A DNA stretch of 64,000 bases from Escherichia phage RB49. Below, piece after piece: positions 1 to 64,000 of this stretch; within the stretch, counting starts at the first letter, position 1, and every line of letters begins with the position of its first letter. The notes beneath the pieces were generated by a model. The model saw only the letters and a program-made list of their open reading frames with translations, made no database searches and was not told where the DNA came from. Location: sequence record NC_005066.1, one strand, 5' to 3'. The position numbers and the translations under genes are program-made.

Positions 1-204
1 TTTATAGCTACCCGCATTTTCACTTGTTGCGTCTGCTACAGTTAGCGTAGCTGTGTTATTTTCATGTGGTTGGTCGTCTTTTGTCCATGTATATGTCAAA
101 TTGCTGGGTAATGGTTCGTCACCCGCTACAGTCGCTGTTAAGGTGAAACCATCTCCAGCAAGAAAACATCTTTTGTTAGATTGTATTGATACTGTGAAAG
201 CCAT
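1..204 (-). CDS. hoc: Hoc-like head outer capsid protein, N-terminal Ig-like domain (partial; ATG ~202-204, continues past window start)
   Basis: Minus-strand translation from 204: MAFTVSIQSNKRCFLAGDGFTLTATVAGDEPLPSNLTYTWTKDD... resembles T4 Hoc N-terminus (MTFTVDIT...); Ig-like motifs; position next to uvsW. Confidence 0.5.
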   Translation of the reverse strand, partial: MAFTVSIQSNKRCFLAGDGFTLTATVAGDEPLPSNLTYTWTKDDQPHENNTATLTVADATSENAGSYK

Positions 205-373
205 ATAAAGCCACTCCCATCGAAAATCCGAATTTAATTAATTGAAATAGTTGATTGTCATCAACCAGATAACCATTGCGAGATTCCAATACATGAGTAT
301 TAGAATAGTGATGCAACGAGGCCGAAATAGTATCGATCTCGTCTGGGTATTTGTTCTGTTTGATGTAATACAT
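176..373 (-). CDS. small protein (65 aa) with ESRNGY motif resembling the end of the T4 Hoc capsid-binding domain
   Basis: Track ORF, ATG start; motif KYPDEID...ESRNGY recalled from T4 Hoc C-terminus; weak RBS; may be a gene fragment. Confidence 0.35.
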   Translation of the reverse strand: MYYIKQNKYPDEIDTISASLHHYSNTHVLESRNGYLVDDNQLFQLIKFGFSMGVALYGFHSINTI

Positions 374-468
374 TGATTTTGTTAGACATGTAGTATCCTC
401 TTTTTAATTGCATAACGGAACTACAATTAAAATTATAACAAATATTTCACAACTTTTATCACCCAAAA

Positions 469-1197
469 TTACTTGAGTGTGTGGAATTGGCTATGTTTAG
501 TCTCTCGCACCTTGACAGACCCATCGCGTTTGATATAATAGATCAGTGACTTGAGGGTGTCGTGTACATACGCGTGCGGGAAACGCTCTGGATACTTCTT
601 CCAATCTGGAGTATTAACGATCCAGTCGAAAATCCACCACGGGCAGGAGTAGTAACCACGACCGCCACCGATCAAGCAAATGGTCGGACGGAAGCCAGTA
701 AGATCGCAAAATGAATCAGTGTCATGTGCTGGGGAACGATGTTCTGCTTCGTCAGAGAAAATGTTGGCTACCGGAGATTCCACTTTAACTTCCGGTACAT
801 CTACAACTTCAATTGTAACTGGTACTGTGTGTGGTTTGGCTTCTTCTACAACTTCAATTGTAATTGGTTCTTCTTTTTGTTCTGGTTCTTTCATTGCTTC
901 AACCAGAGACGGATCAACTTCGTCGAATACCACTTTATCATCTACGGTGTCTGCTGCCAGAATAAGATCGTTAATACTGGTTCCTTCTGCCGGAGTTTCT
1001 TCTTCCATTTCGGAAGCCAGTTTAGTTAATTCGGTTTCTACGAACTCGATCATGTTCTCTAGTGATAAAGTCTTTTTGACCTTAATATCAAATTGTTTTG
1101 CGTAGTCAGCTAATTCTGTTTTAGCTGTTTTCTGTGCTTCTTTGTCGTCGGACGCCGCAATAGCGCGGAGTTCTTCGAAATATTCTTTATCAAACAT
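469..1197 (-). CDS. acidic protein (242 aa) in the T4 inh position; C-terminus carries W/Y-rich motif (YYSCPWWIFDW) resembling Hoc capsid-binding domain
   Basis: Track ORF, ATG with AGGAGA RBS; synteny (hoc-inh-uvsW in T4); C-terminal motif similarity from memory only. Confidence 0.5.
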   Translation of the reverse strand: MFDKEYFEELRAIAASDDKEAQKTAKTELADYAKQFDIKVKKTLSLENMIEFVETELTKLASEMEEETPAEGTSINDLILAADTVDDKVVFDEVDPSLVEAMKEPEQKEEPITIEVVEEAKPHTVPVTIEVVDVPEVKVESPVANIFSDEAEHRSPAHDTDSFCDLTGFRPTICLIGGGRGYYSCPWWIFDWIVNTPDWKKYPERFPHAYVHDTLKSLIYYIKRDGSVKVRETKHSQFHTLK

Positions 1198-1223
1198 GTT
1201 ATTCTCCTGAATGGGGGTGTTTG

Positions 1224-1231
1224 TATAAATA
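1224..1231 (+). promoter_or_regulatory. T4-type late promoter TATAAATA upstream of uvsW
   Basis: Exact TATAAATA ~40 nt upstream of uvsW ATG. Confidence 0.55.
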
Positions 1232-1267
1232 TTTGTATACTGTATTTATTGAGTGAGGCTATTCGCT

Positions 1268-2770
1268 ATGCAAGATATTAAAATTCACTTTCTGAACTAC
1301 TCCCATGTTCAAATTGAATGTAGCGATTCAATTTTATTAGAAATGCGAGATTATTTTAGTTTTGAAGTCGAGGGAGCGCGGTTTCAAAAAAGATTTAAGT
1401 ATGGTGGATGGGATGGGCGTATTCGTCTTTTAGATTACAACGGAAAGCTGCCAATCGGCCTAACTAAAACCGTGGGAATCTTCGCTAAAAATATGGGCTA
1501 TAGCGTATGGGTAGATCCTCGCTTATTCGAAAAAGAACAAGTTACAGAAGAAGAAATTACAAAATGGTGTAATGACTTAGAATTATATTCCGGTGCTAAC
1601 AGGATCACCCCGCACTGGTATCAATCAAAGGCTGTCTTTGAAGGTATTCATCATAAACGCCGTATGTTAGTTTTGCCTACGTCCGCTGGTAAATCTGCGA
1701 TTGCTTGTATGTTGTCTCGTTGGTACTTAGAGAACTACGAAGGGAAAGTGCTGATCATCGTTCCTACCACGTCGCTAGTGCTGCAAATGCGTGATGATTT
1801 TGTTGATTATCGCCAGTTTCCGTATGAAGCAATTCATACTATCATGAGCGGTACTAGTAAACACGTAGGTGATCGCCTGATCGTTGTTAGTACGTGGCAA
1901 TCAGCATGTAAACAGCCGAGTGAATGGTTCCAGCAATTTGGGATGGTTATTGTTGATGAATGTCACAAGGCCACTGCTAAAAACCTGCTAAACATCGTTA
2001 CTGATATGGATCATTGCCAGTTTAAGATCGGTATGACTGGTTCCCCTCGTGACGGGAAAGCTAACATGATGCAGTATGTCGGTCTTTTCGGTGATATTTC
2101 TAAGATCGTGAGTATTGACCGCCTGATGGAAGAAGGTCAAGTGACGAAACTGAAAATCAACTGTCTTTTCCTTCGTTATACCGATGAGGAATGTAGCGCG
2201 GTTAAGGGTAGAGAATATGCGGAAGAGATCAAGTATATTACGTCTAACCCACGACGTAATAAGTTTGCTTGTAATTTGGCGCTAAAACTCGCTAAGAAGG
2301 GCGAAAACGTATTCCTGATGTTCCGCAATACTAAGCACGGAAAACTTATGTATGATGCGTTACAGAAGGTACACGACAAGGTTTATTATATTGACGGTGG
2401 AGTTAAGACAGAAGAACGTGATGAATTTAAGAAATTAGCGGAAGGGGAAACAGGGATCATTTGCGTTGCATCCTATGGTGTGTTCTCTACTGGTGTTTCA
2501 ATTAAGAACTTGCACCATGTTATTTTCGGTCATCCAGTGAAGGAATCAACTATCGTTCGTCAGAGTATCGGTCGTGCATTGCGTAAACATGGTTCTAAGG
2601 ATATTGCAACGGTCTGGGATCTTATAGATCATCTGGCGGTGAAGACAAAGAGCAAGAATGCTAAGAAACAGTTTAGCCACCTTAATTATGCTCTTAAACA
2701 TGCCCTTGAAAGAATAAAAATTTACAACACCGATCGATTCGAATATGTCACGAAAACCATCGAGATTTAA
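1268..2770 (+). CDS. uvsW: UvsW DNA/RNA helicase (SF2)
   Basis: Strong similarity to T4 UvsW N-terminus (MDIKVHF...); Walker A LPTSAGKS, DEAH-like VDECH; track ORF begins at upstream GTG, ATG at 1268 has GAGG RBS. Confidence 0.95.
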   Translation: MQDIKIHFLNYSHVQIECSDSILLEMRDYFSFEVEGARFQKRFKYGGWDGRIRLLDYNGKLPIGLTKTVGIFAKNMGYSVWVDPRLFEKEQVTEEEITKWCNDLELYSGANRITPHWYQSKAVFEGIHHKRRMLVLPTSAGKSAIACMLSRWYLENYEGKVLIIVPTTSLVLQMRDDFVDYRQFPYEAIHTIMSGTSKHVGDRLIVVSTWQSACKQPSEWFQQFGMVIVDECHKATAKNLLNIVTDMDHCQFKIGMTGSPRDGKANMMQYVGLFGDISKIVSIDRLMEEGQVTKLKINCLFLRYTDEECSAVKGREYAEEIKYITSNPRRNKFACNLALKLAKKGENVFLMFRNTKHGKLMYDALQKVHDKVYYIDGGVKTEERDEFKKLAEGETGIICVASYGVFSTGVSIKNLHHVIFGHPVKESTIVRQSIGRALRKHGSKDIATVWDLIDHLAVKTKSKNAKKQFSHLNYALKHALERIKIYNTDRFEYVTKTIEI

Positions 2771-2775
2771 TAAAT

Positions 2776-2800
2776 AGGGGCTTTAATGCCCCTTTATTCT
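2776..2800 (+). terminator. intrinsic terminator after uvsW
   Basis: Hairpin AGGGGC-tttaat-GCCCCT followed by T-rich run. Confidence 0.6.
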
Positions 2801-2813
2801 ACGGAGATTAAAA

Positions 2814-3050
2814 ATGATTAGCTTTAAACGTTTTTTGGTTGAGGCCGCTATTGACGGTTTCATGAGTAAGATTTATTCTTGTAATACTATCGAGGGATTA
2901 AATGAACTTGAGGCATATTATGAGAAGCGCAAGAAAGAAACAGAATTGAAACCTGCTGATGATATTTCGATCCGTGATGCCATCGCTGGACGCCGTAAGC
3001 AATTGGAAGCGGACAACGAGCCAGAAGAGGAGCCGGAAGAGGATTTTTAA
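2814..3050 (+). CDS. uvsW.1: UvsW.1-like small acidic protein
   Basis: Track ORF 78 aa directly downstream of uvsW, as in T4. Confidence 0.6.
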   Translation: MISFKRFLVEAAIDGFMSKIYSCNTIEGLNELEAYYEKRKKETELKPADDISIRDAIAGRRKQLEADNEPEEEPEEDF

Positions 3051-3055
3051 GATAT

Positions 3056-3082
3056 AAAAAAGCCCCATCATTGATGGGGCAA
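3056..3082 (-). terminator. intrinsic terminator for minus-strand 26-25-uvsY transcripts
   Basis: Hairpin GCCCCATC/GATGGGGC followed by T6 on minus strand. Confidence 0.65.
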
Positions 3083-3113
3083 AATAAACCAATTAAAATC
3101 GGTTATCAACAAA

Positions 3114-3290
3114 TTACATTAACAGCATTGTTTGCTCTACGAGTTGTTCTTGTTCTTCGCCGTTCGCATCTTCACTAATCGAACGTTCTGTTACTAGCTG
3201 TAAGCAGTAGCCAGTATGAACAACGCCGTTTTCTGTCTGGACGGATAACGCATCCTCGACAGGTTGTTTACAACAAATACAGATTTTCAT
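3114..3290 (-). CDS. small Cys-containing protein (58 aa) in uvsY.-1 position
   Basis: Hand-found ORF below track cutoff: MKICICCKQPVEDALSVQTENGVVHTGYC...; AGGAGG RBS 6 nt upstream of ATG. Confidence 0.55.
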   Translation of the reverse strand: MKICICCKQPVEDALSVQTENGVVHTGYCLQLVTERSISEDANGEEQEQLVEQTMLLM

Positions 3291-3311
3291 AAAAATTCCT
3301 CCTGCATGTAT

Positions 3312-3719
3312 TTAGCGACCAGATTCCAGCATACGCAATTCTATAGCATTCTTGATCGCAAAGCCACGAGATTTAACGATATCAAGTGCGCGACCAGCAA
3401 AATCCATTACCATCTGGTAATATGCAATTTTCGTATCAAGCGGTAAGATCTCGTCGTCTGCTGCCATGACAACTTTCAATTCTGATTTCTCATATTCAGC
3501 ACGACACCAGTCATCACTACGGTTAGTGTAAAAGTCAAGACGATTTTTCATAGCCTTTTTCTTTTTAGCCTCAAGAGCAATCGTCTCTCTTTTCGCCTCG
3601 CTGTAAATCCTTAACCACTTTGAGTATACTACCGGATTATTCAGCGCCTCCCATTGCAACTTAGTCGCATCGATCTTCATGTCAGCTTCTAATTGTTCTT
3701 TCAAATCGTTTAGGTCCAT
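3312..3719 (-). CDS. uvsY: UvsY recombination mediator
   Basis: Similarity to T4 UvsY (KSRGFAIK motif, size 135 aa), synteny. Confidence 0.9.
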   Translation of the reverse strand: MDLNDLKEQLEADMKIDATKLQWEALNNPVVYSKWLRIYSEAKRETIALEAKKKKAMKNRLDFYTNRSDDWCRAEYEKSELKVVMAADDEILPLDTKIAYYQMVMDFAGRALDIVKSRGFAIKNAIELRMLESGR

Positions 3720-3766
3720 AATATCCCCTTATTCACACTAAGACCTATATCATATCACACACAAAA

Positions 3767-4153
3767 TCACTTTGCAAGTCTTATGCGTAGTTGTTCAAGA
3801 TCATCTGGGTTGTCTATTACTGAAAAGTAGATTGATACTATGATTGAGTTATCGTCGTACTGCGGAGTTACTTCTACTGTCAGGTTTCGGACCCGTGGTT
3901 CATAGTTTCGGATCGCCTCATTGATGTTTTTTGATAAGGTATCCACCGTCAGTGGGTTCATGTTCTCAAACAAAGATTTATTGAGATCGCATCCAAACAG
4001 TGGATCAAATGGACGAGATCCCTTGCGAGTAGTCACGATCAGTAGAATAGAATCCTTAACCGCTTTAATCCCTATGTTCTTTTTAACGTCGTTATTCCAC
4101 GATCTGGATATATTGAGATCCAAATCAGTATACATCTGATTAATAGTTGCCAT
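3767..4153 (-). CDS. 25: gp25 baseplate wedge subunit
   Basis: Strong match to T4 gp25 (TTRKGSRPFDPLFGCDL, RNYEPR, FSVIDNPDD); start moved to ATG with GAGG RBS. Confidence 0.92.
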   Translation of the reverse strand: MATINQMYTDLDLNISRSWNNDVKKNIGIKAVKDSILLIVTTRKGSRPFDPLFGCDLNKSLFENMNPLTVDTLSKNINEAIRNYEPRVRNLTVEVTPQYDDNSIIVSIYFSVIDNPDDLEQLRIRLAK

Positions 4154-4161
4154 GTTATACC

Positions 4162-4791
4162 TCAAAGAATTTTAAGGAAACTGGATAGACCTGATAATGA
4201 ATATACACCAGATTCCCCGCATTCGCACTTGATCGGTACTGCCAGCGTGATTTGATTTCTTGTTAGCTCGTCGATCACTTCTTCCACTTTATCCGTGGTA
4301 AGCATATCCAGCACGCGGTCAAAGTCCTGTGCGTTCAGGTCGTCTATATTGAATTGCTGATCGCCGATCACGATATATTCGATACATGCAATTACCATCT
4401 GCATAATATCAACATCTTCTGTAAACTTAGGTTGACGAAACTTGATTTTTACTTGTCCTAAGTCCAGAATATACGGTTCAACTTCTGGTATCTGTGTGCG
4501 TGAAACATCAAGAGAGTATACTTTCTCTTTATTGCATACACCACACACCCAAGTAGCATCAAATTTCATCTTATTGAGGCTGTGACACCATAAGAGAAGA
4601 AAAATATATTCTGCTTCGCATTTCTCTAGCTCTAATGCATTGATCCCCGTACATTCATGTATGATCTCTATAACAACCTCTGACAGCTTGCCAGTCTCTT
4701 TTGCTGCTACCAGTTTTTGAAATTCGCCGAAGGTGAAAGCACGGGCGTGTATCAACTTTTCGCCTAATTGGATCTTGAAAAAGTATTGCAT
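4162..4791 (-). CDS. 26: gp26 baseplate hub subunit
   Basis: Size (209 aa vs 208 in T4) and position between 25 and 51. Confidence 0.65.
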   Translation of the reverse strand: MQYFFKIQLGEKLIHARAFTFGEFQKLVAAKETGKLSEVVIEIIHECTGINALELEKCEAEYIFLLLWCHSLNKMKFDATWVCGVCNKEKVYSLDVSRTQIPEVEPYILDLGQVKIKFRQPKFTEDVDIMQMVIACIEYIVIGDQQFNIDDLNAQDFDRVLDMLTTDKVEEVIDELTRNQITLAVPIKCECGESGVYSLSGLSSFLKIL

Positions 4792-4833
4792 AATAAAACA
4801 CCCTTTATAAACACATAGAATTATTTAGTATTT

Positions 4834-4841
4834 TATAAATA
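4834..4841 (+). promoter_or_regulatory. T4-type late promoter TATAAATA upstream of gene 51
   Basis: Exact TATAAATA ~20 nt upstream of ATG. Confidence 0.6.
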
Positions 4842-4861
4842 CCCGAAAGGGGGATTATACC

Positions 4862-5632
4862 ATGAATATTATCCGAATAAAACTACCGGAAGGTGTGCAG
4901 AGATTTAAACCGTTCACGGTAAAAGATTATAGAGATTTCCTTCTGGTGTCAACTGAAATTAAGATGAATCCAGAAGAAGAACAAACGATTCTTGATGAGC
5001 TATTAGAAGAAATATATCCAGACGTAGACCCGGCATTTCGTGAATATATTTTCCTGAATGTCTTTACTAGTTCAATTGGTAAAACTAAGATACCGCTTTG
5101 TTTTACTTGCCCGACTTGCAACAAAGAAAGAAAAATGTTGCTTAACTTACAGGTTGAAGCACTAAAACCAATCGTTCTAGAGGCCGCAGGGCTTAAAATA
5201 ACTTTCCGGTATGTTAAACCATCAACCGACTATGCAAAAACGTTTCTGGATGCGATAGAGCGTGTATCTGATGGTATTAATGATTATCTATGGACTGAAT
5301 TACCGGAAGAAGTTAGAGAACAGGTTATAGATTCAATCTCATTTGCTGAATTTGAAGAAGTTGTTAAGCAGATGCACACAATCAAGATCGAACAAAAGAT
5401 ATCTTGTTGTGAAAGTCATGACCTGAAATACATAGGTCTTCTTCCATTGTTCAAATTGTTGTTGAATCCAGATGAGTTATTCATCTTTTATCGAATAAAC
5501 CATCTATTGGCAAAATCAAATTATTCTATCAGTGATCTTATGGATATGTTACCGATTGAGAGAAACATTGCACTGACACTGGTCGAGAAAGACGTAAAAG
5601 AGGCAAATAATGCAAAGAACGGGGTTTCCTAA
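4862..5632 (+). CDS. 51: gp51 baseplate hub assembly protein
   Basis: Size and synteny (26/51 divergent, followed by 27). Confidence 0.65.
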   Translation: MNIIRIKLPEGVQRFKPFTVKDYRDFLLVSTEIKMNPEEEQTILDELLEEIYPDVDPAFREYIFLNVFTSSIGKTKIPLCFTCPTCNKERKMLLNLQVEALKPIVLEAAGLKITFRYVKPSTDYAKTFLDAIERVSDGINDYLWTELPEEVREQVIDSISFAEFEEVVKQMHTIKIEQKISCCESHDLKYIGLLPLFKLLLNPDELFIFYRINHLLAKSNYSISDLMDMLPIERNIALTLVEKDVKEANNAKNGVS

Positions 5633-6719
5633 TGTCTCAATAAAACTTTATCAGGATTATGAGGCATTTCTAAATCATCGCTTTATAGAGTTGGGTGCTA
5701 CCTTTGTTACAATGACTCTGCGTGATTCGATTCGTGGGGTGAACGAAGGATTGTTGCAATTCTATGATAATAAGGTGATGCATACAAAATTAAACGGGAG
5801 AGAGATCATTCAGATTTCGCTATCCACTGCTAATACAGATGAAGTGTTTAACCGAATCTATGGGATCTCTCATAGTAATGTAACAATTGACCAAAAATCC
5901 GACAATATTTTAACATTCCAGTTAAAGAGCTATCACGAAACATTAAACCTTAAATTTTCTCGCTCATTGACAAATAACGCGGTTAATAACGTAACTAGCA
6001 TGATTGATGCCATCTATAAGGAAGTTCCTTTATGGAAACCTACTATAAAGGGTGATAACGTTGTTATTCCTCGTTGTCCGTGGGTTAGTACCATAAATGA
6101 CTATATGGATTTTGTGAGGGCATACGGGCAAAGCGTAGAAACAGAGTCTTTCGTGTATTGCTGGGAAGATTTTGATGGTATAACGATCGCTGGACACGAT
6201 ACAATATTAAAAAATGAGCCAATACCAGCTATAATCTGTGAGCCTAGACTCATGGGGCAGTTTATTGATATGTCGCCTAATCTGATGGTTTTTAATTTCG
6301 AGTGGCAGACTAAGAGTAATGCTAAAGTTAAAAATTCATTTAGCAATGTGACATACACAACTATTGATTTTGTTACTAAGCAGTATAATAAAATTGTTGT
6401 TGGTAATGGGGATAATATTGCACACTTTGCTCATGGTGGCGCTTATGGTAATTTAACTTATAAGAATGCGTTTTTGGAAGGTTCTAAACTTGCCACAATA
6501 GAACAATATGATTCATATGCTACCGCCGTGTGTCACGGTAATTTTTCGTTGCGCCCCGGTATGGTTATTCGATTCTTTGATGAGAAACAACAAGCACGCA
6601 ATGATTTTATTGTTGACGAAGTTGTGCATGAAATTAGCCGAGAGCAATCATTAACTCACCTGTATATGATCGGTAACAGCGAAGAATTACAGGAAGTCAA
6701 ATTTGAAGGTAAGATATAA
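5610..6719 (+). CDS. 27: gp27 baseplate hub subunit
   Basis: N-terminus matches T4 gp27 (GFPNVSIKLY..., TMTLRDS, NEGLLQFYD). Confidence 0.9.
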   Translation: MQRTGFPNVSIKLYQDYEAFLNHRFIELGATFVTMTLRDSIRGVNEGLLQFYDNKVMHTKLNGREIIQISLSTANTDEVFNRIYGISHSNVTIDQKSDNILTFQLKSYHETLNLKFSRSLTNNAVNNVTSMIDAIYKEVPLWKPTIKGDNVVIPRCPWVSTINDYMDFVRAYGQSVETESFVYCWEDFDGITIAGHDTILKNEPIPAIICEPRLMGQFIDMSPNLMVFNFEWQTKSNAKVKNSFSNVTYTTIDFVTKQYNKIVVGNGDNIAHFAHGGAYGNLTYKNAFLEGSKLATIEQYDSYATAVCHGNFSLRPGMVIRFFDEKQQARNDFIVDEVVHEISREQSLTHLYMIGNSEELQEVKFEGKI

Positions 6720-7237
6720 TGACAGAAACTAAACCTATGTTAAAATTTGTTGTTCCTGTAAAAAAATTAGAGATAAACGGGAAACATATTAAGATCCCAA
6801 AAATGGGGATTAAGCAACATCGATTATTAAAAGATGTTCGTAGCTGTGATGAAACATTAAAGATTCTTCTTGATTCAATCTGTCCTGGGTTAAACGCTGC
6901 CGAGTCTGAATTGGTTATGCTTAACCTTTGTGCGTTTAATGGTAAGTGTCTGGAAGAAAAAGATGGTCTTAAGCTGTCTGATGTGTATATTTGTACAGAG
7001 ACCGAATTTACTTTAAATGGTAAAGTCTTTAAATTTAAAAATCCAATGTATACTTCTGACCCCATTATCGATGACGCTGATTTCTTGAGTCATCATTATC
7101 ACGATCCTAGCGTAGACTTCCATGATTTCCCAGCTTTTATTATGGATTGGGCTACAGGATTAAGAAAAACTATTGCACTGGATACACCGGAAGGTACTAT
7201 CTATGGTGGAATTAACATATTGGATCGCCTATCATGA
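6719..7237 (+). CDS. 28: gp28 baseplate hub distal subunit
   Basis: Size (172 aa) and synteny; coupled start/stop overlaps. Confidence 0.65.
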   Translation: MTETKPMLKFVVPVKKLEINGKHIKIPKMGIKQHRLLKDVRSCDETLKILLDSICPGLNAAESELVMLNLCAFNGKCLEEKDGLKLSDVYICTETEFTLNGKVFKFKNPMYTSDPIIDDADFLSHHYHDPSVDFHDFPAFIMDWATGLRKTIALDTPEGTIYGGINILDRLS

Positions 7238-8967
7238 ATGACGCATTAACATCATTTCGCGGGATGCGCAAGGAAGCGGAAGAAAACCCGATTGATAAAC
7301 TTAACAAATTAGATAAACTTGATTCTATTGATAATTTGCAAGCCGCTACCGAATTGGTGGCAGAGACAGTAGAACAAAAATCTAATGAAGTTGTTGGTGC
7401 GGTAGAGGATAACACCGCAGCCAATGAATTGACGGCCGAGAATACCCAATCTACCGCTGGCAATACCCAAAAAACTTATGAAGAATTGCAAAAACTCAAT
7501 AATTTCTCTTCTCAGATGAATGAGAAATTACGTGGTTTTGGTGTTATGATGGAACGTAGATTTGGTGTTGTCAGTAAAATGGCTAGCGGTATTGGTGCGA
7601 TTGAAGAAGCACTGAAAAAACCGGAACAACCGCAAACAATGCCATCACCTCAGCCATTTTTGCCTACTGTACCGGAACAGCCTAATAATGACAACTATCA
7701 AGGTCTTCCAAAGAAAAAACCGGATGTTGATGACCGAAAGAAAAAGAACGCCACAGATAAGCGTAATGCTGATTCTATGGAAAATCTTCTTAAAGTTGTT
7801 CGTGGAGGATTTAAAGAAACCATAGGTATCTCTAATAAGGTCTTAGGGATGTTATTTAAGATCACTTTGACCGCTATGGCAGAAGCCGCAAAATGGGGTG
7901 CTATTTTGATGGGTATTGTTTTTGTCATTGATACCCTGATGGTTCATTTCAGATATTGGAGTGATTTATTCGAAACAAAATTCAAGGAATTTATGGATAA
8001 GGCCGGAGGATGGGCTGGTCCTATTAGCGATATTTTAACTACTGTTCGTCAGGTTCGAGATTATTGGTCTAAAGGAGAATATAAAGAATTAATTAAATCT
8101 CTGGTTATGGGTATTGGTGATGCGTTCTATAAAACCTTTATCCAACTTGATCGAATTATCACTACTGGTATTGCTAAAATTCTTCGCATGATCCCTGGTA
8201 TGGGTGATTATGCCGATAATTTAGAATACGGTGCTTTAAAGTCTGCTGTTGCTAAAGGCTATAAGCCAAATGAAAGAGAACTCGAATTAATGGATAAGGT
8301 CGAGTCTGAACACGAAGAAGACAAATATGGAGAGCGCACAGGATGGACAGGAAAAGCCCGTGATATTGGCGAGGCCATAGGCGAATCTATTAAAGATAAA
8401 TTTAATGAAGGTCTTGTTAGTCTGGGCTGGAGAGATCAAAAGGATGTTGACGCAGAGAAACGACAAGAAGAATTAAAACGCGGGGAATACAAGTCTGTTT
8501 CTGCTGAACAACGATCTGCTAGTCGTAAACTTAAAATTAAAAGCGAGGGAGCGATCAATAATATTAATGAAGTTATGGAGAATTTGAGCGGTGACTATGA
8601 CAAAGAAAGAATGGAAGAGTTGAAAAAGGATATTGATGTTTACCGTGAACAAGTTCAAGATCCTACATTAGTTGAAAGTGATCGTTCTCAGTTAGAGCGT
8701 CTTATTGAAAAATTTGATGAGATGTATGCTGATAAAACTAATGGTGTGGTTCCAACTAACCCTGTTCCTGCAACTGAAACGGAAACAGCAAAACAAGCGG
8801 AACGTACTGAACAAATGCAGAAACAAGCTGCAATCCAGCAACAAACGACAAATCAGACCTCAAACGTAAATAATACACAAATTGTAACAAACAATAGAAC
8901 TATTAAACAGGGTGCACCAACAACTAGAATTGATGCCCCTGGTACAATTAATATGGGGAACTTTTAA
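7234..8967 (+). CDS. 29: gp29 baseplate hub/tail-length determinator
   Basis: Size (577 aa vs 590) and synteny. Confidence 0.7.
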   Translation: MNDALTSFRGMRKEAEENPIDKLNKLDKLDSIDNLQAATELVAETVEQKSNEVVGAVEDNTAANELTAENTQSTAGNTQKTYEELQKLNNFSSQMNEKLRGFGVMMERRFGVVSKMASGIGAIEEALKKPEQPQTMPSPQPFLPTVPEQPNNDNYQGLPKKKPDVDDRKKKNATDKRNADSMENLLKVVRGGFKETIGISNKVLGMLFKITLTAMAEAAKWGAILMGIVFVIDTLMVHFRYWSDLFETKFKEFMDKAGGWAGPISDILTTVRQVRDYWSKGEYKELIKSLVMGIGDAFYKTFIQLDRIITTGIAKILRMIPGMGDYADNLEYGALKSAVAKGYKPNERELELMDKVESEHEEDKYGERTGWTGKARDIGEAIGESIKDKFNEGLVSLGWRDQKDVDAEKRQEELKRGEYKSVSAEQRSASRKLKIKSEGAINNINEVMENLSGDYDKERMEELKKDIDVYREQVQDPTLVESDRSQLERLIEKFDEMYADKTNGVVPTNPVPATETETAKQAERTEQMQKQAAIQQQTTNQTSNVNNTQIVTNNRTIKQGAPTTRIDAPGTINMGNF

Positions 8968-10025
8968 TGAAAATTAGTGTTATCAATGATGCCGTTGATA
9001 GCTTTAAAGCGGGGGTTAAAACCTCCGCTGGTTTTACCTCAAAAAATAAAGGGAAAACATTAACCGCTCAATTCCCCGCTGAACGTGCTAGCGGTAATGA
9101 TGCTAGCGGTTATTATATCAACGACTTATATAATAATGGTCTGTTATTCACTGCATACGATTATACATCTCGTACTACCGGATCGTTGCGTGATTTCAGG
9201 AAAAAGAAAAATGTTGCTAGCGGTTTTGGTGGTAGCGTTAATATCGCTGGTTTTGATTTAAATTTGGGTGGGAGAAATGCTGCATTTGACCGAGAGGCAA
9301 TTGCTAATATTCTTCTTCCTCGTAGTCAATCTGACGTTGACGCTGCCAGCCATAAGTTTAATGATGTTGGTGAATCTGTTATTTCTCGCGGCGGTGGTAC
9401 TTTAGGCGGTGCTCTTTCTAATATGGCATCTACTGCCGTTTTTGGTGGTATCGAAAGTATTACTGGTGGATACCTTGCCGATCACGGTGAACAGATTTAT
9501 AATACTGCGCGAAGCATGTATGCGGGTGCTGACGCACGAACGAAAAACTACGTATGGCATCTAACCCCACGTAGTATTGAAGACCTTCGCAATATTCTGA
9601 TCATATACGAAACGTTTTTAGAATTGTCTTATGGTTCTAGTGGTATTTCCAGCACCGCAAAAGAATTAAAAGCGGAAGTTGATGCGTGGTATAAAAATAC
9701 ACTATTGAGAAAATCCACTCCAGAGGAAGCGAAGAGAAATGATACTCTGTTTGAAGGGATCACCGATTTTCTATCAAACGTAATTACTGTATCTAACCCG
9801 ACAATATGGATGATCTCTAACTTCGGCAAGCGTACATCGTTTGAAGGGCGTAGCGATGCATTTGGTCCCGCTCAGATCTCAAGTGTACGTCTGGACAAGT
9901 CGCCTGATGGTAAGTTTAATGGCCTTGCTATTTCTCCTAACTTGCCGAGTACCTTTGTTCTGGAAGTAACATTTAGAGAGATCTTGACACTTTCCCGTGG
10001 TACTATATTTGGGAGTGCGGCATAA
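8967..10025 (+). CDS. 48: gp48 baseplate tail tube cap
   Basis: Size and synteny. Confidence 0.7.
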   Translation: MKISVINDAVDSFKAGVKTSAGFTSKNKGKTLTAQFPAERASGNDASGYYINDLYNNGLLFTAYDYTSRTTGSLRDFRKKKNVASGFGGSVNIAGFDLNLGGRNAAFDREAIANILLPRSQSDVDAASHKFNDVGESVISRGGGTLGGALSNMASTAVFGGIESITGGYLADHGEQIYNTARSMYAGADARTKNYVWHLTPRSIEDLRNILIIYETFLELSYGSSGISSTAKELKAEVDAWYKNTLLRKSTPEEAKRNDTLFEGITDFLSNVITVSNPTIWMISNFGKRTSFEGRSDAFGPAQISSVRLDKSPDGKFNGLAISPNLPSTFVLEVTFREILTLSRGTIFGSAA

Positions 10026-10957
10026 TGTTTGATTTAAATGACTTTAACGAACAAGCCGCTAACCTTGACTTTCAGCGATCGAACTTATTCAGTGTGGCAT
10101 TTGCCACCACTCCAAGTAATAAGACACAAGCGATCCTAGAAAGTATGGGTGGTGCGGTATATGATATTATACCAAATGCATTAAATGACTATTTCGGGAT
10201 TACTCGTGGTGATTATACTGACGCATTAACAAATCTTGCTGTACAGGGTGTTAGGCGTGCTGTTGATTCATCTGGTGTCAAAAAGTATCTTTTAGGTGCA
10301 ATGTCATCCCGCGTAGTTCAATCTCTTCTGGGGCAATTTGATGTTGGTACGTATGCGCTTGACTGGTTCAATATGGCATATAAGACAAGCGGTCTTCTGG
10401 TGTATGCTGTTAAGGTTCCAGAAAACAGATTGAATTATGAAATGGACCGTAACCACAATGCGCCAAACATTCGAATTACCGGACGTGATTTTGATCCGCT
10501 TGTATTGAGCTTTAGAATGGACTCTAGCGCATCAAACTATAGAGCAATGCAGGATTGGGTTAACTCAGTAGAAGACCCCGTTACAGGGCTTCGTGCGCTT
10601 CCTGTTGACGTTGAAGCAGATATTCAGGTCAACTTACATAACCGAATGGGAGTTCCTCACACGATCATGATGTTTAATGGTTGTGTTCCTGTTGGTGTGA
10701 GTGCACCGGAATTAAACTATGAAAACAACAACGAAATCACAACATTCGATGTTACTTTTGCGTATAGGACTATGCAAACTGGTGCTGTAGGAGAGCAAGC
10801 CGCGCGAGAATGGATTGAGGATAAGGCAATAAACGCAATAACAAACACTTTCGGTAATAATTTACTTGATAGTGGGTTATCTGCTGCTGGTAATGCTTTA
10901 TCGCGTCTAAATGGCGTTGGTGGGCGTGTGGTGAATACTGTTACTAACTGGTTCTGA
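10025..10957 (+). CDS. 54: gp54 baseplate tail tube initiator
   Basis: Size and synteny. Confidence 0.7.
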   Translation: MFDLNDFNEQAANLDFQRSNLFSVAFATTPSNKTQAILESMGGAVYDIIPNALNDYFGITRGDYTDALTNLAVQGVRRAVDSSGVKKYLLGAMSSRVVQSLLGQFDVGTYALDWFNMAYKTSGLLVYAVKVPENRLNYEMDRNHNAPNIRITGRDFDPLVLSFRMDSSASNYRAMQDWVNSVEDPVTGLRALPVDVEADIQVNLHNRMGVPHTIMMFNGCVPVGVSAPELNYENNNEITTFDVTFAYRTMQTGAVGEQAAREWIEDKAINAITNTFGNNLLDSGLSAAGNALSRLNGVGGRVVNTVTNWF

Positions 10958-10965
10958 TAAGCGAA

Positions 10966-10995
10966 AGGCGGGGATAATCCCCGCCTTTTTATTTT
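10966..10995. terminator. intrinsic terminator after gene 54 (overlaps stop of convergent minus-strand gene)
   Basis: Hairpin GGCGGGGA-taat-CCCCGCC followed by T5. Confidence 0.7.
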
Positions 10996-11474
10996 GCTAA
11001 ATCATTGCAATATTTTAGTGCCTTAGTTTGAAATTCTGCGCTGTTAAGTTCTTCATAACGGTCATAATCACCGTTTAATGCTGCCTTTCTTGCTTCTTGC
11101 TCTATCTGCATGTCAGACATGATAATACAGCGATCCCGCGCTTTCATCTTCTCAAGTTGTATAGACTCTTCTTTCTGCTTGCGCAATTCTTCTTGACGCT
11201 TCTTTTCTTCTTGTGCTTTCTCTTCCCGCGCTTCTTTGATTGCATCCTTGAACATCTGCGTTTGTGGTGCTAAACCAACTTTAACTCGATCTACGTCTCG
11301 ACGTTCCATTTTAGAAATAAAGCATGATTCGATCTGATCATCACTTGCATATGCTGCTTTACATTCACGAAGCAAGAAAACCGGATCTGATTTAGCATTC
11401 ATCATAGCTTCCATGTTGGCACAACCAGTAAGCATGAATACAGCCGCAAGACCAATCAGTTTAATCATTTTCAT
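10989..11474 (-). CDS. putative lipoprotein with coiled-coil region
   Basis: Signal peptide with lipobox LTGC; KR/E-rich coiled-coil segment. Confidence 0.6.
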   Translation of the reverse strand: MKMIKLIGLAAVFMLTGCANMEAMMNAKSDPVFLLRECKAAYASDDQIESCFISKMERRDVDRVKVGLAPQTQMFKDAIKEAREEKAQEEKKRQEELRKQKEESIQLEKMKARDRCIIMSDMQIEQEARKAALNGDYDRYEELNSAEFQTKALKYCNDLAK

Positions 11475-12295
11475 TTAGTCACCTCACCGAAAATTGTAAA
11501 TTGTCTACGATTCTCATCGCCGAAAGATTCTACTACGTCGTTTACCTTGACGCAAGTCCCGCGCGGTAAAATTACTTCACATTCGCAAGGGTTCCATGCA
11601 ATGGACCCAACAACAAAACCTTTATGATCTTTTACGTCAATTACCCATGATACATTACAAGAATGTTGCATCTTTCCGGTCATTGATTCATATCGATTCT
11701 CACAATAAAGGCTAGTGCTGTTTGATAGCCATCCTCCAAAGATGATCGGTGTCATGCTGGTTGACACAAAGTTTTTAAAGGTAAATTCCTTATCTTCAAT
11801 AATACGCTCTATTGTCTGAATGTCAAGATGTTGACCGCGATAAAGAGTACCGTTTAACTTTTCGGTTTTATCCATGACGCAATCCATCAAATCAACAATC
11901 TCTGATATCTCATCGGTCATGTCTTCTTCCCCTAAGAGAGCACCATTTACCCATTCGTATTGCTCAGACACATAATCACAGATTGCATTATATTCTGCTG
12001 GTGTTATGTTGTTATGTTTGTAATGTTTGAATACATTATCTCCAAAGTCTTCGGAGTGTACTTCATACATCACATTAATGATTTTCTTGACAAATCCATA
12101 ATCTTGTGTCTCACGCTCAAGGAAGCGGATAACCTTCACATAATCATCAAAGTTAATCTGATCGCTGATCATCTCAGTGATCATGTAACCATTAATCCCC
12201 TCAATGTCATATGTTTCAATATAATTGTCCATACGTTCCATCATTGATTCGCGTGATTCTTCCGAAAGACGAAAATCCTGTAATTTCTTGAACAT
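11471..12295 (-). CDS. Alt-like ADP-ribosyltransferase paralog (274 aa)
   Basis: R-S-E triad motifs shared with adjacent Alt: LYRGQ, FKNFVSTSMTPIIFGGW, ECEVILPRG. Confidence 0.8.
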   Translation of the reverse strand: MFKKLQDFRLSEESRESMMERMDNYIETYDIEGINGYMITEMISDQINFDDYVKVIRFLERETQDYGFVKKIINVMYEVHSEDFGDNVFKHYKHNNITPAEYNAICDYVSEQYEWVNGALLGEEDMTDEISEIVDLMDCVMDKTEKLNGTLYRGQHLDIQTIERIIEDKEFTFKNFVSTSMTPIIFGGWLSNSTSLYCENRYESMTGKMQHSCNVSWVIDVKDHKGFVVGSIAWNPCECEVILPRGTCVKVNDVVESFGDENRRQFTIFGEVTK

Positions 12296-12372
12296 TTTAA
12301 ACCTCCCATATAACAGAAAACGGGGCTAGTATAAAACTAGTCCCCGTTTGAGTCAACCATTATTTCTTAAAA

Positions 12373-14424
12373 TTACATTTTAAATTTATCTGGCATTGCG
12401 TCTACAGATACCAGATCAGCGATAAGCTGACGTAGAGTTGCCTTATCTGCTTTCTTACGTTCGGTTTTAGCTTCGCTAATGAAGCTGGAGAAAGACAGGT
12501 CAGAAGCAGGTTTAACAACACCTTCACGGATGAATGCATCACCGTCCGCGATCATCTCGCCAGATTCTTGTAATGCTGCCAGTTCATTTTTGTTCATAAT
12601 ATGTGCCTCAATGTAATAAGTTTCTTGTGAATCCGTCGATGCCGTAGCACGAGTTACCGTATCAAAGGATAACACAACACCGCGAGGAAGTAAAATCTCG
12701 CATTCTTTGTAAGCAAATGCTTTGTTACCTACTGGCAAGACAGGGATGTTTTCCGCGCCAGCAATGGAGAAAGCAACATTGGCGCCACCTTCACCGCGAG
12801 AGCCAGCCATAGAATCAACACCAGCAACGGCACTAGCCACGTTTGCATTCCAGCCGCCAAAAATGTTAGGTGCAAGGGAAGTGCTCACATAGTTTTTAAA
12901 GTAAAACGCTTTTTGCTTACGTGCAGTTTCCCACATTTGCGACCGGAAGTCCATACCACGATACAGAATAGTACCCGGATCAAGTTTAACGCCATAGTTG
13001 GAGAAGGCATTATCCAGTGCATCGCACATCTTGACCAATTCTTCTGGATCTGATATGCCTTCAAACTCTTCCAGCTTGCGGTCGGTTAGGAAGTTGTTCA
13101 TATTGATGTATGCTGCATCGGCATATTCGCTCAACACAAAACCTTCCGCGCCTGGCAGATCAAGATCAATATCTGCCATCATTTCACCCATGTTGCTAGC
13201 AATTGCTTCAAACATACCGGAAGCAACATTACGTAGGGCATCGGTTTTAATCTGGGTGATATGACTACGCAGCATTTCAGCTTTTACATCTGCTGGCATA
13301 GACTGGTCTACTCGATCCATTGCCAGGGCGGTGATCTTGTTTTCGAATACTTCCTCGCTCATGATTTCTTTTAAGCGTTTGACCGAGGCTGCGATAACTT
13401 CCGCAGACAACGGATCATATTGATCCTGAACTTTTACCAGTTCGCTTACTGCGTATTTTGCATCGGCTTCGCTTTCAAAAATAGTACGCATGAAACCATA
13501 GCGAGTGATAATATCACTTGTCCAGTCATTCAGAGAACGGGCGGTTGAACGTTCTAAGGCTTGACGGTCAATCAGAGTATTAAACTGTTTCTTAGGTTCG
13601 GCTTCGGTGATATCTTCTTCCGGTTTAAGATTAATTTTTTCTGGATGATTCACATAGTCGCTGTTATAGGTCGCTTGAGTTTTCAGCATTTCTTCTTTAG
13701 TCAAACGAGATTTAGCCGCTACGCGTTGTTCTGCTTCCGCGTTTCGTTCTTCTTCTGACACAAGACTAGCCGCATACGCTTCATCTTTAGTCAGAGATTC
13801 ACCAGTAGCCTTAGATACCCAGCGATCACCTAAATCACTTTCTACTTTAGTGAACAAGGATTCATCAAGTTTAATCCCTTTAATCTTATCAATCGCCATC
13901 CCGCGACGCTTGACAACAACTAAAGCGATCTTTTTGCTGGTCATTACTTCCTGCTGGAATACTTCAAACTTCGGTGTACGACGCACCAAACGCTCTATAA
14001 CGCGCTTAACCAGTTCGGTCTTACCTTTCATGCGGGATACGTTAAAACGGAACATAACAGCGTCTAATTGCGATTTACGGGCTGTTTCCATAACCACATC
14101 AAAAGCACTTGCCATGACTGCAATCGGGTTATCGCCTAGACCATTTTTAAGCTGTACAATACGACCGCTTTTGTTCATTTCGCACAGTACAACATGTGCG
14201 GTCTTGTCACCCATACGAATGATTTTAGGTGTTTTGTTGGTGAAGTTACAAAGACGGACAATCACATCTTTATCGCGTGTCTGTACTGCAAAAAGCTGTT
14301 TAGGATTCTGCTTAGGCTTTAAGCACTGTACCGGAGCAATACTGCCAAAGTTTTCTTCCTCTTCCGTCAACAGCCATTTCTCGAAAGATTCAATCATTAG
14401 ATCGTCGATTTCTAAGTTAAACAT
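12373..14424 (-). CDS. alt: Alt RNA polymerase ADP-ribosyltransferase
   Basis: 683 aa (T4 Alt 682); YRGMDF, FKNYVSTSLAPNIFGGW, ECEILLPRG. Confidence 0.9.
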   Translation of the reverse strand: MFNLEIDDLMIESFEKWLLTEEEENFGSIAPVQCLKPKQNPKQLFAVQTRDKDVIVRLCNFTNKTPKIIRMGDKTAHVVLCEMNKSGRIVQLKNGLGDNPIAVMASAFDVVMETARKSQLDAVMFRFNVSRMKGKTELVKRVIERLVRRTPKFEVFQQEVMTSKKIALVVVKRRGMAIDKIKGIKLDESLFTKVESDLGDRWVSKATGESLTKDEAYAASLVSEEERNAEAEQRVAAKSRLTKEEMLKTQATYNSDYVNHPEKINLKPEEDITEAEPKKQFNTLIDRQALERSTARSLNDWTSDIITRYGFMRTIFESEADAKYAVSELVKVQDQYDPLSAEVIAASVKRLKEIMSEEVFENKITALAMDRVDQSMPADVKAEMLRSHITQIKTDALRNVASGMFEAIASNMGEMMADIDLDLPGAEGFVLSEYADAAYINMNNFLTDRKLEEFEGISDPEELVKMCDALDNAFSNYGVKLDPGTILYRGMDFRSQMWETARKQKAFYFKNYVSTSLAPNIFGGWNANVASAVAGVDSMAGSRGEGGANVAFSIAGAENIPVLPVGNKAFAYKECEILLPRGVVLSFDTVTRATASTDSQETYYIEAHIMNKNELAALQESGEMIADGDAFIREGVVKPASDLSFSSFISEAKTERKKADKATLRQLIADLVSVDAMPDKFKM

Positions 14425-14465
14425 TTTATATCCTCTAGTTGATAACCTATAAACCTATATTTATG

Positions 14466-14490
14466 AAAAGGGGGCTTAACGCCCCCTTTA
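14466..14490. terminator. hairpin terminator between small early gene and alt
   Basis: AAGGGGGC-ttaac-GCCCCCTT with flanking T/A runs. Confidence 0.5.
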
Positions 14491-14703
14491 TTATAATGCA
14501 CCATCGAGCAATTGCTCTAAGGTGTATCCTGAATAGTCTTTTTCAATCAGGGTATATTTTCCTACTCGTTTAATCCAGCCACGCATTTCAACGTATTCTG
14601 CGTAGTTGATGGTGCGAGTTGTTCCATCTTCTAGCAAAGCAGTACCGATTTCGTTAATGCGGTCATAAGTTACGTCGGTAATGATGATTTCGATGTTAGC
14701 CAT
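14491..14703 (-). CDS. small early protein (70 aa)
   Basis: Track ORF preceded by PeSL cassette with GGAG RBS. Confidence 0.6.
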   Translation of the reverse strand: MANIEIIITDVTYDRINEIGTALLEDGTTRTINYAEYVEMRGWIKRVGKYTLIEKDYSGYTLEQLLDGAL

Positions 14704-14774
14704 TTGATACTCCTTAGTAGTTCGTTTCGGTATGGGTGTATTATGATATACACCCTCTGTTATGTCAACAACTT
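14704..14774 (-). promoter_or_regulatory. PeSL-like early promoter cassette (-35 TTGACA, -10, 5' UTR with SD)
   Basis: Conserved tcgtttcggtatgggtgtattat...tgtcaacaactttt (plus-strand reading). Confidence 0.65.
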
Positions 14775-14954
14775 TTAGAACATTTTTGAAATTAATTCTG
14801 CTTTGATTTCGCAGAGAACATCTAAAGATTTCTCGTCACCTGCTTTTGCGGCTTCTGTTTGCATTTTTGAAATGGCTTCAATGTCAGTGCAATTATAAGC
14901 CGCTTGAACTTTAGCGATTGCGATGATTGCCGATTCGATGGTTAAGTGTTTCAT
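14775..14954 (-). CDS. small early protein (59 aa)
   Basis: Hand-translated ORF MKHLTIESAIIAIAKVQAAYNCTD... below track cutoff; preceded by PeSL. Confidence 0.5.
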   Translation of the reverse strand: MKHLTIESAIIAIAKVQAAYNCTDIEAISKMQTEAAKAGDEKSLDVLCEIKAELISKMF

Positions 14955-15022
14955 GTTTGATTCTCCTTTCGTTTCGGTATGGGTGCATTATAGGGGATCG
15001 GTGACCCCCTGTCAACAACTTT
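14955..15022 (-). promoter_or_regulatory. PeSL-like early promoter cassette with stem-loop
   Basis: gattctcc...gtttcggtatgggtgcattat AGGGGATCGGTGACCCCCT gtcaacaactttt. Confidence 0.65.
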
Positions 15023-15541
15023 TTAGTTATTTTTTAATTGTTCATCTTGCAATAATGCAATCACATGCTGGCGATGTTCTTCCGATTGAGACACACCGAA
15101 AAAGTTTGTTTTGTAGAAATACTCTAATCGGTCTTCTCGTGTGCTCTCTTCCATCATGATCGCGGGTAGTCCGAGATTTCGGAAACGTCGCTTTTCTGCT
15201 GGCGTAAAATCACTGTAATACAACATAGAATCATCATTACAAGCAATGCTAAACTCATCCTTCATAAAGGAGAATATTGCGTTTAAACGCTGTTTACCGT
15301 CCACGATTTCGATCTCATAGCGAGAGCCATCATCAATCTTAGCCATTGCGATAGCACCAACCGGAAAATCATTAATCAGGTTTTCGATAAACATACGTTT
15401 GTTTTCGGTGTCCCATACTAAAGGACGCTGATAATCTGGGTTCATGTTGATATAGCCATCTTCTAACCATGCTTCATAAACAGAGATAACAAAGTTTTTA
15501 GTATTGGTATAGTAACGGCGTTTAGGCGTTAAACGGTTCAT
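15023..15541 (-). CDS. DUF262 (ParB-like nuclease/NTPase domain) protein
   Basis: Motifs PDYQRPLVW, FPVGAIAM, VDGKQRLNAI; start placed at ATG with AGGAG RBS (track ORF begins at upstream TTG). Confidence 0.7.
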   Translation of the reverse strand: MNRLTPKRRYYTNTKNFVISVYEAWLEDGYINMNPDYQRPLVWDTENKRMFIENLINDFPVGAIAMAKIDDGSRYEIEIVDGKQRLNAIFSFMKDEFSIACNDDSMLYYSDFTPAEKRRFRNLGLPAIMMEESTREDRLEYFYKTNFFGVSQSEEHRQHVIALLQDEQLKNN

Positions 15542-15542
15542 G

Positions 15543-15872
15543 TTATAGTCTCCTGAATGGATCATCACGTAAATCAATATCTTTTAAGAACTCATCCCAT
15601 GAATGGCGGATATTGTTCTTAATTCTCCAGATAAGAGCAGGGATTGAACGCTCTCCCATCTGGAAGTATGGATCATATGATCCGTATGCCCAATATGCTA
15701 CTACAATTCCACAATCAGCGCAATAGTATTCTATTTCACTTGCTGGCGACCAAAGTCCATCAATATGATCGGTGATCTTGCTTTCGATGTTATGGCTATG
15801 ACAATCAGGGCAACGGATGCAATGACCTTGTTTATCGTAATTTGACGTTAGCGAATACTTAAACAATCTCAT
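15543..15872 (-). CDS. Zn-ribbon protein (109 aa)
   Basis: CIRCPDCHSH ... CADCG cysteine pairs; TAATG overlap with upstream gene. Confidence 0.6.
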   Translation of the reverse strand: MRLFKYSLTSNYDKQGHCIRCPDCHSHNIESKITDHIDGLWSPASEIEYYCADCGIVVAYWAYGSYDPYFQMGERSIPALIWRIKNNIRHSWDEFLKDIDLRDDPFRRL

Positions 15873-16588
15873 TATAGATCCTTATTTGCTTCAAATACTG
15901 CCTTTGCGAATCCTCGCGGGGTAAGTGACCTGATAGTCTTTGTTTTCGTTCCTTTCCCGCCTAGCTTAGAATGCTGTTTACTGTACCCTTTATTAATCTG
16001 CAAAGGTTTCTTTTCTGGCATTATAAAGCCTTGTCCGGTCCATAAGCAAGTCTTTTTCGGGTACATATCACGGGCGGCAATATACTCAGGAAAAGTAGGA
16101 TGTTTATCATCTTCCGGCAAATAACCGCCATATTCCCACGGATGGAACATATAATCAGGCTTACGCCACATGCTAGAGATAACGCTTACAGGATTCTCTA
16201 TCATGTAGGGAACTCCTATCCATTCACCCAAATAAGCGGTTATTTTAGCTGCCCTTACATCATGAACTTGAATCAATGGTCCTTGTTCTAGTTTCTTTCG
16301 TTCAAAGTGCGCAGCGCCACTAACAGCTAAATTGGTGCACGGTGGGAATGCAAAGATAATATCCGGTTTCCCCCATTCAAGGTCCATTGCTCTTTCCAGC
16401 CAGTTCAAATCAATCCAGGTGTTTACATAGGTAATGTTTGGATGTTCAAATCTGGTATTATATTTTTTGTATGTACCGTGGTCGCCATCGTCAGCATTAA
16501 AGCAGATCACCTTATGACCCGCTTTAGCCCATTCTAACCCCATTATCCCCGACCCGTCAAAGTTGCAGAATATTAATTTTTGTTTCAT
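15872..16588 (-). CDS. C5-cytosine DNA methyltransferase-like protein (238 aa, short)
   Basis: Motif I-like FCNFDGSGIMG..AG, motif IV-like FAFPPCTNLAVSGA, motif VI-like MIENPV. Confidence 0.55.
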   Translation of the reverse strand: MKQKLIFCNFDGSGIMGLEWAKAGHKVICFNADDGDHGTYKKYNTRFEHPNITYVNTWIDLNWLERAMDLEWGKPDIIFAFPPCTNLAVSGAAHFERKKLEQGPLIQVHDVRAAKITAYLGEWIGVPYMIENPVSVISSMWRKPDYMFHPWEYGGYLPEDDKHPTFPEYIAARDMYPKKTCLWTGQGFIMPEKKPLQINKGYSKQHSKLGGKGTKTKTIRSLTPRGFAKAVFEANKDL

Positions 16589-16830
16589 ATACGCCCCTTT
16601 AATCCAACACAGATTTTAGAAGGTTCTTTGCCGTGCCACATTAAGTAAAGTCCGTTAATGCGGCCTTGTTTTGTATATGATTCTTTTCTGATCTTCTTAT
16701 AGTGTCGTGTTTCCTCTACCGATTGTTTAGAATACCAATCATAAAGGAAGAGGAACAAAGGCCAACCATTAGCAACCTTAATGCAGTTATTCAAAAATTC
16801 CTTATTTCGTTTAATTAATTTTCTTTTCAC
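16585..16830 (-). CDS. small basic protein (81 aa), GTG start overlapping upstream stop
   Basis: Track ORF, 4-nt overlaps on both sides. Confidence 0.5.
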   Translation of the reverse strand: MKRKLIKRNKEFLNNCIKVANGWPLFLFLYDWYSKQSVEETRHYKKIRKESYTKQGRINGLYLMWHGKEPSKICVGLKGRI

Positions 16831-17078
16831 GCTGCCCCCATTGGTTTGATAGTAACAGAATCTAAAAGACCTTTGTTAGCCAGTTCGCGGCAAGTTTTCA
16901 GATCCGCAACTTCCCAGCCAGCCGCAATCAGGTTATCAATGAGGCTGTTAGCAACTTCTTCGCTCATGAAAGAGCACTGTTTGCCGATGGTGTAGCGTAC
17001 ACGCTGTAATTTCAGTTTACGGAAGCCTTTAACGTTCAGGTCTTTAGCGATTTTCTTTGCGGTTTCGATGTTAGCCAT
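16827..17078 (-). CDS. small protein (83 aa), first gene of 5-gene operon
   Basis: Track ORF, ATG preceded by PeSL with GGAG RBS. Confidence 0.6.
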   Translation of the reverse strand: MANIETAKKIAKDLNVKGFRKLKLQRVRYTIGKQCSFMSEEVANSLIDNLIAAGWEVADLKTCRELANKGLLDSVTIKPMGAA

Positions 17079-17158
17079 TGTTTGATTCTCCTAAGTGGTA
17101 TCTCGTCTTGATGGTTGTATTGTAGGGGAGTTATCCTCCCCTGTCAACACTTTTTATA
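17079..17158 (-). promoter_or_regulatory. PeSL-like early promoter cassette
   Basis: gattctcctaagtggtatctcgtcttgatgg...GGGGAGttatcCTCCCC tgtcaacac. Confidence 0.65.
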
Positions 17159-17161
17159 AAA

Positions 17162-17329
17162 TTATTTGTTAATTTCTGGTGCGTTGCTAGGATAGTAACC
17201 TTCTTTAACTCCGAGGTATTTCGCAACCATCCCTACAATCTTCTGTGCTACTACAATGTCAAATTTCAGATAATCTTCGCCGTGGGTTTCAACGATATAT
17301 GCTTCACATGCTGCTTTAGTCTCGAACAT
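17162..17329 (-). CDS. small protein (55 aa), paralog of 21488..21655
   Basis: MFETKAACEAYIVETHGEDYLKFDIVVAQKIVGMVAKYLGVKEGYYPSNAPEINK; ~85-90% nt identity to second copy. Confidence 0.65.
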   Translation of the reverse strand: MFETKAACEAYIVETHGEDYLKFDIVVAQKIVGMVAKYLGVKEGYYPSNAPEINK

Positions 17330-17400
17330 TTTGATTCTCCTATTTCGTTTCGGTATGTGTGTATTATAGGGGATCTCCCGATCCCCGTCAACAACTTTTT
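17330..17400 (-). promoter_or_regulatory. PeSL-like early promoter cassette
   Basis: ttgattctcc...tcgtttcggtatgtgtgtattat AGGGGATCtcccGATCCCC gtcaacaactttttt. Confidence 0.65.
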
Positions 17401-17404
17401 TAGA

Positions 17405-17881
17405 TTATTTGCACCACACTGTAATTTTCTTATCATGTTGGTAGTGAATCCATCGAATATCATCTTTATCAATCATGACAGTAACATACCCATTTACTAG
17501 TGATTTGTCAAAACGGTTATGTAACAGTGCAATATATTGAAAGAATGGTTCTTTTGTATTTGAATATATTCCCTTACCATCAAACGTCATGACATTTTTG
17601 TGAACTTTAAATTCATTACGAAGAACAGCCGTCATTGTCCCGTCTTCATTAGTTTTGAGTTTTAATTCGGATTCTTTGTAAAAATATGCGTCACGGGCTT
17701 TACTTTCTTCCCCGTCTTGTACTCTTACTTCACTAGCATAATCACACTGATAGGTCTTATCTACATTTTCGATCTTTTCTTGTGTCATATCAAAAAGCGG
17801 TGCGACCTTTTTCTTGGCCGCGTGTGCTACGTTGGTCATGGACAGTGCTGCAACAACCGCAATAGCAATAATCTTCTTCAT
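17405..17881 (-). CDS. secreted protein (158 aa) with signal peptide
   Basis: N-terminal MKKIIAIAVVAALSMTNVAHA signal sequence. Confidence 0.6.
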   Translation of the reverse strand: MKKIIAIAVVAALSMTNVAHAAKKKVAPLFDMTQEKIENVDKTYQCDYASEVRVQDGEESKARDAYFYKESELKLKTNEDGTMTAVLRNEFKVHKNVMTFDGKGIYSNTKEPFFQYIALLHNRFDKSLVNGYVTVMIDKDDIRWIHYQHDKKITVWCK

Positions 17882-17946
17882 AGTATTCTCCTTTTGTTTT
17901 GTGTTGGGAGTATCTTAGCGACACTCCCGTTATTTTTCAAATCTTT
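17882..17946 (-). promoter_or_regulatory. PeSL-like variant (stem-loop GGGAGTATCTTAGCGACACTCCC, no canonical TTGACA)
   Basis: SD-complement ggagaata plus hairpin in intergenic region. Confidence 0.35.
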
Positions 17947-18228
17947 TTATTCGTGATTAGTTTCGATGTTGTGCATTTTGCACCAGTTCAACCAATCGCC
18001 CAGATCTTGATAGTTGATGCTTTTATCTGCTGCCATCGTTTTTGTCTTGATACCCATATGTGCGTTATGAGTAAGCATTTTTACAGTGAACTCAATTTTA
18101 TCACCTTTAGCTTTAACATCAACCAGTTTGGTCCACTGGCTACCAGCGCCGCGAATGTTCATACCAACGATGTTTCCGATGTATGCTTCTTTGTTTTTCA
18201 GGATTTCGGTTGCTTTGATGAATTTCAT
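17947..18228 (-). CDS. small protein (93 aa)
   Basis: Track ORF preceded by PeSL. Confidence 0.55.
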   Translation of the reverse strand: MKFIKATEILKNKEAYIGNIVGMNIRGAGSQWTKLVDVKAKGDKIEFTVKMLTHNAHMGIKTKTMAADKSINYQDLGDWLNWCKMHNIETNHE

Positions 18229-18297
18229 TTTTGATTCTCCAGTTCGTTTCGGTATGGGTGTATTATGCTATGTTCTTACTTTGGTGTCAACAACTTT
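18229..18297 (-). promoter_or_regulatory. PeSL-like early promoter cassette
   Basis: tttgattctcc...gtttcggtatgggtgtattat...gtgtcaacaactttttt. Confidence 0.65.
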
Positions 18298-18567
18298 TTA
18301 GATATTTTCAGAAATAAATTTTAAAACTTGACGTAAATGTTTCTCATCTTTGATAGTCGCCGGAAGTTCTTCTTTTACTTCCTGTGCAAGATAGATATTT
18401 CCGTTCCAAGTGAAAGATCCGTCTTCGTTTACGCGATAGCTGAACATCCACTCGCAATCATTTTCGATTTCATATACACACAGAAGGGTGTAATCGTTAA
18501 AGCTAGTGATTTCAAGGTCGAAGCCGTGACGTTTTGCAAAGTTGGTAGTGGTTTTAGTCAGTGCCAT
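18298..18567 (-). CDS. small protein (89 aa)
   Basis: Track ORF preceded by PeSL. Confidence 0.55.
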   Translation of the reverse strand: MALTKTTTNFAKRHGFDLEITSFNDYTLLCVYEIENDCEWMFSYRVNEDGSFTWNGNIYLAQEVKEELPATIKDEKHLRQVLKFISENI

Positions 18568-18650
18568 TGTTTGATTCTCCTAAGTGGTATCTCGTCTTGA
18601 TGGGTGTATTATGCTATAGTCGTGATCTGGTGTCAACAACTTTTTTAAAT
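18568..18650 (-). promoter_or_regulatory. PeSL-like early promoter cassette
   Basis: Shares 31-nt gattctcctaagtggtatctcgtcttgatgg with cassette at 17079; tgtcaacaactttttt. Confidence 0.65.
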
Positions 18651-18658
18651 TTTTGGAA

Positions 18659-18689
18659 ATAAAAAAGCCGACACTAAGGTCGGCACATT
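18659..18689 (-). terminator. intrinsic terminator
   Basis: GCCGAC-actaag-GTCGGC hairpin; T6 on minus strand. Confidence 0.7.
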
Positions 18690-19001
18690 TTAAAAATTCT
18701 TGCTATATATGCAAGCCTCATAATCTAGAGGATGACCGCCAATCCTACCAGGCTTAATATTCCAACCGCATCGATATTTTCTGACCATGCTAACCGTTTC
18801 GGTTCTTAGAGCATTTCTTTGCAAATCATACCCCCTAAATTCTTGTCTATAAGGACAGTCCGCTTTGCAAGTTGGCGGTTCTACGTCATTTAGCGGGTCG
18901 GAAGCAGTTGGCTTTATTATCAATTCTTTGTTTGCAATAATCATAAGCACATCCCATTGAAGACAATTTAACATCTTCGCAATAAGTGTTGAATCCGTCA
19001 A
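18690..19001 (-). CDS. Cys-rich protein; overlaps upstream ORF by 116 nt, probably starts at internal ATG or is joined by frameshift
   Basis: Track ORF begins at TTG; internal ATGs at ~18974 and ~18944. Confidence 0.35.
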   Translation of the reverse strand: MTDSTLIAKMLNCLQWDVLMIIANKELIIKPTASDPLNDVEPPTCKADCPYRQEFRGYDLQRNALRTETVSMVRKYRCGWNIKPGRIGGHPLDYEACIYSKNF

Positions 19002-19077
19002 ATACGATCACTTCGTATTTGACTCCATCAGCGATAGCTTTTACTTTATACCATCCATGCTTGTATAAAATCTTCAT
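18886..19077 (-). CDS. small Cys-rich protein (63 aa)
   Basis: ATG with GAGGAAA RBS directly after PeSL. Confidence 0.5.
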   Translation of the reverse strand: MKILYKHGWYKVKAIADGVKYEVIVFDGFNTYCEDVKLSSMGCAYDYCKQRIDNKANCFRPAK

Positions 19078-19150
19078 CTTTATTTCCTCAATCTCGTTTC
19101 GATGGGTGTATTATGCTATAGGCTAGACCAGGTTGTCAACAACTTTTTTA
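19078..19150 (-). promoter_or_regulatory. PeSL-like early promoter cassette
   Basis: tcgtttcgatgggtgtattatgctat...ttgtcaacaactttttta. Confidence 0.65.
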
Positions 19151-19162
19151 ATTTTTTGGGAA

Positions 19163-19190
19163 ATAAAAAAGCCGACGCTAAGGTCGGCTA
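19163..19190 (-). terminator. intrinsic terminator
   Basis: GCCGACgctaagGTCGGC hairpin with T7 on minus strand. Confidence 0.7.
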
Positions 19191-19196
19191 ATAAAA

Positions 19197-19505
19197 TCAT
19201 TTGGACAAATAATCATTCTGTGCAATCCGGTCGGCGTATGCTGGTGTTATGTCAATCGCCAGCACTTTAACGCGTGCTTTCTTGCGACCTGGGTTTTCTC
19301 GTAACCAGTGCTCATGACCGTGAACATTTTTATACTTTGATGCTTCTTCAAATGTACGGATCGGACCTGGGTAATCAGCGTAAAGGATCTCTAGGTCTTC
19401 GGTGATGTAAAAATATACATCGTAATTACTGTTCTCTAGTTTAAGCAGAGAGTTGCGAAATTGTGGTAAATTCTCGCGGGTAAATTCAACTACAAGATTT
19501 TTCAT
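19197..19505 (-). CDS. H-x-H-W family small protein (member 1)
   Basis: HGHEHW ... VLAIDI motif shared with five neighbouring ORFs. Confidence 0.6.
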   Translation of the reverse strand: MKNLVVEFTRENLPQFRNSLLKLENSNYDVYFYITEDLEILYADYPGPIRTFEEASKYKNVHGHEHWLRENPGRKKARVKVLAIDITPAYADRIAQNDYLSK

Positions 19506-19529
19506 AGTGATATCCTCATTCAGATAGAT

Positions 19530-19552
19530 TAAAAGGGGCTTAACGCCCCCCG
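19530..19552 (-). terminator. intrinsic terminator
   Basis: GGGGC-ttaac-GCCCC hairpin followed by T4 on minus strand. Confidence 0.5.
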
Positions 19553-19556
19553 TATA

Positions 19557-19844
19557 TTAAAACAGTCCTTCCTGTACACCGTAGTAGAGTTCGTCACTGA
19601 TAATTTCATTAATGCGACGGTGTGCATATTCCTGATTTGCGAAGTTATCAGCAAGTTCTACTTTAGTTTCGCCGTCATGAGTCCATTTAGTGATAACTTT
19701 ACCATCTGCAAATTTGAAGTTGAACTCTTTAGCTACTGCATCGCGTACCAGACGTGCGAACTTGTTGTTACGGATGGCATTATCGGTTTCGTGTGCAGCG
19801 TGAGCGAATTTGTTAACTTTCAGAGTGATAGTAATGTATGCCAT
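19557..19844 (-). CDS. small protein (95 aa)
   Basis: Track ORF preceded by PeSL. Confidence 0.55.
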   Translation of the reverse strand: MAYITITLKVNKFAHAAHETDNAIRNNKFARLVRDAVAKEFNFKFADGKVITKWTHDGETKVELADNFANQEYAHRRINEIISDELYYGVQEGLF

Positions 19845-19925
19845 AATTTGATTCTCCTAGTTAGAAAGTGTATCTCGTTTCGATGGGGATATTATGCTAT
19901 ATCCCCGATCCGGTGTCAACACTTT
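19845..19925 (-). promoter_or_regulatory. PeSL-like early promoter cassette
   Basis: aatttgattctcc...tcgtttcgatggggatattat...GGGGATattatgctatATCCCC...gtgtcaacac. Confidence 0.65.
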
Positions 19926-20219
19926 TTATAAAATAATTTTTTGATATTTTTCTATGATGTTTGTGTAGGTCACGTCAACCGCTAGCACCGTTGCTTCGAA
20001 TCCACCGTTTAGCCAATGGCTATGATCATGATCGTGAAAGAAACCTAGACCAGTACGAAGACCTTCTTTATATTCTGCGCGTACATTCAGTTTGTCGTCG
20101 ATAAACAGATAAAACCATGAATTTTTACTAGGATTGATGATACAACCTTTCAGATTAGGAAGAATATCACGACTAAGAATAAACTTATCACCTACTTTGA
20201 ACATAATATTAGTCCTCAC
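19926..20219 (-). CDS. H-x-H-W family small protein (member 2)
   Basis: HDHDHSHW ... VLAVDV. Confidence 0.6.
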   Translation of the reverse strand: MRTNIMFKVGDKFILSRDILPNLKGCIINPSKNSWFYLFIDDKLNVRAEYKEGLRTGLGFFHDHDHSHWLNGGFEATVLAVDVTYTNIIEKYQKIIL

Positions 20220-20529
20220 TTATAAGGTCAAACCAATTGTTTTTCGCATAATGCTTAATGCGTGCTTGATCTGCTTCCGCTGGTGATAGATTCCATGCAA
20301 CCACTACAACTTCTGACGCATCGTCATCCGTTTCTGATACCCAATGATTGTGATTCATACAGTTATTTGCTATCGAGTGAGCAAATGATTTCATCACTGG
20401 AGACGTATAATCATAGTAACGGATTTTCAGATTTTCATCAACGTACAAGTAGATCGTATACGGCTTATATTCAGTAACCAGTAACAGACAGTTACGCAAT
20501 TCTGGGAAAATCTTTTTAGTTAATTTCAT
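20209..20529 (-). CDS. H-x-H-W family small protein (member 3)
   Basis: NHNHW motif; N-terminus parallels member 1; start at ATG with GAGGA RBS. Confidence 0.55.
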   Translation of the reverse strand: MKLTKKIFPELRNCLLLVTEYKPYTIYLYVDENLKIRYYDYTSPVMKSFAHSIANNCMNHNHWVSETDDDASEVVVVAWNLSPAEADQARIKHYAKNNWFDLISED

Positions 20530-20530
20530 T

Positions 20531-20749
20531 TTATAATCCTCGGTCTCGGCTATAGTACACGGTACGCCATACAATTTCATGTTTCGTGTCGCTCCAGCAC
20601 ACGATCTCATTTACTCTTAAATCTTTGTTATCAACAAAAGATGAACATTGTGACGCTTCTTTCATCATTTTATCTGCTGTTTTCTCATCAAATACAGCAC
20701 AGATTTCTTTATACACTCGATAATCTTTGAATTGACTCTGAATACCCAT
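20531..20749 (-). CDS. small protein, tandem paralog A (KMMKEASQC motif)
   Basis: FKDYRVYKEI...KMMKEASQCSSF parallels next ORF; start moved to internal ATG. Confidence 0.5.
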   Translation of the reverse strand: MGIQSQFKDYRVYKEICAVFDEKTADKMMKEASQCSSFVDNKDLRVNEIVCWSDTKHEIVWRTVYYSRDRGL

Positions 20750-20972
20750 AATTAACACCATTCCAACCAATTGTTTTTGAGAAAACGTTTATCCACTGTT
20801 GAGTGTAGCATGTTTCTTTCCATGATACAATACGAGTGGAATAATGGTTTTTGTTTCCAGAAAAGGACGGGCATTTTGATGCATCTTCCATCATCTTTTC
20901 GGCGAACTCTGGTGCGTATACTCGCAGGATCTGTTGATATGCTTTGTATTCTTTAAATTTGCTCATAATCAT
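20709..20972 (-). CDS. small protein, tandem paralog B (KMMEDASKC motif)
   Basis: KFKEYKAYQQIL...KMMEDASKCPSF. Confidence 0.5.
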   Translation of the reverse strand: MIMSKFKEYKAYQQILRVYAPEFAEKMMEDASKCPSFSGNKNHYSTRIVSWKETCYTQQWINVFSKTIGWNGVNYGYSESIQRLSSV

Positions 20973-21231
20973 TCACTACCTTATCAGCTTCTTTTGTTGT
21001 TTTTACATCAACTGCGATAACTCGTAAAGGTTCGTCATGGTTCCACCAGTGGTCATGAATATCAGCTTGTGATTTATCACCAAAGGAATCACGAATATCA
21101 TTTTTACATTTATAGCTAATGTGACCTTCATAGTCAACATAAAGGTAATTATCGAAAATCGGCGTTTTTAAGATCATACCGAAAAATCTTTCTTTGTGTG
21201 TCTTATCCAGCGTTGCAGTAATTCGCATCAT
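20953..21231 (-). CDS. H-x-H-W family small protein (member 4)
   Basis: DIHDHWW ... VIAVDV. Confidence 0.6.
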   Translation of the reverse strand: MMRITATLDKTHKERFFGMILKTPIFDNYLYVDYEGHISYKCKNDIRDSFGDKSQADIHDHWWNHDEPLRVIAVDVKTTKEADKVVNDYEQI

Positions 21232-21243
21232 AATATATTCCTC

Positions 21244-21423
21244 TTAGAAAGGGATGGTCATTTCTTGAGCTTGTACATTCTCGTTAGGATTAAACTTCAT
21301 CCAGCCGATATTGTCTACCAGCATATGCACATTTTTATCATATCCTACGTGAGTAGTCAACACTAAATGTGCTTTACCTTCAATGATGAGTTCCATGTAC
21401 TTCTGAACTTCGATAGCTTTCAT
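21244..21423 (-). CDS. small protein (59 aa)
   Basis: Hand-found ORF MKAIEVQKYMELIIEGKAHLVL... directly after PeSL. Confidence 0.5.
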   Translation of the reverse strand: MKAIEVQKYMELIIEGKAHLVLTTHVGYDKNVHMLVDNIGWMKFNPNENVQAQEMTIPF

Positions 21424-21487
21424 TTTGATTCTCCGTTTGTTGTCTTGATGGGAGTATCTTACTACTCCATTTAATCATTGTCAACTA
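21424..21487 (-). promoter_or_regulatory. PeSL-like early promoter cassette
   Basis: gattctccgtttgttgtcttgatgGGAGTAtcttacTACTCC...ttgtcaactat. Confidence 0.6.
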
Positions 21488-21655
21488 TTATTTGTTAATT
21501 TCTGGTGCGTTGCTCGGATAGTAACCTTCTTTAACACCTAGATATTTTGCAACCATTCCGGTGATCTTCTGTGCTACTACGATATCGAATTTCAGGTAGT
21601 CTTCACCGTGGTTTGCTACAATGTATGCTTCGCATTCTGCTTTAGTCTGGAACAT
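21488..21655 (-). CDS. small protein (55 aa), paralog of 17162..17329
   Basis: MFQTKAECEAYIVANHGEDYLKFDIVVAQKITGMVAKYLGVKEGYYPSNAPEINK; track ORF is extended into the PeSL. Confidence 0.65.
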   Translation of the reverse strand: MFQTKAECEAYIVANHGEDYLKFDIVVAQKITGMVAKYLGVKEGYYPSNAPEINK

Positions 21656-21723
21656 TTTTGATTCTCCTATATCTCGTTGGTATGTGTGCATTATAGGGGA
21701 TCACCGATCCCCTGTCAACAACT
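21656..21723 (-). promoter_or_regulatory. PeSL-like early promoter cassette
   Basis: tttgattctcc...AGGGGATCaccGATCCCCT gtcaacaacttt. Confidence 0.65.
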
Positions 21724-22017
21724 TTATAATGCTTTATATGCGTATTTCATAAATTTGTCTGCCACTTCATTGGCATGTTCAGATTCTACGCCTGATTCGA
21801 GAACAATAGCTAGGTCGGTTTCGTCATTCCCGCCGTACCAATGATTTGATGTTCGATTTTTTTCAATTGGAAATTGGTCACTTTTATCTGTGCGACAAAA
21901 TACATCTAAATGCTCGTCGATGTAAAAGATCCAATCTTCATAAAGAATAACGGTATTAGCAAGATTTTTATTGCCTTCAACGAAAGGTTCCGCGACAAAT
22001 AGCTTAGTTTGTTCCAT
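21724..22017 (-). CDS. H-x-H-W family small protein (member 5, divergent)
   Basis: NHWYGG...AIVLESG; start at ATG with GAGGAAA RBS. Confidence 0.5.
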   Translation of the reverse strand: MEQTKLFVAEPFVEGNKNLANTVILYEDWIFYIDEHLDVFCRTDKSDQFPIEKNRTSNHWYGGNDETDLAIVLESGVESEHANEVADKFMKYAYKAL

Positions 22018-22033
22018 AGTAATTTCCTCAAAA

Positions 22034-22225
22034 TTATACAGTTTCGTAAACTTCCCAATGTTCAGCGCCAACACGCTTAACGAAAAGGTTTTCTTTGATG
22101 TTATTCATAAACGTCTGGATGGATTTAATGCGGTTTGAAGGTTTCCATTCTTCGTTGGCATTGCGTCGATACATCATAACATTACCAGTTCGCTTATATT
22201 CAGCAACCATTTTAAGACCACACAT
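22034..22225 (-). CDS. small protein (63 aa)
   Basis: Track ORF, GAGGA RBS. Confidence 0.5.
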   Translation of the reverse strand: MCGLKMVAEYKRTGNVMMYRRNANEEWKPSNRIKSIQTFMNNIKENLFVKRVGAEHWEVYETV

Positions 22226-22282
22226 AATATTATCCTCAATTTGTGGGAGAGTATTACCCCTCCCAATGATTGTTATGTTATA

Positions 22283-22603
22283 TCACACAAAATGGCGTGT
22301 CAATGCTTCTTTTGCGGTTCCGCTAAGACTTTCAATCTCGCCTGGCATAACATCAACCGCCAGAACTTCTACAACATCCTCGGACCCTAACCAGTGAGTA
22401 TGGCCTTTGTAGAACTTGATAACCAGACCACCTTCCTCGTCCCATTTAACGCTATCGCTAGCCCACCACACATCACCGTCGATAAAGTTGATGTAAAGCA
22501 CACTACGCCACATTGAATTAATTACTTTCAATACTGCGCCTTTCATCTCTTCCACGGTATGGTCTTCCATTTTGAAGACCTCACCTACCTGAACTTTTGC
22601 CAT
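22283..22603 (-). CDS. H-x-H-W family small protein (member 6)
   Basis: GHTHWLGSEDVVEVLAVDV. Confidence 0.6.
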   Translation of the reverse strand: MAKVQVGEVFKMEDHTVEEMKGAVLKVINSMWRSVLYINFIDGDVWWASDSVKWDEEGGLVIKFYKGHTHWLGSEDVVEVLAVDVMPGEIESLSGTAKEALTRHFV

Positions 22604-22620
22604 TTAGTCACCTCTCTTTA

Positions 22621-22800
22621 TTACATAACAATCACGCCAGCCGTTGAAAGTTGATGTTTCAACTGAGCATTTTCTGCTACCGTCAAATCAATGATTTCTT
22701 GTGACGCTGCAATCATATAGCCATTGGTGATATTGTTTTGCATCAGTTCAATGGTTTCTTCGTTGTAGCGGATTTTAGCGATGATTTCGTTGAAGTTCAT
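22621..22800 (-). CDS. small protein (59 aa)
   Basis: MNFNEIIAKIRYNEE...; track ORF is extended into the PeSL. Confidence 0.55.
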   Translation of the reverse strand: MNFNEIIAKIRYNEETIELMQNNITNGYMIAASQEIIDLTVAENAQLKHQLSTAGVIVM

Positions 22801-22872
22801 AATTGATTCTCCTAGTTCGTTTCGGTATGTGTGTAGTATAGGGGATCGGTGATCCCCTGTCAACAACTTTTT
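22801..22872 (-). promoter_or_regulatory. PeSL-like early promoter cassette
   Basis: aattgattctcc...tcgtttcggtatgtgtgtagtat AGGGGATCggtGATCCCCT gtcaacaactttttt. Confidence 0.65.
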
Positions 22873-23202
22873 TTAAAGTTTTTCCATGATAACGGTCATA
22901 ATTACATCTTCTGCGCGAGCTGTCAGATTATCAGCGTCAGCATGTGGGCGGTTGGTTGTTACAGAGATAACACCGTTGCGCACTGGTTTGATATTGATAT
23001 CAAGATGATCCGCGAAACGTTCGTGATCCGCGAAACGTTCGCCAGTTACAGAATGAATTTTGGTGTTAAATTCTTTTGCCAGTGCCTTGCGAACTTCACG
23101 AATCAGGATAGCGTTTTTCAGTTGGTTCTCCGCGCTCATGGTCTTCTGGGTGTTCATGGTTCCGTCGAAGTCAATCATTGGCAGCGTTACGATGTATTTC
23201 AT
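22873..23202 (-). CDS. small protein (109 aa) containing in-frame duplication ERFADH-ERFADH
   Basis: Track ORF preceded by PeSL. Confidence 0.55.
   Translation of the reverse strand: MKYIVTLPMIDFDGTMNTQKTMSAENQLKNAILIREVRKALAKEFNTKIHSVTGERFADHERFADHLDINIKPVRNGVISVTTNRPHADADNLTARAEDVIMTVIMEKL
23007..23042. repeat. 18-bp perfect-to-near-perfect tandem duplication inside coding sequence
   Basis: gatccgcgaaacgttcgt / gatccgcgaaacgttcgc, adjacent. Confidence 0.8.
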
Positions 23203-23285
23203 TTTTGATTCTCCGTTTAAGAAAGTGTGTTTCGTTTTGATGTGTGTAGTATAGGGGATACGTGATCCCCTGTCAACAACTTTTT
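23203..23285 (-). promoter_or_regulatory. PeSL-like early promoter cassette
   Basis: ttttgattctcc...AGGGGATacgtGATCCCCT gtcaacaacttttttg. Confidence 0.65.
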
Positions 23286-23289
23286 TGAA

Positions 23290-23634
23290 TTATTTTTTCA
23301 TGAGCTTAATGGCTTCTTCCATAGCCAGCACATTTCGATAGTTAGGGTATCGTGTTAGATCGTCATACATTCGCTTAAGGGTGGAAACTTCCTCAAACTC
23401 TGGGTTTTCTAGATACAGTTGAACAAATTGTTTCTCTACCATCTCTGCTTTTAGCTTGTCTGCTTGTTCCTGTTCATATGATTTAGTTGGACCCAACACC
23501 AACAAAATGATAAAGGTGATCAACGGGCTAATGATCAACGATAGGAGAACATAACCGATAACGCTACGGTTTAAACGGCTTGCGTACATGCCTACTAGGA
23601 AAACAAAAAGGATATAGATAAACAGAAAGAACAT
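23290..23634 (-). CDS. small membrane protein (114 aa, two predicted TM helices)
   Basis: Hydrophobic N-terminal half MFFLFIYILFVFLVG...LLSLIISPLITFIILLVLG. Confidence 0.55.
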   Translation of the reverse strand: MFFLFIYILFVFLVGMYASRLNRSVIGYVLLSLIISPLITFIILLVLGPTKSYEQEQADKLKAEMVEKQFVQLYLENPEFEEVSTLKRMYDDLTRYPNYRNVLAMEEAIKLMKK

Positions 23635-23641
23635 ATAATGG

Positions 23642-24115
23642 TTACTCCTTATTTTCTCGCTCGTACTTTTCGAAATAAAATTCTACTGGCTGGTCATGAA
23701 TTGACAGCAAGCCAAAGCGTTTAGCCGCTCGCAATCCCATATTGCGCTGAATGTACTTCTGGAAGTTCTCGCGTATACACTTACGCCAGTATTCTAAGCC
23801 CATACAGCTTTTATAAAGATTGCATTGCACACACGCCGGATTCATGTTATCAAGTATATCATGTTCCGGTTTATGCATTCCTACAACCTTATACTTCCAC
23901 GATCCATCATCATTACGGGCAATTCGTCCATTTTCATCATAGACTACCTTTGAGCGTCGCAATACTGGTTTGATGTGGTCTGCGTGCCAGCGATCCCCTA
24001 GTTCCTCGCCACAATAGGCACAACGTCCACCATATTTCATTTTCAGGATCTGGCGTTGCTCTTTCTTTGACAATTTTTTAGGTTTAGGGGCTTTCGCCCC
24101 TTCATTATCACACAT
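23642..24115 (-). CDS. HNH endonuclease (157 aa)
   Basis: CAYCGEELGDRWHADHIKP ... NMNPACVQCN: CxxC-HxDH-N-CxxC HNH signature; overlaps 3' end of ligase gene. Confidence 0.75.
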   Translation of the reverse strand: MCDNEGAKAPKPKKLSKKEQRQILKMKYGGRCAYCGEELGDRWHADHIKPVLRRSKVVYDENGRIARNDDGSWKYKVVGMHKPEHDILDNMNPACVQCNLYKSCMGLEYWRKCIRENFQKYIQRNMGLRAAKRFGLLSIHDQPVEFYFEKYERENKE

Positions 24116-25604
24116 CGAATACCTCTTTTACTGTATTTGCAGTGGTCTTGTCGTAGCGAATACGTTTGATGATTGGGAGAAATAAAGAGAACTCCGGTTC
24201 ATCTTCTTTACGTGATTTGCTGCGGATATACCCGTTGCATGTCATCTCAATGACTTTTCCAATCAGGTTATGACGGTCAGTCCATAACATTTCTCGGTCG
24301 AGTTCATTTCGACGATCGAACGGAATTACACGTTCAGTACCATCATCACCTTTTTCGGTTGTAGTGTCGGTTAATCCCGATCCGGTGTTAGTCATCATTC
24401 GTCCGCACGCACTACGGACAGTAAAACCGCCTACCTTATTGGGGTCTTTACTATGCGGATATACATCAACAATTTCCGCGTCGAAGTCAATCACTTCTTT
24501 AAATTTAACCTGATCTTTACTACGGCGATCTTCAAATACACCATGTAAATTTTTAAGGATAATACCTTCTAAGCCCATGTTTACATAGCGATGATATACT
24601 TCGCGAGCTTCATCTATATTGTTAACTACAGTGTTTTCGATTATCTGAACACGAGGATCGTTAAGTTCTTCAACAATCTGTTTTAGTTCTTCGAATCGAT
24701 CTTTATATTGCTTCGTTGCTTTCTCATTTCCGTAATACACATCACGGTCGATAACATCCCAGACAGTATAAACAATACATTGGGCTTCTTCTTTTGGAAT
24801 AGTTCCTTTAAGTGATTTGTTGAGGATACCATTTCCAGTCTGACGGTCTGCAACAACGGATTCTTTCACTGCTTCCGCTACTGGCGTTAATGGCATTTCC
24901 TCTTCTTCAAATATCCATGACAGAGTACCATCATAAACGCTCTCAACGAAGTTCTGCGCTGGTGTTTGCGAAAGGGTAGGCATATATACCAATTCGCCAT
25001 CTAGAACAATTCCACGGCCTCGTAGACGCTCTAAAACCGCAAACAAATCATCAAGCCCTTGATAGGTATTACCTGAGCGGGTATAGATTGCTAATGTTTC
25101 CCCGTCAATATCAGCCATACCACGAGCGCCATCGCTTTTAAGTTGTGCATACGCCGGATATTTGATATTGGCAATGGTCTTATCAGAACATGACGATGCA
25201 AGGTGGCACGGCTGCTGGGGGATCAGTTTCTTCCATACCTTGTTTGCAGTGGTAGCGGAACAACCGCATTCCAGGTCACGATTCAGGACCATCATTGCAA
25301 CTTTAGCATCATCTTCTGACAAGCAAGTCAGAGTATCGGTAACTAGCTGTAATGCTGCATTACCAGTTACTTGACGTGTTGCAAGTTTATTTTTAAAGAC
25401 CTGCAATGCACCGGATAAAGACAATACAGACGAATAGCGAGACGGTTTATCGTATTTCTTTACGCCAAACGTAACCTGTTTGCAATATGCCAGATAAAAG
25501 CATTCTTTCAGCGTTTCATTGCTCGCGGATTCTTTCAGAATCTTTTCTTTCAGCGATGTTTTGTCTGTTGCTGCAAGCTGATTAATGATATTAAGAATTG
25601 ACAT
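24108..25604 (-). CDS. 30: gp30 ATP-dependent DNA ligase
   Basis: Collinear with T4 DNA ligase (KYPAYAQLKSDGAR adenylation motif, RDLECG); track ORF begins at upstream GTG. Confidence 0.95.
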   Translation of the reverse strand: MSILNIINQLAATDKTSLKEKILKESASNETLKECFYLAYCKQVTFGVKKYDKPSRYSSVLSLSGALQVFKNKLATRQVTGNAALQLVTDTLTCLSEDDAKVAMMVLNRDLECGCSATTANKVWKKLIPQQPCHLASSCSDKTIANIKYPAYAQLKSDGARGMADIDGETLAIYTRSGNTYQGLDDLFAVLERLRGRGIVLDGELVYMPTLSQTPAQNFVESVYDGTLSWIFEEEEMPLTPVAEAVKESVVADRQTGNGILNKSLKGTIPKEEAQCIVYTVWDVIDRDVYYGNEKATKQYKDRFEELKQIVEELNDPRVQIIENTVVNNIDEAREVYHRYVNMGLEGIILKNLHGVFEDRRSKDQVKFKEVIDFDAEIVDVYPHSKDPNKVGGFTVRSACGRMMTNTGSGLTDTTTEKGDDGTERVIPFDRRNELDREMLWTDRHNLIGKVIEMTCNGYIRSKSRKEDEPEFSLFLPIIKRIRYDKTTANTVKEVFDV

Positions 25605-26070
25605 TTTCACCTCGTTTTGTTAAACGTTCACGAATATCATTGAGGATACTACAAAATTCCGATTCAGTCAATATAGTCTTTAACGGATCAGTTCCACCTA
25701 TGCTATGACGTAATTTCTTATTTCCGGTCGCGAGTAATGCTTTACAAAATTCTGGGTTATTCCGTGCCATCGTAACAAATGCCAGATGTACCAGTCTGTA
25801 ATAATGCTCACTCATTCGATGAATCGGGCGACCCTGAAAATATAACATGTGATTCTCAATCTTTTCAGTTCTTCCGGTTCTTTTTGCTTTGCCGCCGTGC
25901 ATCAAAAAGATTTCTCTTTGTCTCTGAGGGTTCTTAAATCTTAGCCCCTGTAAAAATCCTTCTGTGCTGTTAATATCGCAACCAAATAGACGGAATGGTC
26001 TTTTATTGAAATTACTCAATTCACCCGATGGATAAGGTCCACCCGCATAGATATCAATTTCAGAAGTCAT
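25591..26070 (-). CDS. NADAR (YbiA/DUF1768)-like protein
   Basis: LSNF..., STEGFLQGLRF, LLATGNKKL..GG pattern consistent with NADAR domain (from memory of family consensus). Confidence 0.5.
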   Translation of the reverse strand: MTSEIDIYAGGPYPSGELSNFNKRPFRLFGCDINSTEGFLQGLRFKNPQRQREIFLMHGGKAKRTGRTEKIENHMLYFQGRPIHRMSEHYYRLVHLAFVTMARNNPEFCKALLATGNKKLRHSIGGTDPLKTILTESEFCSILNDIRERLTKRGENVNS

Positions 26071-26224
26071 TGAAACTAATCTCGCTAATCAGAGAGAACG
26101 GATCATAATCGTCATTAGGAATATCGATAGTAATCGAATGAGGATTTACCCATACACCAAACTGGTCTTCTTCGGTGAATACTTCGGTATGGATTTCGTG
26201 GATGTTTACATTCATAGTTTTCAT
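26060..26224 (-). CDS. small acidic protein (54 aa)
   Basis: Hand-found ORF MKTMNVNIHEIHTEVFTEEDQFGVWVNP...; AAGGAA RBS; stop overlaps next ATG. Confidence 0.45.
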   Translation of the reverse strand: MKTMNVNIHEIHTEVFTEEDQFGVWVNPHSITIDIPNDDYDPFSLISEISFNDF

Positions 26225-26276
26225 AATAAAATTCCTTAATAATCAATAACTTACAAAATCATATAGCCAAAATATA

Positions 26277-26300
26277 GGCGGGATTATTTCCCGCCGTTTA
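26277..26300 (-). terminator. hairpin terminator after gene 31
   Basis: GGCGGGA-ttattt-CCCGCC with T-rich tail on minus strand. Confidence 0.5.
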
Positions 26301-26306
26301 AAATAA

Positions 26307-26630
26307 TTAACCGTAAACTACCACAATATTCTGTTTGTGCGTTACAGTCCATTTCAGGTCGATCTCTTCTTCCTTCTTAACGCCGTTAATAACGTCTGGA
26401 TGAGGAACTTTATTCATCTTGCCATGTGGCAGTAAAACAGTTTTACCCAGCAATTCTTTATCTACCGTCTCGCCAATATCAATAATCTTACCTACCAGCG
26501 GAATCTCACCCATAGTGCGCTTTTGCTCAATAATGATCCCCATAGAGCTTTTTACTTCGGTCCCTGCGCTTTCTGCTTTAGCTTCGATAATTACATAATC
26601 ACCAAGTGCTTTAGGAGTTTTAACGGTCAT
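26307..26630 (-). CDS. 31: gp31 co-chaperonin (GroES-like)
   Basis: Similarity to T4 gp31 incl. VPHP motif, 107 aa. Confidence 0.85.
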   Translation of the reverse strand: MTVKTPKALGDYVIIEAKAESAGTEVKSSMGIIIEQKRTMGEIPLVGKIIDIGETVDKELLGKTVLLPHGKMNKVPHPDVINGVKKEEEIDLKWTVTHKQNIVVVYG

Positions 26631-26671
26631 AATTTTATTACCTCTTCAAATCAATACAGTTTAATGATGAA

Positions 26672-26992
26672 TTATTTATAAATTTCGACGATCTGCGCTG
26701 GAGTCAGCCCATCTACATTAATCAGACTATCAAGCCCAAAACTACGGAAACCTTCAACTGCAATTTCATATACTGGCAAAGATGTTTCTGATTCTTTACG
26801 CGGTTTTTCAACATTCGGAACTAACCACTTTTCGTATGTTTCAAACGGCATCAGTGCCGGATCTCGCGTGGCGATCATCTCGCGGACAGTACCATCTTTC
26901 TTAGTAAACTGCAAAGAGTGAGTACCGACCGAGAACATTTTCTTTAGTGCTTCACGAAGTGCGATATTATCAATTTGTTCAGTCATTATCAA
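26672..26992 (-). CDS. hypothetical protein (106 aa) between cd and 31
   Basis: Track ORF; position of T4 31.1/31.2. Confidence 0.5.
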   Translation of the reverse strand: MIMTEQIDNIALREALKKMFSVGTHSLQFTKKDGTVREMIATRDPALMPFETYEKWLVPNVEKPRKESETSLPVYEIAVEGFRSFGLDSLINVDGLTPAQIVEIYK

Positions 26993-27485
26993 TACCCTTC
27001 AAATCAGTCAATAATGCTTTTGGAATACGCGTAACCGTAATGTCGGCTTTATCCAAAATATCAGCCCAATCACGCCCACCGTTTCGGTCGTATGTATCGC
27101 AATAGTATAGATGTTTAATACCACTGTTTGCAATTGCTTTAGCGCAATCTGGACACGGTGAAGCAGTACACCACATACTAGCGCCTTCAATCGATACACC
27201 ATTACGGGCAGCAAACAAAATAGCATTTAATTCAGCGTGGATCTCGTTTTTCTGTGACCATGCACTATGTTCTGGTCGTTTTTCTGGGATCATTTTACCG
27301 TCATCATCCAGCCAACCGCTTTTATGTGCATGACAGCTACAATTTACTTGCCCTGCTGGAGTGCCGTTAAATCCAGTAGAAATGATTCGCCCGTCTTTTT
27401 CGATCAGTGCGCCTACCTTCCACGAAACACATTTAGAGTTCTTTGCGATCAGATAGGCGATCTGCATGTAAGTTTGTGACAACAT
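26979..27485 (-). CDS. cd: dCMP deaminase
   Basis: HAELNAI and PCPDCAKAI zinc-binding motifs of cytidine/dCMP deaminases. Confidence 0.9.
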   Translation of the reverse strand: MLSQTYMQIAYLIAKNSKCVSWKVGALIEKDGRIISTGFNGTPAGQVNCSCHAHKSGWLDDDGKMIPEKRPEHSAWSQKNEIHAELNAILFAARNGVSIEGASMWCTASPCPDCAKAIANSGIKHLYYCDTYDRNGGRDWADILDKADITVTRIPKALLTDLKGIDND

Positions 27486-27506
27486 AATATAATCCTCACA
27501 TAGTAA

Positions 27507-27710
27507 TTAACCGTATACGCGAAAGTATTCTACTGATCCGTCGCTATACTGTTTTACATTGAATGTATTCACACCATGATTATTTCTCATGATGACATAT
27601 ACACTGCGACGTTCATCGCTAAACGGCATAACTGGCGCTGGTTCAATATCAACACTAAAACCACGTTTAGCAAGTGCTTCGCCTAATTGCTTGAGTTTAT
27701 CGGTAAACAT
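27507..27710 (-). CDS. small protein (67 aa)
   Basis: Track ORF between pseT and cd. Confidence 0.5.
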   Translation of the reverse strand: MFTDKLKQLGEALAKRGFSVDIEPAPVMPFSDERRSVYVIMRNNHGVNTFNVKQYSDGSVEYFRVYG

Positions 27711-28588
27711 TAAAATTCTCCGTAGTTAACCTGAAAACATTCTACACCAATTGAGCGGTACATGTCAACCACTTGATCACGGTCATCTACCGCCAAAACA
27801 ACATGATAACGCGGTGCAATTTCAGAGAAGAAGATCTCTTTCTTCACTTCATGATCAGGACGACGATCATTAGTTTCACGTTGAAAGTGATCACTAGGTT
27901 CAATACCCTGTTCACGCAACCATTGCAGAGTATCTTCTTCGCAAACATCCTCACGCCCTGAGCATGTGATGATACGATAGCCATTATCACGATACAGTTT
28001 AAGCATTTCGACCACTTGCGGACGAGGTTTATCTTCTTTGACCTTTGTCCAGTCAAACGGATGACGACCGCCCTTATCCGCTAATGTTCCATCAATATCA
28101 AAGATCACTGCCTTTGGCAGCATAGTATTCGGTTTGTATACTTCTTGACCCATATATTCCTGCATCAGATAAAATTGGTTACGCAAATGAGAAAGTGGAA
28201 TTGCTTTCTCGCCGCGATAGAAATTACGTTTCTTTAGTGTCTCAAACGGTTCATTGAACACTTGTTCAGTATACACCGCGTTAAATTCTTTTGCAAGTTC
28301 TTTGTAGAATACACGATGTTTTTCTTTCAGATTAGTATCAGAGATAATGATACTTAATCCGCGTGATAGAGTCTCACGAGCAATCATTCTCTGAATAGAC
28401 TCTACCAGCTTTTCTTTTTCCTTAGTATACTTGTATTTCAAATGTGAGTCAACACCAAACAACATAAGACGAAGATCATCGCGATTCACATTACGATAAT
28501 TACTAAACCGTTTACATGTTTCCATCGCCCATGTAGTTTTACCGGACCCAGAACAACCAACGGTTAAAATCACTTCACATTTCGGCAT
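27710..28588 (-). CDS. pseT: polynucleotide 5'-kinase/3'-phosphatase
   Basis: Collinear with T4 Pnk: P-loop GCSGSGKTTWA, HAD motif VIFDIDGTLA, C-terminal RIGVECFQV. Confidence 0.93.
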   Translation of the reverse strand: MPKCEVILTVGCSGSGKTTWAMETCKRFSNYRNVNRDDLRLMLFGVDSHLKYKYTKEKEKLVESIQRMIARETLSRGLSIIISDTNLKEKHRVFYKELAKEFNAVYTEQVFNEPFETLKKRNFYRGEKAIPLSHLRNQFYLMQEYMGQEVYKPNTMLPKAVIFDIDGTLADKGGRHPFDWTKVKEDKPRPQVVEMLKLYRDNGYRIITCSGREDVCEEDTLQWLREQGIEPSDHFQRETNDRRPDHEVKKEIFFSEIAPRYHVVLAVDDRDQVVDMYRSIGVECFQVNYGEF

Positions 28589-29040
28589 TATTTCTCCTTC
28601 GGTTTGCACCGTTCCTCATTAAGTTCTTTTCGATAATAACACATGATCAACTTACTTTCAAGTGTATATCTCTTAATATCCGCAAGCCAGACTCTGAATT
28701 TTTGGGAGTCCTCCCACGACATAGAAACTCTAGGTTTACCGTCTATTGTATCCACTTTCAGGTTAATGTCAACTTTTTCTATTGGTGCTGGTAGTGGAGG
28801 ATGTAATTTCGGTTCCTGTGAATAATGGTCCATTGTACACGAAGAAAGAGCAAATACAATAGGCACAGCGAAGACATGGATTATGGCGGTCTGAAAATTC
28901 TTATGTGCTTTCTTAAACATCCAGTGTATCACGAAAATTGAAAACACCATCAGGATAATAATGCTTGCACCTATCCCCAGATAATCAACCAGATTAAAAT
29001 TGCTTATCTGCTCTTGTGTAGGCAATATTTCTATGCTCAT
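28588..29040 (-). CDS. membrane protein (150 aa)
   Basis: TM segment LGIGASIIILMVFSIFVIHWMF and second hydrophobic segment. Confidence 0.5.
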   Translation of the reverse strand: MSIEILPTQEQISNFNLVDYLGIGASIIILMVFSIFVIHWMFKKAHKNFQTAIIHVFAVPIVFALSSCTMDHYSQEPKLHPPLPAPIEKVDINLKVDTIDGKPRVSMSWEDSQKFRVWLADIKRYTLESKLIMCYYRKELNEERCKPKEK

Positions 29041-29360
29041 TTAGTAGCCTCCTTTAATTCTTCGGTAAACTCCTTAAATGAATCATTAAGCTGTTTCTCT
29101 ACCAACTTGGGTTTTTGTGCTACTACATAGCCTCGTGTAGCGTCTTTCATTGCTTTGTTTTGTTCTTCTGCAAACTTAGTTCTTATTCCGTACATCTCCT
29201 TTTGTAGCGAGTCTACAATCTTCATCTTATCATCTGTCTTTTTCTTATACTCTGTAAATTCCTGATTCAGTCGATCTACCTCCTTTTTATTTTCCCACCA
29301 CATATTGCCACCCACCCCCAGCAATACAGATATGATAACAATGTATATCAGCTTTGACAT
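29037..29360 (-). CDS. single-pass membrane/coiled-coil protein (~107 aa)
   Basis: MSKLIYIVIISVLLGVGG TM then charged coiled coil; start moved to internal ATG. Confidence 0.5.
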   Translation of the reverse strand: MSKLIYIVIISVLLGVGGNMWWENKKEVDRLNQEFTEYKKKTDDKMKIVDSLQKEMYGIRTKFAEEQNKAMKDATRGYVVAQKPKLVEKQLNDSFKEFTEELKEATK

Positions 29361-29375
29361 ATTACCCCCAACGAC

Positions 29376-29402
29376 AAAAGGCGGGGAACTAGCCCCGCTT
29401 AT
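29376..29402 (-). terminator. intrinsic terminator after rnlA
   Basis: GCGGGGCTAGTTCCCCGC hairpin followed by TTTTG on minus strand. Confidence 0.6.
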
Positions 29403-29404
29403 TA

Positions 29405-30574
29405 TTACCAATCAATCTTATCAGCCGGAATAAGTTTCTTATAATTCCGTAGATAGTAAGTTTTCATTGAATCCATAATACGGTCATAATCAAGACCATC
29501 AAATGCAATCATCAGACACATGAAAATATATGCGTGTGCATCACCGTGTTTACGTGATTCGATAGTCGCATTTGATGCATATGTCTTTCTGTCTTCTCCC
29601 GCGTGTGCGTTATAAAATTCTGTTGCTGTCGTGAAGGCATTGCGAAGAATAGACCTGAATGCTTCCTCGAATAGCTCGATTCGTTCCAGTGCTTCCGGTT
29701 CGCCTTCATATGCAGCACGCAAATCATCGGTTTCGCTTTCTACGACATAGTAGATCAGGTTATTAGGAAACATCGATGTGTTTTTAATGTTATGCACACC
29801 AATATACCATTCACTCTTCACCTTGAACATTTGACCGTCTTTAGTGCGTGCAACAATTCCTTCGATACCTTCTGCGATCCGAACTTCATCAAGAATATTG
29901 CTAAAACGCGCTGAATCAACCTGTAACGCATTTACCAGATGAGGACGTAGGATTGCGTCAGCAAATAGCATTTGATGCGGTACGTACTCTCCTGTGACGT
30001 TATGGCGTACATTCAGAAGTGTTAGCGACGGTTCAGAATATTCTACAACAATTCGGTTGCTGGGTGCTGTATATTCAAAGTTGAAAGTATAATCAGACCC
30101 AATATCAGCAATCTTAGCGCGTAGATCCGCATACTTCTCTGAATACAGAAGACCGTTTGCTCTCTCTGCCTGGCTTGAGTACAAGGCCGCTTTAGACTTC
30201 AACTGAACATAGCCATTATCAATGTATGTGCTTACTAGACTACCGTCCATTTTGTCCATGACCATTTCCACATCTTCCGGCTTAAAGCGAGCGCGATCAT
30301 TCTCACCCAAATTAAAAAACTTCTCCATAGGACGAGATGCAATGCGGACCGGACGACCTTTATCGTCAATTTCAAACATGATCCCGCGACACTCTAACGC
30401 ATCTGGTTTATTCCACATTTCCGGTTTGCTCAAGTACAGATAGCTAAAAATGCGCATACGGGTTTGCATCGCCGTAATTTCATCTTTGTAATAGAACGTA
30501 TCAGATCCGTCACATAGTGCCATCAGATTTTTGAACAATGCTAAAACTTTTTTGTTGTTTTCTTTTGTTGACAT
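29405..30574 (-). CDS. rnlA: RNA ligase 1
   Basis: Collinear with T4 RnlA (DALECRGIMFE, RIASRPMEKFFNLGEN, KMDGSL adenylation lysine, RKTYA). Confidence 0.93.
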   Translation of the reverse strand: MSTKENNKKVLALFKNLMALCDGSDTFYYKDEITAMQTRMRIFSYLYLSKPEMWNKPDALECRGIMFEIDDKGRPVRIASRPMEKFFNLGENDRARFKPEDVEMVMDKMDGSLVSTYIDNGYVQLKSKAALYSSQAERANGLLYSEKYADLRAKIADIGSDYTFNFEYTAPSNRIVVEYSEPSLTLLNVRHNVTGEYVPHQMLFADAILRPHLVNALQVDSARFSNILDEVRIAEGIEGIVARTKDGQMFKVKSEWYIGVHNIKNTSMFPNNLIYYVVESETDDLRAAYEGEPEALERIELFEEAFRSILRNAFTTATEFYNAHAGEDRKTYASNATIESRKHGDAHAYIFMCLMIAFDGLDYDRIMDSMKTYYLRNYKKLIPADKIDW

Positions 30575-30971
30575 AATTTGTGTTCCATTCTGGTTTAAAT
30601 TTGGTGATCAAAACAGGTTCTTCGATATCGGCAGTGCTTATAATATCCTTACCCGTTGGATTCTCGATGTACAACTCAAAGCACTGTCGGTAATAGAATG
30701 TTACTGTCTTACCTTCCTCTAGCGCCTTATGAATATTCTTACTCTTGCGAGTATCCGCTGTTGGTGTTTGTCTGTTAATGCTAGTCCGGTAATAATTGAT
30801 CCGCTTTCTGAGATTGACAGTCTGACCAATATATACCAGTTCATCATCAACAACAATAGCGTAAAGAACATTTAAACGGTTCTTCTGAGGCGGTAGAATC
30901 ACATCACCATCTTTACACTCTAAACATGAATATTTAACGAATCCATAGTTTTCTATTAGCTCATTAATCAT
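30510..30971 (-). CDS. denA: endonuclease II (GIY-YIG family)
   Basis: Collinear with T4 DenA: NVLYAIVVDDELVYIGQTVNLRKRINYYRT; C-terminal extension overlaps rnlA start. Confidence 0.88.
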   Translation of the reverse strand: MINELIENYGFVKYSCLECKDGDVILPPQKNRLNVLYAIVVDDELVYIGQTVNLRKRINYYRTSINRQTPTADTRKSKNIHKALEEGKTVTFYYRQCFELYIENPTGKDIISTADIEEPVLITKFKPEWNTNYVNKRKQQKSFSIVQKSDGTM

Positions 30972-31021
30972 TATCCTTTCCTCACGTCACAACAAAGGCG
31001 GGATTTCTCCCGCCCACCTTA

Positions 31022-31420
31022 TTAACTTTCCAGAATATCGCGAGCTTCGTTACGCTCCTTGATGATTTTCAGGACAAATTCCAGTTTTTCTTTGTTCAGC
31101 GTTCCATTTTCCATTGCTTCTTTGACGGTAAACACTCCGCCACCTTGCCCGTATACAGTGACAGTGATTTCACCTAACATCGTGGTATGAAAACCGCCAA
31201 TTTTCGGTGATTCGAAAGAAACAATTACCTCGCGGACAGTATTACCGTCGTTGATTTCTGAGAGGGTAATGTCGTTTTTGTAGGCGGTTGCTTTAACCAT
31301 ACGGATCAGCATAGTCTGATCTGGGGAGATGGTCATTTTGTCCATTGCATGTTGCAATGCAGCGTAACCGAAAACTTTAACGAAGTCCAGAACGTCTTTG
31401 CGAGTTTGAAATTTAATCAT
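31022..31420 (-). CDS. hypothetical protein (132 aa)
   Basis: Track ORF preceded by PeSL. Confidence 0.55.
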   Translation of the reverse strand: MIKFQTRKDVLDFVKVFGYAALQHAMDKMTISPDQTMLIRMVKATAYKNDITLSEINDGNTVREVIVSFESPKIGGFHTTMLGEITVTVYGQGGGVFTVKEAMENGTLNKEKLEFVLKIIKERNEARDILES

Positions 31421-31490
31421 CTTGATACTCCTTAGTTGTTTTGGTATGGGAGTATCTTACTACTCCCGTGATATGCTGTCAACTGCTTTT
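31421..31490 (-). promoter_or_regulatory. PeSL-like early promoter cassette
   Basis: cttgatactcc...GGGAGTAtcttacTACTCCC...gctgtcaactgctttttt. Confidence 0.6.
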
Positions 31491-31640
31491 TTATGCAACC
31501 GCAAACATCAACATTTGAACATTCTTGGCTGTCTGGCTTTCAAAGTTCTGACATTCTTTGATAATGTCCTCTACTTTCTCGCCGGAGATCTCCGCGTAAG
31601 TTTCGATTGCCATTTTCAGTACCGCGTCAAAGTTGTTCAT
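31491..31640 (-). CDS. small protein (49 aa)
   Basis: Hand-found ORF MNNFDAVLKMAIETYAEISGEKVEDIIKECQNF... flanked by PeSLs. Confidence 0.45.
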   Translation of the reverse strand: MNNFDAVLKMAIETYAEISGEKVEDIIKECQNFESQTAKNVQMLMFAVA

Positions 31641-31707
31641 TTGATTCTCCTTAAAGTGTATTTCGTTTCGATGGGGGTATATTACTACCCCCGTTTCATG
31701 CTGTCAA
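31641..31707 (-). promoter_or_regulatory. PeSL-like early promoter cassette
   Basis: ttgattctcc...GGGGGTAtattacTACCCCC...gctgtcaactacttttt. Confidence 0.6.
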
Positions 31708-31926
31708 CTACTTTTTAATGACAAGTTCGAATTTTGCTACCTTGCGTCCTCGTTTATTGAAAGCAACCCACGGACGGTTTTCAATGTAGAACAATTCTTC
31801 ACCAATAATGAATACTGGCTGATTGTAAAGGCGACCCATCAGGTCACGCTGGCGAATGGTAGTAGATTCGTATACTTCGCCTACTACAAAGTGTTTGCTG
31901 ATAGAGTCGGTGCAAGTAAATTTCAT
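31708..31926 (-). CDS. small protein (72 aa)
   Basis: Track ORF flanked by PeSLs. Confidence 0.5.
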   Translation of the reverse strand: MKFTCTDSISKHFVVGEVYESTTIRQRDLMGRLYNQPVFIIGEELFYIENRPWVAFNKRGRKVAKFELVIKK

Positions 31927-31995
31927 TTTGATTCTCCTTTGTTTCGTTTCGATGGGAGTATCTTACTACCCCCGTTATTCAGTGTCAACTACTTT
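31927..31995 (-). promoter_or_regulatory. PeSL-like early promoter cassette
   Basis: ttgattctcc...cgatgggagtatcttactaccccc...gtgtcaactacttttt. Confidence 0.6.
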
Positions 31996-32214
31996 TTACT
32001 TGTTGTATTCATTCCACCATTGGGTGAGCTTATCAATTATTTTTGTGTTTCTATCCAACTTCTCCCACCGTTTTCTAGGGTTTATCAACCGGAATAGGTA
32101 AGGTGTACTTGTTAAGTGGACTCGGTCAATGTAGTGATTGATGTACTGCTTTTCAATTCTAAGTTTCATCTTTTTACGATGAAAATATGCAATGACTTGT
32201 TCTTCTGTTTCCAT
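31996..32214 (-). CDS. small protein (72 aa)
   Basis: Track ORF flanked by PeSLs. Confidence 0.5.
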   Translation of the reverse strand: METEEQVIAYFHRKKMKLRIEKQYINHYIDRVHLTSTPYLFRLINPRKRWEKLDRNTKIIDKLTQWWNEYNK

Positions 32215-32272
32215 ATGTTCCTCCGTTTCGATGTGCGTATTATGCTATGGCAAGATCAGATTGTCAACACCC
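32215..32272 (-). promoter_or_regulatory. PeSL-like early promoter cassette
   Basis: ttcctccgtttcgatgtgcgtattatgctat...gattgtcaacac. Confidence 0.55.
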
Positions 32273-32282
32273 AATAACAAAA

Positions 32283-32312
32283 AAGTCGCCACTATGGGCG
32301 ACTTTGAACAAA
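32283..32312 (-). terminator. intrinsic terminator after HAD phosphatase gene
   Basis: GTCGCC-actatg-GGCGAC hairpin with T6 on minus strand. Confidence 0.7.
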
Positions 32313-32314
32313 CA

Positions 32315-32791
32315 TTAATCATGACCGTGATTTGCAATATCCGCTCGCGTCTTATCTTTGTGATTTCCTACGTCAAAGACACGATAACCATTTTCACGCA
32401 AAACTTTAATCACTTCTGGGTTATCCTCAAAGACTCCGACAACTTCATCTTTATCAAAGGATTTAATTACCTCTAATTTGATGTGATAGTCTTTACGGGA
32501 ATCGGTACGGCCTCTCATAAAGATTTTATCAAAACACACCCCGTTAGAAATTAACCAATCAATTGTTTCCATGTAAGCATGTGAACTTCGTCCGGTGAGG
32601 ATGTAAATCAAATGCCCGTTGTCGGAAAGAGCATTAATAACACGAATTACATCGTAAATGGGGGAATCTCCCCCACATGCCTTGTTATATTCGATCCATG
32701 ACTCAACTTTATCAAGATTTTCGGTTGGCATCTTTGCTAGTCGATGTGTTGGATCTGTGATCGTAAAATCTAAATCGACAAAATATATCAT
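32315..32791 (-). CDS. HAD-superfamily phosphatase (possible nucleotidase)
   Basis: N-terminal VDLDFTIT (DxDxT) motif; sits in nucleotide-metabolism cluster. Confidence 0.6.
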   Translation of the reverse strand: MIYFVDLDFTITDPTHRLAKMPTENLDKVESWIEYNKACGGDSPIYDVIRVINALSDNGHLIYILTGRSSHAYMETIDWLISNGVCFDKIFMRGRTDSRKDYHIKLEVIKSFDKDEVVGVFEDNPEVIKVLRENGYRVFDVGNHKDKTRADIANHGHD

Positions 32792-33948
32792 AGATATTTC
32801 CCGAATCGGTTGTAGTCTTCGTCTGTTAAATCGGTATTAACCTGAGATACCAGATACATAATCTCTACTTCCTGCGCTGCATTCTGTACTTCGTCAGAGT
32901 TCAACCATTTACGCATCCACGGTAACGGATGACGACGAACACTAAACGGGCTTTTCAGTCCGGCAGCGCGCATACGGGAATCTGCCAGGTATTCTACATA
33001 GGTTTTCAGAATTTCCGGTGACAGGTTAGGAATTGCCCCCATTGCGAATAAGTGGTCTACCCATTCTTTTTCTTGCTCGACAACATCCAGAAAGATTTTC
33101 GTTGCTTCGCCTTCAAGTTCTTCCGCAATCTGTTTCCACTCATCACCATCAACCCCCGTTTGCCATTGACGAATAATGTATTGTGTGCCTTTTAAGTGAA
33201 GTTGTTCATCACGCGCAATAAATTTCATGATCTTCGCGTTACCTTCCAGTAAACCACGTTCGGCAAAGCTGAAAGTACATGCAAAGGACACATAAAAACG
33301 GATTGCTTCCAGTGCATTTACGCAGTGTGCACACAGATAAATCGAAGCCATCAGATCTCGTTTTGTGTCTTCAAAAAATCTTCGCGCATCATCTAATGCT
33401 GTCTGGTCGTCTCGTTCTTCCCAATAGCGGAGATCTTCTTTTGCATTCTCATACTTACGAATCCAATAAAGAACATCATCATAATATTTCCCGATAGATT
33501 CCGCTCGCTTCATGATAGCAGGGTTATCGATGATCTGGTCGAACTCACTAGCCGGATCAATGAAACAGTTACGCATAATGTGTGTATAGCTTCGGCTATG
33601 AATCGTTTCGCTGAATGTCCATGTTTGCAACCATGTATCGAGAGTTGGATCAGATACAATTGGACCAAATGCTGCGGACGGTGCGCGACCTTGAATAGAA
33701 TCAAGTAATGTCTGATACTTCAAGTTTTCAGTAAAGAAACGCTTTTCAACGTCACCCATATTAAGATATTGAATACGGTCGGTTGCAAGTGAAATTTCTT
33801 CTGGACGCCAGAAAAATGACAATTGCTTTTCGATCAGTTCTTCAAATACTTGATGACGCTGAATATCATAGCGAGCGATACCCAACCCACTACCCAGAAA
33901 CATTGGTTCGTTCATAATATCAACATGTTCGCGGTTAAATACGCTCAT
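32788..33948 (-). CDS. nrdB: ribonucleotide reductase class Ia small subunit
   Basis: 386 aa; di-iron/tyrosyl radical family features (ExxH motifs), adjacent to nrdA. Confidence 0.85.
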   Translation of the reverse strand: MSVFNREHVDIMNEPMFLGSGLGIARYDIQRHQVFEELIEKQLSFFWRPEEISLATDRIQYLNMGDVEKRFFTENLKYQTLLDSIQGRAPSAAFGPIVSDPTLDTWLQTWTFSETIHSRSYTHIMRNCFIDPASEFDQIIDNPAIMKRAESIGKYYDDVLYWIRKYENAKEDLRYWEERDDQTALDDARRFFEDTKRDLMASIYLCAHCVNALEAIRFYVSFACTFSFAERGLLEGNAKIMKFIARDEQLHLKGTQYIIRQWQTGVDGDEWKQIAEELEGEATKIFLDVVEQEKEWVDHLFAMGAIPNLSPEILKTYVEYLADSRMRAAGLKSPFSVRRHPLPWMRKWLNSDEVQNAAQEVEIMYLVSQVNTDLTDEDYNRFGKYL

Positions 33949-33963
33949 TAATTCACCTCACTA

Positions 33964-34131
33964 TCACTTTTTAACACAAAAGAACTTAGTATTTCTGTTT
34001 ATTTCGCTATCCTGCTGCAATTCCTGCACAGCTTCAAAACAATTTTGATATGATGAAAACTCTACGCTGGTAACAGTTCCTTTATTATATACGCCGACGC
34101 TAACGGAAAGCAATAACCATAATGTAGCCAT
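33964..34131 (-). CDS. small hydrophobic-N-terminus protein (55 aa), paralog 1
   Basis: MATLWLLLSVSVGVYNKGTVTSVEF...; TAATG junction with upstream ORF; SD before nrdB follows. Confidence 0.45.
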   Translation of the reverse strand: MATLWLLLSVSVGVYNKGTVTSVEFSSYQNCFEAVQELQQDSEINRNTKFFCVKK

Positions 34132-34304
34132 TAGTTCACCTTTTGTTTTTCAACGCAATATAGATTCATAAAGCGTTTATTGTCTTCGCGGATAATCTCG
34201 CGAGCTTTAACGCAATCCTGCTTTGTTGCAAACTCAATGCTTGACATATTTCCGTAATTATACATTGAATTGCTTATTGCAATCAATAACCATACAGTAG
34301 CCAT
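34131..34304 (-). CDS. small hydrophobic-N-terminus protein (57 aa), paralog 2
   Basis: MATVWLLIAISNSMYNYGNMSSIEF...; TAATG junctions. Confidence 0.45.
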   Translation of the reverse strand: MATVWLLIAISNSMYNYGNMSSIEFATKQDCVKAREIIREDNKRFMNLYCVEKQKVN

Positions 34305-34471
34305 TATCCGACAACCTCAAAACATTTATCATCAGGAAGAATCGCCCATTCTACACCGTATTCATCCTCGACGTAGTAGCAAGTCCCATCATGTCGAGCA
34401 TCATATTCATCACCAACAACAAAGCTATCAGCTAGTTCAAAATCTACAGCAACACATTTTAATTTGGTCAT
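34304..34471 (-). CDS. small acidic protein (55 aa)
   Basis: MTKLKCVAVDFELADSF...; track ORF is extended into the PeSL. Confidence 0.5.
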   Translation of the reverse strand: MTKLKCVAVDFELADSFVVGDEYDARHDGTCYYVEDEYGVEWAILPDDKCFEVVG

Positions 34472-34539
34472 AATAAAATCCTCACTTGTTTTTGATGGTT
34501 GTATTATAGCGGGGATTTCTCCCCGCGTCAACACTTATT
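34472..34539 (-). promoter_or_regulatory. PeSL-like early promoter cassette (abuts nrdA stop)
   Basis: aatcctcac...ttgtattat aGCGGGGAtttcTCCCCGC gtcaacactt. Confidence 0.6.
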
Positions 34540-36783
34540 TTACAGCTTGCAAGATGAGCACTCGCTAGCGTCTTCCGTACCATCAGCACCATCACGCACG
34601 TTAGCGTAATACAGGGTTTTCAGACCGTAATATTGAGCAAACAGCATATCATCTAACACATCAGCAATATCGACTTTACCAGTCTTATAAGTGCTTGGAT
34701 CGTATGATGTATTGGAACTAATCGCCTGATCCACAAACTTCTGCATGATCGCTGCCAGTGTCAGATAAGGCTTGTTACCTTTCTTGATCAGTGTCCAAAG
34801 CAGGTCAATAACATCAGCATTATTCTCTACGTTCGGAATAACCTGATTAAATTGCCCTTCTTTCGATCCTTTAACCGATACAATCCCGCGAGGCGGTTCA
34901 ATACCATTTGTGCTGTTAGACACCTGAGAGGACGACTCACAAGGCATCAGCGCCGACAGTGTACTGTTACGAATGCCATATTTTTTCAGGTCTTTGCGCA
35001 GTTCTTCCCAATCCATCTCATACACCGGATCAACCAGTTCATCTACTGTCTTTTTGTACCAGTCGATAGGCAGTTCACCGCGTCCATAACGTGTTTCGTG
35101 CATCAGTTCGCAAGCACCCTTCTCTTTAGCCAGTTGCACACTAGCCTTAATCAGAGCATATTGCAAGCGTTCAAACGTTTTATGCGTAAACTCGTTAGCG
35201 TCTTCATATGTGAAGAAATTATCCGCTAGATATGACGCAAAGTTAGTCACACCAACACCCAGAGAGCGACGTTTTTTGGCTGTTAGAGCTTGTTCTACAG
35301 GATAATCCTGATAATCTAACAGGTTGTCCAGTGCACGCACCATAACCATAGCAATGCGTTCTACTTCTTCCATATTTTCGATATCGAAATTACCTAAAAC
35401 ATATGCTGCCAAAGTACATAGGCTAATTTCTGAATCATCACGACCCATCGGTTTAGTAGGCAGTGCAATTTCACAACACAGGTTAGATTGTTTAATCGGT
35501 GCTACATTACGAATAAACGCCCCGTGATTGTTCATGTTGTCTGTGAACGTTGGGTAGATTCGACCAGTGTTAAAACGTTCAATTGCCACCGCTAAAAACA
35601 GGTCTTCGGCTTTAACACGAGTTTTACGAACACTCGGATCTTTTTCCAGTTTTTCGTAAAGCTGGCGGAAACCTTCCTCATCTCGGAAGTATAGATCCCA
35701 CAACAAGCCACCCGCAACATCTGGACTAAACAGAGTAATGTAATCCCGTTTAAGGAATCGCTCTACCATCAGGTTATTAATCTGTACGCCGTAATCAAGA
35801 TGACGAATGCGGTTATCTTCCACCCCCTTATTGTTCTTTAACACAATCAGACTTTCAAACTCTAAATGCCACATTGGGTAATAGAGAGTCGCCGCCCCGC
35901 CACGAATACCGCCTTGTGAGCATGACTTAACGGCAGTCTGAAAATGTTTCCAGAATGGGATAACGCCAGTATGACGAACTTCACCATGCCCGATCTTAGA
36001 TCCTTCCGCGCGAATCATACCAGCGTTGATACCGATGCCAGCACGCTTGCTAATATACTTGATGATTGCATTTGCTGTTTCGTTGATGCCCTGCAATGAG
36101 TCATCACTTTCAATCACCACGCACGAACTAAATTGTCGTGTTGGAGTACGCACACCCGCCATAATCGGAGTAGGCAGAGAGATTTGCTTATTCGCAACAG
36201 CATTATAAAAATCAATCACATGTTCAAGTCTATTTTCTGTCTCTTCTTGATGTAAGCACATACCGATCAGCATATACGCAAATTGCGGTGTTTCGATGAT
36301 TTTCTTAGTGCTGCGATCCTGAACAAGATATTTCTCTTTTAACTGCATCGCACCAGCATAGGTCATTTTAAAATCAAGTTTATGGTCGATGAATTTCTCC
36401 AGATATTCCACTTCTTCACGGGAATACTTTTGCAGAATTTCGCGATCATATTTTCCGGTTGCAATATTACGCTCAATATGGCTGTAAAAATCAATCGGTT
36501 GGAATTGACCGTATACTGATTTGCGAAGCGCGAACATTGCAAGGTTACTTGCTACATATTGATAATCGGGCGTTTCTACCGTGATGTTATCTGCGGCGAC
36601 CTTAATCAATACTTTCTGGATATCATTGGTAGACATACCTTCTGTCAGAAGTGGTTCAACCATATCAAACAATTCATATGGATCAACGTTATGACCTTCG
36701 GCTGCCGCTTCCAGAATTTTCATTACTTTTTCTTTTTCAAACGGAACAGTCAGACCGGAAGACTTAACAACATTTTTAATCAT
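34540..36783 (-). CDS. nrdA: ribonucleotide reductase class Ia large subunit
   Basis: 747 aa; NLCCEIALP active-site motif; C-terminal Cys pair (CSSCKL). Confidence 0.9.
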   Translation of the reverse strand: MIKNVVKSSGLTVPFEKEKVMKILEAAAEGHNVDPYELFDMVEPLLTEGMSTNDIQKVLIKVAADNITVETPDYQYVASNLAMFALRKSVYGQFQPIDFYSHIERNIATGKYDREILQKYSREEVEYLEKFIDHKLDFKMTYAGAMQLKEKYLVQDRSTKKIIETPQFAYMLIGMCLHQEETENRLEHVIDFYNAVANKQISLPTPIMAGVRTPTRQFSSCVVIESDDSLQGINETANAIIKYISKRAGIGINAGMIRAEGSKIGHGEVRHTGVIPFWKHFQTAVKSCSQGGIRGGAATLYYPMWHLEFESLIVLKNNKGVEDNRIRHLDYGVQINNLMVERFLKRDYITLFSPDVAGGLLWDLYFRDEEGFRQLYEKLEKDPSVRKTRVKAEDLFLAVAIERFNTGRIYPTFTDNMNNHGAFIRNVAPIKQSNLCCEIALPTKPMGRDDSEISLCTLAAYVLGNFDIENMEEVERIAMVMVRALDNLLDYQDYPVEQALTAKKRRSLGVGVTNFASYLADNFFTYEDANEFTHKTFERLQYALIKASVQLAKEKGACELMHETRYGRGELPIDWYKKTVDELVDPVYEMDWEELRKDLKKYGIRNSTLSALMPCESSSQVSNSTNGIEPPRGIVSVKGSKEGQFNQVIPNVENNADVIDLLWTLIKKGNKPYLTLAAIMQKFVDQAISSNTSYDPSTYKTGKVDIADVLDDMLFAQYYGLKTLYYANVRDGADGTEDASECSSCKL

Positions 36784-36851
36784 ATTACCTCACTTCATAT
36801 TTTAGCAGGAACAAGTTTATCCTCCATATTGGGGGCTTTCGCCCCCTTTGT

Positions 36852-38084
36852 TTATACTGCCATTTGAGCGGTGATTGCTGGATGGCTTTGATAGTTGTGA
36901 ATTTTAAAATCTTTCGGAGTCTTTGTCAATACCTCATCTAAAGATTTAAATTCCGGCAACTCAATTGTTGGTTTATCAAACGGAACACGGCTTAACTGTT
37001 CCATAACTTGATCAAAATGGTTTTTGTAAATGTGAGTATCTCCACCAGAGAAAATCAGTTCTCCTACCTCAAGATCACACATTTTCGCTATGATGTGAGT
37101 TAACAGCGCATAGCTGGCGACGTTAAAGGGCAAGCCCAAAAAGCTGTCTACGCTTCGCTGAAACCACATACAAGACAGTTTACCTTCATTGACGTAGAAT
37201 TGTACGAACGGATGACATACACCCAACACAGCATTATGTGTTCCTTGTACGTTCCATGAGTCAATAATGATCCGGCGATCCGTTGGATTGTTTTTAATTT
37301 GTTCAATCACGTTTTGTAACTGGTCTTCCCAAATCTTCGGGCGATAGACATATTCTTCATCGTCTTTAGTGCTCGATGTGTCTACGTCCATACTAGCAAA
37401 GATCGTGGTATCTGGTGCTAAAATATCCCCACCCAGATAATCACTATCAAGCAGATAACCGAAATAACCATCATCTACCCATTCCTGGAATCCCCACAAG
37501 CAATATGCATCATTAACAAAATTAGATTGAGTCTTCCAGTGGTCTGCTACTAAGAATAGATTATACTCAGAATCAAACTCTTCATAACGCATACCACGCC
37601 AGATAGCACATAAACGGTCTTCTGTTTCATTGGTTGGCGTAAAGTCTTCTACCCACGGGTGTTTAAATGTATGTGTATATTTGCTCTTAACGCGCTTAAT
37701 TTTGATTTCACCGTGTGGATGAATCGGTTTGCGTCGCCATGCCATACCATACATATTACCGACATTATAACCATTGAATCGCAAAGGATTCTTTTCTTTC
37801 ATATCAAGACAGTTGCCGCGCCAAATATCAAAGGCTTCCTCGTCAAACTTACCGCGTGTAATTTCCTGTAAGCGACGGCGGTCAAGTGATCCCTCCATAA
37901 ACCATAGCAACTCGCCAATTACAGAGGCTGTAGCCATCTTTTTAGTGGTCAGTAAGGGGAAACCCTTGCTTAAATCAATTCGCATCTCTGCGCCGAATTT
38001 AGAGAGCGTACCTACCCCCGTGCGGTCTTCACGAGGCCAACCATTATCAAGAACATCACGCAATAGTTTCAAATATTCTTTCAT
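36852..38084 (-). CDS. td: thymidylate synthase with ~125-aa internal insertion
   Basis: Collinear with E. coli ThyA at both ends (RTGVGTLS..., DRRIIIDSWN, CHPFVQFYV..KLSC.W.QRS.D.FLGLPFN.ASYALLTH, GDTHIY, AITAQMAV); extra segment residues ~125-252. Confidence 0.9.
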   Translation of the reverse strand: MKEYLKLLRDVLDNGWPREDRTGVGTLSKFGAEMRIDLSKGFPLLTTKKMATASVIGELLWFMEGSLDRRRLQEITRGKFDEEAFDIWRGNCLDMKEKNPLRFNGYNVGNMYGMAWRRKPIHPHGEIKIKRVKSKYTHTFKHPWVEDFTPTNETEDRLCAIWRGMRYEEFDSEYNLFLVADHWKTQSNFVNDAYCLWGFQEWVDDGYFGYLLDSDYLGGDILAPDTTIFASMDVDTSSTKDDEEYVYRPKIWEDQLQNVIEQIKNNPTDRRIIIDSWNVQGTHNAVLGVCHPFVQFYVNEGKLSCMWFQRSVDSFLGLPFNVASYALLTHIIAKMCDLEVGELIFSGGDTHIYKNHFDQVMEQLSRVPFDKPTIELPEFKSLDEVLTKTPKDFKIHNYQSHPAITAQMAV

Positions 38085-38325
38085 CCCACATCACCTTTTT
38101 CTTGTTGATTGCTTTCTTACGCAGTTTTGCTACTGTCTCGTCAATATCGATAAAGACAACGCCACGGTCGAATACAGTAGCAGGTCTTGAAATGTCGCTA
38201 TTTTCCTGTACTGGAAGCCATGATGCGCTCGCTTCATCATAGAGATATTGTAAACCATAATAATCTACGGCTACTGCGTAGTTTTCACTGGTAGCCGTCC
38301 ATAATTGAATAATACCGACTTTCAT
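38056..38325 (-). CDS. small protein (~90 aa) between frd and td
   Basis: Track ORF (begins at GTG); start uncertain. Confidence 0.4.
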   Translation of the reverse strand: MKVGIIQLWTATSENYAVAVDYYGLQYLYDEASASWLPVQENSDISRPATVFDRGVVFIDIDETVAKLRKKAINKKKVMWDERIFETIA

Positions 38326-38418
38326 TATTGTTCCCGTCCGCAATGTAAGCACCGACTACCAGCAAACATCAAAGATTCACCACAATGTTTGCACTCATAA
38401 TCTGTAAGAATTTTCATG

Positions 38419-38988
38419 TTACGCCTTCTTACGTTCTAAGATTTGTTCGCTGATCAGGTAATCATCAAGGAAGTAATTATGTTCTTCTTTTGTTGCAAAG
38501 TCAAAATATAATTCCTGAATCATTTCCTTAGAAATACCAACATCATATTCAAATGGATCGTTGATTCCTGAACGTTGAACATACGTTAACACAATACGGT
38601 CCGCAAAGTCAACTGCTTTTTCAATCAGGGAAGGTCCACCAATAACACTTACCAAACCTTGCGTTTTCTCCAGGACTTTTAACAGATCCTTTAATTCAAT
38701 TCCAGTATACACATTAGGCTGGTCGCCGTTTTTGGCTTTCGGTGTCGGCTTGCTGGCATCGGTACTAATAACCACATTAAGACGACCTTCCAGTGCTTTA
38801 GGCAGACTTTCAAAGGTATTACGTCCCATTACAACCGCCGCAAGTTCAACATCTCCCATAGTGCGCATTTTAAAGTTTTCCATGTCCTTTTTGATTGGAC
38901 GACCCCACGGTAAACCGCCTTTAAAACCAAAAGCCCAATTTTCATCTGACATTTTAGTGTCACCAATCGCAAATACACATTGAATCAT
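38419..38988 (-). CDS. frd: dihydrofolate reductase
   Basis: GGLPWG motif, size 189 aa, adjacent to td. Confidence 0.85.
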   Translation of the reverse strand: MIQCVFAIGDTKMSDENWAFGFKGGLPWGRPIKKDMENFKMRTMGDVELAAVVMGRNTFESLPKALEGRLNVVISTDASKPTPKAKNGDQPNVYTGIELKDLLKVLEKTQGLVSVIGGPSLIEKAVDFADRIVLTYVQRSGINDPFEYDVGISKEMIQELYFDFATKEEHNYFLDDYLISEQILERKKA

Positions 38989-39003
38989 AATATAAATCTC
39001 CCA

Positions 39004-39333
39004 TCAAATCAGTTTGAAATAGTTTTCGTTTACATTTTCTTCTGTGATTGCGGTCTTAAATTCTTGACCGTTATCCGGTGTGATGAAATAACGGTCAGAA
39101 TAATCACGAAAACGTTTTAAGTGAGATACCCCAACATTAACACCATTTTCCCAGAAACGAAAGGTAATCATTTTTGGTTCATATCGATAGTCGCTGGTTA
39201 ACACAGTACCATCACCGCGACGGGCTTCATAAACCGTAATACATTCACGATTAGCGGCTTTTAGGCATTCTTCAATAGTGCCACATGAGATAATACTTAC
39301 TTTTTCATCTACGATTTGTTCTACAGTCCACAT
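39004..39333 (-). CDS. hypothetical protein (109 aa)
   Basis: Track ORF preceded by PeSL. Confidence 0.5.
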   Translation of the reverse strand: MWTVEQIVDEKVSIISCGTIEECLKAANRECITVYEARRGDGTVLTSDYRYEPKMITFRFWENGVNVGVSHLKRFRDYSDRYFITPDNGQEFKTAITEENVNENYFKLI

Positions 39334-39400
39334 AATATAGTCCTCACTTTGATTCGATGTTTGTATTATACACTGTTGCGTTACGCTGTCAACTCTTTTT
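39334..39400 (-). promoter_or_regulatory. PeSL-like early promoter cassette
   Basis: agtcctcac...cgatgtttgtattatacac...gctgtcaactcttttt. Confidence 0.6.
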
Positions 39401-40838
39401 CAAAAGATTTTACGATATACATGATAGTGCTCAATTCAGACGGCGCTACTGTCTCTGTCCAACCATCCGGCATATCTTCTTTCGAGATATAGGAAGTTTT
39501 ACCTTTCATCGCTTCCTTGATCTTGTTCTCTAAGTCTAAGATCTTTTGACCGTCTTGTAAAGTCAGTTCATAAAAGATCTCGTGGTCGAATTTAGAAACG
39601 TTAGATTGCTGTTTCATTCTTTCTTGTGTTGTTTTATTTGTTATACCAAATTTAATTCCCACCAAGAAAGAATCTTTAATTATTTTCTGTATATACAATA
39701 CGCCTTTTTTGGATGGTCTAAATCCATAATGTGCACAATTCGGACATCCTTTACCAGATAAAAAATTTTGTGCGGATGTTGTATATTCTCCACAATTAGA
39801 ACACAACAATTTTAGATTTTTTACTTTTCCTCCTTTATAACCAGAATCAAAGCATACAAATGTTATATTATCACGGTCTTTAGATTCTTTAATAATATCG
39901 AGCATGGCTTCTTCTTCGGTTTTTAATCCAACCCCAGCACATTTAGCACACCCGTTTCTTCCATTTTTAATAGAATTTAATGATGTTGTATACTCACCGT
40001 GTCGGTGACAACTAACTACCAAATTTTTTGTGTTTATATTTTTATAGCCATCAATAAAACCAACAACAGTTAAACCGAGTTGATCTGCACACTCTTTTGC
40101 AAAATTAATAGCGTCTTCTTCTGAAAATGTTCTCTTAGACACTGCTTTATTTTTACTACATATAGGACAGCCACGACCCAACCTACAGAAATTGTAATAA
40201 CTGGTTTTAAATTCACCATGAATAAAACATTCAACAATTAAATTTCTCTCATTGTTTTTTACATACCCACCTTCAAATCCGACAACTACACAATTTCCTA
40301 GTATATTTGCACGTTCGACCGCTTCTAGTGTAACAATGTTTATGTCATATTTTGGTGTTCCTTTGCATTTAGGACAACCACGCCCTTGCATATATTTGTT
40401 ATGCGAAGTTTTATATTCTCCATGATGTTTACAGTTCACTATAAGATTTCTGTATGCGCTTGTTTTATATCCACCGTCGAATCCTATAATATCTTCGGTT
40501 TCTCTTTTCTGAGACTCCATCAAAACATCGGCAAGTGCTTTATTAGTTGAGTTTCTTCTGATTTCAGCAACTCTATTGGTTGCACATTTTTTACAGCCAT
40601 AGTTTTTTTCGTAATTTCCGATATTTGACGTGAAGATGTTTTTACATTTGCATAATATACATGCTTTTGTTTTAACAGAATTCCATTCACCAATAAAGCC
40701 AAGATATATATGTTTTTTGGATAATGATATTTTAATAAATCTTTTCTCATATTCCATAGGAGAAATAGCACTAGATGTTTTTCCAGTCCATTGAATGTCT
40801 TTAGCATATCTAAGAATTGTCATTGATTTAATTTTCAT
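39381..40838 (-). CDS. large protein with five tandem Zn-ribbon modules and C-terminal GIY-YIG/T5orf172-like segment
   Basis: Repeats C-x2-[HC]GE[YF]xTS...G.GCPxC x5, each followed by GF.GGY; C-terminal GVLYIQKII...GIKFGITNKTTQER. Confidence 0.7.
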   Translation of the reverse strand: MKIKSMTILRYAKDIQWTGKTSSAISPMEYEKRFIKISLSKKHIYLGFIGEWNSVKTKACILCKCKNIFTSNIGNYEKNYGCKKCATNRVAEIRRNSTNKALADVLMESQKRETEDIIGFDGGYKTSAYRNLIVNCKHHGEYKTSHNKYMQGRGCPKCKGTPKYDINIVTLEAVERANILGNCVVVGFEGGYVKNNERNLIVECFIHGEFKTSYYNFCRLGRGCPICSKNKAVSKRTFSEEDAINFAKECADQLGLTVVGFIDGYKNINTKNLVVSCHRHGEYTTSLNSIKNGRNGCAKCAGVGLKTEEEAMLDIIKESKDRDNITFVCFDSGYKGGKVKNLKLLCSNCGEYTTSAQNFLSGKGCPNCAHYGFRPSKKGVLYIQKIIKDSFLVGIKFGITNKTTQERMKQQSNVSKFDHEIFYELTLQDGQKILDLENKIKEAMKGKTSYISKEDMPDGWTETVAPSELSTIMYIVKSFEKELTA

Positions 40839-40905
40839 ATTTTATCCTCCGTTGTTTCGATGTTTGTATTATACATTACCACATAGTCATGTCAACACCT
40901 TTTTC
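40839..40905 (-). promoter_or_regulatory. PeSL-like early promoter cassette
   Basis: tatcctccgttgtttcgatgtttgtattatac...catgtcaacaccttttt. Confidence 0.6.
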
Positions 40906-40919
40906 ATAAATTTTTAGGC

Positions 40920-40948
40920 AATAAAAAAGCCTCCCCGAAGGGAGGCTG
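40920..40948 (-). terminator. intrinsic terminator after gene 32
   Basis: GCCTCCC-cgaa-GGGAGGC hairpin with T6 on minus strand. Confidence 0.7.
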
Positions 40949-40957
40949 TAAAATTCA

Positions 40958-41926
40958 TTACATCGCTAACAGAGAGTCCAGGTCATCCAGATCAGAAGCG
41001 GAGGAAGTACCGCCACCCAGATCCAGTGATGCCATCAGGTCATCAGCAGAAGAATCTGCCGCCGTGCTAGCTGCGTTAATACCAACTACAGTGCTAGCTG
41101 CGGCAATACCAGAATCGAATGCATTTAAAGCAGCGTCAAAATCGTCAAGCTGGCTGTTAATCGCTGCCGCAGCACTGGAAGCCGCAGCACCAGCTACCAT
41201 AGAAACGCCCATAGTTTTCTTAAATTTGGTTTCCAGTTCATCGAACGGTTTAAACTGGCTAGGCGCTACAATCTCACTCAGATCAACCATGTTTTCCATC
41301 AGATATTTCTGATATGCTTCGTCTTCAATTTTCGGAAGCTGTGATTGCTGCATGAAACGAGAATCATCATAGTTCTGGTGTTTATCAACCTTCTTAGCTT
41401 TCAGGAGGAAGTTAGCACCGGAGAACACACAAGTTACATCTACCGGAACTTCGCCCATGTCGGTATTCACGTTCACCATTGCAACGATCTTATCATAAAT
41501 TTTCTGACCGAAGCGGAATTTGAATACCTTACCTTCATTTTCTGGTGCTTGAGGATCTTTCAGTACCAGAATATTTGCGTAGTAAGAGGCTTTACGCTTA
41601 ATCAGTTGCCATTCTGTTTTATCGGTATTGTACAGATCTTTTTCGTTAATATATTTGCACACAGGGCAAGAATCAAAATCACCGTGGGTGCTGGAGCAGT
41701 TTTCCCAATACCATTTACCATTAACTTTGAAGGAATGGTTTACCAGTTTCACAATCGGCAGACCGTCTTCTGTCTTAGACGGCAGGAAGCGAATCAGGGC
41801 TTCACCGTTACCTGCTGCATCAGTCTTAATCTTCCACTCTTTCGGATCTTCTTTGGAGAAACCGTTGCCACCTTTCAGTGCGGCCAGTTGAGCTTGCAGT
41901 TTGGAAGAATCTTGGCGTTTAAACAT
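40958..41926 (-). CDS. 32: gp32 single-stranded DNA-binding protein
   Basis: Collinear with T4 gp32 (MFKR..., IRFLPSK, zinc-site [14 protein letters not shown]), acidic C-terminus. Confidence 0.95.
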
Positions 41927-42000
41927 ATTCACTATTCCTTCTTTTGATTAATTTACTAGACTATTATACAGATTTAAATTTACTTGTCAACTATTTGTTT
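41927..42000 (-). promoter_or_regulatory. promoter region upstream of gene 32 with TTGACA-type -35
   Basis: tacttgtcaactatttg and tattatac motifs between 59 and 32. Confidence 0.45.
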
Positions 42001-42667
42001 CGACTTTTAATTGAGATATTTCTTTACACTCTTTAACTACTTTAACAAATAATGCTCTTGCTTTTGCGGCGTCAATAACAAGTAGTTTCTTATACGCCTT
42101 CATTTTAACACTATAAGTTTGCCAAATCAAGTCTTTGGCTACCTTGTCGTGTTCGTCGATTATATTTAGAAAGCTATCTAACAACATAAACGACTCAAAC
42201 GATATAATCCGATTTTGCAGTAGTTTAAAGATACCGCTAGTTTCGGTTGCGGGATTGTATGTAATTAGCTCTTTAAGAGTAACCCCGCGTTTCTCGGAGA
42301 AGTATACCAGACTTTTAATGTCATCGTCAAATCGTGTTGCCGCATCAGTGATTTTACCGATGTACTCCATGTAAAACCCGTATGCGTCAACATCGGTGAT
42401 TTCACCTACCCATGCATCGGTATTAGCTACCAGATTGCTTAGGAATAGGAAGTATAATTCTCTTAGATTGTACTTTTCCGCTAATTTTGCGAAATAATAC
42501 TTATCTCTGCGTTTATTGAATGCGGCATCAGACAACCGCATCCTCCAATTGTATTTTACGCAATCATAACGCCCGTTCATATGAGCTTTCATCATGCAAT
42601 ATAACATATACACAGATTTAGCATTAATTCGCATATCTGGATCTGGAGGAAGACGGTTTCTGATCAT
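41987..42667 (-). CDS. 59: gp59 helicase loader
   Basis: Collinear with T4 gp59 (KSVYMLYCMMKAHMNGRYDCVKYNW, ISFESFMLLDSFLNIIDEHD). Confidence 0.93.
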   Translation of the reverse strand: MIRNRLPPDPDMRINAKSVYMLYCMMKAHMNGRYDCVKYNWRMRLSDAAFNKRRDKYYFAKLAEKYNLRELYFLFLSNLVANTDAWVGEITDVDAYGFYMEYIGKITDAATRFDDDIKSLVYFSEKRGVTLKELITYNPATETSGIFKLLQNRIISFESFMLLDSFLNIIDEHDKVAKDLIWQTYSVKMKAYKKLLVIDAAKARALFVKVVKECKEISQLKVETNS

Positions 42668-42676
42668 ACATACCCC

Positions 42677-42946
42677 TTAAATATCGAGAGTGTTGGTCGG
42701 TTCGTCGATCACTCCCTTCCTGAGCGTTCTATTTACTATACATTCTTGTGTGATCTTGTCAATAATGGACACCGGAATATACTTCTGATAGTGACCATAT
42801 TCTATAGAGTTTTCCTCTACAAACTGAGTGGTCGCTTCAAGATAAGTCAATCCCTCTTCAACAACCAGTTTTTCGATTGCAAGACCGTTTGCTGTTTTGT
42901 TCGCGGCTTTTACCGCATGTTCATTAAGCATTGAACACCCGATCAT
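42677..42946 (-). CDS. small protein in gp33 position (late transcription co-activator?)
   Basis: Synteny only (59-33-dsbA-rnh in T4). Confidence 0.3.
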   Translation of the reverse strand: MIGCSMLNEHAVKAANKTANGLAIEKLVVEEGLTYLEATTQFVEENSIEYGHYQKYIPVSIIDKITQECIVNRTLRKGVIDEPTNTLDI

Positions 42947-43199
42947 AGAGTTCTACCGCTTCATCGCGTTCTGCTTCGAAGGTTTCGCGCTGTTGCTGGT
43001 GATACAGTTTAAACAGAATGCCCCACATTTTACCATCTACGCCTAATTCTTCTTTAGCACGCTGTTTGATCTCTTTGATCTTATCGCCATATGCTTCTTG
43101 AATGGTTTTCTGATCGCTGGCTTCTTTAATCAGTTGTGCCAGGGTATTTCCGTGCACTGCTTCGTCAAATACTACTTTTTCTTTTTTCTGTTCAGTCAT
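42924..43199 (-). CDS. small protein in DsbA position (dsDNA-binding late transcription enhancer?)
   Basis: Synteny and size (91 aa vs 89) only. Confidence 0.3.
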   Translation of the reverse strand: MTEQKKEKVVFDEAVHGNTLAQLIKEASDQKTIQEAYGDKIKEIKQRAKEELGVDGKMWGILFKLYHQQQRETFEAERDEAVELYDRVFNA

Positions 43200-43203
43200 A
43201 ATA

Positions 43204-43800
43204 TTAACCCTCTTTAGTCATTAATTGAAAACCACGTTCAGCTTTTGAGATTTCGCTAGGACTTAAATCGTCACCCACATATTCTAGCATCATTTCTCGG
43301 ATAATGTCAAGTGCTTTTTCATCACCTGATTTTAACTCGAACTCAAGTTCATAGTGAGCATCTCCCATTACTTCGCCGACTTTGCAATAATAGAAAGTGT
43401 CTTTGCACATTTCCACTATAGCACCCTCAAGGTCAATTGTCAATGACTTGCGGTATGTCATTACTTGAAGTAAAGGAACGATAAGGTCGGAGTTTACGCC
43501 TAGACTATCAACATAATGATAGAAATCATCCATTGTTGAAAAAGTAATTTCTTCTCGGTTGAAGAGTCCAGATTCACTATCACCTATTTTGACCATGATC
43601 AATGATCTATTAACGTCAAGTCGAGCATAAATTCCTTTTCGACGCAGTGCATGATCTTCGGTATCATAATAAAATTCGTGTTTTAGAGTGTTAGCACGAT
43701 CTACTAGATTGTACCCGTCATACATTGCTACCCACAAATCACAGATTGTTTCGACGCCAATTTGTGAGTGTGCATAGTATTTTAATTCAAGTTCTTTCAT
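43204..43800 (-). CDS. CYTH-like (triphosphate tunnel metalloenzyme) protein
   Basis: N-terminal ELELK (ExExK) motif, C-terminal ELEFELK acidic strand; 198 aa. Confidence 0.5.
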   Translation of the reverse strand: MKELELKYYAHSQIGVETICDLWVAMYDGYNLVDRANTLKHEFYYDTEDHALRRKGIYARLDVNRSLIMVKIGDSESGLFNREEITFSTMDDFYHYVDSLGVNSDLIVPLLQVMTYRKSLTIDLEGAIVEMCKDTFYYCKVGEVMGDAHYELEFELKSGDEKALDIIREMMLEYVGDDLSPSEISKAERGFQLMTKEG

Positions 43801-43810
43801 ATGTCAACCC

Positions 43811-44758
43811 TTAGAACTCACCAATTTTCTGCAACATTTTAACTAACGCATTTGTTACAAAATAGTTATAAATTTTACCGCGTGGTGCTGGTTTAGATTT
43901 TTCCCATGACTCCAGAATCTGATTCTGAATATCATCTGGGATGTAATCGAAATCAATAAGTTCGCGGTTTTCGTCAAATCGTCGTGCTTCTTCCTCTGTC
44001 ATCAAAGACTTTGGGTCTTCGGCATCGAAAATTTGCTCTAACCATTTGGTTGCAACTGGTTTAGCTCGTTCCCCTTCCAGTCGAGAGATAATGAAATCAC
44101 TACGACACTTGACAGAAGCCACACCGTCTTTTGCGTCACCCTTAACACATTTTACCATAAGGTCTTTGTAAGGGCTACCATATTTGCATTTCTTCCATGC
44201 TTTCTGTACTGGCGCCCACTGTTTCACGTTTTTGTATTTGTGCAACTGTGTGTAGTCTCCATCACCGGAGTTGATCAGCACCTGGCGACCTTCTACAGAA
44301 AACTTTTTAGTTAACACAGCGATTATATCATCCGCTTCAACTTTGTCAACCTTAATAACGTGATAGGGCATATTCTCTTTAAACTCTTCGGTGATCTTAT
44401 TGATCGCAGCAAAGATCATCTCCCAATCACGCGGATCTGCGTCTCGCTTTTCCTTACGGTTGCGTTTATAGTAAGGTGCGATATCACGTCGCCAGTAACC
44501 TTTGCTTGAATCAAAAGCAAGTACCGTAATAGGGTATTGCTCTTTGAATTTTGTCATATTATAACGCATGGTGTCAAGAATAAGATGACGGATCATGCCT
44601 TCATTAATAGGATCTTCCGGTTTAAAGGTATGCGAGATAGTAGCAATCATAAGCTGCGACATATCAATCAAATGCACACCTTCCGGCAGTTTATCTTCTG
44701 GATCATCAAAGAAATCATTAAGTGTAGCGGTAGTTTTTGTAAACGGGTTATACGTCAT
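43811..44758 (-). CDS. rnh: RNase H / 5'-3' exonuclease (FEN)
   Basis: Size 315 aa, conserved acidic clusters (DGD, EADD), synteny upstream of gene 34. Confidence 0.85.
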   Translation of the reverse strand: MTYNPFTKTTATLNDFFDDPEDKLPEGVHLIDMSQLMIATISHTFKPEDPINEGMIRHLILDTMRYNMTKFKEQYPITVLAFDSSKGYWRRDIAPYYKRNRKEKRDADPRDWEMIFAAINKITEEFKENMPYHVIKVDKVEADDIIAVLTKKFSVEGRQVLINSGDGDYTQLHKYKNVKQWAPVQKAWKKCKYGSPYKDLMVKCVKGDAKDGVASVKCRSDFIISRLEGERAKPVATKWLEQIFDAEDPKSLMTEEEARRFDENRELIDFDYIPDDIQNQILESWEKSKPAPRGKIYNYFVTNALVKMLQKIGEF

Positions 44759-44760
44759 AA

Positions 44761-44946
44761 TTAAGTTCTCTCCACTCTCACAACAACATATTCGCCAAAC
44801 GAGTTAGATACTTCACGATCATACCCATATTTCTCCATAACTCGCAGAATTGCATTGTTTAATTCGGCGCGGAAATAATTGTAATCCTTATCAGGGATTC
44901 TGTCAACTACCCATTTTGCACCTTCTGACAAATCAACTTTAACCAT
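44761..44946 (-). CDS. small protein (61 aa)
   Basis: Track ORF. Confidence 0.45.
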   Translation of the reverse strand: MVKVDLSEGAKWVVDRIPDKDYNYFRAELNNAILRVMEKYGYDREVSNSFGEYVVVRVERT

Positions 44947-44984
44947 AATATATCATCCTCTTTTGTTTCTATCAAGCCTTATTT

Positions 44985-44992
44985 TATAAATA
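44985..44992 (+). promoter_or_regulatory. T4-type late promoter TATAAATA upstream of gene 34
   Basis: Exact TATAAATA ~28 nt upstream of ATG. Confidence 0.6.
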
Positions 44993-45020
44993 TGAACATA
45001 CTATAAAAGGAGACCCAATA

Positions 45021-48000
45021 ATGGCAGATTTTTCTCAACATTTCAAGGCCACATTTGGCTTTGACGCTGGTAATGAAAAGGTCGTCAATGTAGCATTGGC
45101 TGATAAGAATGTCAACACCGATGCGGTCAACGTTGAATTTTTCAATTACCATAATGGCATTACTCAGTATGACACAACTCGCGGTTATGATCAATACGGA
45201 ACTACAATTTATCAAAACCGTCCATATTATGCAAAAGAAGATATCACAAAGCCAGCAGGTGATTTTGACCCGACTAAATGGCAAGCACTGCGCACGGACC
45301 CACGTTGGGATTATATTGCAGCAACTTCCGGTGATACTCCTTTAAAGTCTGGTGATTATATCGCAGCAGATGGTCAATTTGCAAACTTGACTTTCTCTAT
45401 GCCAACTAAACCAGCAGAGGGAGACACTATAACAGTAAAAGATATCGGTGGCAAGTGTGGTGTTAACGAATTATCGTTCTTGAGTTCAGGACATGAGTTT
45501 TACCATAACGGTAATGTGTATAACCGAAAATGGTATTGCACTACCCCGTATGCAATGAACTATTTCATCTTTGTTCGGAATCGTTGGCATGTTTATCAGA
45601 CGGGAACAGAGCCGCGCGGTGTGTACGCACAGCCAGCGATTGATGCTATTCAAATGCAGAATGGTGATCAGGTATTTCGTCGTAGTTCGTTGGGTAATAT
45701 TACCTTAGTGCTTCCTAAGTTTGCCAACAATGGCGACATGATCCAGACTACAGACCTTGACGGATTAACCGCAACCAACCACGTTACGGTTAAAGTTCAT
45801 GAGCACGCAGAAGAACAATCAATTGGCACGTCCGGTCTAAAAGAGATTATCGGTAAGCGTAGCGGTCATGGTGTATTCATCTTTGACAAACCGGAAAACT
45901 TATGGCGTTTGTGGGATGGTGATCAGTCTGTTCGTCTTAAACCGATCATCGATGACACTCGCTTGCAACCTAATAGCTATGTTGCTGTATTTGGTGATCG
46001 TGATGTTACTCTGACTCTACCGACCAATGTTGAGCCGGGTGATCGTATTCAAGTTTCTATGCAGTATATGCACGGAAACCAGAATTGCCGTATTATCACC
46101 GCCACAGAGGATACAAAAATCCTTATGTCGAAAAACATGGTTCAGTTTCCGAAGCGTAGCGAGTACCCATTCAACGGGACCGACACATGGAAGGAAGTGT
46201 CTGAATTGTCGTTCAATGCGGCTAGTGATTATGTACCTTATCTGGAGTTCTCTTATTCAGAAGGTGATGATGGTAAGAAACATTGGCTGGTAGCACACTC
46301 TCATCCGATCGTCGAACGAGTAGACCCTACTCGTAAAGATCGTGTTGGTGTAATTGCACTGGCTACCCAGACTGAAACGAATAAAAACCATGAAGAGAAT
46401 CCTAGCGACGAAGTTGCGGTAACACCAAAAATGCTGGCTAATAAAACCGCCAACGAAACTCGACGCGGTATTGCTCGCATTGCGACTCAAGCGGAAACGC
46501 ATCAAGATACTGGTTCCAACTTCCTGGATGATGTTATCGTTACGCCTAAAAAGTTAAATGATTGTGTTGCTACCGAAGCCCGTCGTGGCGTGATGGAAAT
46601 TGCAACCCAGCACGAAACCAATGAAGGTTTAGACGATACCCGCGCTATTACACCTAAGAAATTAGAAGAACGTCGCGCTTCCGAAGATCTCGCTGGTATT
46701 GCTGAAATTGTTCAGGCTGGCGGTAGTGCTGCCGCTCGACGTGGCGAAGCTGGTACAGGGATCTATAACATCAACGACCATGTTAAAATTGTTACGCCAC
46801 AAAACATCAACGAAGTCAAGGCGACCGAAACTTCCCGTGGTGTTGGCTATCTGGCAACTGACGCGGAAGTGCAAGGGGCTACAGAATCAACCCCGCAAGA
46901 TGCTTTACTAATCACGACTCGCACGCTAACGAAACGTACTGCTACCGAATCGCGCACTGGTATCGCTGAAATTGCAACTCAGGAAGAAACAAACTTAGGT
47001 CAAAGTGATAACCATATCATCACGCCTAAAAAGCTGCATACTCGCCGCGCAACGGAAACTTTACACGGTTTAGCAGAAATTGCAACTCAGCCGGAATTTG
47101 ACGCAGGTCTTGACGATGCTCGCATTTCTACCCCATTGAAGATTAAAACCTTCTTTGAGAATGCACAGCGTTTGAAAGTAGATCCGACTCAGGGGCTTAA
47201 CCTTACTGGTGATTTGTGGCAAGGTATCATGATCAGCGGTCTGGATGCAACCGAAGACACAAAGGGTGTCGCTAAAGTTGCTACTACTCAGCTTACGGAT
47301 GCTGGTCAAGATGATACTACAATCATCACGCCTAAAAAGCTGCAAGGCAAAAAAGCCACCGAAGGTAAAGAAGGTATTATCCGCGTTGGTACTCAAGCCG
47401 AAACCGTGGCTGGTACACTGGCTAATGTAGCAATTTCTCCGAAGAACTTCAAATATGTTGTTCAGACAGAGGATACATGGAAAGCAACCGAAGCGCGTCG
47501 TGGATTCTTGAAAGTTGCTACTCAGGAAAACTGTTTTGTTGGTGATAATCTGCAAGGTTCTACTCAAGAACTAGGAAACTACCAGCATGACGGAATTGCT
47601 GTTACTCCGAAAGGATTAAACTACGCACTTGCTAATTTCTTACCTAAGATGGCAACCGCTCAGAATAGTTTGAAATTGGGTAACGTAGAGGCCGCTAAAT
47701 GGGCGCGTAGAGACATTGACCAGACCATAGAGAGCAATTACACGTTTAATAAAAACGTTAACGTGAAGGGCGATTTAGAGTGCTTAAAATCTGGTTCCTT
47801 TGAAACTCTGTCTGTGACTAAGAACTCAACCGATGATCCGAGTAATGGTCATCTGGTGTTGGGTGAGCGTGGAGTTGACGGTCACACCGGAATTACTCTG
47901 CATGGCACAACCGCATCGGAAGGCATGAAAAACTCGTGGTCTATTATCGTTGGTGGTACTGGAACAGCGCAAGTTGTTGATAGTGATGCTATCGCTTTCG

Positions 48001-48761
48001 GTAAAATCAATGATGGTGGAGTCGTCGAGCATTACGCCTTTGCTATGAAACACAATGGCGACGCGACAGCATATAGAGACTTTATTGCAGGTCGCAACCT
48101 GTATGCGAAACAAGGCGGTTTATACATTGTTGACCAGTCTAATCCGGCAATGACTCGTTCCCCAGATGGTATGCTGAATATCGGTCACGGTGGAAGTGTT
48201 AACATCAAGGCAGGTCATCAAACGTTAACTACAGAGATCGCCGGACAGAAATATCAGATCGTACACGCAGGAAACGCTGACGAAGTTCTTAACCGTCAGT
48301 TTGTTAAGAATGCTGGCGATACAATGGTCGGTAAGCTGACTATGGATAATGCGCCTATTGTTTCTGTTAAGCATGAAGCTAGCGCGGCAACCGCTCCAGC
48401 AATCGGTAACATCGGTTTCTGGAATATGCGAGTTACTACCCAGAACATCAAAGAAACTTATCCAGAGAAGAAAAACGGTACTCTGATGCAATGGGGTACT
48501 GACGCGGACGGGCTTACCCAGCTTTGGTCCCCTGATGGTACTCATAAACATTATATCCGTTCCGGTACTGGTGGTCAATGGACCGCATGGGGTGAAATTT
48601 ACACCAAACAGAACAAACCTACCGCCCAGGAAATCGGGGCAGTGGTTGCAGAAGGTGGTTTAATGAACTCTATGACGGTTCGTGATTGGATCAAAGTTGG
48701 TAATGTTAAAATCATCGCCAATAATCTGACTCGTACCGTAGACTTTATCTGGGAAGACTAA
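45021..48761 (+). CDS. 34: gp34 long tail fibre proximal subunit
   Basis: 1246 aa; conserved repeats TETRRGIARIATQAE, ISTPLKIKT as in T4 gp34. Confidence 0.93.
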   Translation: MADFSQHFKATFGFDAGNEKVVNVALADKNVNTDAVNVEFFNYHNGITQYDTTRGYDQYGTTIYQNRPYYAKEDITKPAGDFDPTKWQALRTDPRWDYIAATSGDTPLKSGDYIAADGQFANLTFSMPTKPAEGDTITVKDIGGKCGVNELSFLSSGHEFYHNGNVYNRKWYCTTPYAMNYFIFVRNRWHVYQTGTEPRGVYAQPAIDAIQMQNGDQVFRRSSLGNITLVLPKFANNGDMIQTTDLDGLTATNHVTVKVHEHAEEQSIGTSGLKEIIGKRSGHGVFIFDKPENLWRLWDGDQSVRLKPIIDDTRLQPNSYVAVFGDRDVTLTLPTNVEPGDRIQVSMQYMHGNQNCRIITATEDTKILMSKNMVQFPKRSEYPFNGTDTWKEVSELSFNAASDYVPYLEFSYSEGDDGKKHWLVAHSHPIVERVDPTRKDRVGVIALATQTETNKNHEENPSDEVAVTPKMLANKTANETRRGIARIATQAETHQDTGSNFLDDVIVTPKKLNDCVATEARRGVMEIATQHETNEGLDDTRAITPKKLEERRASEDLAGIAEIVQAGGSAAARRGEAGTGIYNINDHVKIVTPQNINEVKATETSRGVGYLATDAEVQGATESTPQDALLITTRTLTKRTATESRTGIAEIATQEETNLGQSDNHIITPKKLHTRRATETLHGLAEIATQPEFDAGLDDARISTPLKIKTFFENAQRLKVDPTQGLNLTGDLWQGIMISGLDATEDTKGVAKVATTQLTDAGQDDTTIITPKKLQGKKATEGKEGIIRVGTQAETVAGTLANVAISPKNFKYVVQTEDTWKATEARRGFLKVATQENCFVGDNLQGSTQELGNYQHDGIAVTPKGLNYALANFLPKMATAQNSLKLGNVEAAKWARRDIDQTIESNYTFNKNVNVKGDLECLKSGSFETLSVTKNSTDDPSNGHLVLGERGVDGHTGITLHGTTASEGMKNSWSIIVGGTGTAQVVDSDAIAFGKINDGGVVEHYAFAMKHNGDATAYRDFIAGRNLYAKQGGLYIVDQSNPAMTRSPDGMLNIGHGGSVNIKAGHQTLTTEIAGQKYQIVHAGNADEVLNRQFVKNAGDTMVGKLTMDNAPIVSVKHEASAATAPAIGNIGFWNMRVTTQNIKETYPEKKNGTLMQWGTDADGLTQLWSPDGTHKHYIRSGTGGQWTAWGEIYTKQNKPTAQEIGAVVAEGGLMNSMTVRDWIKVGNVKIIANNLTRTVDFIWED

Positions 48762-48794
48762 TTAAAGGGGGCGAAAGCCCCCTATGGGGTTATT

Positions 48795-49934
48795 ATGACA
48801 CAAGATATAGAATTACGCAACACTGGAATTAGGTTTGCGCATTTCGACGAAGACTCTGCGACATTTACCAGCATTTCAGAAAATAACTCTGTGATGTATA
48901 AGCTGGAAGTGCGCGGATCTAATGCGGATTCTACCAAACCAGCAAGAATTCGATTTAATGGAGTGGAGATCGTTGGCACTGGCTATGAAAATGGCCTAAA
49001 TTTTAAAGTTCTTACTCCAACTGGACAACTACACGAAGAAAAGGTATTCTATGGTCGCGGTGCTGTTTTGGCAATGCGTGATTATCTTTCTTTGCTGAAA
49101 GGTGATTATATCATTGCGATGGCAACTCATGGAGAATTGTTTGCAGATCCGATAAGTGATGTTGTATTTTCTAAGATGGGATCTGTATCATTCCCGAATC
49201 ACATTTTGTTACAGCAAATGCCTCGTGTATCATATGCAGCAATTTATTCTACTAAAATGGGTAAAATTGTGTGCGAAGGGATGCAAGCAACTCACGGGGA
49301 AGGACAAGATTCATCTATACAAATTGAGAAAGTCTATGATACTATAGATGATCTTGCTATAACAGGAACACCACAACGATTTTTAGATTATCCGGTTGAG
49401 TATGTTAGCGAAGATGCCGAACATTTCGAGCTAATACAATGGCCTCATGATGAGATCAGCGCACCACTTGAATATTTTAACATAAAGGCAGGTGACAAAC
49501 TATCATTATCATTTGAATTGTTCCGTGATAGTGCCGCAGCCGCAGCCAACGTAACAGCGCGTTTCTATCACAACTATTTTACTGATGGACAATACAAAAC
49601 TGGCGTTCGATACAATGCCAGCAAAAAAGATCAATGGGAAAAGTTTGAAGCCGTCTATACCGTGCCGGAAGGTGTCGATAGTGTAGTAACTGGTTGTATC
49701 AGATATCCAACCAACTCAAATGAAGGTATTGTTAAAATTAGAAACATACTAATAACGCCGATCAGTGGAGTCGTCAAAACTACTGGTCCTACTTCATTTG
49801 GTGTTAATGGTGTTAGAACAACTCATATTCAGGATAACGGTGATTTTACTAACCCTGTAATGAGTCTTCTTAAACTTCCTAGAGATAATAAACACATCAC
49901 ATCCAACAACTTTAAAGAGTTCGATGTTGATTAA
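48795..49934 (+). CDS. 35: gp35 long tail fibre hinge
   Basis: Size (379 aa vs 372) and synteny. Confidence 0.75.
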   Translation: MTQDIELRNTGIRFAHFDEDSATFTSISENNSVMYKLEVRGSNADSTKPARIRFNGVEIVGTGYENGLNFKVLTPTGQLHEEKVFYGRGAVLAMRDYLSLLKGDYIIAMATHGELFADPISDVVFSKMGSVSFPNHILLQQMPRVSYAAIYSTKMGKIVCEGMQATHGEGQDSSIQIEKVYDTIDDLAITGTPQRFLDYPVEYVSEDAEHFELIQWPHDEISAPLEYFNIKAGDKLSLSFELFRDSAAAAANVTARFYHNYFTDGQYKTGVRYNASKKDQWEKFEAVYTVPEGVDSVVTGCIRYPTNSNEGIVKIRNILITPISGVVKTTGPTSFGVNGVRTTHIQDNGDFTNPVMSLLKLPRDNKHITSNNFKEFDVD

Positions 49935-49945
49935 CATTTTTAACA

Positions 49946-49977
49946 AGCCGATCCATGTGGTCGGCTTTATTTTTTAT
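49946..49977 (+). terminator. intrinsic terminator after gene 35
   Basis: AGCCGATC-catgtg-GTCGGCT followed by TTATTTTTT. Confidence 0.7.
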
Positions 49978-50096
49978 ACAGTTGGTTAAAATGTAACCAA
50001 AACGAAGAAAGATCTTTAGAATAATAGAAAATTTGTTTCGGTTAAAAATTAGTCAGTGCCTACGGCACGTCGCGAAGCGATATTTTGTTAACATTC

Positions 50097-50104
50097 TATA
50101 AATA
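50097..50104 (+). promoter_or_regulatory. T4-type late promoter TATAAATA upstream of gene 36
   Basis: Exact TATAAATA ~33 nt upstream of ATG. Confidence 0.6.
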
Positions 50105-50137
50105 CTCGGAACTATAACTAATTTTTGAGGTTACTTT

Positions 50138-51628
50138 ATGGCAGATTTGAAACATGGATCTACTGTAGGCGGATCTCCCATTTGGACGCAAGGAAACTTG
50201 ACGATCCAGCCAGCGGGGGATCAGCTTTTCTACAAAGGTCATAAAATCTATACCGCTTTTGATAGACCTTCGGCTACCGATTTTGATGCTGTTAGTGCAT
50301 CCGAAGGTGGAACATTTCAAAAGCAAGTTCATTTCGAGGAAGGTTTAAGCGTAGGTAGCGCATCGGCTGGAGAAACCAAAAAGAATGGTATCTTTAAAGG
50401 CCAGAGTGATGCTGCTAATTTTGACGGCGTAAGCTGGGGTTTGCATTCATGGAAGTCAATCGGCTTTGTTAATGCCCGTGATGGCGTTATTATGGCTTAT
50501 ATTGACACCACAACGGGCGAATTTAAGTCTAAAGGGACTATCGAAGGGACAACCATTAAAGATACAGGTCAACGCGTCTATAGCCCTGTTAATAAACCAA
50601 CGAATAATGATTTAGATTTGGTGTCTCGTCGCGGTGATACCCTAACAGGAACATATAATTTAAACACTGTCACAGTTAAACTATCGGTTGATTCGAAATT
50701 AATTGCAAGGGAACGTGATTTAATTAATTTTGATGCGACTAAGATCTATTATGGTAACGTTCTTGATACGTTGGTATTCCGAAGTAAAGATGAGCCTACC
50801 ATTTTTGTTAATGGCAAAGAAGGTCGTTTTTATCACACCAACAATAAACCGACTAAAGCCGATGTTGGACTAGGCAATGTCACCAATGATGCACAGGTTA
50901 AACGTGCTGGTGATATTATGGAAGGTAACTTGCAAGCGCCTAGAATGTTGGCGACAAACGATCCTGCTGGTCCTAATGAATTGGTTCGTTTGAGCTACTT
51001 TGAGAGAAAATCAATGGTAGCAAATCCAACCATCATTGGAAACGTTGATTGGAACACTCTTATTAATCGCGGTATCTATCGTGTGGAAAATGCTGGGTCG
51101 GGCACTAATAAACCGTCTGATAGCTATTATAATGGCGTTTTGATGGTATATCGCCCAGAAGATGCGGTCGGTACTCGTCGAATTGTTCAGGTGTATTATC
51201 CTGAATCTATTGACCATCCGATGTGCTGGCGTTCGTGTTCTAATGAATCATGGACTGCATGGAACTATGTAGATCACCGTAAATTAGCCGATATTCGCTA
51301 TGTTAACGTAACTGGCGATACCATGACAGGACCGTTAACTGTTCCGGCTGCAAACGGTGTTAGAACAGCTAAAACTAACTATAACGGGGATAACTGTTAT
51401 GCGGCGTTAAGCGGTGCTGATGGTACTGCTATGATTCACCGCATTAGTGATATTAAAGGGACCGAAAAGCTGGGGATCACCCACGACTCAAAGGTCGTGT
51501 TTTTCCGTTCTAGAAACAATACTCAAACCGTGGACCGCTATCAGCTTTATCATGAAGGTAATAAACCTACTCCGGCTGATGTTGGAGCGGTTCCACTTAA
51601 TGCGGTGATTGATTTTGGTACTTTCTAA
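50138..51628 (+). CDS. 36: gp36 long tail fibre distal-proximal connector (expanded, 496 aa)
   Basis: N-terminus matches T4 gp36 (MADLK.GST.GGS.IW.QGN); much longer than T4 (221 aa). Confidence 0.8.
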   Translation: MADLKHGSTVGGSPIWTQGNLTIQPAGDQLFYKGHKIYTAFDRPSATDFDAVSASEGGTFQKQVHFEEGLSVGSASAGETKKNGIFKGQSDAANFDGVSWGLHSWKSIGFVNARDGVIMAYIDTTTGEFKSKGTIEGTTIKDTGQRVYSPVNKPTNNDLDLVSRRGDTLTGTYNLNTVTVKLSVDSKLIARERDLINFDATKIYYGNVLDTLVFRSKDEPTIFVNGKEGRFYHTNNKPTKADVGLGNVTNDAQVKRAGDIMEGNLQAPRMLATNDPAGPNELVRLSYFERKSMVANPTIIGNVDWNTLINRGIYRVENAGSGTNKPSDSYYNGVLMVYRPEDAVGTRRIVQVYYPESIDHPMCWRSCSNESWTAWNYVDHRKLADIRYVNVTGDTMTGPLTVPAANGVRTAKTNYNGDNCYAALSGADGTAMIHRISDIKGTEKLGITHDSKVVFFRSRNNTQTVDRYQLYHEGNKPTPADVGAVPLNAVIDFGTF

Positions 51629-51632
51629 TTTT

Positions 51633-51658
51633 AGCGGGGATTATCTCCCCGCTTTTCT
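51633..51658 (+). terminator. hairpin terminator/attenuator after gene 36
   Basis: AGCGGGGA-ttatc-TCCCCGCT followed by TTTTCT. Confidence 0.6.
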
Positions 51659-51698
51659 AAATAATATTATTCTAATAACCGTTTAAGGATTTTATAAA

Positions 51699-54638
51699 AT
51701 GGCAGATTTAAGCAGAATCCAATTTAAACGCACTAGCACTAAAGGTCGTCGACCTGATGCTGGTACGATGAATCCGGGGGAATTGGCAATCAACCTTGCG
51801 GATCAATATCTTCTTACTAAAAATGATTTCGGTGCTATTATCAATTTAAGTTGTCCTCCGGTTTATGACCGCGATGTTACAATGGCAGGTAAGGTTAAAG
51901 GTAATAATTATATCTTAAGTAAAACCGCTAACTATCTGGAAGATCAGACAGCGCGAGATCTTAATTACTTTGGTGCTTTCCGTACCAATGGTCTTGATGG
52001 TCTTCTCGAACTCACGCTAAACGTTCCTCATTCTTCTGGTGTTCAGCATGGTCGAGGATTTACTTTCCAGTATGGACATACTGGATCACGAGTAGAAACC
52101 TATGGCTATAATAGAGAAGGTCAAAAAGCATTTAGTTATAAAATGTATCACGAAGGCGATAAACCTACACCATCGGAATTGAACGTTTACAGCAAACAAG
52201 AAATTGACCGTATGTTTGTTAAGAACGTTAAAATGGTTGTTCCTTCTGGTGGTGCAACCCGTGGTTATTTTAAAATTGCATCCGCAATGATCCCGCAGAG
52301 TGGTCGGATGGTGTTTCTGCGAATCTATGATGGTAATGGATATAATGTAAACTCATATGATCAAGTTGATTTTCTTGAAATTGTTATTCGTAGTGGTAAT
52401 AATAACCCTAAAGGTGTTAGTATTGCTGCTTATCGTCGAAATGCTCTGAACGTTCATCAAGTATTTGCGGTTAATACTTCCGGTGATAACTACGATATCT
52501 ACGTTAACTACGGTCGTTACACCGATAACGTTATTGTCGAATACGGTAAAACTAATGATGTTACTCTGACAGTACATGATGTTCCTGAATTAACTCTCGT
52601 TAAACCTTCTGTTGGTGTTACCGATGCTCGTGTTATTACAATGTTCAACACCGAAAACAAAGCCGGAACGTTGATGTTTGATAATAACCCGCAAGGGACT
52701 TACGATATTATCAGTTTGAGTAATGCTGCTGATAATAATAGAAATTATCTGCGTAAATTCCGAAGCAAAGCTAGTGAAATGGTTTGGCATGAAACCGTTC
52801 AGGGTGCTGTATATCGTCTTGCTACTGGTGCTACAGATTCTACAGAAGTTATTAGAATTGATTCTAATAGTGCAATACCGGGTAATTATAAAGGATATGT
52901 AATTACTGGTAAAATGGAATTGCACGGTAGTGGTAATGCGATGACTTTACATCGACAGACTGGTCAAGCTGCATATATGGCGTGGTGGGATCGTCGTGAT
53001 GGTAAAAACCAACGTAGTGGTTATATCGGTCATGCGGATGGTACTAGTGATGGTTTTGTGTGGCGTAATGATGTTGGTGCTAACTCATTTGATTTGGAAG
53101 GTAGTGGACAAGTAAATTTGACTACAGGAAAAACAAAAATTGTATATACCAATGGTCAATATTATTCCGCTAACGCCGATGCATACCGTATGATCTTTGG
53201 TAATTACGGTGCATTCTGGCGTAATGACGGCACTAAAGTTTATCTTCTGTCTACTGCTGAAAATGATAAGTATGGTGGATGGAATGCCTATCGTCCATTC
53301 ATTTATGATTTAACTTCCGGTAACGTTCAATTAGGCGGTGATGGTAACGAAGAAGCATTAACGTTAGAACGTGCTTCTCGTGCCGCTCGCTTTAGTAATG
53401 ACGTTTACATTAAGAAAGGGCATTTGACTTTCGACGCTGGGCGATTAAATTCCCGCGATTACTTCCGGTTTAACCATTGGGGTGATAGTAATAATGCTCG
53501 TGATAACATCTTACAGCTTGACGATAGCAAGGGTGCTCATTTTACCACTGAACGTACTTTAGCAACTGGTGCAATTAAAACTAAATTCTTCGGTGATTTG
53601 GAATCTGCTGGTCAAATTAAATGGGGTAAAGGGACCGCCACATCTACGTTTACTCTACGTGTATGGGGTAACGATAGTCGTAAACAAATATTTGAATGCG
53701 GCGATGAAAGCGGGTGGCATTGGTATACCCAACGAGCGGGGGGTCCTGGTACAAATGAGATTATATTCAATGTTAACGGGAAATTTCAATCTCGGGATTT
53801 TGAGACTTCCGGTAATATTAAGATAACTGGTCCAGACATTGAGTTTCGTCGCACTGGTAATAAGCACATCTGGTTTAGAGATCCGAACGGTTTAGAATTA
53901 GGTTTGATGTACTGCGATGATGCTGGTGCTATTCGCTTCCGTGGTCAGAAACAAGCCCAGACGTGGAAACTTGCGGATAAGATGATTCATCTTGAGGCGG
54001 GGACTGTCGGCGGATCTGATAAAGGTTTGATTCGTGGTAGTGTTGCTGGTGGTAGCTGGGCTAGCTGGCGTGATCGTTCTGCCGGAATCCTCGTAGACTG
54101 TCCTCAATCAACCGATTCCGCTCATAACATCTGGAAAGCGACTCATTGGGGAAAATATCATATTGCGGCAATGGGTGTACACGTTCCTGGCGGCACTATA
54201 GGTAATGCTATAGCACGCCTAAACGTTAATGACGCAAACTTTGAATTTAGCGCCTCCGGTGACATGTCGGCAGGACGTAACGGTAGCTTTAACGATGTGT
54301 ATATTCGTTCTGATGCTCGACTTAAAATCAATAAGGAAGAGTATAAAGAGAATGCCACCGATAAAGTTAATCGCTTGACTGTATACACCTATGATAAGGT
54401 TAAATCTTTAACCGACCGTACTGTCATTGCCCACGAAGTTGGTATTATTGCACAGGATCTTGAGAAAGAATTGCCGGAAGCAGTAACAACTTCTAAGGTT
54501 GGCGATCCTGATAAGCCAGAAGAAATCTTAACAATTTCTAACTCTGCTGTCAACGCTCTTTTAATTAAGGCGTTCCAGGAAATGAGCGAAGAACTTAAAG
54601 CCGTTAAAGCTGAACTAGAGGAACTTAAAAAGAATTAA
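51699..54638 (+). CDS. 37: gp37 long tail fibre distal subunit (receptor-binding) with C-terminal chaperone domain
   Basis: N-terminus matches T4 gp37 (IQFKR....G.RP.A......GELAINL.D); 979 aa. Confidence 0.9.
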   Translation: MADLSRIQFKRTSTKGRRPDAGTMNPGELAINLADQYLLTKNDFGAIINLSCPPVYDRDVTMAGKVKGNNYILSKTANYLEDQTARDLNYFGAFRTNGLDGLLELTLNVPHSSGVQHGRGFTFQYGHTGSRVETYGYNREGQKAFSYKMYHEGDKPTPSELNVYSKQEIDRMFVKNVKMVVPSGGATRGYFKIASAMIPQSGRMVFLRIYDGNGYNVNSYDQVDFLEIVIRSGNNNPKGVSIAAYRRNALNVHQVFAVNTSGDNYDIYVNYGRYTDNVIVEYGKTNDVTLTVHDVPELTLVKPSVGVTDARVITMFNTENKAGTLMFDNNPQGTYDIISLSNAADNNRNYLRKFRSKASEMVWHETVQGAVYRLATGATDSTEVIRIDSNSAIPGNYKGYVITGKMELHGSGNAMTLHRQTGQAAYMAWWDRRDGKNQRSGYIGHADGTSDGFVWRNDVGANSFDLEGSGQVNLTTGKTKIVYTNGQYYSANADAYRMIFGNYGAFWRNDGTKVYLLSTAENDKYGGWNAYRPFIYDLTSGNVQLGGDGNEEALTLERASRAARFSNDVYIKKGHLTFDAGRLNSRDYFRFNHWGDSNNARDNILQLDDSKGAHFTTERTLATGAIKTKFFGDLESAGQIKWGKGTATSTFTLRVWGNDSRKQIFECGDESGWHWYTQRAGGPGTNEIIFNVNGKFQSRDFETSGNIKITGPDIEFRRTGNKHIWFRDPNGLELGLMYCDDAGAIRFRGQKQAQTWKLADKMIHLEAGTVGGSDKGLIRGSVAGGSWASWRDRSAGILVDCPQSTDSAHNIWKATHWGKYHIAAMGVHVPGGTIGNAIARLNVNDANFEFSASGDMSAGRNGSFNDVYIRSDARLKINKEEYKENATDKVNRLTVYTYDKVKSLTDRTVIAHEVGIIAQDLEKELPEAVTTSKVGDPDKPEEILTISNSAVNALLIKAFQEMSEELKAVKAELEELKKN
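54309..54635 (+). other. intramolecular chaperone (peptidase S74-like) domain; predicted autocleavage before Ser of SDARLK
   Basis: YIR|SDARLKINKEEY... matches the SDARLK cleavage motif of phage fibre/endosialidase chaperone domains. Confidence 0.7.
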
Positions 54639-54680
54639 GGAAAATTCCCAGGGAAGGGAAACTACTAAGGAGAAACGGCT

Positions 54681-54920
54681 GTGGTCTATAATATCATCAT
54701 TGGTGCTTTGTCTAATTTCGGAATGAAATTATTGTCAAAGTTAATTAGTGAAAAGATGCTCACTAAAATTTTCTTCTATTGCGCTCGTCGTCTTGCGGCT
54801 TATACCAATACGCCAATTGATGATCGTTTTGTGGAAGAACTTTATAAGGAGTTTAATAAAGATCAGTCAGAAGATAGTAACGAGCAAGATAAACCTAGTG
54901 ATAGTCAACTACCTAAATAA
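54681..54920 (+). CDS. small protein (79 aa) with hydrophobic N-terminus
   Basis: Track ORF between 37 and t (position of gene 38 in T4, no similarity). Confidence 0.45.
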   Translation: MVYNIIIGALSNFGMKLLSKLISEKMLTKIFFYCARRLAAYTNTPIDDRFVEELYKEFNKDQSEDSNEQDKPSDSQLPK

Positions 54921-54953
54921 GAGTACACTGTCATAGTTATCTTAGGGCATTAT

Positions 54954-55610
54954 ATGCAAGTTTCTGAAAAAGGGAAAGACTTTGCTATCTCAAATGTCCT
55001 GCGCGCTATTTTCACAACTAAAAGCACGGAGTTGCTCGTACTTCGTGTTTTTGCTGCCGTCGTGTTGTCCATATTAGCATTTGTCGTTTATAGTAAAAAC
55101 GAGTTATTTGCGCTTTATAAAGAGACTCGTTATGAGACTTATGCTCACATTCTCCAGGTAGAGAAAGACCGCAATTTTGATAATGCAGCACAGGAGCAGT
55201 TACAGATAGTTCATGTGTCGGCTGATGCCGATTTTTCTGCTGTTTTTAGTTTTCGTCCGAAAAACCTAAACTATTTTGTTGATTTGGTGGCATATGAAGG
55301 AAAGCTACCGCACACAATCGATGAAAAAAATTTAGGCGGATTCCCTATCAATAAAACGAGTGAAGAATATCGTAGGCATCTTTTAGGTAAATCCTATTTT
55401 ACCGATAAAGATTTCCAGTATATTCCATCAAGAGAAAAGAAATTAGAGAATATCGATATAGGTTTCATGTATTCTTGTCCTATATTCAATCTCGATAATG
55501 TCTATTCTGGTAGTATCGCCATTTCATGGAAGAATAAACCGGATATTGACATTGAGAATTTAGATACTCTTTGCAATCAATCTGCCAGAATCCTCGGAAG
55601 GATTAGATAA
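54954..55610 (+). CDS. t: holin
   Basis: 218 aa, collinear with T4 T (QLQIVHVSADADFSAVFSFRPKNLNYFVD..AYEGKLP, MYSCPIFNLDN, ARILGR). Confidence 0.95.
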   Translation: MQVSEKGKDFAISNVLRAIFTTKSTELLVLRVFAAVVLSILAFVVYSKNELFALYKETRYETYAHILQVEKDRNFDNAAQEQLQIVHVSADADFSAVFSFRPKNLNYFVDLVAYEGKLPHTIDEKNLGGFPINKTSEEYRRHLLGKSYFTDKDFQYIPSREKKLENIDIGFMYSCPIFNLDNVYSGSIAISWKNKPDIDIENLDTLCNQSARILGRIR

Positions 55611-55614
55611 CTTA

Positions 55615-55650
55615 AAGGGGAAGCCTTTCGGCCTCCCCTTCTTTTTATTG
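55615..55650. terminator. hairpin terminator after t (convergent genes)
   Basis: GGGGAAGCC-tttc-GGCCTCCCC followed by TTCTTTTTATT. Confidence 0.6.
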
Positions 55651-55893
55651 GCGCATAGAAGCCCCTGAATCGCATTTTGACGCTGTATGATGAAAACAGG
55701 TAGCGTACCAGTCATCGGCTTGTTTGTCTTCGTCAGAAAACGCGTAATTTCGTTGTATGCCGTTTTCTACTTTGACAAGTGCAATAGCTGTTTCTGGAAG
55801 ATCAATCAATCGGACAAAATCACCATCTTCCCACTCTACACGAGCAATATCATAGCCCATCTCAAAGTATACAATCGCTTGTTCTAATTTCAT
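55645..55893 (-). CDS. small protein (82 aa)
   Basis: Track ORF. Confidence 0.45.
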   Translation of the reverse strand: MKLEQAIVYFEMGYDIARVEWEDGDFVRLIDLPETAIALVKVENGIQRNYAFSDEDKQADDWYATCFHHTASKCDSGASMRQ

Positions 55894-56219
55894 TCTGGAA
55901 ACTTCCCGTAAACATTCTCTGCCAGCTTACGTGCATCTTTTACAATATCTTTCATATAATGACTATAATTTTTAGCTAGATCAATGATGCAATCAACAAA
56001 GAAGTAATAGCGTCGCAGTGCTACCAGCTCAACATCTTCAAGATGACCATTTTCTCCAATCGCTGAAATATGTTTAAATTCCTTTCGGATCGCGTCCATC
56101 GCTACATTAACTTCTTTTATAATATCTTTCGTATTATATGCACCTCGACTAATCAAAATTTTGGTTAGGTCTTCTGCTTTTTCATGAAAGTTGTCAATTT
56201 CAAACTCGATCATAATCAC
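55890..56219 (-). CDS. small protein (109 aa), paralog of 56328..56660
   Basis: Shared C-terminus ...DARKLAENVYGKF vs ...EARIMTENIFGKF. Confidence 0.55.
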   Translation of the reverse strand: MIMIEFEIDNFHEKAEDLTKILISRGAYNTKDIIKEVNVAMDAIRKEFKHISAIGENGHLEDVELVALRRYYFFVDCIIDLAKNYSHYMKDIVKDARKLAENVYGKFPE

Positions 56220-56262
56220 CTCTCATAGTTTCACGCTGTTGTGTCAACATTTTTTCGTGGTT
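56220..56262 (-). promoter_or_regulatory. early promoter-like element (TTGACA -35)
   Basis: gttgtgtcaacatttttt upstream of gene start. Confidence 0.4.
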
Positions 56263-56327
56263 TACTAATTCTATACATTGTAATAGCATAACCAGTGAAA
56301 TTTTCAATGATTCATCATCTTTCATAA

Positions 56328-56660
56328 TCAAAATTTACCGAAAATATTCTCTGTCATAATTCTTGCTTCGTCGATTATTTTCGTCATGTTCATGGTGTAG
56401 TTATGACCATTTAGTGCCTTAATAACAACGAGCAAGGAATCTAAAAACACTCGATACCGGGTATATTCTACGCTATTTGTGAATACCGATGTTTTCTCTA
56501 CTTTATCGATCAGATAGCCTAAAGCCGATAGCGCCTCGTTTACTTCCCTTGTTACTTTATCGGCGCTAAACAACACCGGATAAAGACGCGGTGTGATTAA
56601 CCGCGCTGCCTCTTTCAATTCGGTCGCTTTCCATGATTCATATTTGTCATAGTTAAACAT
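56328..56660 (-). CDS. small protein (110 aa), paralog of 55890..56219
   Basis: See paralog. Confidence 0.55.
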   Translation of the reverse strand: MFNYDKYESWKATELKEAARLITPRLYPVLFSADKVTREVNEALSALGYLIDKVEKTSVFTNSVEYTRYRVFLDSLLVVIKALNGHNYTMNMTKIIDEARIMTENIFGKF

Positions 56661-56672
56661 TGTATAGTCCCC

Positions 56673-57005
56673 TTACAGATGAAAACCTGTTACGATCACC
56701 GCATCGATCATACCGCTAGGAATAAACGGTTCACCCTCTTTTATTTCAACTTTGAATTGATGCCATTTCGCTAATACTTCTTCCGGTACACCCAGCGATT
56801 CGGCGTCTGCTTTAGTTTCATCCATAATCCAACTAGGCTGCATGAGAGCATAGTTTACATAGTCCATTTCTGGGGTCATGTCATCAATGTTAATATATTT
56901 GCAGTTGACGCGTTTCAGAATTTCAAATTCTTTATTGTCAACCTGTACCATGTATAATTCAGTAGTTTCTGGAATCAGTTCCCACACAATCAGTACATTT
57001 TTCAT
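56673..57005 (-). CDS. small protein (110 aa)
   Basis: Track ORF. Confidence 0.5.
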   Translation of the reverse strand: MKNVLIVWELIPETTELYMVQVDNKEFEILKRVNCKYINIDDMTPEMDYVNYALMQPSWIMDETKADAESLGVPEEVLAKWHQFKVEIKEGEPFIPSGMIDAVIVTGFHL

Positions 57006-57013
57006 AGTTCACC

Positions 57014-57382
57014 TCACTTAACAAAGATTTTCTTTAATGCTTTCAGGATCGTTGCTTCCGGCGCTTCTTCCGGTGGAGGAAGCAATTCTACCACTTCCTC
57101 TTCCAACTCGATATAGTCTACCAGATATTCTACATAGAATGCAAGTGCTTCCATGAAATTAGATGCTACATCCGATTCACCACAAGCGCCTACATGCATT
57201 GTATAAACATCACTGCGATCAAGTTTGTGGATGCTTCCCAGATAGTTTCGGTTATACCAGACTTCCCACACTTTCAACTTTCCGGTTTTTGTTGATGTTT
57301 TATAATCGGTTTCGTAATGATGCAATTGACGTTGCAGATCATTGATAATAACACATTTTTCGTAATTGTTTTGAATTTCCAT
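57014..57382 (-). CDS. small protein (122 aa)
   Basis: Track ORF. Confidence 0.5.
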   Translation of the reverse strand: MEIQNNYEKCVIINDLQRQLHHYETDYKTSTKTGKLKVWEVWYNRNYLGSIHKLDRSDVYTMHVGACGESDVASNFMEALAFYVEYLVDYIELEEEVVELLPPPEEAPEATILKALKKIFVK

Positions 57383-57392
57383 GATGCAATCC

Positions 57393-57584
57393 TCACTTAT
57401 CGTTCAGAAGTTCTAAAACTTTCTGTCGTACTTTGTCAATATTAGTTGATTCAAAAACTGTACGGTATCCCCAGCTTTGACCGTATGATCGCGAGCAATC
57501 CCCATATCCCCATTGTTCAATCTGATAGTATTCAAGGAATGGGTGCTGCCGAACTATGATACCATCGCGATTAAAAATTACCAT
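57393..57584 (-). CDS. small protein (63 aa)
   Basis: Track ORF. Confidence 0.45.
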   Translation of the reverse strand: MVIFNRDGIIVRQHPFLEYYQIEQWGYGDCSRSYGQSWGYRTVFESTNIDKVRQKVLELLNDK

Positions 57585-57610
57585 AATATAATCCTCACGT
57601 CAACAACTTA
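57585..57610 (-). promoter_or_regulatory. compact early promoter-like element
   Basis: cctcacgtcaacaacttatttt. Confidence 0.35.
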
Positions 57611-57895
57611 TTTTCGGTTGTGGTCACGATATGTTTTAAAATATCCCTCGTACCACGGTAAAATATCTGGATTTTTACCACTATACAGACCTTTAACCAT
57701 CATGTCAATAAGGCCATCTGGTGTTTGATAGTTTCCAGCTTTTATAAGCTCTCTGATTAAAATCTCTCTGTATATGTCTTTCGGATCTTCGTAATCAACT
57801 TGTATTGTGGTTGTGGTCTCATTCAATTTGGTTTCTGGAGTATCTCGCATCGCATCCCACCAATCTTTTGTGATCTTCATGTTATTGAATTGCAT
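57608..57895 (-). CDS. small protein (95 aa)
   Basis: Track ORF. Confidence 0.5.
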   Translation of the reverse strand: MQFNNMKITKDWWDAMRDTPETKLNETTTTIQVDYEDPKDIYREILIRELIKAGNYQTPDGLIDMMVKGLYSGKNPDILPWYEGYFKTYRDHNRK

Positions 57896-57906
57896 AATTT
57901 AACCTC

Positions 57907-58665
57907 TTACTTGCAAACGTATTGATCTACATCAATTGCGCCACCGAATGTAGGATGACGTTTTTCGAATCGAATAGTTCCGTCGTTTGGTTCGAAAACG
58001 GAGTATTCATATAGATCTTTCTTGCCAACATTCTTATAAAACCCGCCTTTAGTCATAACGGTTTCTTGTACGTTTGCTTTGTGTACGTTGTATTCATCAA
58101 TGTATACAAAATCAACCATCTTCCCATTTTTAATGGTTACTTTAAGATCTCCTGGTTGGTTTCCATATTTTGCATACAGTGGAGCTTCTTTAATTTTGGT
58201 GGAAATTCCATCTTTCATACTCCACTCATAACGAACGGTGCATTGATAGGTAAAAGTTTCGACCTTCGGTTCTTCCACCACTTTTTCTTCCTGTTTCGGT
58301 TGTTCTTCTTCAACCTTCGCAGAAGTCTCTGAATCGCTTTCTGACGCGGTTTCTTCTTTAGGTAATACATTCATCAAGTTTTGGATTTGAGCGTTGTATA
58401 CAGCCTCCAGTGGCTGAATCTGCCCGATATTGATCATTGTATCACGAACAGTTTTATTCCAGTTGCGTTGCTCTTGTTTAAGCGACGGGTCAATCTTAAC
58501 AGCCTTAACATATACTTCATGAAGTTTAGAATCAAGTGCGGAGATAGACTCATTAGCACAAATAAACTTCTCTGATTTGGTAGTAGCTTTAGCGCAATCA
58601 AAGGACGCAGCGTTAGCACCGAAAGCAGTAGCAGAAAGAACGATAGCAGCGATAATGTTTTTCAT
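57907..58665 (-). CDS. secreted DUF1311/LprI-like protein (252 aa)
   Basis: Signal peptide MKNIIAAIVLSATAFGANA; FDCAKATTKSEKFICANESISALDSKLHEVY resembles DUF1311 N-terminal motif. Confidence 0.5.
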   Translation of the reverse strand: MKNIIAAIVLSATAFGANAASFDCAKATTKSEKFICANESISALDSKLHEVYVKAVKIDPSLKQEQRNWNKTVRDTMINIGQIQPLEAVYNAQIQNLMNVLPKEETASESDSETSAKVEEEQPKQEEKVVEEPKVETFTYQCTVRYEWSMKDGISTKIKEAPLYAKYGNQPGDLKVTIKNGKMVDFVYIDEYNVHKANVQETVMTKGGFYKNVGKKDLYEYSVFEPNDGTIRFEKRHPTFGGAIDVDQYVCK

Positions 58666-58735
58666 AATATATTCCTCATTGTTTTGTCTTGATGGGAGTA
58701 TCTTACTACTCCCTTAATCCGGTGTCAACTACTTT
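58666..58735 (-). promoter_or_regulatory. PeSL-like early promoter cassette
   Basis: tattcctcattgttttgtcttgatGGGAGTAtcttacTACTCCC...ggtgtcaactacttttt. Confidence 0.6.
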
Positions 58736-58891
58736 TTAAATTTCTTCTACAGTAAAGTCTTCAATGTTGTTGTGCTCGGCGAACGTTGCCAGACCAGCAT
58801 TCCATGCATCATCCTCAGAGAAGAATACACCGTAACGTTCATATCCTTTAGCGCCTTCAAATTTAACCATTAATTTGTGAGTATGTTTCAT
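58736..58891 (-). CDS. small protein (51 aa)
   Basis: MKHTHKLMVKFEGAKGYERYGVFF...; track ORF is extended into the PeSL. Confidence 0.5.
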   Translation of the reverse strand: MKHTHKLMVKFEGAKGYERYGVFFSEDDAWNAGLATFAEHNNIEDFTVEEI

Positions 58892-58961
58892 TTTGATTCT
58901 CCTTCGTTGTCTTGATGAGTTTAGTATAGGGGATCGCCGATCCCCTGTCAACAACTATTTT
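58892..58961 (-). promoter_or_regulatory. PeSL-like early promoter cassette
   Basis: ttttgattctcc...AGGGGATCgccGATCCCCT gtcaacaactatttttt. Confidence 0.65.
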
Positions 58962-59174
58962 TTAATTTTTACCCGCTCGTGCATTAATACGCATTTTCTG
59001 CATAGCCATGATCTGGTTTACTGCTTCTTCTTTACGTTCTTGCGTGATAACGTGACCAGATTCCGCAAACTCTCCCGCAACTTCTTCTACGATCTCGCGA
59101 ACTTGAGAACGTCCAAAGATGCGGTTTCCTTCGTAGCTCATAAATTCAGTCACTACTTGCTCGATAGATTTCAT
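58962..59174 (-). CDS. small protein (70 aa)
   Basis: MKSIEQVVTEFMSYEGNRIF...; start moved to ATG after PeSL. Confidence 0.5.
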   Translation of the reverse strand: MKSIEQVVTEFMSYEGNRIFGRSQVREIVEEVAGEFAESGHVITQERKEEAVNQIMAMQKMRINARAGKN

Positions 59175-59238
59175 GTGATTCTCCTTCTTTCGTTTGGTAT
59201 GGGAGTATAATACTACTCCCATTTCTTTACGTCAACAA
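59175..59238 (-). promoter_or_regulatory. PeSL-like early promoter cassette
   Basis: gtgattctcc...GGGAGTAtaatacTACTCCC...acgtcaacaactatttt. Confidence 0.6.
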
Positions 59239-59400
59239 CTATTTTAAATTATTTTCGACCTTCACCCATTCCGCGTATTCTTGCGCGGCTACTTTCGGAT
59301 TTAGTCCGTCTTCGTACATTGCATCAAGTAATTCTTTGTCGGTGGGCTTATACCCTAGATAAGCCTCCACCTGATTTTTCCAAATTTTATACCAGTTCAT
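59239..59400 (-). CDS. small protein (53 aa)
   Basis: MNWYKIWKNQVEAYLGYKPTD...; start moved to internal ATG. Confidence 0.45.
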   Translation of the reverse strand: MNWYKIWKNQVEAYLGYKPTDKELLDAMYEDGLNPKVAAQEYAEWVKVENNLK

Positions 59401-59404
59401 ATTA

Positions 59405-59677
59405 TCACCAGTCAAGAGCGCGTGTCTCTGCGTCTTCCCATGCTTGATCCATAACAGCCTTGAAAACATATTCTAAAGTATCATCTTTAGAGAATCCGAA
59501 GACCTTAGACGGAATATCTTCAATTGCTACTCCCGCAACTTCTGCATTACGCGCTTGGCAATAATGCAACTCTAAGTTATCGAGATAGCGACCGCCTAAT
59601 TTCTCCATATCATCCCAGCATTTCCAGTAGCCTACTTTATCTGCAATTGCTAACACTTTGCTGTTTTTGTTGCTCAT
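59405..59677 (-). CDS. small protein (90 aa)
   Basis: MSNKNSKVLAIADKVGYWKCWDD...; ATG directly after PeSL. Confidence 0.5.
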   Translation of the reverse strand: MSNKNSKVLAIADKVGYWKCWDDMEKLGGRYLDNLELHYCQARNAEVAGVAIEDIPSKVFGFSKDDTLEYVFKAVMDQAWEDAETRALDW

Positions 59678-59748
59678 CTTTGATTCTCCTTTTGTCTGGT
59701 ATGGGTGTATTATGTAGTGTTGGATTCTGTAAGTCAACAACTTTTTAA
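59678..59748 (-). promoter_or_regulatory. PeSL-like early promoter cassette
   Basis: tctttgattctcc...tctggtatgggtgtattat...aagtcaacaactttttaaa. Confidence 0.65.
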
Positions 59749-59778
59749 AATAAAAAGCCGACCACAAGGATCGGCTTA
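59749..59778 (-). terminator. intrinsic terminator
   Basis: GCCGACC-acaagga-TCGGC hairpin with T-run on minus strand. Confidence 0.6.
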
Positions 59779-59786
59779 ATAATCAG

Positions 59787-60182
59787 TTACTTACTAAATT
59801 TCTTTTTGGCTTCGTCTACCGCATGAGATGCCAGTACCGCAGCCGCATGTGCACTTTTATCTGTGTTGCAGAGAACGCCCAGATAAACATCACGCCAAAG
59901 TTTAATCATCTCGTAGATCATATCAATATCATTTTCTTGTTTGTTGGCGATGCTATTCGTCGTTATCTGGTAAGGTAACGGCTTGATCTGTACTGGTTCC
60001 GCCATCGGGCTAATAGGTTTCGGATCTGTCATAATAGGTGCTGTTGTGGGCGGTGTTTTCCATACACCATTATTCCACGGTTTAATCGTTGTGTCGTAAA
60101 GTTTATAAGGATTTTTGTCTGGGTCAACCATCCATGCATGATGAGTACCCAAACCATTTGAAGTGATGCGTCGTTCAGTCAT
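59787..60182 (-). CDS. hypothetical protein (131 aa)
   Basis: Track ORF. Confidence 0.5.
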   Translation of the reverse strand: MTERRITSNGLGTHHAWMVDPDKNPYKLYDTTIKPWNNGVWKTPPTTAPIMTDPKPISPMAEPVQIKPLPYQITTNSIANKQENDIDMIYEMIKLWRDVYLGVLCNTDKSAHAAAVLASHAVDEAKKKFSK

Positions 60183-60185
60183 AAT

Positions 60186-60389
60186 TTATTTCCTCTCTGA
60201 AAATTCTTTCATCAAGCTGTCGATCTTTGCTCTGTGTTCTGGCGTGTTTGTCATCTCTGCTAATTTGCTCAGAGATTCACTGGTGATCCGGTTGGATTCT
60301 TCCAGTGTTTCAACGACCATTGGCACAATCTTTTTATTGTTGTACACAAATGCAATATAACCGCCTTCTGGATATTCTTTCATAATCAA
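60186..60389 (-). CDS. small protein (67 aa)
   Basis: Track ORF, coupled to gene 52. Confidence 0.5.
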   Translation of the reverse strand: MIMKEYPEGGYIAFVYNNKKIVPMVVETLEESNRITSESLSKLAEMTNTPEHRAKIDSLMKEFSERK

Positions 60390-61765
60390 CCCTTCTTAAG
60401 TTCTTTAAGATCTTTCTTATATTCCTTCATTGCGGTCGTCTTTGTCCAATACTCATATTCACTATGATGTTTATCGGCATCTTTGACCAGTCGATCATAC
60501 TCTTCTTGAGTAACGCTATACAATGGCATAGAAACTAGCTTATCGGCGTATGGACGCAGTTTTTCATGTCCATTGATGGATTGCATTACCTCGGACTTTT
60601 TCTTGCCCTGTAGCTCGATTTCGCCCTTAATTACGCGATCGATAAATTCGGCTTTAGCCATTGCATAATTGTATGCTTCCAGCGTTTCCGCTTGCATCAA
60701 TTCAATGCGTTTATCGACATACCCTAATCGGATTTCGACGAATCGACGGATCAGATCGCTCGCTTTCTCGAATACTTCTACTAAACCACGTTCGTTAACT
60801 ACTACGATATTCTGGGCTACTAACTGCGTTAGTTTAAAATCCTTCATGATTTGCTCATGTCGAGCGGATTCATCTTCGCTTTTGAAATAATCGCGTTTCA
60901 GTGTTACTTCAAATCTGAATCCGTCCTTAGAGCAACGGTCATTATACGATACAATCAGATCTTTTTCTTCCAGTGCATCCAGTACCGCTACATATTCTTC
61001 ACGGTCGAACTTATAAGGAACTTCTGATATTGTCAGTTTAGTCTTGCCGTTTAGTTCATATGTACCCTCAAGAATCACACCATCGCGATCATCTCGCGGG
61101 ATAACTTTACCTGTGAATTTCGGGAATTGAACACTAGGTTCTTTATCCAGTTTTCCGGCAAGTGCTAGCTCTGTGCATTCAATAAGGCTTTCCAGTGAAT
61201 GCGGTAAAATGTCAGTTTTATACCCTGTAGCAATACCACTAATACCATTAGCCAATACCATTGGCACAACTGGCAAGTAGAACGCTGGCGGGATGTGTTC
61301 CAGATCTTCGTGCTTAGGTGCGCAATTCATATCTTTATAGATTTTAAAGAAGTTTTCATGCACACGAGCAAAGATATAACGTGCCGCACCTGCTTTCTGG
61401 ACTAAACGCGATCCGAAGTTACCTTGACCGTCAAGCAGTGGAGTATTATTGCTCCATGTATTCGCCATGAGTGATCCGGCTTCTACGGCATTAGTTTCCC
61501 CGTGGTGATAACCCAACTCAGCAACACCAGATCCAATATCTGCCATCTTACGGAATTTCTTACGGTCGCCTTTACTCTTTTGCAAAGCACATTCCATAAC
61601 AAAGCGTTGCACTGGTTTAAGCCCATCCACTAATTGAGGAATCCCGCGTTCCTCAGCAGAATAGATCGCATATTCCTTAGCTTCATTATGTACAATGCTT
61701 TCAAGGCTGCGGTAAGTAAATGTGTTTACAATTTGACTAATTTTATCCATCTTCACCTCATACAC
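60386..61765 (-). CDS. 52: gp52 DNA topoisomerase II medium subunit (GyrA-like)
   Basis: RGIPQLVDGLKPVQRFVM matches GyrA/ParC N-terminal motif; 459 aa. Confidence 0.88.
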   Translation of the reverse strand: MYEVKMDKISQIVNTFTYRSLESIVHNEAKEYAIYSAEERGIPQLVDGLKPVQRFVMECALQKSKGDRKKFRKMADIGSGVAELGYHHGETNAVEAGSLMANTWSNNTPLLDGQGNFGSRLVQKAGAARYIFARVHENFFKIYKDMNCAPKHEDLEHIPPAFYLPVVPMVLANGISGIATGYKTDILPHSLESLIECTELALAGKLDKEPSVQFPKFTGKVIPRDDRDGVILEGTYELNGKTKLTISEVPYKFDREEYVAVLDALEEKDLIVSYNDRCSKDGFRFEVTLKRDYFKSEDESARHEQIMKDFKLTQLVAQNIVVVNERGLVEVFEKASDLIRRFVEIRLGYVDKRIELMQAETLEAYNYAMAKAEFIDRVIKGEIELQGKKKSEVMQSINGHEKLRPYADKLVSMPLYSVTQEEYDRLVKDADKHHSEYEYWTKTTAMKEYKKDLKELKKG

Positions 61766-62120
61766 GCTTACAAATCACATTCTTTACTTTATCAGATTTA
61801 TCAGCCCAATCCAATAGCCATTTTAACGGAAGGATTGACACAATAAACGGGGCAGCAATCAAAGCAAACATGATACACCTGATAATCAGGAAAACGCAAG
61901 TGACAAAACTAGCGATAGTGATCCCGACAAAACAAAATACCATAGAAAACAGAGTAATGATATAGAAAGGCCAGAATACCCACTCCCGCATCTTAACTCC
62001 TTTGTATTCTCTGAATTGCTTAAAATCTACAAACAACTCTCGGATAGACGCGTACAGGACCGAAAAATCATCTTTCATTGCTCTGAATGAGCAATCTTCT
62101 ATTTTAGAGTGACCTAGCAT
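61758..62120 (-). CDS. membrane protein (120 aa)
   Basis: Two long hydrophobic segments. Confidence 0.5.
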   Translation of the reverse strand: MLGHSKIEDCSFRAMKDDFSVLYASIRELFVDFKQFREYKGVKMREWVFWPFYIITLFSMVFCFVGITIASFVTCVFLIIRCIMFALIAAPFIVSILPLKWLLDWADKSDKVKNVICKRV

Positions 62121-62122
62121 TA

Positions 62123-62416
62123 TTAACCGCCTTTCATCATTGATACTGGAATCGTTTTCTGATTGGTGTATAATTGGCCTACTTCAATTTTTTCTTGAAT
62201 CACCACGACGTTACAATATCCACTGTCTTTAAGTTTTCTGATAATGACTCTCTTTTGTTCGTCGGTGATAGGATTGACTGTTCTCACCAATTCACCGCAA
62301 ATAATAGCACCATCTTTACAATTACCAGTAACTTTCATGCTACGACCGTGAACAACAACCACGTCACCGTAAATCACATTTTCGTCGTCGTATTTGGTAA
62401 TAACCGTGACCGTCAT
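62123..62416 (-). CDS. small protein (97 aa)
   Basis: Track ORF. Confidence 0.45.
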   Translation of the reverse strand: MTVTVITKYDDENVIYGDVVVVHGRSMKVTGNCKDGAIICGELVRTVNPITDEQKRVIIRKLKDSGYCNVVVIQEKIEVGQLYTNQKTIPVSMMKGG

Positions 62417-62461
62417 AATGTATACCCTCTAAGAAAGGCCGCGCAAAGCGGCCTATGTTGA

Positions 62462-62788
62462 TTATTGTTCTACAGTATAGCCGTTGTTTTCAAGCCATGC
62501 AATAACAATCTTTTCGCCAATTTCATCGAGCATTTCATCATAGCCATATTCTTTGATGAAAATCGATGGATCGTTATTGCTTACTACGTGCTGGATCACA
62601 ACATGTTCAGGAATTGCGTCTAGCAGTTCGCTATGATCATACTCATTAACGATATCTTCAACACTAACATTATTAACCAAATCAACATCATCCATAGTCA
62701 CAGTAACGCGACCGGACGGACGCAATGAATATTGACTACTTTCAACTTCAACATGTGCACTTTCGCAAGTAACTTTCATATCAACCAT
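62462..62788 (-). CDS. small acidic protein (108 aa)
   Basis: Track ORF. Confidence 0.45.
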   Translation of the reverse strand: MVDMKVTCESAHVEVESSQYSLRPSGRVTVTMDDVDLVNNVSVEDIVNEYDHSELLDAIPEHVVIQHVVSNNDPSIFIKEYGYDEMLDEIGEKIVIAWLENNGYTVEQ

Positions 62789-62802
62789 AATTAATTCCTC
62801 TG

Positions 62803-63804
62803 TTAGTAATGGCTAAAACCTTCGGTCACATCTTCAACCACATAGTAACGATGACAGCGCATTTTGGCATTCGCATAATCTTTCGGGATACTTACAACGT
62901 GACGCGGATCAACTTTACATTTAATGATTCGGCCTCGTCCACCGCCATAGTGCGGAATATAGTGTTTCGCTGCAACGTGGAGGCCATTAGAGCAAGTGCG
63001 ATCATCATCTGGGTCCACGTCTTTACGCTTCATTTTAACCGTGCGCCCTGGGCTATTATCAAACGTATGCGTAAAGAAATCTTTATAATCAACATCAACA
63101 CGTTTCCATGCATAGAAACAACCATCTTCCCCGATCTCAATGTCGTTGTGCTCTAAGAAGTCAAACAGACGATCTACGGCCTTACGGCTAGGGTTTTTCT
63201 TGCACTTCTCAAAGAAGTTCAGATAGTGCGTATATGGCTTATTCTCTTTAATCGACTCCACAACTCGACGAGTCAGATTATTATCAAGAACAATATTATG
63301 ATAATACACAATACCATTTTCGATACGGAAAGCTCCGTGATAATATACTTCAACCGCTTTCTTAATGTCAATCAGCGTAATTGCTTTAATGAAATCATTC
63401 TGTTTAACTGCTTCCAGTGCTTCCTTAAAGTTAACATGTGATGGATCGGCAGTATAAACAATGTCACCACATGTAATAGTAATAAACTTAGTTGAGGCTA
63501 TGGCTACGATTTTTGAGGAAGTAGTCACGGGCTTTTTTGCGCGTTCACCGCCTTTTCCTTTACTGGTTTTACGGCGTGCTTTACGTTTTTCTAGTGCCTT
63601 GCGACCTTCCGCTACTGCGTCTTTCTGAATCAGTAATACGCGGGAAGCAGTACGACGAGATACACCAAATGCTGCCGCAAGTGCTTCGCGGGTAGTAAAC
63701 TTACCTTCGCCCCACTGTTTAGCCAGTTTGATTTGTTTTTCAGAATCCAGGCATTGAACGTTACGGTCAGAGACGGTGATTTTTGCTTTAGTCATAGTAT
63801 TCAT
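62803..63804 (-). CDS. rIIB: rIIB protector from prophage-induced early lysis
   Basis: Matches remembered T4 rIIB segments (KAVDRLFDFL, EDGCFYAWK, TFDNSPGRTVKM, HPRHVVSIP, KMR..YYVVEDVTE); N-terminal HTH. Confidence 0.8.
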   Translation of the reverse strand: MNTMTKAKITVSDRNVQCLDSEKQIKLAKQWGEGKFTTREALAAAFGVSRRTASRVLLIQKDAVAEGRKALEKRKARRKTSKGKGGERAKKPVTTSSKIVAIASTKFITITCGDIVYTADPSHVNFKEALEAVKQNDFIKAITLIDIKKAVEVYYHGAFRIENGIVYYHNIVLDNNLTRRVVESIKENKPYTHYLNFFEKCKKNPSRKAVDRLFDFLEHNDIEIGEDGCFYAWKRVDVDYKDFFTHTFDNSPGRTVKMKRKDVDPDDDRTCSNGLHVAAKHYIPHYGGGRGRIIKCKVDPRHVVSIPKDYANAKMRCHRYYVVEDVTEGFSHY

Positions 63805-63857
63805 TCCTCTATTAGTTGGGCGACTATCGCCGCCCGATTCACATCATTATACCAGAA

Positions 63858-63998
63858 TTATTTTGCTTCTACAACCTTGCGGATTGTGCGGTCTGATACA
63901 TTATAGATTCGTGCCAGTTCGCCTTTAGTCAAGCCGCGAGCGTATTGTTTACGGATGGTTTCTTTCTGGATAGCGGTCAGTTTAGTCATAATATCACC
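63858..63998 (-). CDS. rIIA: rIIA C-terminal end (partial, continues beyond window end)
   Basis: Open frame to window edge ending ...RGLTKGELARIYNVSDRTIRKVVEAK*; synteny upstream of rIIB. Confidence 0.5.
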   Translation of the reverse strand, partial: GDIMTKLTAIQKETIRKQYARGLTKGELARIYNVSDRTIRKVVEAK

Positions 63999-64000
63999 TC

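What the first reader, a model, noticed from the sequence alone, without database searches (positions are those of the whole stretch)
37329..37712. Thymidylate synthase with a ~125-aa in-frame insertion
The td product (410 aa) aligns with E. coli ThyA across the catalytic core, but between the conserved WRR-P-HG and DQLQNVIEQIK segments it carries about 125 extra residues (IKIKRVKSKYTHTFKHPWVEDF...YVYRPKIWE) with no similarity to ThyA. It is in frame and lacks intein hallmarks (no Cys/Ser start with terminal HN). It may be an inserted domain for interaction within the dNTP-synthesis complex or for regulation.
Basis: partly seen in the sequence, partly recalled or inferred. Interest (0 to 1): 0.5.

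Follow-up and report, generated by a model that had tools for sequence, protein, structure and literature searches.

The report
Decayed homing-endonuclease domain inside thymidylate synthase
The extra ~125 residues in this RB49-like phage's thymidylate synthase are real and are the shrunken, probably inactive remnant of a homing-endonuclease domain that sits, unspliced and in frame, in a surface hairpin of the enzyme, one case of an apparently undescribed habit of such domains lodging in phage thymidylate synthases.

Summary
The window comes from a Krischvirus (RB49-like T4-type phage). Its td gene (36852-38084, minus strand, 410 aa) is a complete ThyA, interrupted by one contiguous in-frame block, aa 125-252.

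The block is neither an intron nor an intein. It folds as a compact domain (AlphaFold pLDDT >90 over about 100 residues). It is homologous (HHalign 98.9%, E 3e-17) to the atypical HNH-like module of free-standing phage homing-endonuclease genes, the 'IPA-HNH' type of Barth et al. 2023.

Many other phage thymidylate synthases carry a full-length version (about 230-280 aa) at the same hairpin, and some at a second site. One metagenomic phage pair with 91% identical cores differs only by presence or absence of the insert.

The Krischvirus copy is truncated at both ends. It has lost 6 of the 9 residues invariant in the free-standing family, including all three cysteines and the Lys of DKD, and it is strongly acidic (net -12).

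It evolves under relaxed but real purifying selection (dN/dS about 0.2-0.3, against about 0.02 for the enzyme core).

Best reading: a fixed, decayed passenger domain left by a splicing-independent endonuclease insertion. A co-opted interaction role is not excluded.

The parts
36852..38084 (-). td gene (thymidylate synthase, 410 aa plus stop), between frd (38419..38988, -) and nrdA (34540..36783, -)
   Evidence: ORF list. Pfam PF00303 E=1e-84. NCBIfam thymidylate synthase models. 99.8% identical to annotated td of Krischvirus phages.
37713..38084 (-). ThyA N-terminal segment, aa 1-124 (through WRRKPIHPH), up to the hairpin of the small domain
   Evidence: Aligns to E. coli ThyA residues 1 to about 104. 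dN/dS 0.00-0.07 among Krischvirus phages.
37329..37712 (-). In-frame insert, aa 125-252 (GEIKIK...YVYRPKIW): truncated homing-endonuclease-type (IPA-HNH-like) module
   Evidence: Absent from E. coli ThyA. tblastn E=2e-12 to the same position of the 517-aa TS of jumbo phages. HHalign 98.9%, E=2.8e-17 to free-standing modules. dN/dS 0.15-0.5.
37395..37694 (-). Confidently folded core of the insert (Td aa 131-230)
   Evidence: AlphaFold2 of the isolated insert with a 78-sequence alignment: mean pLDDT 84.5, pTM 0.78. The 10-residue blocks covering model residues 11-110 average 81-98, and all but one exceed 90.
37473..37628 (-). Helical half of the module (Td aa 153-204; W162...W183...F189..D192...WGFQEWVD)
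   Evidence: Helices H33-50, H61-73 and H79-84 of the model. This half alone is repeated, in four matched stretches, downstream of a GIY-YIG nuclease domain in P0139.
37365..37457 (-). Degenerate beta-beta-alpha (HNH-like) half (Td aa 210-240; YLLDSDYLGGDILAPDTTIFASMDVD)
   Evidence: Strands E90-93 and E108-111 and helix H117-120 of the model. It corresponds to the family motif LDKD...YSPxTCxF...N. K214 is S, Y222 is L, S223 is A, C227 is T and N235 is D. Best PDB fold match is the HNH enzyme PacI, at weak Z.
37560..37571 (-). Four codons (SEYN, aa 172-175) present in the window, SSG23 and UPWr_E1 but deleted in Phi1, JSE, JK32 and G2248
   Evidence: Protein alignment of seven Krischvirus td genes; 406-aa versus 410-aa variants.
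36855..37328 (-). ThyA C-terminal segment, aa 253-410 (EDQLQ... to the C-terminus) with the catalytic Cys-His, RSxD, N and DxHxY motifs
   Evidence: Aligns to E. coli ThyA 110-264. Catalytic residues are invariant in alignment A1. dN/dS 0.00-0.12 when the recombinant JSE is excluded.

Best explanation
The block is a domain insertion that stays in the mature enzyme. An ancestor of the Krischvirus td gene, or of a wider T4-like clade, received an in-frame copy of a homing-endonuclease module of the atypical-HNH ('IPA-HNH') type. It landed at the tip of a surface beta-hairpin of the ThyA small domain, equivalent to E. coli residues about 105-108. The inserted domain's N- and C-termini lie together, so the enzyme folds around it and no RNA or protein splicing is needed. 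Full-length versions still exist at the same site in many other phage thymidylate synthases. They have an N-terminal beta domain, the HNH-like core and a C-terminal small domain. They show presence/absence polymorphism, as expected of a mobile or recently mobile element. In the Krischvirus lineage the element became fixed and then decayed. Both flanking sub-domains were deleted. All three conserved cysteines, the Lys of the DKD motif and the terminal Asn were replaced, and the surface became acidic. What remains is a roughly 100-residue folded stub that most likely neither cuts nor binds DNA. It is kept under moderate purifying selection because it must keep folding so as not to damage an essential enzyme, and because a precise excision restoring a working hairpin is improbable. 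Shown here: the contiguity of the insert, its homology, its independent fold, the intact catalytic residues, the residue losses and the selection pattern. Inferred: the direction of events, the loss of nuclease and DNA-binding activity, and the lack of any new function.
For: (1) One contiguous in-frame block interrupts an otherwise complete ThyA with all catalytic residues.
(2) Homology to homing-endonuclease modules. The short T4-like inserts match free-standing modules at HHalign 98.9%, E=2.8e-17. The long TS insert hits PHROG 'HNH endonuclease' families at 4e-32, 7e-25 and 9e-21. It also hits 1428 phage records, mostly small genes annotated as HNH or homing endonuclease, AP2 or DNA-binding protein. 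A profile of the module finds 2552 cluster representatives, and 98 of the top 145 are not TS. An ICP1 gene next to the DNA polymerase, with the architecture Barth et al. describe for IPA-HNH genes, matches the profile.
(3) The window insert aligns to the middle of the longer inserts at the same site.
(5) Decay: 6 of the 9 residues invariant in free-standing members are replaced, together with all three cysteines. The DKD motif is not conserved among the short forms. Net charge is -12, against a median of +1 to +2 in relatives. There is a 4-codon indel within the genus.
(6) Selection: insert dN/dS is 0.15-0.5, significantly below 1 (Fisher p 5e-5 to 0.03). The ratio of non-synonymous to synonymous changes is higher than in the core in all four pairs tested, and significantly so in three (p 1e-4 to 0.014; 0.13 in the fourth).
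(7) Mobility of the family: P0027 (insert) and P0059 (no insert) have 91% identical cores in syntenic phage contigs, where 850 nt replace 92 nt. A second, independent insertion site exists in other TS.
(8) There is no Rfam intron, no GC anomaly and no other copy of the module in the window.
Confidence: 0.65

Rival explanations
1. Co-opted functional domain. The endonuclease-derived stub has been recruited for a new role in Td. It might serve as an acidic protein-protein interaction surface in the phage dNTP-synthesising or replication complex, or as a regulatory or stabilising module.
For: Purifying selection acts on the insert (dN/dS 0.15-0.5, below 1 with p 5e-5 to 0.03). The insert is retained, with invariant motifs, in at least four divergent T4-like lineages. 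There is a marked shift to net charge -11/-12 in Krischvirus and -4 to -7 in most other T4-like short forms (one is 0), against about +1 in free-standing modules. The fold is confidently predicted as independent. From established knowledge, T4 Td is part of a dNTP synthetase complex, and its own small-domain inserts were proposed as contact sites.
Against: Constraint is 5-10 fold weaker than on the enzyme core. There is an indel polymorphism within the genus. Independent reductions of different extent occurred in other lineages: P0009, and P0012/P0016 derived from a jumbo-phage-like TS. These look like decay rather than design. No partner or activity is known, and selection for foldability alone explains dN/dS below 1.
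Confidence: 0.25
2. Still-active embedded homing endonuclease. The Krischvirus Td itself cleaves insert-less td alleles and drives its own spread.
For: The insert is homologous to a homing-endonuclease family. The fold resembles the HNH enzyme PacI. A recombinant patch in JSE and P0004 td begins just downstream of the insert, as a co-conversion tract would.
Against: K of DKD, Y222, C227, N235, R168 and all three cysteines are replaced. The N-terminal beta domain and the C-terminal DNA-binding-like domain are deleted. The module is strongly acidic. The insert is fixed in all Krischvirus records, so no empty target exists within the genus.
Confidence: 0.03
3. Removed intervening sequence. The block is an unrecognised intron, intein or bypassed segment and is absent from the mature enzyme.
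For: T4 td carries a group I intron (established knowledge), and phage nucleotide-metabolism genes are hot spots for intervening sequences.
Against: No Rfam family matches at E<=1 on either strand. The frame stays open and synonymous changes exceed non-synonymous ones per site. The insert does not start with Cys/Ser/Thr or end with His-Asn followed by a nucleophile, and Pfam finds no Hint or intein domain. The segment is predicted to be a well-folded domain homologous to real protein domains.
Confidence: 0.02
4. Reverse direction. The domain arose as a lineage-specific elaboration of the ThyA small domain and was later captured by free-standing nuclease genes.
For: TS-embedded copies are numerous: 47 of the top 145 representatives.
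Against: The module is far more widespread and diverse outside TS (2552 representatives and 1428 phage records). It occurs as tandem repeats and with GIY-YIG, AP2 or NUMOD-like domains. It occupies two different sites in TS. It is absent from a TS 91% identical to an insert-bearing one.
Confidence: 0.03

Closest known systems
IPA-HNH homing-endonuclease genes (ICP1 gp59, gp115-116, gp209; Barth et al. 2023, PMC10448857)
   Same: The module is homologous. The TS-insert profile matches the ICP1 gene next to the DNA polymerase and hundreds of small phage genes with N-terminal atypical HNH plus AP2 or NUMOD-like domains. As described in that paper, the domain escapes the Pfam HNH models.
   Different: Those are free-standing, variably present genes with a C-terminal AP2 DNA-binding domain. 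The window copy is fused in frame inside an enzyme, lacks any DNA-binding domain, has lost most family-invariant residues and is fixed in its genus. The paper does not mention thymidylate synthase.
ShiLan domain: non-spliced insertion in an actinophage DNA methylase with a hidden HNH endonuclease (Arsenault et al. 2025, PMC11855218)
   Same: Both are insertion elements in a phage enzyme gene that read through in frame, have no intein or intron features, and are thought to be tolerated as an extra loop or domain.
   Different: In ShiLan the HNH is encoded in a different reading frame and the in-frame read-through is a structureless loop. Here the endonuclease-like module is itself in frame and part of the host protein. 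No alternative-frame ORF spans the insert.
Inteins carrying HNH or LAGLIDADG endonuclease domains, and mini-inteins
   Same: All are in-frame selfish insertions in conserved nucleotide-metabolism enzymes. The endonuclease part decays after fixation.
   Different: There is no Hint splicing domain and there are no splice-junction residues, so the insert must remain in the mature protein.
Lineage-specific small-domain inserts of ThyA (Lactobacillus casei 50-aa insert; T4 Td inserts; recalled from the structural literature, not tested here)
   Same: The same variable region of the enzyme tolerates extra residues. T4-type short expansions are also present in this Td.
   Different: Those inserts are 8-50 aa of extra loop or helix with no known mobile origin. 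The window insert is a 128-aa autonomous domain at a different point (E. coli ~105-108) and has homing-endonuclease ancestry. A second group of TS (Enterococcus phage A2 and others) carries the module near E. coli residues ~84-89.
Domesticated homing-endonuclease domains (CapR of PLE satellites, CasPR anti-CRISPRs, plant AP2 factors)
   Same: All are homing-endonuclease-derived domains that survive after loss of nuclease function.
   Different: Those retain DNA binding and act as regulators. No DNA-binding signature remains here.
PacI restriction endonuclease (PDB 3m7k)

Membership tests
Thymidylate synthase ThyA (PF00303) | Profile match above the curated threshold over the whole fold | tested here: met
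   Pfam E=1e-84, 284 bits against a cut-off of 24.3, in two stretches. TIGR03284 scores 283 bits against a cut-off of 108. PDB ThyA chains match at E about 1e-68.
Thymidylate synthase ThyA (PF00303) | Catalytic and substrate-binding residues (E. coli R21, E58, Y94, R126/R127, C146-H147, R166-S167-D169, N177, H207-Y209) | tested here: met
   All lie in invariant columns of alignment A1: R21, E58, Y112, R270, C290, H291, R310, S311, D313, N321, H351 and Y353 in window numbering. Core dN/dS is about 0.02.
IPA-HNH homing endonucleases | Homologous atypical HNH-like module | tested here: met
   HHalign of short inserts against free-standing modules gives 98.9%, E=2.8e-17. The profile hits the ICP1 gene. 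PHROG HNH families match the long form at 4e-32. A direct PHROG scan of the window insert alone was only E=0.59.
IPA-HNH homing endonucleases | C-terminal AP2 (or other) DNA-binding domain | tested here: not met
   There is no AP2, NUMOD or HTH match in Td. The region equivalent to the C-terminal small domain of the long inserts is deleted.
IPA-HNH homing endonucleases | Family-invariant residues (W, R, W, D-K-D, Y, C, N; plus two further Cys) | tested here: not met
   The window has W, E, W, D-S-D, L, T, D. Cys169 is E, Cys180 is A and Cys227 is T.
IPA-HNH homing endonucleases | Free-standing gene, variably present among close relatives | tested here: not met
   The module is embedded in td and present in the 57 Krischvirus records that match it at >=90% identity. 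Presence/absence is seen only for long forms in another phage lineage.
IPA-HNH homing endonucleases | Site-specific DNA cleavage and homing | not testable with these tools
   This needs enzyme assays and mixed infections.
HNH / beta-beta-alpha-metal nuclease superfamily | Beta-beta-alpha-metal fold | tested here: inconclusive
Intein | Hint domain; N-terminal Cys/Ser/Thr; C-terminal His-Asn followed by Cys/Ser/Thr | tested here: not met
   The insert starts G-E-I and ends K-I-W followed by E-D. Pfam gives no Hint or intein hit at E<=1.
Group I intron (as in T4 td) | Ribozyme core detectable by covariance model; interruption of the reading frame | tested here: not met
   There is no Rfam match at E<=1 in 36700-38500 on either strand. 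The ORF is continuous with codon-level purifying selection.
ShiLan-type insertion (out-of-frame hidden HNH) | Endonuclease ORF in an alternative frame spanning the insert | tested here: not met
   Only 41-70 aa ORFs overlap 37329-37712 in other frames, and none spans it.

The most novel reading that the evidence does not exclude
Phage thymidylate synthases host a previously unrecognised class of splicing-independent, in-frame homing elements. The full-length insert (beta domain, atypical HNH and a small C-terminal domain) would be expressed as part of the enzyme, and the chimeric TS-endonuclease would itself cut insert-less td alleles at the hairpin-coding site and spread by gene conversion. 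The Krischvirus insert would be the decayed, fixed end state of that life cycle. It may now be retained because its acidic surface has been put to use by the enzyme.
Probability: 0.35. Interest if true: 0.8.

Novelty: new variant of a known kind. Interest (0 to 1): 0.62.

Why it matters
Homing endonucleases are thought to survive inside essential genes only if an intron or intein removes them, or if they sit between genes. The data here suggest a third arrangement: the endonuclease module is inserted at a permissive surface hairpin and simply stays in the enzyme.

If the full-length versions are active, this is a new kind of selfish-element architecture. It would also be a natural example of tolerated domain insertion in a classic drug-target enzyme.

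For the RB49-like phages, which are widely used model and therapy phages, it explains a long-annotated but unexplained 410-aa 'td' product. It also gives a clean system for asking what happens to a selfish domain after fixation: pure decay, or co-option.

It warns annotators too. A Vibrio phage TS-like gene carrying the insert is deposited as 'HNH endonuclease'.

Tried and rejected
- Pfam and NCBIfam scans of the insert or of long inserts found no domain apart from ThyA.
- A PHROG scan of the window insert alone gave only E=0.59. The link needed the longer relatives and profile methods.
- The word-indexed protein search with the insert alignment returned only 8 proteins, all TS. The exhaustive representative search was needed.
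- A profile search of PDB sequences with the module found nothing below E=0.2.
- The afdb50 fold library was unavailable.
- Intron reading: no Rfam hit and no GC anomaly. Rejected.
- Intein reading: no junction residues and no Hint domain. Rejected.
- ShiLan-like hidden ORF: none present.
- Literature: papers on T4 mobile elements, Felix O1, actinophage inteins, jumbo phages and five T4-like genomes do not describe the td insert. The 2002 RB49 genome paper is not held.
- The gene splitting nrdA in locus L015 was tested as a possible relative of the module. It is an ordinary HNH gene, not this family.
- The apparent outlier P0005 in the module-versus-core comparison is a truncated protein and was ignored.
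- A Pfam scan of all 145 representatives at once exceeded the size limit. It was replaced by local phmmer classification and a 10-protein scan.

Full report
**What is there.** The window is from a Krischvirus, an RB49-like T4-type coliphage. The 410-aa product of ORF 36852..38084 (minus strand) is 99.8% identical to the annotated thymidylate synthase of phages FL38, TB34 and SAP, and 99.5% identical to that of RB49. It lies between frd (38419..38988) and nrdA (34540..36783), as in T4.

Pfam matches ThyA at E=1e-84, but in two stretches. E. coli ThyA structures align only to aa 1-82 and 254-410. A multiple alignment places one contiguous block between WRRKPIHPHG and WEDQLQ, where E. coli has just TPDGRHI.

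All catalytic and substrate-binding residues of ThyA sit in invariant alignment columns. The enzyme part looks fully functional, and it is under very strong purifying selection (dN/dS 0.00-0.08 among seven Krischvirus td genes, leaving aside the recombinant JSE C-terminal half).

**Not an intron, intein or hidden ORF.** No Rfam family matches either strand of 36700-38500, even at E<=1. GC content of the insert (0.38-0.42) is like its flanks. The frame is open, and synonymous changes exceed non-synonymous ones per site. The block starts G-E-I and ends K-I-W-E, without intein junction residues or any Hint domain. No alternative-frame ORF spans it.

**What the insert is related to.** A tblastn search with the insert alone finds all Krischvirus phages. 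It also finds, at 29-32% identity (E=2e-12), the same position of the 517-aa thymidylate synthases of the jumbo phages UE-S1 and KP13-7. A third match is a 477-aa TS-like protein of Vibrio phage D69, deposited as 'HNH endonuclease'.

The alignment shows that the window insert is the middle part of these longer inserts. It lacks about 58 N-terminal and about 45 C-terminal residues.

The long insert has no Pfam match. It hits PHROG families annotated as HNH endonuclease at 4e-32, 7e-25 and 9e-21. It also hits 1428 phage records, mostly small free-standing genes annotated as HNH or homing endonuclease, AP2-domain protein or DNA-binding protein. Examples examined (Dickeya phage Kamild, Bacillus phage DIGNKC, Vibrio phage 1.161.O) share one architecture: an N-terminal beta module, the central module (Y..W..M..RCY...VC.RW..F.NF..D...LDKD...YSP.TC.F...N), and then an AP2 or I-HmuI NUMOD-like DNA-binding domain.

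An exhaustive profile search of 1.84 billion cluster representatives finds 2552 members (111 at E<=1e-10). Of the top 145, 47 are thymidylate synthases carrying the module and 98 are not. One of the latter, P0139, is a GIY-YIG nuclease followed by repeated copies of the helical half of the module (four matched stretches).

The short T4-like inserts match the free-standing modules directly in a profile-profile comparison: HHalign probability 98.9%, E=2.8e-17, 99 columns.

Barth et al. 2023 described this kind of gene in Vibrio phage ICP1 as 'IPA-HNH' homing endonuclease genes. These have an HNH-related domain too divergent for the Pfam profile, plus a C-terminal AP2 domain. The ICP1 gene just downstream of the DNA polymerase has that architecture and matches my insert profile. 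That it is their gp59 is my inference. The paper does not mention thymidylate synthase, and I found no paper that describes the td insert.

**Structure.** AlphaFold2 on the isolated window insert, with a 78-sequence alignment, gives mean pLDDT 84.5 and pTM 0.78, and about 100 residues score above 90. The model has a helical half followed by two short strands and a helix. The long insert of P0014 gives pLDDT 92.5 and pTM 0.87. It has an extra N-terminal beta domain and a C-terminal beta/alpha domain.

Foldseek against predicted viral structures returns insert-bearing thymidylate synthases and proteins named homing endonuclease. There is no sequence-level PDB relative.

**The Krischvirus copy is decayed.** Nine positions are invariant in the free-standing family: W, R, W, D, K, D, Y, C and N. 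At these positions the window has W, E, W, D, S, D, L, T and D, and all three conserved cysteines are replaced. What is kept is mainly hydrophobic core, while polar, probably functional residues are lost.

Among the T4-like short forms the DKD motif is not conserved at all: DSD, SCD, SCK, TQK and SLV. The central module has net charge -11 and the whole insert -12. Medians are +1 in free-standing modules and +2 in long TS inserts. This argues against nucleic-acid binding.

Within the genus there is a four-codon indel, giving 406-aa and 410-aa forms. Pairwise dN/dS of the insert is 0.15-0.5 in 20 of 21 pairs, with a median near 0.23. The remaining pair, which has only 1.5 synonymous differences, gives 1.19. 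The ratio is significantly below 1 (Fisher p 5e-5 to 0.03). The ratio of non-synonymous to synonymous changes exceeds that of the core in all four pairs tested, significantly in three (p 1e-4 to 0.014; 0.13 in the fourth).

Across T4-like metagenomic relatives with the same frd-td-nrdA synteny, the cores are 59-73% identical and the inserts 32-52%. A conserved skeleton remains: W...W...F..DAYCLWGFQEWVD...GDI[LI]APDT[TA][IV]F. Module similarity to the window follows core similarity, so the short insert has been inherited vertically in this clade.

**The family behaves like a mobile element.** In most insert-bearing synthases the break in the ThyA alignment falls at E. coli residues about 105-108. 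This holds although their cores are only 40-60% identical to each other. A smaller group has the module at a second site, near E. coli residues 84-89: Enterococcus phage A2 (491 aa), P0143, P0209, P0210 and P0243. That implies independent insertion.

Most tellingly, P0027 (552 aa, with insert) and P0059 (299 aa, without) have cores 91% identical. They lie in syntenic phage contigs (238/237-aa gene, 98-aa gene, DHFR, TS). At the DNA level the flanks align at 77% and 81% identity, while 850 nt in one replace 92 nt in the other.

Short forms arose more than once. P0012 and P0016 (417-418 aa) have a jumbo-phage-like core and a different pattern of deletions from the Krischvirus form.

**Most likely mechanism.** A homing-endonuclease module entered td in frame at the tip of a surface hairpin of the small domain. 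Because the inserted domain's ends lie together, the enzyme tolerates it without splicing.

Full-length copies keep nearly all family-invariant residues. Whether they still cut DNA is unknown.

In the Krischvirus clade the element was fixed, lost its flanking domains and its putative catalytic and zinc-binding residues, and became an acidic stub of about 100 residues. The stub must still fold because it is part of an essential enzyme, which explains dN/dS of about 0.2-0.3.

I put 0.65 on this 'fixed, decayed passenger domain' reading. A few percent each go to residual nuclease activity, removal by splicing, and the reverse evolutionary direction.

**Limits.**
- The HNH fold assignment is weak.
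- No family member has been assayed.
- The structure was predicted for the isolated insert only, so its packing on the enzyme is inferred from the known exposed position of the E. coli 100-108 hairpin. That position is recalled, not tested here.
- dN/dS comes from pairwise counts of few substitutions in recombining phages.
- Metagenomic proteins are unverified.
- The presence/absence pair could reflect ordinary recombination rather than homing.

Noticed in passing
window 39381..40838 (- strand): A 485-aa ORF lies two genes upstream of td. It has repeated Cys-rich units matching the CapR homology domain (PF21817, E=9e-19), DUF723 and a treble-clef zinc finger. This is the DNA-binding domain type of T5orf172 homing endonucleases, and the ORF is listed as RB49ORF239c (DUF723) in Nolan et al. 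2006. It is probably a homing-endonuclease gene or a derivative sitting next to the nucleotide-metabolism cluster.
   Followed up: partly
L010 (phage JSE td, locus 541-1764), also protein P0004; equivalent to window ~37030..37320: The td C-terminal half of JSE and P0004 is a recombinant patch. From just after the insert (QKVIDMIKNDPYSRR...) to about CGDCHIY it is highly divergent (C-core dS 0.75-1.0, against 0.03-0.28 in other pairs), and the sequence then returns to near identity. This shows mosaic exchange between td alleles that starts at the insert boundary.
   Followed up: partly
L015 4689..7876: In a T4-like metagenomic phage with a short-insert td, nrdA is split into two ORFs by a 237-aa canonical HNH gene (HHVIPR...NIVVLTPEEH), as in Aeromonas phage Aeh1 mobE. 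It is not related to the td insert module.
   Followed up: partly
L001 3632..5065 (Vibrio phage D69): A 477-aa protein deposited as 'HNH endonuclease' is really a TS-like protein carrying the insert. Its TS motifs are unusually divergent (LGSFYNIWSY and SLKDAHTY, in place of LGLPFNIASY and GGDTHIY), so it may be a neofunctionalised TS paralogue. Its insert is 69% identical to that of P0129, although their cores are only 43% identical.
   Followed up: no
L004 2120..3595 (Enterococcus phage vB_EfaM_A2): This 491-aa thymidylate synthase of a Gram-positive herellevirus carries the same module plus a helix-turn-helix-like segment. The insertion is at a different point of the small domain, before LGKAYGFQ and near E. 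coli residues 84-89. That is roughly where, from my recollection of the structural literature (not checked here), Lactobacillus casei TS has its 50-aa insert.
   Followed up: partly
proteins P0169, P0174, P0207, P0209: Some insert-bearing thymidylate synthases have a further gap of about 20-40 aa in the ThyA alignment at E. coli residues ~155-157. This suggests a second, unrelated insertion close to the active-site region.
   Followed up: no
protein P0139 (700 aa): This protein has a GIY-YIG nuclease domain followed by repeated copies of only the helical half of the module (four stretches matched by the profile). It suggests that this half is a reusable DNA-binding unit, separable from the beta-beta-alpha half.
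   Followed up: partly
window 38056..38352 (- strand): A 98-aa ORF overlaps the start of td by about 29 nt. It is annotated as a hypothetical protein in all relatives and has no Pfam match. Some relatives (SSG23) also have an extra 100-aa ORF between td and nrdA.
   Followed up: no

Follow-up and report, generated by a model that had tools for sequence, protein, structure and literature searches.

Phage genes that join a T5orf172 nuclease domain to a repeated array of CapR-type zinc fingers have been described as homing-endonuclease genes (Netter, 2021; Barth et al., 2023). Arrays of CapR, DUF723 and DUF4379 modules, with up to six repeats, are carried by such genes (Barth et al., 2023, Fig. 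5-6; PMC10448857), which are classed as putative homing endonucleases (Netter, 2021; Barth, 2021; Barth et al., 2023). A literature search for CapR-array T5orf172 enzymes found neither a cleavage site nor a demonstration of homing. Endonuclease activity has been demonstrated for the ICP1 nuclease Odn, a remote relative of the protein considered here, and replacement of its E180 by alanine abolishes cleavage (PMC8263062). For the zinc module, CapR itself is informative, as its cysteines are required for DNA binding in vitro (PMC8096241).

Two further systems bear on the genomic setting. In T-even phages, gene 32 has been proven to be a target of homing endonucleases, and the freestanding homing-endonuclease genes of T4 are without early promoters (PMC2988022). 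A consensus early-type promoter belongs to every PeSL, and experiments in RB49/phi1 have demonstrated crossovers at PeSLs in the stretch from the -10 box to the ATG (PMC2839356).

The gene described here lies in a stretch of 64,000 nucleotides of Escherichia phage RB49 (NC_005066.1), referred to as the window. An intact ORF of 485 aa runs along the minus strand at 39381..40838 (ATG at 40838, TAA at 39381-39383), and the plus strand of this interval contains many stops. Gene 32 (40958-41932) lies upstream, and a 109-aa ORF followed by frd lies downstream. A preliminary description of this DNA had proposed a protein with five tandem zinc modules and a GIY-YIG/T5orf172-like C-terminus, and the intact ORF, the five ligand pairs and the motif set all agree with it. 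It had also noted that the T4 counterpart of this interval holds only small ORFs, which is correct: the interval contains frd.1-3 only, and T4 segG sits between genes 32 and 59. The features of the gene are as follows.

39381..40838, minus strand: putative CapR-array/T5orf172 endonuclease gene (stop codon 39381-39383; PHROG 681, E 4e-99)
40578..40781, minus strand: module R1 (aa 20-87), degenerate; likely ligands C63/C65 and C82/C85
40359..40577, minus strand: module R2 (aa 88-160); ligands C136, H139, C155 and C158; AlphaFold pLDDT 85.5
40152..40358, minus strand: module R3 (aa 161-229); ligands C204, H207, C224 and C227
39933..40151, minus strand: module R4 (aa 230-302); ligands C277, H280, C297 and C300
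39729..39932, minus strand: module R5 (aa 303-370); ligands C346, C349, C365 and C368
39384..39728, minus strand: T5orf172/MUG113-like (GIY-YIG superfamily) predicted nuclease domain (aa 371-485)
39381..39580, minus strand: constant 3' segment (aa ~420-485), its nucleotides at least 93% identical to otherwise very different alleles

The whole protein matches PHROG 681, annotated 'endonuclease' (E 4e-99), and Krischvirus orthologues bear the RefSeq name 'endonuclease'. Because descriptions of this family, repeat architecture included, appeared between 2021 and 2023, the gene is a new allele of an already known kind. The 'novel nucleic-acid-targeting protein' offered earlier as one option thus belongs to a known family, and the array, then called unusual, has its counterparts in the CapR/DUF723/DUF4379 arrays on T5orf172 genes (Barth et al., 2023; PMC10448857).

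Five C-x2-[C/H]...C-x2-C pairs follow one another in the protein with a start-to-start period of 68-76 aa, at residues 60/63(65)-82/85, 136/139-155/158, 204/207-224/227, 277/280-297/300 and 346/349-365/368. They define five tandem predicted zinc-binding modules, four of them clear (R2-R5) and one degenerate (R1). The count of five repeats given previously therefore holds, with the strength of the repeat differing along the array: R2-R5 share 34-41% identity and reach local-alignment z-scores of 13-25 against shuffles, and R1 shows 19-24% identity to the other modules and z-scores no higher than 5.6. The closest homologue has Ile in place of C60 of R1 and retains C63, C65, C82 and C85. Pfam CapR (PF21817) matches four stretches of the protein (E 9e-19, 67.8 bits against a cut-off of 24.2), the best at aa 318-369 within R5, in line with the predicted DNA-binding role assigned to the array at the outset. 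DUF723 passes as well (26.2 bits against 20.9; best stretch aa 180-227, within R3), and DUF4379 falls slightly under its cut-off (24.0 bits against 24.5). Three cysteines, C49, C68 and C71 in module-alignment numbering, are invariant in 71 modules.

Each module runs in the order helix, GFxGGY strand, knuckle hairpin and C-P-x-C. The strand thus precedes the knuckle within the same module, and does not follow it as the preliminary description had it. In the AlphaFold model of a module (pLDDT 85.5) a beta-hairpin knuckle carries the first ligand pair, and the second lies where a helix starts. The modules look like treble-clef fingers more than classical zinc ribbons, so the earlier 'Zn-ribbon' label does not suit them. 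Binding of both zinc and DNA by the five modules is predicted.

The motif GVLYIQ...KFGITN...ER...LEN...PDGWTET occupies aa 379-464 and supplies the set expected of T5orf172/GIY-YIG domains, namely a strand-1 Tyr, a strand-2 K/Y-x-G, a helix-1 Arg, a helix-2 Glu and a C-terminal G-x-x-E. G372, Y382, K396, G398, R407, E437, G459, E462 and T463 do not vary among 37 diverse members of the family. As a single sequence the protein gave no significant match to a nuclease-fold profile, an outcome that the preliminary description had listed as counting against its proposal: T5orf172, MUG113 and GIY-YIG in Pfam were unmatched by the whole protein at E<=1 and by aa 371-485 at E<=0.1, and NCBIfam returned no match for the 485-aa protein. 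At the level of the family this outcome is overturned, as homologues do pass. The C-terminus aligns with three of them, P0030 (2e-19), P0044 (1e-14) and P0035 (2e-15), and against the Pfam curated cut-offs for MUG113 (22.3) and T5orf172 (20) P0030 scores 25.3 and 24.2, respectively, P0044 scores 25.8 for MUG113 and P0035 scores 21.7 for T5orf172. Across the family, C-termini match MUG113 in 21 of 37 members and T5orf172 in 16 of 37. Membership in T5orf172/MUG113 (PF10544/PF13455, GIY-YIG clan) is accordingly one of transitive homology, not of direct match, as far as sequence profiles indicate.

Comparison with Odn by hhalign (E 8.6e-5, with a probability of only 60%) pairs E437 with the Odn catalytic-site residue E180, R407 with R148 and Y382 with Y127, and the K-x-G also aligns. 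The AlphaFold model of the C-terminal domain (pLDDT 96.2) has a beta-beta-alpha-beta-alpha topology that would fit the T5orf172/GIY-YIG assignment, and in BFVD it finds 96 matches at E<1e-3, among them proteins named 'GIY-YIG domain', 'Homing endonuclease' and 'T5 Orf172'. Foldseek against solved structures gave nothing significant (best E 0.2); the GIY-YIG nucleases Slx1 and HIGLE come up only at E 1.5-6 (TM 0.41-0.56). When the C-terminal alignment was run as a sequence profile against the PDB, only designed-repeat proteins came back, and these matches are spurious. The nuclease assignment is thus an indirect one, drawn from homologues and a predicted fold. PHROG 681 (4e-99), MUG113 (21/37), T5orf172 (16/37) and Odn (E 8.6e-5) together suggest that the candidate freestanding homing-type endonuclease put forward before was, in kind, well chosen.

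Selection on the gene was gauged against a 78%-identical homologue, in which all ligand and motif residues but C60 are kept. The dN/dS ratio is 0.14 overall, 0.15 in the array and 0.08 in the nuclease domain. Purifying selection, as estimated from this one alignment, shows that the protein is in use and the gene functional. The RB49 allele as a pseudogene or decaying copy is ruled out because dN/dS is 0.14 and the motifs are all intact.

Comparison of the frd-32 interval across relatives, suggested as a check in the preliminary description, reveals presence/absence polymorphism among close relatives, which is a mark of homing-endonuclease genes. The Krischvirus slot may be empty, may hold an unrelated 109-aa ORF or a frameshifted copy, or may hold intact alleles of 266-542 aa. 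It is empty in PHB13, where the empty site is exactly one PeSL; in MIZ6 the unrelated 109-aa ORF lies between the same promoter repeats; MIZ4 carries a frameshifted copy of the endonuclease gene; Phi1, Whisky, kaaroe, Delraymugoa and Sf20 have intact divergent alleles; and in Cognac the slot is doubled, with both cassettes in tandem.

The alleles are mosaic. Among 32 cluster representatives the last 67 aa share a median identity of 97%, compared with 58% for the first half of the nuclease domain and a median of 38% for the arrays. Nucleotide identity between alleles rises stepwise at about 39580 or about 39480, and the constant 3' segment puts a recombination boundary near 39580. The flanks are 95-98% identical to the window in carriers and non-carriers alike and so show no co-conversion tract. 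When SNPs were used to look for a target or immunity site, the window and its closest allele (L007) had only 3 in common against the six other loci compared, all in gene 32: two, at 41058 and 41132, fall within a variable 3' stretch (41027-41132) where changes private to the window also cluster, and the third is at 41636.

The sequences that bracket the gene are the following.

40928..40947, minus strand: stem-loop terminator after gene 32, AGCCTCCC-TTCG-GGGAGGCT followed by a T-run; the stem-loop part of the upstream PeSL
40868..40895, minus strand: perfect (12/12) sigma-70 promoter of the endonuclease ORF, TTGACA-16-TATAAT
40852..40875: left copy of a 24-nt direct repeat, covering the -10 box and 5' UTR
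40846-40850: Shine-Dalgarno GGAGG of the endonuclease ORF
39365..39392, minus strand: second perfect (12/12) sigma-70 promoter, serving the 109-aa ORF and frd that lie downstream
39349..39372: right copy of the 24-nt direct repeat

The upstream side conforms to the definition of a PeSL (Arbiol, 2010), with a terminator and a consensus sigma-70 promoter directly before the ORF. At the downstream promoter, whose -35 overlaps the final codons of the endonuclease gene, no stem-loop is present. PeSL cassettes had been proposed as the borders on both sides, which holds in full upstream and, downstream, for the promoter only. The two copies of the direct repeat are 96% identical and bracket the gene. 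Because the gene lies between repeated PeSL promoter sequences, PeSL recombination could move it without homing. A search for paralogues of the 485-aa ORF found none within the 64-kb window and returned PeSL-like DNA only, at 18631-18669, 19134-19201 and 34458-34508.

Considering the architecture, the transitive family membership, the conservation of motif and ligand residues, the purifying selection, the locus polymorphism and the mosaic structure, the product of the ORF is probably a freestanding endonuclease from the T5orf172 family (GIY-YIG superfamily) that cuts DNA site-specifically, and the gene would move by homing. The gene would be transcribed early by the host RNA polymerase from its own consensus promoter. 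The five CapR/DUF723-type Cys/His modules, each folded independently, would lie along the DNA and jointly read a long asymmetric target, and the C-terminal catalytic domain (Y382, K396-x-G398, R407, E437, G459-x-x-E462) would cut nearby. In a mixed infection the DNA cut would most likely be the genome of a related Krischvirus that does not have this allele, in or beside the gene 32 - frd region. Recombinational repair off the carrier genome would then copy the gene together with flanking markers, and the outcome would be homing with marker exclusion, as for T4 SegG at gene 32. Specificity may be re-assorted through recombination, with the zinc-finger array exchanged as a block; crossover anchors would be the PeSL promoter repeats on either side and the gene's final ~200 nt, which all alleles have in common. 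Cleavage, the target site and homing are predictions for this putative endonuclease.

Other readings of the same locus differ in what the nuclease would cut, or in whether it cuts at all. The gene might be a domesticated homing-endonuclease gene like ICP1 Odn, expressed immediately after infection for competition or defence, with its array aimed at the DNA of a rival co-infecting phage, a satellite or the host instead of at a cognate empty site; array diversity would then reflect an arms race over targets, and the gene would have spread via PeSL recombination. Hypervariable arrays on a constant catalytic end would suit such a history, as would a PeSL-bounded cassette with alternative cargo in the same slot, and T5orf172 nucleases are known to have been re-targeted through domain swapping (PMC8263062; PMC10448857). 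The consensus early promoter also favours it, given that T4 homing-endonuclease genes have none, but since such a promoter comes with every PeSL (PMC2839356) it is not necessarily a product of selection on when this gene is expressed. PADLOC gives no defence-family match for the protein, no target can be named, and the frameshifted and deleted copies in close relatives are more in keeping with a selfish gene passing through its decay cycle than with a weapon that cannot be spared, which leaves a role in competition or defence unlikely. A bolder version, and a decidedly doubtful one, treats the frd-32 slot as a natural library of re-targetable nucleases that acts in incompatibility or interference between co-infecting Krischvirus phages and is not simply a selfish element that homes. 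A single catalytic module and a single set of anchors (the final ~200 nt and the PeSL promoters) would be joined to dozens of exchangeable arrays of 2-6 modules, each directing early-expressed cleavage at a different rival genome, and the CapR-type module would read DNA as a modular unit whose recognition code could be deciphered.

That the array acts as a DNA-binding regulator with an idle T5orf172 domain is very improbable. It would bind promoter DNA and repress or tune transcription, at the PeSL promoters or at its own, as PLE CapR does at the ICP1 capsid promoter. CapR is built from the same module and is a repressor (PMC8096241), I-TevI also serves as an autorepressor, and the gene is located among repeated PeSL promoters. 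Yet the catalytic-motif residues are all invariant in 37 diverse family members, the strongest purifying selection falls on the nuclease domain (dN/dS 0.08), and CapR is without a nuclease domain, whereas the 485-aa protein retains an intact one. Passive cargo, in the sense of an accessory ORF shuffled among Krischvirus genomes by homologous recombination at PeSL/promoter repeats, possibly with mini-circles involved, would make presence/absence and mosaicism independent of the enzyme's own activity. It draws on the single PeSL at the PHB13 empty site, the replacement in MIZ6, the tandem cassettes of Cognac, the 24-nt repeat on both sides of the gene and the PeSL crossovers demonstrated in RB49/phi1 (PMC2839356). 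As a full account it is nonetheless rather unlikely: it explains mobility but not the function of the protein, the recombination boundaries (about 39580 and about 39480) fall within the coding sequence and not at a PeSL, and purifying selection indicates that the protein is used. As a route of movement it is compatible with the preferred reading, a homing endonuclease.

As annotation the result is of ordinary value: a family of putative phage homing endonucleases that was already described gains a divergent allele. The value of the gene is as a model, for Krischvirus phages grow on laboratory E. coli, and in nature an almost identical catalytic end is found with at least 32 distinct arrays, alongside empty, replaced and decayed states of the slot. 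Crosses and in-vitro cleavage can therefore address three questions directly: how DNA is read by tandem treble-clef-like modules, whether the nuclease is re-targeted when arrays are swapped, and how gene movement is divided between homing and PeSL-mediated cassette exchange.

The nearest relatives in kind include ICP1 Gp53, Gp121, Gp130, Gp165 and Gp174 and those of Vibrio phage Helene, which likewise have N-terminal tandem Cys/His modules and a C-terminal T5orf172 domain. The CapR-array T5orf172 family and the Krischvirus gene are alike in their variable repeat number, in combining homologous nuclease domains with unrelated DNA-binding regions among alleles, and in adjoining essential genes of replication or nucleotide metabolism. 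In RefSeq, ICP1 ORF130 carries the note 'similar to RB49p240'. BLASTP of the whole protein against the ICP1 ORF121 'endonuclease' is not significant (E 0.29). The RB49 allele differs from the known family in sharing no more than 45% identity with any protein encoded in 50,697 phage records, in belonging to a T4-like (Krischvirus) genome, a group outside the coverage of Barth et al. (2023), in being bracketed by PeSL promoter repeats, and in the near-constant last ~200 nt of the Krischvirus alleles. Odn (Gp88, origin-directed nuclease) shares the T5orf172 catalytic domain and owes its specificity to a swappable N-terminal DNA-binding domain; it differs in having a RepA_N domain instead of zinc modules and in being an anti-satellite weapon whose target is known, and the similarity is remote. 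CapR of PLE, a repressor of the capsid operon in the Vibrio cholerae satellite, has the same zinc module (PF21817), with cysteine-dependent DNA binding shown, but acts without the nuclease domain that the RB49 protein keeps intact.

Like T4 SegG, the RB49 gene is freestanding and adjoins gene 32, although in T4 on the opposite side. Seg proteins, I-TevI and the 485-aa protein belong to the GIY-YIG superfamily, as predicted for the last, and share a modular, beads-on-a-string design. In Seg proteins and I-TevI the DNA-binding region is of the NUMOD/HTH type. I-TevI has one zinc finger where the RB49 protein has five zinc modules, and the domain order is opposite, with the catalytic domain N-terminal in Seg and I-TevI but C-terminal in RB49. 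The protein falls outside the Seg-type class on this count and because PF01541 finds no match in it (2 of 37 relatives match, at 0.007). As in several T4 seg/mob genes (PMC2988022), the 3' end of the endonuclease gene contains a promoter for the genes that follow; unlike the T4 homing-endonuclease genes, which are never transcribed early, the RB49 gene has a consensus early-type promoter of its own. The PeSL cassettes of RB49 and phi1 (Arbiol, 2010; Comeau, 2014) share with it the stem-loop terminator and consensus early promoter ahead of the ORF, the repeated promoter after it, and a slot with empty and alternative-cargo states. Their cargo is a small ORFan, compared with a 1.46-kb predicted nuclease gene here, and, unlike in a typical PeSL, the downstream unit of the endonuclease cassette is without a stem-loop and has its -35 inside the coding sequence.

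The gene at 39381-40838 is a divergent new allele of a known family of putative endonucleases. It consists of a single intact ORF of 485 aa on the minus strand, running from the ATG at 40838 to the TAA at 39381-39383, and the opposite (plus) strand is closed by many stops. Its neighbours, all on the minus strand, and its flanking signals are arranged as follows:

34540-36783, minus: nrdA
36852-38084, minus: td
between td and frd in the gene list, minus: 98-aa ORF
38419-38988, minus: frd
39004-39333, minus: 109-aa ORF with no Pfam match, downstream of the interval between frd and gene 32 (the frd-32 slot) and conserved in all relatives
39392-39365: second 12/12 sigma-70 promoter, its -35 within the codons of the final Leu-Thr
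40895-40868: 12/12 sigma-70 promoter upstream of the gene, followed by GGAGG and the ATG
40947-40928: GC-rich stem-loop and T-run after gene 32
40958-41932, minus: gene 32
41987-42667, minus: gene 59
beyond gene 59, minus: genes 33 and dsbA, a CYTH-domain ORF and rnh

By megablast the window falls in the genus Krischvirus (RB49, Phi1, GEC-3S and relatives), its flanks being 93-97% identical to theirs, and no megablast record covers the 485-aa ORF itself. Two neighbouring products are also of note. The td gene (36852-38084, minus) encodes a 410-aa thymidylate synthase; T4 td has 286 aa. Its Pfam match is split into two stretches, residues 254-410 corresponding to profile positions 110-266, by an in-frame insertion of ~125 aa that itself has no Pfam match. 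The td CDS is likewise 410 aa in five of the seven related loci showing it whole (L001-L007) and is annotated as 406 aa in Phi1 and PHB13. The 198-aa ORF at 43204-43800 (minus) carries a CYTH domain (PF01928, 27.7 bits; cut-off 23.2), and its PHB13 counterpart is annotated 'adenylate cyclase'.

The family is widespread. PHROG 681 'endonuclease' matches aa 108-482 (E 4e-99), and relatives turn up by tblastn in 605 phage records from Escherichia, Vibrio, Klebsiella, Salmonella, Aeromonas and other hosts. RefSeq labels the Phi1 orthologue ORF240 'endonuclease' and notes ICP1 ORF130 as 'similar to RB49p240'. The CapR module, whose cysteines are required for DNA binding, was defined by Netter et al. 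(2021; PMC8096241), who also found it in ICP1 T5orf172 putative homing endonucleases. CapR, DUF723 or DUF4379 zinc fingers occur on 200 of 229 T5orf172 homing-endonuclease genes, often in several copies as 'beads on a string' (phage Helene has six), and some of these genes share homologous T5orf172 domains while their DNA-binding regions are unrelated (Barth et al., 2023; PMC10448857). Because these sources already cover a zinc array joined to T5orf172, the architecture is not novel, and the preliminary description's word 'unusual' for the array is not supported.

The tandem zinc repeats proposed there are borne out. The protein contains five C-x2-[C/H]...C-x2-C ligand sets and, divided into units of 68-73 aa (R1-R5), shows mutual identities of 34-41% among R2-R5 (local-alignment z 13-25 against shuffles), R1 being a degenerate copy (19-24%, z up to 5.6). 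Pfam names the units CapR homology domains (four stretches, E 9e-19, 67.8 bits; curated cut-off 24.2), with weaker matches to DUF723 and DUF4379 ('probable treble clef'). A single-module model built with an alignment of 71 modules (pLDDT 85.5) runs from a long helix through the G-F-x-G-G-Y strand, a beta-hairpin and a short helix to a last helix, the first ligand pair lying in the hairpin turn and the second at the start of the last helix. This secondary structure suggests a treble clef; Foldseek of the model against the PDB gave nothing significant. The GFxGGY element is thus present, but precedes each knuckle within the module rather than following it as first described. In the Delraymugoa allele (L005 2582-4210) the ~65-aa modules number six and are almost the same in sequence (SKEEY..RLKPIF..ENI.FNGFVGEWKG..TKLNL.C.EGHEFTP...), which points to recent tandem expansion, in contrast to the window's modules at only 34-41%.

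The query protein alone has no Pfam nuclease match, but its family supports the GIY-YIG/T5orf172-like C-terminus originally suspected. On their own, aa 371-485 match 66 of the 120 homologues listed (domain E <=1e-7). In an alignment of 37 non-redundant C-termini, G372, Y382, K396, G398, R407, E437, G459, E462 and T463 are invariant, forming the strand1-Tyr / K-x-G / Arg / Glu / G-x-x-E pattern of T5orf172 domains. MUG113 is matched by 21 of these 37 (best E 2.3e-6), T5orf172 by 16 (best E 5.7e-6) and GIY-YIG by two; full-length homologues exceed the curated MUG113/T5orf172 cut-offs. The AlphaFold model (pLDDT 96.2) has the order beta-beta-alpha-beta-alpha-alpha and matches 96 viral models in BFVD at E<1e-3, including 'GIY-YIG domain-containing', 'Homing endonuclease' and 'Bacteriophage T5 Orf172 DNA-binding domain-containing' proteins. 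Solved structures give no significant match; Slx1 and HIGLE, both GIY-YIG nucleases, recur at TM 0.41-0.56. In hhalign the family profile aligns with ICP1 Odn (Gp88; E 8.6e-5, probability 60%), pairing Y382, K396/G398, R407 and E437 with Odn Y127, K138/G140, R148 and E180. Odn has been purified as a T5orf172 nuclease, and the E180A change abolishes its activity both in vitro and in vivo (PMC8263062). Transitive homology puts the domain in the T5orf172/MUG113 branch of the GIY-YIG superfamily; its catalytic residues are intact, and we infer nuclease activity.

Across relatives the slot is polymorphic, as the comparison suggested in the preliminary description revealed. It is empty with exactly one PeSL (stem-loop terminator plus early promoter) in PHB13, holds an unrelated 109-aa ORF (MFLNATLSQK..., L002 2590-2919) without Pfam match in MIZ6, and contains this MIZ6-type ORF and an endonuclease gene in tandem in Cognac. 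Intact alleles encode 281 aa in Sf20, 414 in kaaroe, 460 in Phi1, 486 in Whisky and 542 in Delraymugoa, and MIZ4 has a frameshifted copy of the Sf20-type gene. The annotated 182-aa MIZ4 'endonuclease' (L008 1394-2320) is the 3' part of this decaying copy in the same slot, with tblastn matches in two frames. None of the slot alleles of these phages is more than 45% identical to the window's allele; only two metagenomic proteins are closer (100% and 78%), the latter encoded by another Krischvirus contig, at this slot.

Nucleotide homology to other alleles restarts inside the gene. At ~39580 (aa ~420) Phi1, Delraymugoa, kaaroe and Cognac step from 63-80% identity to 93% or more, and L007, the closest allele, steps from 86% to 96%; in Whisky, Sf20 and MIZ4 the step lies at ~39480. 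Among 32 cluster representatives with the same last 67 aa, median identity is 97% in that segment, 58% in the first half of the nuclease domain and 38% (minimum 25%) in the zinc-finger arrays. Against the closest relative dN/dS is 0.14 (array 0.15, nuclease 0.08); the same comparison gives a synonymous divergence of 1.09 for the array and 0.24 for the final 67 codons. It follows that the array is functional and has a history older than or foreign to the backbone, which points to recombinational exchange rather than fast local evolution.

A 24-nt direct repeat (-10 box and leader) brackets the gene, and the second promoter drives the downstream ORF and frd. The layout follows the PeSL arrangement described by Arbiol et al. 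(2010), with a stem-loop in the upstream unit only; the proposed PeSL bounding is thus half right, the unit being complete upstream and reduced to a promoter downstream. Further PeSL- or promoter-like copies at 18631-18669, 19134-19201 and 34458-34508, one just downstream of nrdA, are potential recombination partners.

The gene probably encodes an early-expressed, site-specific endonuclease with homing-type copying. The original candidate was right in kind, though from a known family. Its five zinc modules would read a long target and the T5orf172 domain would cut nearby, in or near the gene 32-frd region of co-infecting relatives lacking this allele; repair would then copy the endonuclease gene and its flanks. 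Adjacent PeSLs in RB49 and phi1 cross over between the -10 box and the ATG, excising ORFs and making mini-circles (PMC2839356). PeSL recombination by itself can thus produce the presence/absence polymorphism, which does not prove homing. That the gene is passive PeSL cargo, its mobility independent of the enzyme, is unlikely, and compatible with the homing-type account. A nuclease for competition or defence that, like Odn, is re-targeted by the swapping of arrays is rather doubtful, though less so than the cargo reading. A regulatory role like that of CapR, the nuclease domain lying idle, is very improbable, given the invariant catalytic residues and the nuclease dN/dS of 0.08.

No target site emerged from the flanks, where carriers and non-carriers are alike in identity, or from allele-linked SNPs, which are too few to interpret. 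The 3' end of gene 32 (41027-41132) has a cluster of window-private substitutions, an indel and two SNPs shared with L007 alone; the cluster may reflect the usual variability of the acidic gp32 tail, or it may bear on target immunity. The alleles form a natural series, tractable for study, in which different arrays sit on a constant catalytic end; they also offer a view of the interplay of homing and PeSL shuffling.

MIZ4 (L008 3356-3594) and Cognac (L010 4137-4375) have an extra ~199-aa ORF between genes 32 and 59, absent from the window, in the position of T4 segG and annotated 'HNH endonuclease' in MIZ4; endonuclease genes lie on both sides of gene 32 in these phages. T4 SegG, encoded on the side of gene 32 away from the frd-32 slot, cuts T2 gene 32 and causes marker exclusion, a close functional precedent for the action proposed here (PMC2988022). 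Several T4 seg and mob genes likewise contain an embedded downstream promoter, but early promoters are absent from T4 homing-endonuclease genes (PMC2988022), whereas the window's gene has an early-type one.

Follow-up and report, generated by a model that had tools for sequence, protein, structure and literature searches.

The inorganic triphosphatase YgiF of E. coli is the closest described relative of the phage protein analysed here. YgiF hydrolyses PPPi and does not hydrolyse ATP, GTP, ITP, PPi or polyP65; it bore an adenylate cyclase label before its assay, and whether PPPi hydrolysis matters physiologically is doubtful even for this enzyme (PMC3440374). The roles of its residues are taken from a structural and mutational study of YgiF and AtTTM3 (PMC4641920), in which mutation of R56 yielded an inactive enzyme. 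Class IV adenylate cyclases carry three marks: an HF motif four residues before the ExExK signature (HFxxxxExExK) for adenine stacking, a small residue in place of the first Arg of strand beta3, and Ala in place of the second Glu of strand beta8 (PMC8233210, Vogt et al.). For the phage itself, RB49ORF244c was listed with a Pfam CYTH match at E 0.0026 (Nolan et al. 2006, PMC1524935), and the CYTH assignment of this ORF is thus not new but has been on record since 2006. Our search of the literature on phage CYTH function, on Krischvirus accessory genes and on YgiF in connection with phage found no functional study.

We analysed a 64,000-nt stretch of the Escherichia phage RB49 genome (NC_005066.1), hereafter the window. 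An ORF on its minus strand (43204..43800) starts with ATG and encodes a 198-aa protein, the orthologue of RB49ORF244c and a member of PHROGs family 14893, which is labelled 'unknown function'. The protein opens with MKELELKYY, and its residues 149-157 read HYELEFELK in the ORF translation. By inspection, a Shine-Dalgarno-like AAGGG (43808..43812, minus strand) precedes the ATG by 7 nt and shares bases with the stop codon of the upstream neighbour rnh (43811..44758, minus strand), which encodes the T4-type RNase H / 5'-3' exonuclease (Pfam RNaseH_C, E 2e-39). The downstream neighbour (42924..43199, minus strand) is dsbA, encoding the dsDNA-binding late-transcription protein (Pfam Phage_DsbA, E 5e-22), and its ribosome-binding site, GAGGG, lies inside the last codons of the CYTH gene. 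The minus-strand gene order is orf61 - rnh - CYTH - dsbA - 33 - 59 - 32, with neighbouring genes 2-10 nt apart or slightly overlapping. In T4, dsbA and rnh are 8 nt apart with no gene between them, which bears out the earlier note on this DNA in its statement that T4 lacks a gene at this position.

A consensus scan alone places a candidate sigma-70-type promoter, TTGATA-17-TATATT (44947..44975, minus strand), upstream of the orf61-rnh-CYTH-dsbA-33-59 string, and a T4 late-promoter box, TATAAATA, is oriented toward the divergent gene 34. Between 41900 and 45100 on the minus strand, we observed 22 sigma-70-like matches, about twice the 10.4 ± 3.8 expected. Two of them match at 12/12 positions, one within rnh at 44349..44322 and one upstream of gene 32 at 41990..41963, and two within the CYTH gene match at 11/12, one at 43443..43415 and one some 80 nt upstream of dsbA at 43310..43281; judged by their resemblance to the consensus, these may be internal promoters. 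The gene 32 ORF (40958-41932) is called from a GTG two codons 5' of an ATG (MNMFKRQ...), and the true gp32 start is probably this internal ATG. Homing-endonuclease genes are variably inserted around the gene string, lying in the gap between gene 34 and orf61 in PHB13 (1429-1848), ELT4 and FL15, and between genes 59 and 32 in Skers (an HNH gene, 5802-6398) and in T4 (segG, 2410-3042). The window carries no homing-endonuclease genes at those PHB13, Skers and T4 sites.

The Pfam CYTH model PF01928 matches the RB49 protein at 27.7 bits (gathering cut-off 23.2; E 2.9e-6) and is also precomputed for most of its homologues. The NCBIfam models gave zero matches at E <= 0.1, and the PADLOC defence-system models likewise gave none, ruling out a known defence-system component. 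Among PDB sequences, YgiF was the top match of a single-sequence search at E 0.02, and a profile built from 14 family members matched YgiF at E 1.5e-8 over residues 2-195, with no other significant match. Aligned with hhalign, the family and the YgiF tunnel domain matched with a probability of 94.8%. The AlphaFold2 model computed from the family alignment (mean pLDDT 92, pTM 0.86) has eight long strands and three helices besides a terminal helix, and is predicted to form the eight-stranded antiparallel beta-barrel tunnel with a C-terminal plug helix that characterises CYTH/triphosphate tunnel metalloenzyme (TTM) proteins. When this model was compared with the PDB by Foldseek, the best 47 matches were all CYTH/TTM-fold proteins, the first being YgiF (E 3e-13, TM 0.78). 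Together, these results support the assignment of the gene product to the CYTH superfamily, with YgiF nearest by both sequence and structure. The earlier note had proposed a CYTH or triphosphate tunnel metalloenzyme and made the proposal depend on structural similarity to the CYTH fold; that similarity is present in the Foldseek and profile comparisons, and the proposal is upheld by sequence, profile and predicted structure alike. The Pfam, profile and Foldseek matches also rule out a chance ORF or a coincidental ExExK.

We assigned residue equivalences by aligning the protein to YgiF in its native numbering and taking the residue roles from the YgiF/AtTTM3 study. The ExExK signature, which had been recognised in MKELELKYY, spans codons 3-7 (43780..43794, minus strand) on strand beta1, where E3 and E5 correspond to YgiF E4 and E6 of metal site 2 and K7 corresponds to the phosphate-binding K8. 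The acidic C-terminal strand, recognised in HYELEFELK, contains an ExExE at codons 151-155 (43336..43350, minus strand) on strand beta8; here E151 aligns to YgiF E158, while E153 and E155 correspond to E160 (metal site 1) and E162 (metal site 2), respectively. An R-L-D at codons 60-62 (43615..43623, minus strand) aligns R60 with the catalytic Arg56 of YgiF and puts D62 at the position of Arg58. In the same alignment, K71 and R117 are equivalent to the phosphate-binding YgiF K69 and R126, R82 and E84 to R81 and E83 of the tunnel lining, and K186 and R189 to K191 and R194 of the plug helix. Twelve of the 13 YgiF tunnel residues are matched, all of them invariant in 14 homologues with identity down to 31%; the residues E3, E5, K7, R60, K71, R82, E84, R117, E151, E153, E155, K186 and R189 are invariant (n=14), and both motifs singled out from the letters thus hold across the family.

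Two features of the tunnel set the family apart from YgiF. Position 62 is Asp in 13 of the 14 family members and Asn in the metagenomic relative P0046, turning the RxR of YgiF into RxD; relative to YgiF Arg58, Asp62 is a charge reversal in the tunnel that could alter the substrate. In addition, the aromatic residues Y9, Y44, F80, F136 and Y138 face the tunnel, are invariant and are absent from YgiF, and they might bind an organic moiety. Conservation along the strands is periodic (i, i+2), with invariant residues at 17 of 44 inward-facing positions and at 3 of 48 that face outward (permutation p ~5e-5), a test that is partly circular as the parity of two strands was picked from the conservation pattern itself. 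Such a pattern indicates selection on the tunnel interior and argues for a working enzyme.

We then propose that the RB49 protein probably belongs to the YgiF type of triphosphate tunnel metalloenzymes as a stand-alone protein of one domain, acting as a small-triphosphate phosphohydrolase, and that its gene is cotranscribed with rnh, dsbA, 33 and 59. According to this model, the protein would be produced along with these replication and late-transcription genes and would form an eight-stranded beta-barrel tunnel, one side of which is shut by the C-terminal plug helix. If it works as YgiF does, a triphosphate together with Mg2+ or Mn2+ would be bound in the tunnel, with E153 completing metal site 1, R60 acting as the catalytic arginine and the phosphates held by K7, K71, R82, R117, K186 and R189. 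The products would be orthophosphate and the diphosphate form of the substrate, which would make the protein a phosphohydrolase and not a cyclase. The ORF, its fold, the conserved catalytic residues, the synteny and the restriction to one lineage are established here; beyond these we infer a two-metal, Mg/Mn-dependent enzyme that would release orthophosphate from a triphosphate, as well as the time of its expression.

The identity of the substrate and the benefit to the phage are matters on which we can offer a guess. Most likely, the substrate belongs to a class comprising inorganic triphosphate or short polyphosphate, as for YgiF, and small organic triphosphates. The plug helix of the phage protein, SKAERGFQLM, is nearly identical to SKAARGYHLA of YgiF, and such a YgiF-like helix would favour a small substrate. 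However, the transfer of YgiF specificity is weakened by the identity of only ~25%, the lack of a CHAD domain, the replacement of Arg58 by Asp62 and the extra tunnel aromatics. By the Nei-Gojobori method, dN/dS is 0.17-0.4 where measurable.

RB49 is a T4-related coliphage of the genus Krischvirus, and the 2.5 kb of DNA surrounding the gene matches 57 phage records, every one a Krischvirus, at 90-99% identity. All 57 Krischvirus isolates carry the gene, always in the order rnh-CYTH-dsbA, as do a few uncultured relatives; a presence/absence survey of related phages, as the earlier note had suggested, thus finds the gene throughout Krischvirus and T4 without it. Searching 50,697 phage records by tblastn with the RB49 protein and the divergent metagenomic proteins P0044 and P0046 returned the same 57 Krischvirus records only. 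Orthologue identity is 83-100% in 56 of these records and 59% in Skers. IMG/VR yielded only 3 loci, and HMMER, run exhaustively against 1.84 billion representative proteins, gave only 18 matches at E <= 1e-3. The nearest non-isolate relatives (P0043, P0044, P0046 and P0042) lie on metagenomic contigs in the order (rnh-)CYTH-dsbA-33, and the rnh of one such contig is 81% identical to Krischvirus rnh and less than 60% identical to that of 1,625 other T4-like records. Beyond this Krischvirus-like clade, the next relatives are ordinary cellular CYTH proteins.

Since the syntenic order is kept down to 31% identity, the CYTH gene is, as far as gene order tells, an old syntenic resident of the Krischvirus-like lineage and not a recent insertion. 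The description of the gene as inserted therefore stands relative to T4 but not for the lineage itself, and either a loss in T4 or a gain in the Krischvirus lineage may account for the difference. Recent horizontal acquisition was also considered on the basis of composition and rejected, as there is no GC anomaly and synteny persists at such low identity.

Several observations on individual relatives were made along the way. The closest cellular relative, P0045 (31% identity; 6001-6606), is encoded on a contig that carries a Sec61-beta gene and looks archaeal. Its gene lies directly downstream of a PRK-type (uridine-kinase/phosphoribulokinase-like) kinase gene, with RNA ligase and Nudix genes adjoining, and the kinase-CYTH adjacency recalls the kinase-TTM fusions of plant TTM1/2. 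In P0048, a protein of 3923 aa, five separate stretches match CYTH residues 126-176 (beta7-beta8 and the next helix; E 7e-6), and it may be a repeat protein of tunnel-strand-like units or a compositional match. The orthologue in vB_EcoM_G2494 (MK327935.1; 301-896) lacks 1 nt at nt 175, directly ahead of the Arg60 codon, and has scattered transversions, and GenBank shows it as two ORFs split by the frameshift; this may be a natural pseudogene, in which case the gene may be dispensable in the laboratory, or a sequencing error.

Among the alternatives to a small-triphosphate phosphohydrolase, the one that survives best, though we still think it unlikely, is a nucleotide or nucleic-acid 5'-triphosphatase. 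Such an enzyme would take the gamma-phosphate off ppp-RNA, either on replication primers then processed by rnh or at host or phage mRNA 5' ends, where it would yield pp-RNA for RppH/RNase E-dependent decay, or it would act on particular NTPs or dNTPs. Some TTMs are indeed RNA triphosphatases or broad NTPases, an action on NTP pools has been suggested for the CYTH triphosphatases of jumbo phages (PMC7824862), and our fold search retrieves Cet1/Pct1 and viral capping triphosphatases; in sequence and structure, however, the RB49 protein is not nearer to these than to other TTMs, which speaks against the Cet1-like class. The gene lies directly downstream of rnh within the replication string, in an order kept down to 31% identity, but adjacency to rnh is weak evidence in T4-like genomes. 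Asp62 and the invariant tunnel aromatics, by which the protein differs from the PPPi-specific YgiF, would suit this alternative as well. As for thiamine triphosphatase, the WxRxR motif of the mammalian 25-kDa enzyme (ThTPase), whose Trp stacks on the thiazolium ring, is absent, the sequence here being Y58-A-R60-L-D62. Tyr58 was considered as a ThTPase-like stacking residue and dropped because P0044 and P0046 have Val or Ile at this position.

The first 148 codons of the gene (43357..43800, minus strand) form a divergence island, delimited by DNA identity and pS, in which several deeply diverged alleles occur on near-identical Krischvirus backbones, while the last 50 codons (43204..43356, minus strand) have backbone-level DNA identity in all Krischvirus alleles. 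Compared with Skers, DNA identity is 43-65% in codons 1-148, 97% in the last 50 codons and 95-100% in the flanking rnh, dsbA, 33 and 59; compared with Phi1, codons 1-148 are 73-90% identical, a milder version of the same island. At the protein level, neighbours are 93-100% identical where the CYTH protein is 58-83% identical, and in more distant relatives the CYTH protein retains 31-44% identity against 65-80% for dsbA and gp33. Clustering of the N-terminal part at 80% identity gave eight classes. Five of the eight carry a Krischvirus-type C-terminal part (86-98% identical) joined to N-terminal parts that are 43-74% identical in amino acids, so that N-terminal divergence among Krischvirus alleles is about that of the copy in a different lineage. 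The tunnel-lining residues are invariant across the alleles.

Synonymous sites in codons 1-148 are saturated (Nei-Gojobori pS 0.74-0.78), whereas dS in the flanks and the C-terminal 50 codons is 0.02-0.2. This contrast indicates that the alleles are ancient and were moved between backbones by recombination, not made in place, and it leads us to reject in-situ hypermutation, or positive selection alone, as the origin of the island. As a control, we compared the whole window with Skers and found a median identity of 97.5% and about 8 major islands, including the distal tail-fibre genes. Thus, the CYTH island is one of a limited set and not unique. The other poorly alignable islands against Skers are at 17401-18000, 18601-19200, 22801-23800, 39601-40800, 51401-54600 and 56001-56800; the one at 51.4-54.6 kb corresponds to the distal tail-fibre genes, and at 39.6-40.8 kb Skers has a GIY-YIG nuclease gene. 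Short identity dips (0.72-0.88) also interrupt core genes of 95-100% identity, at ~43910-43970 in the 3' part of rnh (against Skers and PHB13) and at ~42350-42410 in gene 59 (against all three genomes compared), and these may be small recombination patches.

It is conceivable, although we consider it more doubtful than the 5'-triphosphatase, that the protein with this island serves in counter-defence or host takeover. Its conserved tunnel would then break down a triphosphate linked to immunity, for instance PPPi set free by dGTPase/dNTPase defences or a ppp-containing signalling nucleotide, and an arms race against some host sensor or inhibitor would keep its surface alleles in circulation. 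This would accord with the five or more deeply diverged versions of codons 1-148 on near-identical backbones, with a place for the island among the ~8 of the 64-kb window alongside tail-fibre host-range genes, and with a protein that evolves ~4x faster than its neighbours with an invariant tunnel. PPPi is a product of dNTPase defences and of E. coli Dgt (10.1101/385401, 10.1101/2021.04.26.441389). However, dN/dS is below 1, which is no demonstration of positive selection, and T4-like phages often swap alleles of accessory genes in a mosaic fashion, which can be neutral; the island is compatible with balancing or arms-race selection on the outer surface and equally with neutral mosaicism of an accessory gene. 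Our literature search found no publication or experiment tying a CYTH protein to anti-defence. The one triphosphate signal that we checked, p3diT of Clover, inhibits defence, and its destruction would harm the phage; hydrolysis of p3diT was dropped as an anti-defence idea because this signal restrains defence. An anti-immunity role, such as the interference with nucleotide-based immunity raised in the earlier note, is pure speculation, and the one indirect hint of it is the unusual allelic diversity.

Far less probable is that the phage manipulates its host with cAMP or another cNMP made by the protein as a class IV adenylate (or nucleotidyl) cyclase. CyaB-type cyclases do have the CYTH fold, and several Krischvirus GenBank records label the orthologue 'adenylate cyclase'. 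However, the MKELELK start places two residues before the first Glu and leaves no room for HFxxxxExExK, the gatekeeper R60 is kept and invariant instead of being replaced by a small residue on beta3, and E153 and E155 on beta8 are both Glu and invariant, with no change to Ala. The NCBIfam cyaB equivalog model TIGR00318 gave no match either. The three missing marks and the lack of a TIGR00318 match led us to reject a class IV adenylate cyclase, and on this basis the GenBank label is probably wrong. Of the two options offered in the earlier note, a class IV adenylate cyclase or a triphosphatase, both on a CYTH fold, the cyclase is thus disfavoured. A CYTH fold devoid of catalysis that would serve a structural or binding function, like Mediator Med18/Med20 or the Vtc2/3 tunnel domains, is just as improbable, for although the fold search also retrieves non-enzymatic tunnel-fold proteins and one basic tunnel residue has become Asp, all metal ligands and the catalytic Arg are invariant in homologues sharing only 31% identity and conservation is concentrated at tunnel-facing positions.

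If the predicted YgiF-like phosphohydrolase is real, Krischvirus brings such a triphosphatase into a host that already has one, and the gene would offer a tractable handle on a long-standing question, the in vivo purpose of CYTH/PPPi-type triphosphatases. The inconsistent database labels 'adenylate cyclase', 'inorganic triphosphatase' and 'hypothetical' are here corrected to 'CYTH-family triphosphatase, YgiF-like'. Our analysis also flags a sharply bounded allelic hot spot with a possible role in host range or defence evasion. As things stand, the protein is an ordinary, previously recorded accessory enzyme of one phage genus, and its importance would grow substantially only if the allelic diversity reflects counter-defence.

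Compared with known members of the superfamily, the phage protein differs from CyaB and YpAC-IV (TIGR00318) in lacking the HF motif and in retaining the gatekeeper Arg and the second beta8 Glu. With other viral CYTH proteins, namely Aeh1ORF004c, those of Aeromonas phages 65.2 and D3 and of uncultured Caudovirales, and the giant-virus capping triphosphatases, it has the CYTH fold in common (PMC1524935, PMC7824862), but Foldseek TM scores are ~0.4-0.55 and sizes and architectures differ; tblastn with three clade members, which reached Krischvirus only, detected no orthology to them. The stand-alone bacterial, archaeal and plant TTMs BH2851, SaTTM, AtTTM3, NeuTTM and CthTTM are less similar to it than YgiF in both structure and sequence. 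These enzymes keep the RxR pair, and several of them form dimers and have established activities on PPPi or NTPs. The closest comparison remains the N-terminal TTM domain of E. coli YgiF (PDB 5a60/5a61), a CYTH-CHAD protein, with 23-26% identity to the phage protein. The latter has 198 aa against 433 aa and lacks the linker and the CHAD domain: no Pfam match to CHAD was found, the protein stops at residue 198 just past the plug helix, and the next ORF is dsbA. The phage protein further has Asp62 where YgiF has Arg58, the extra invariant tunnel-facing aromatics are its own feature, and its gene sits in a replication-gene operon while that of YgiF lies beside glnE.
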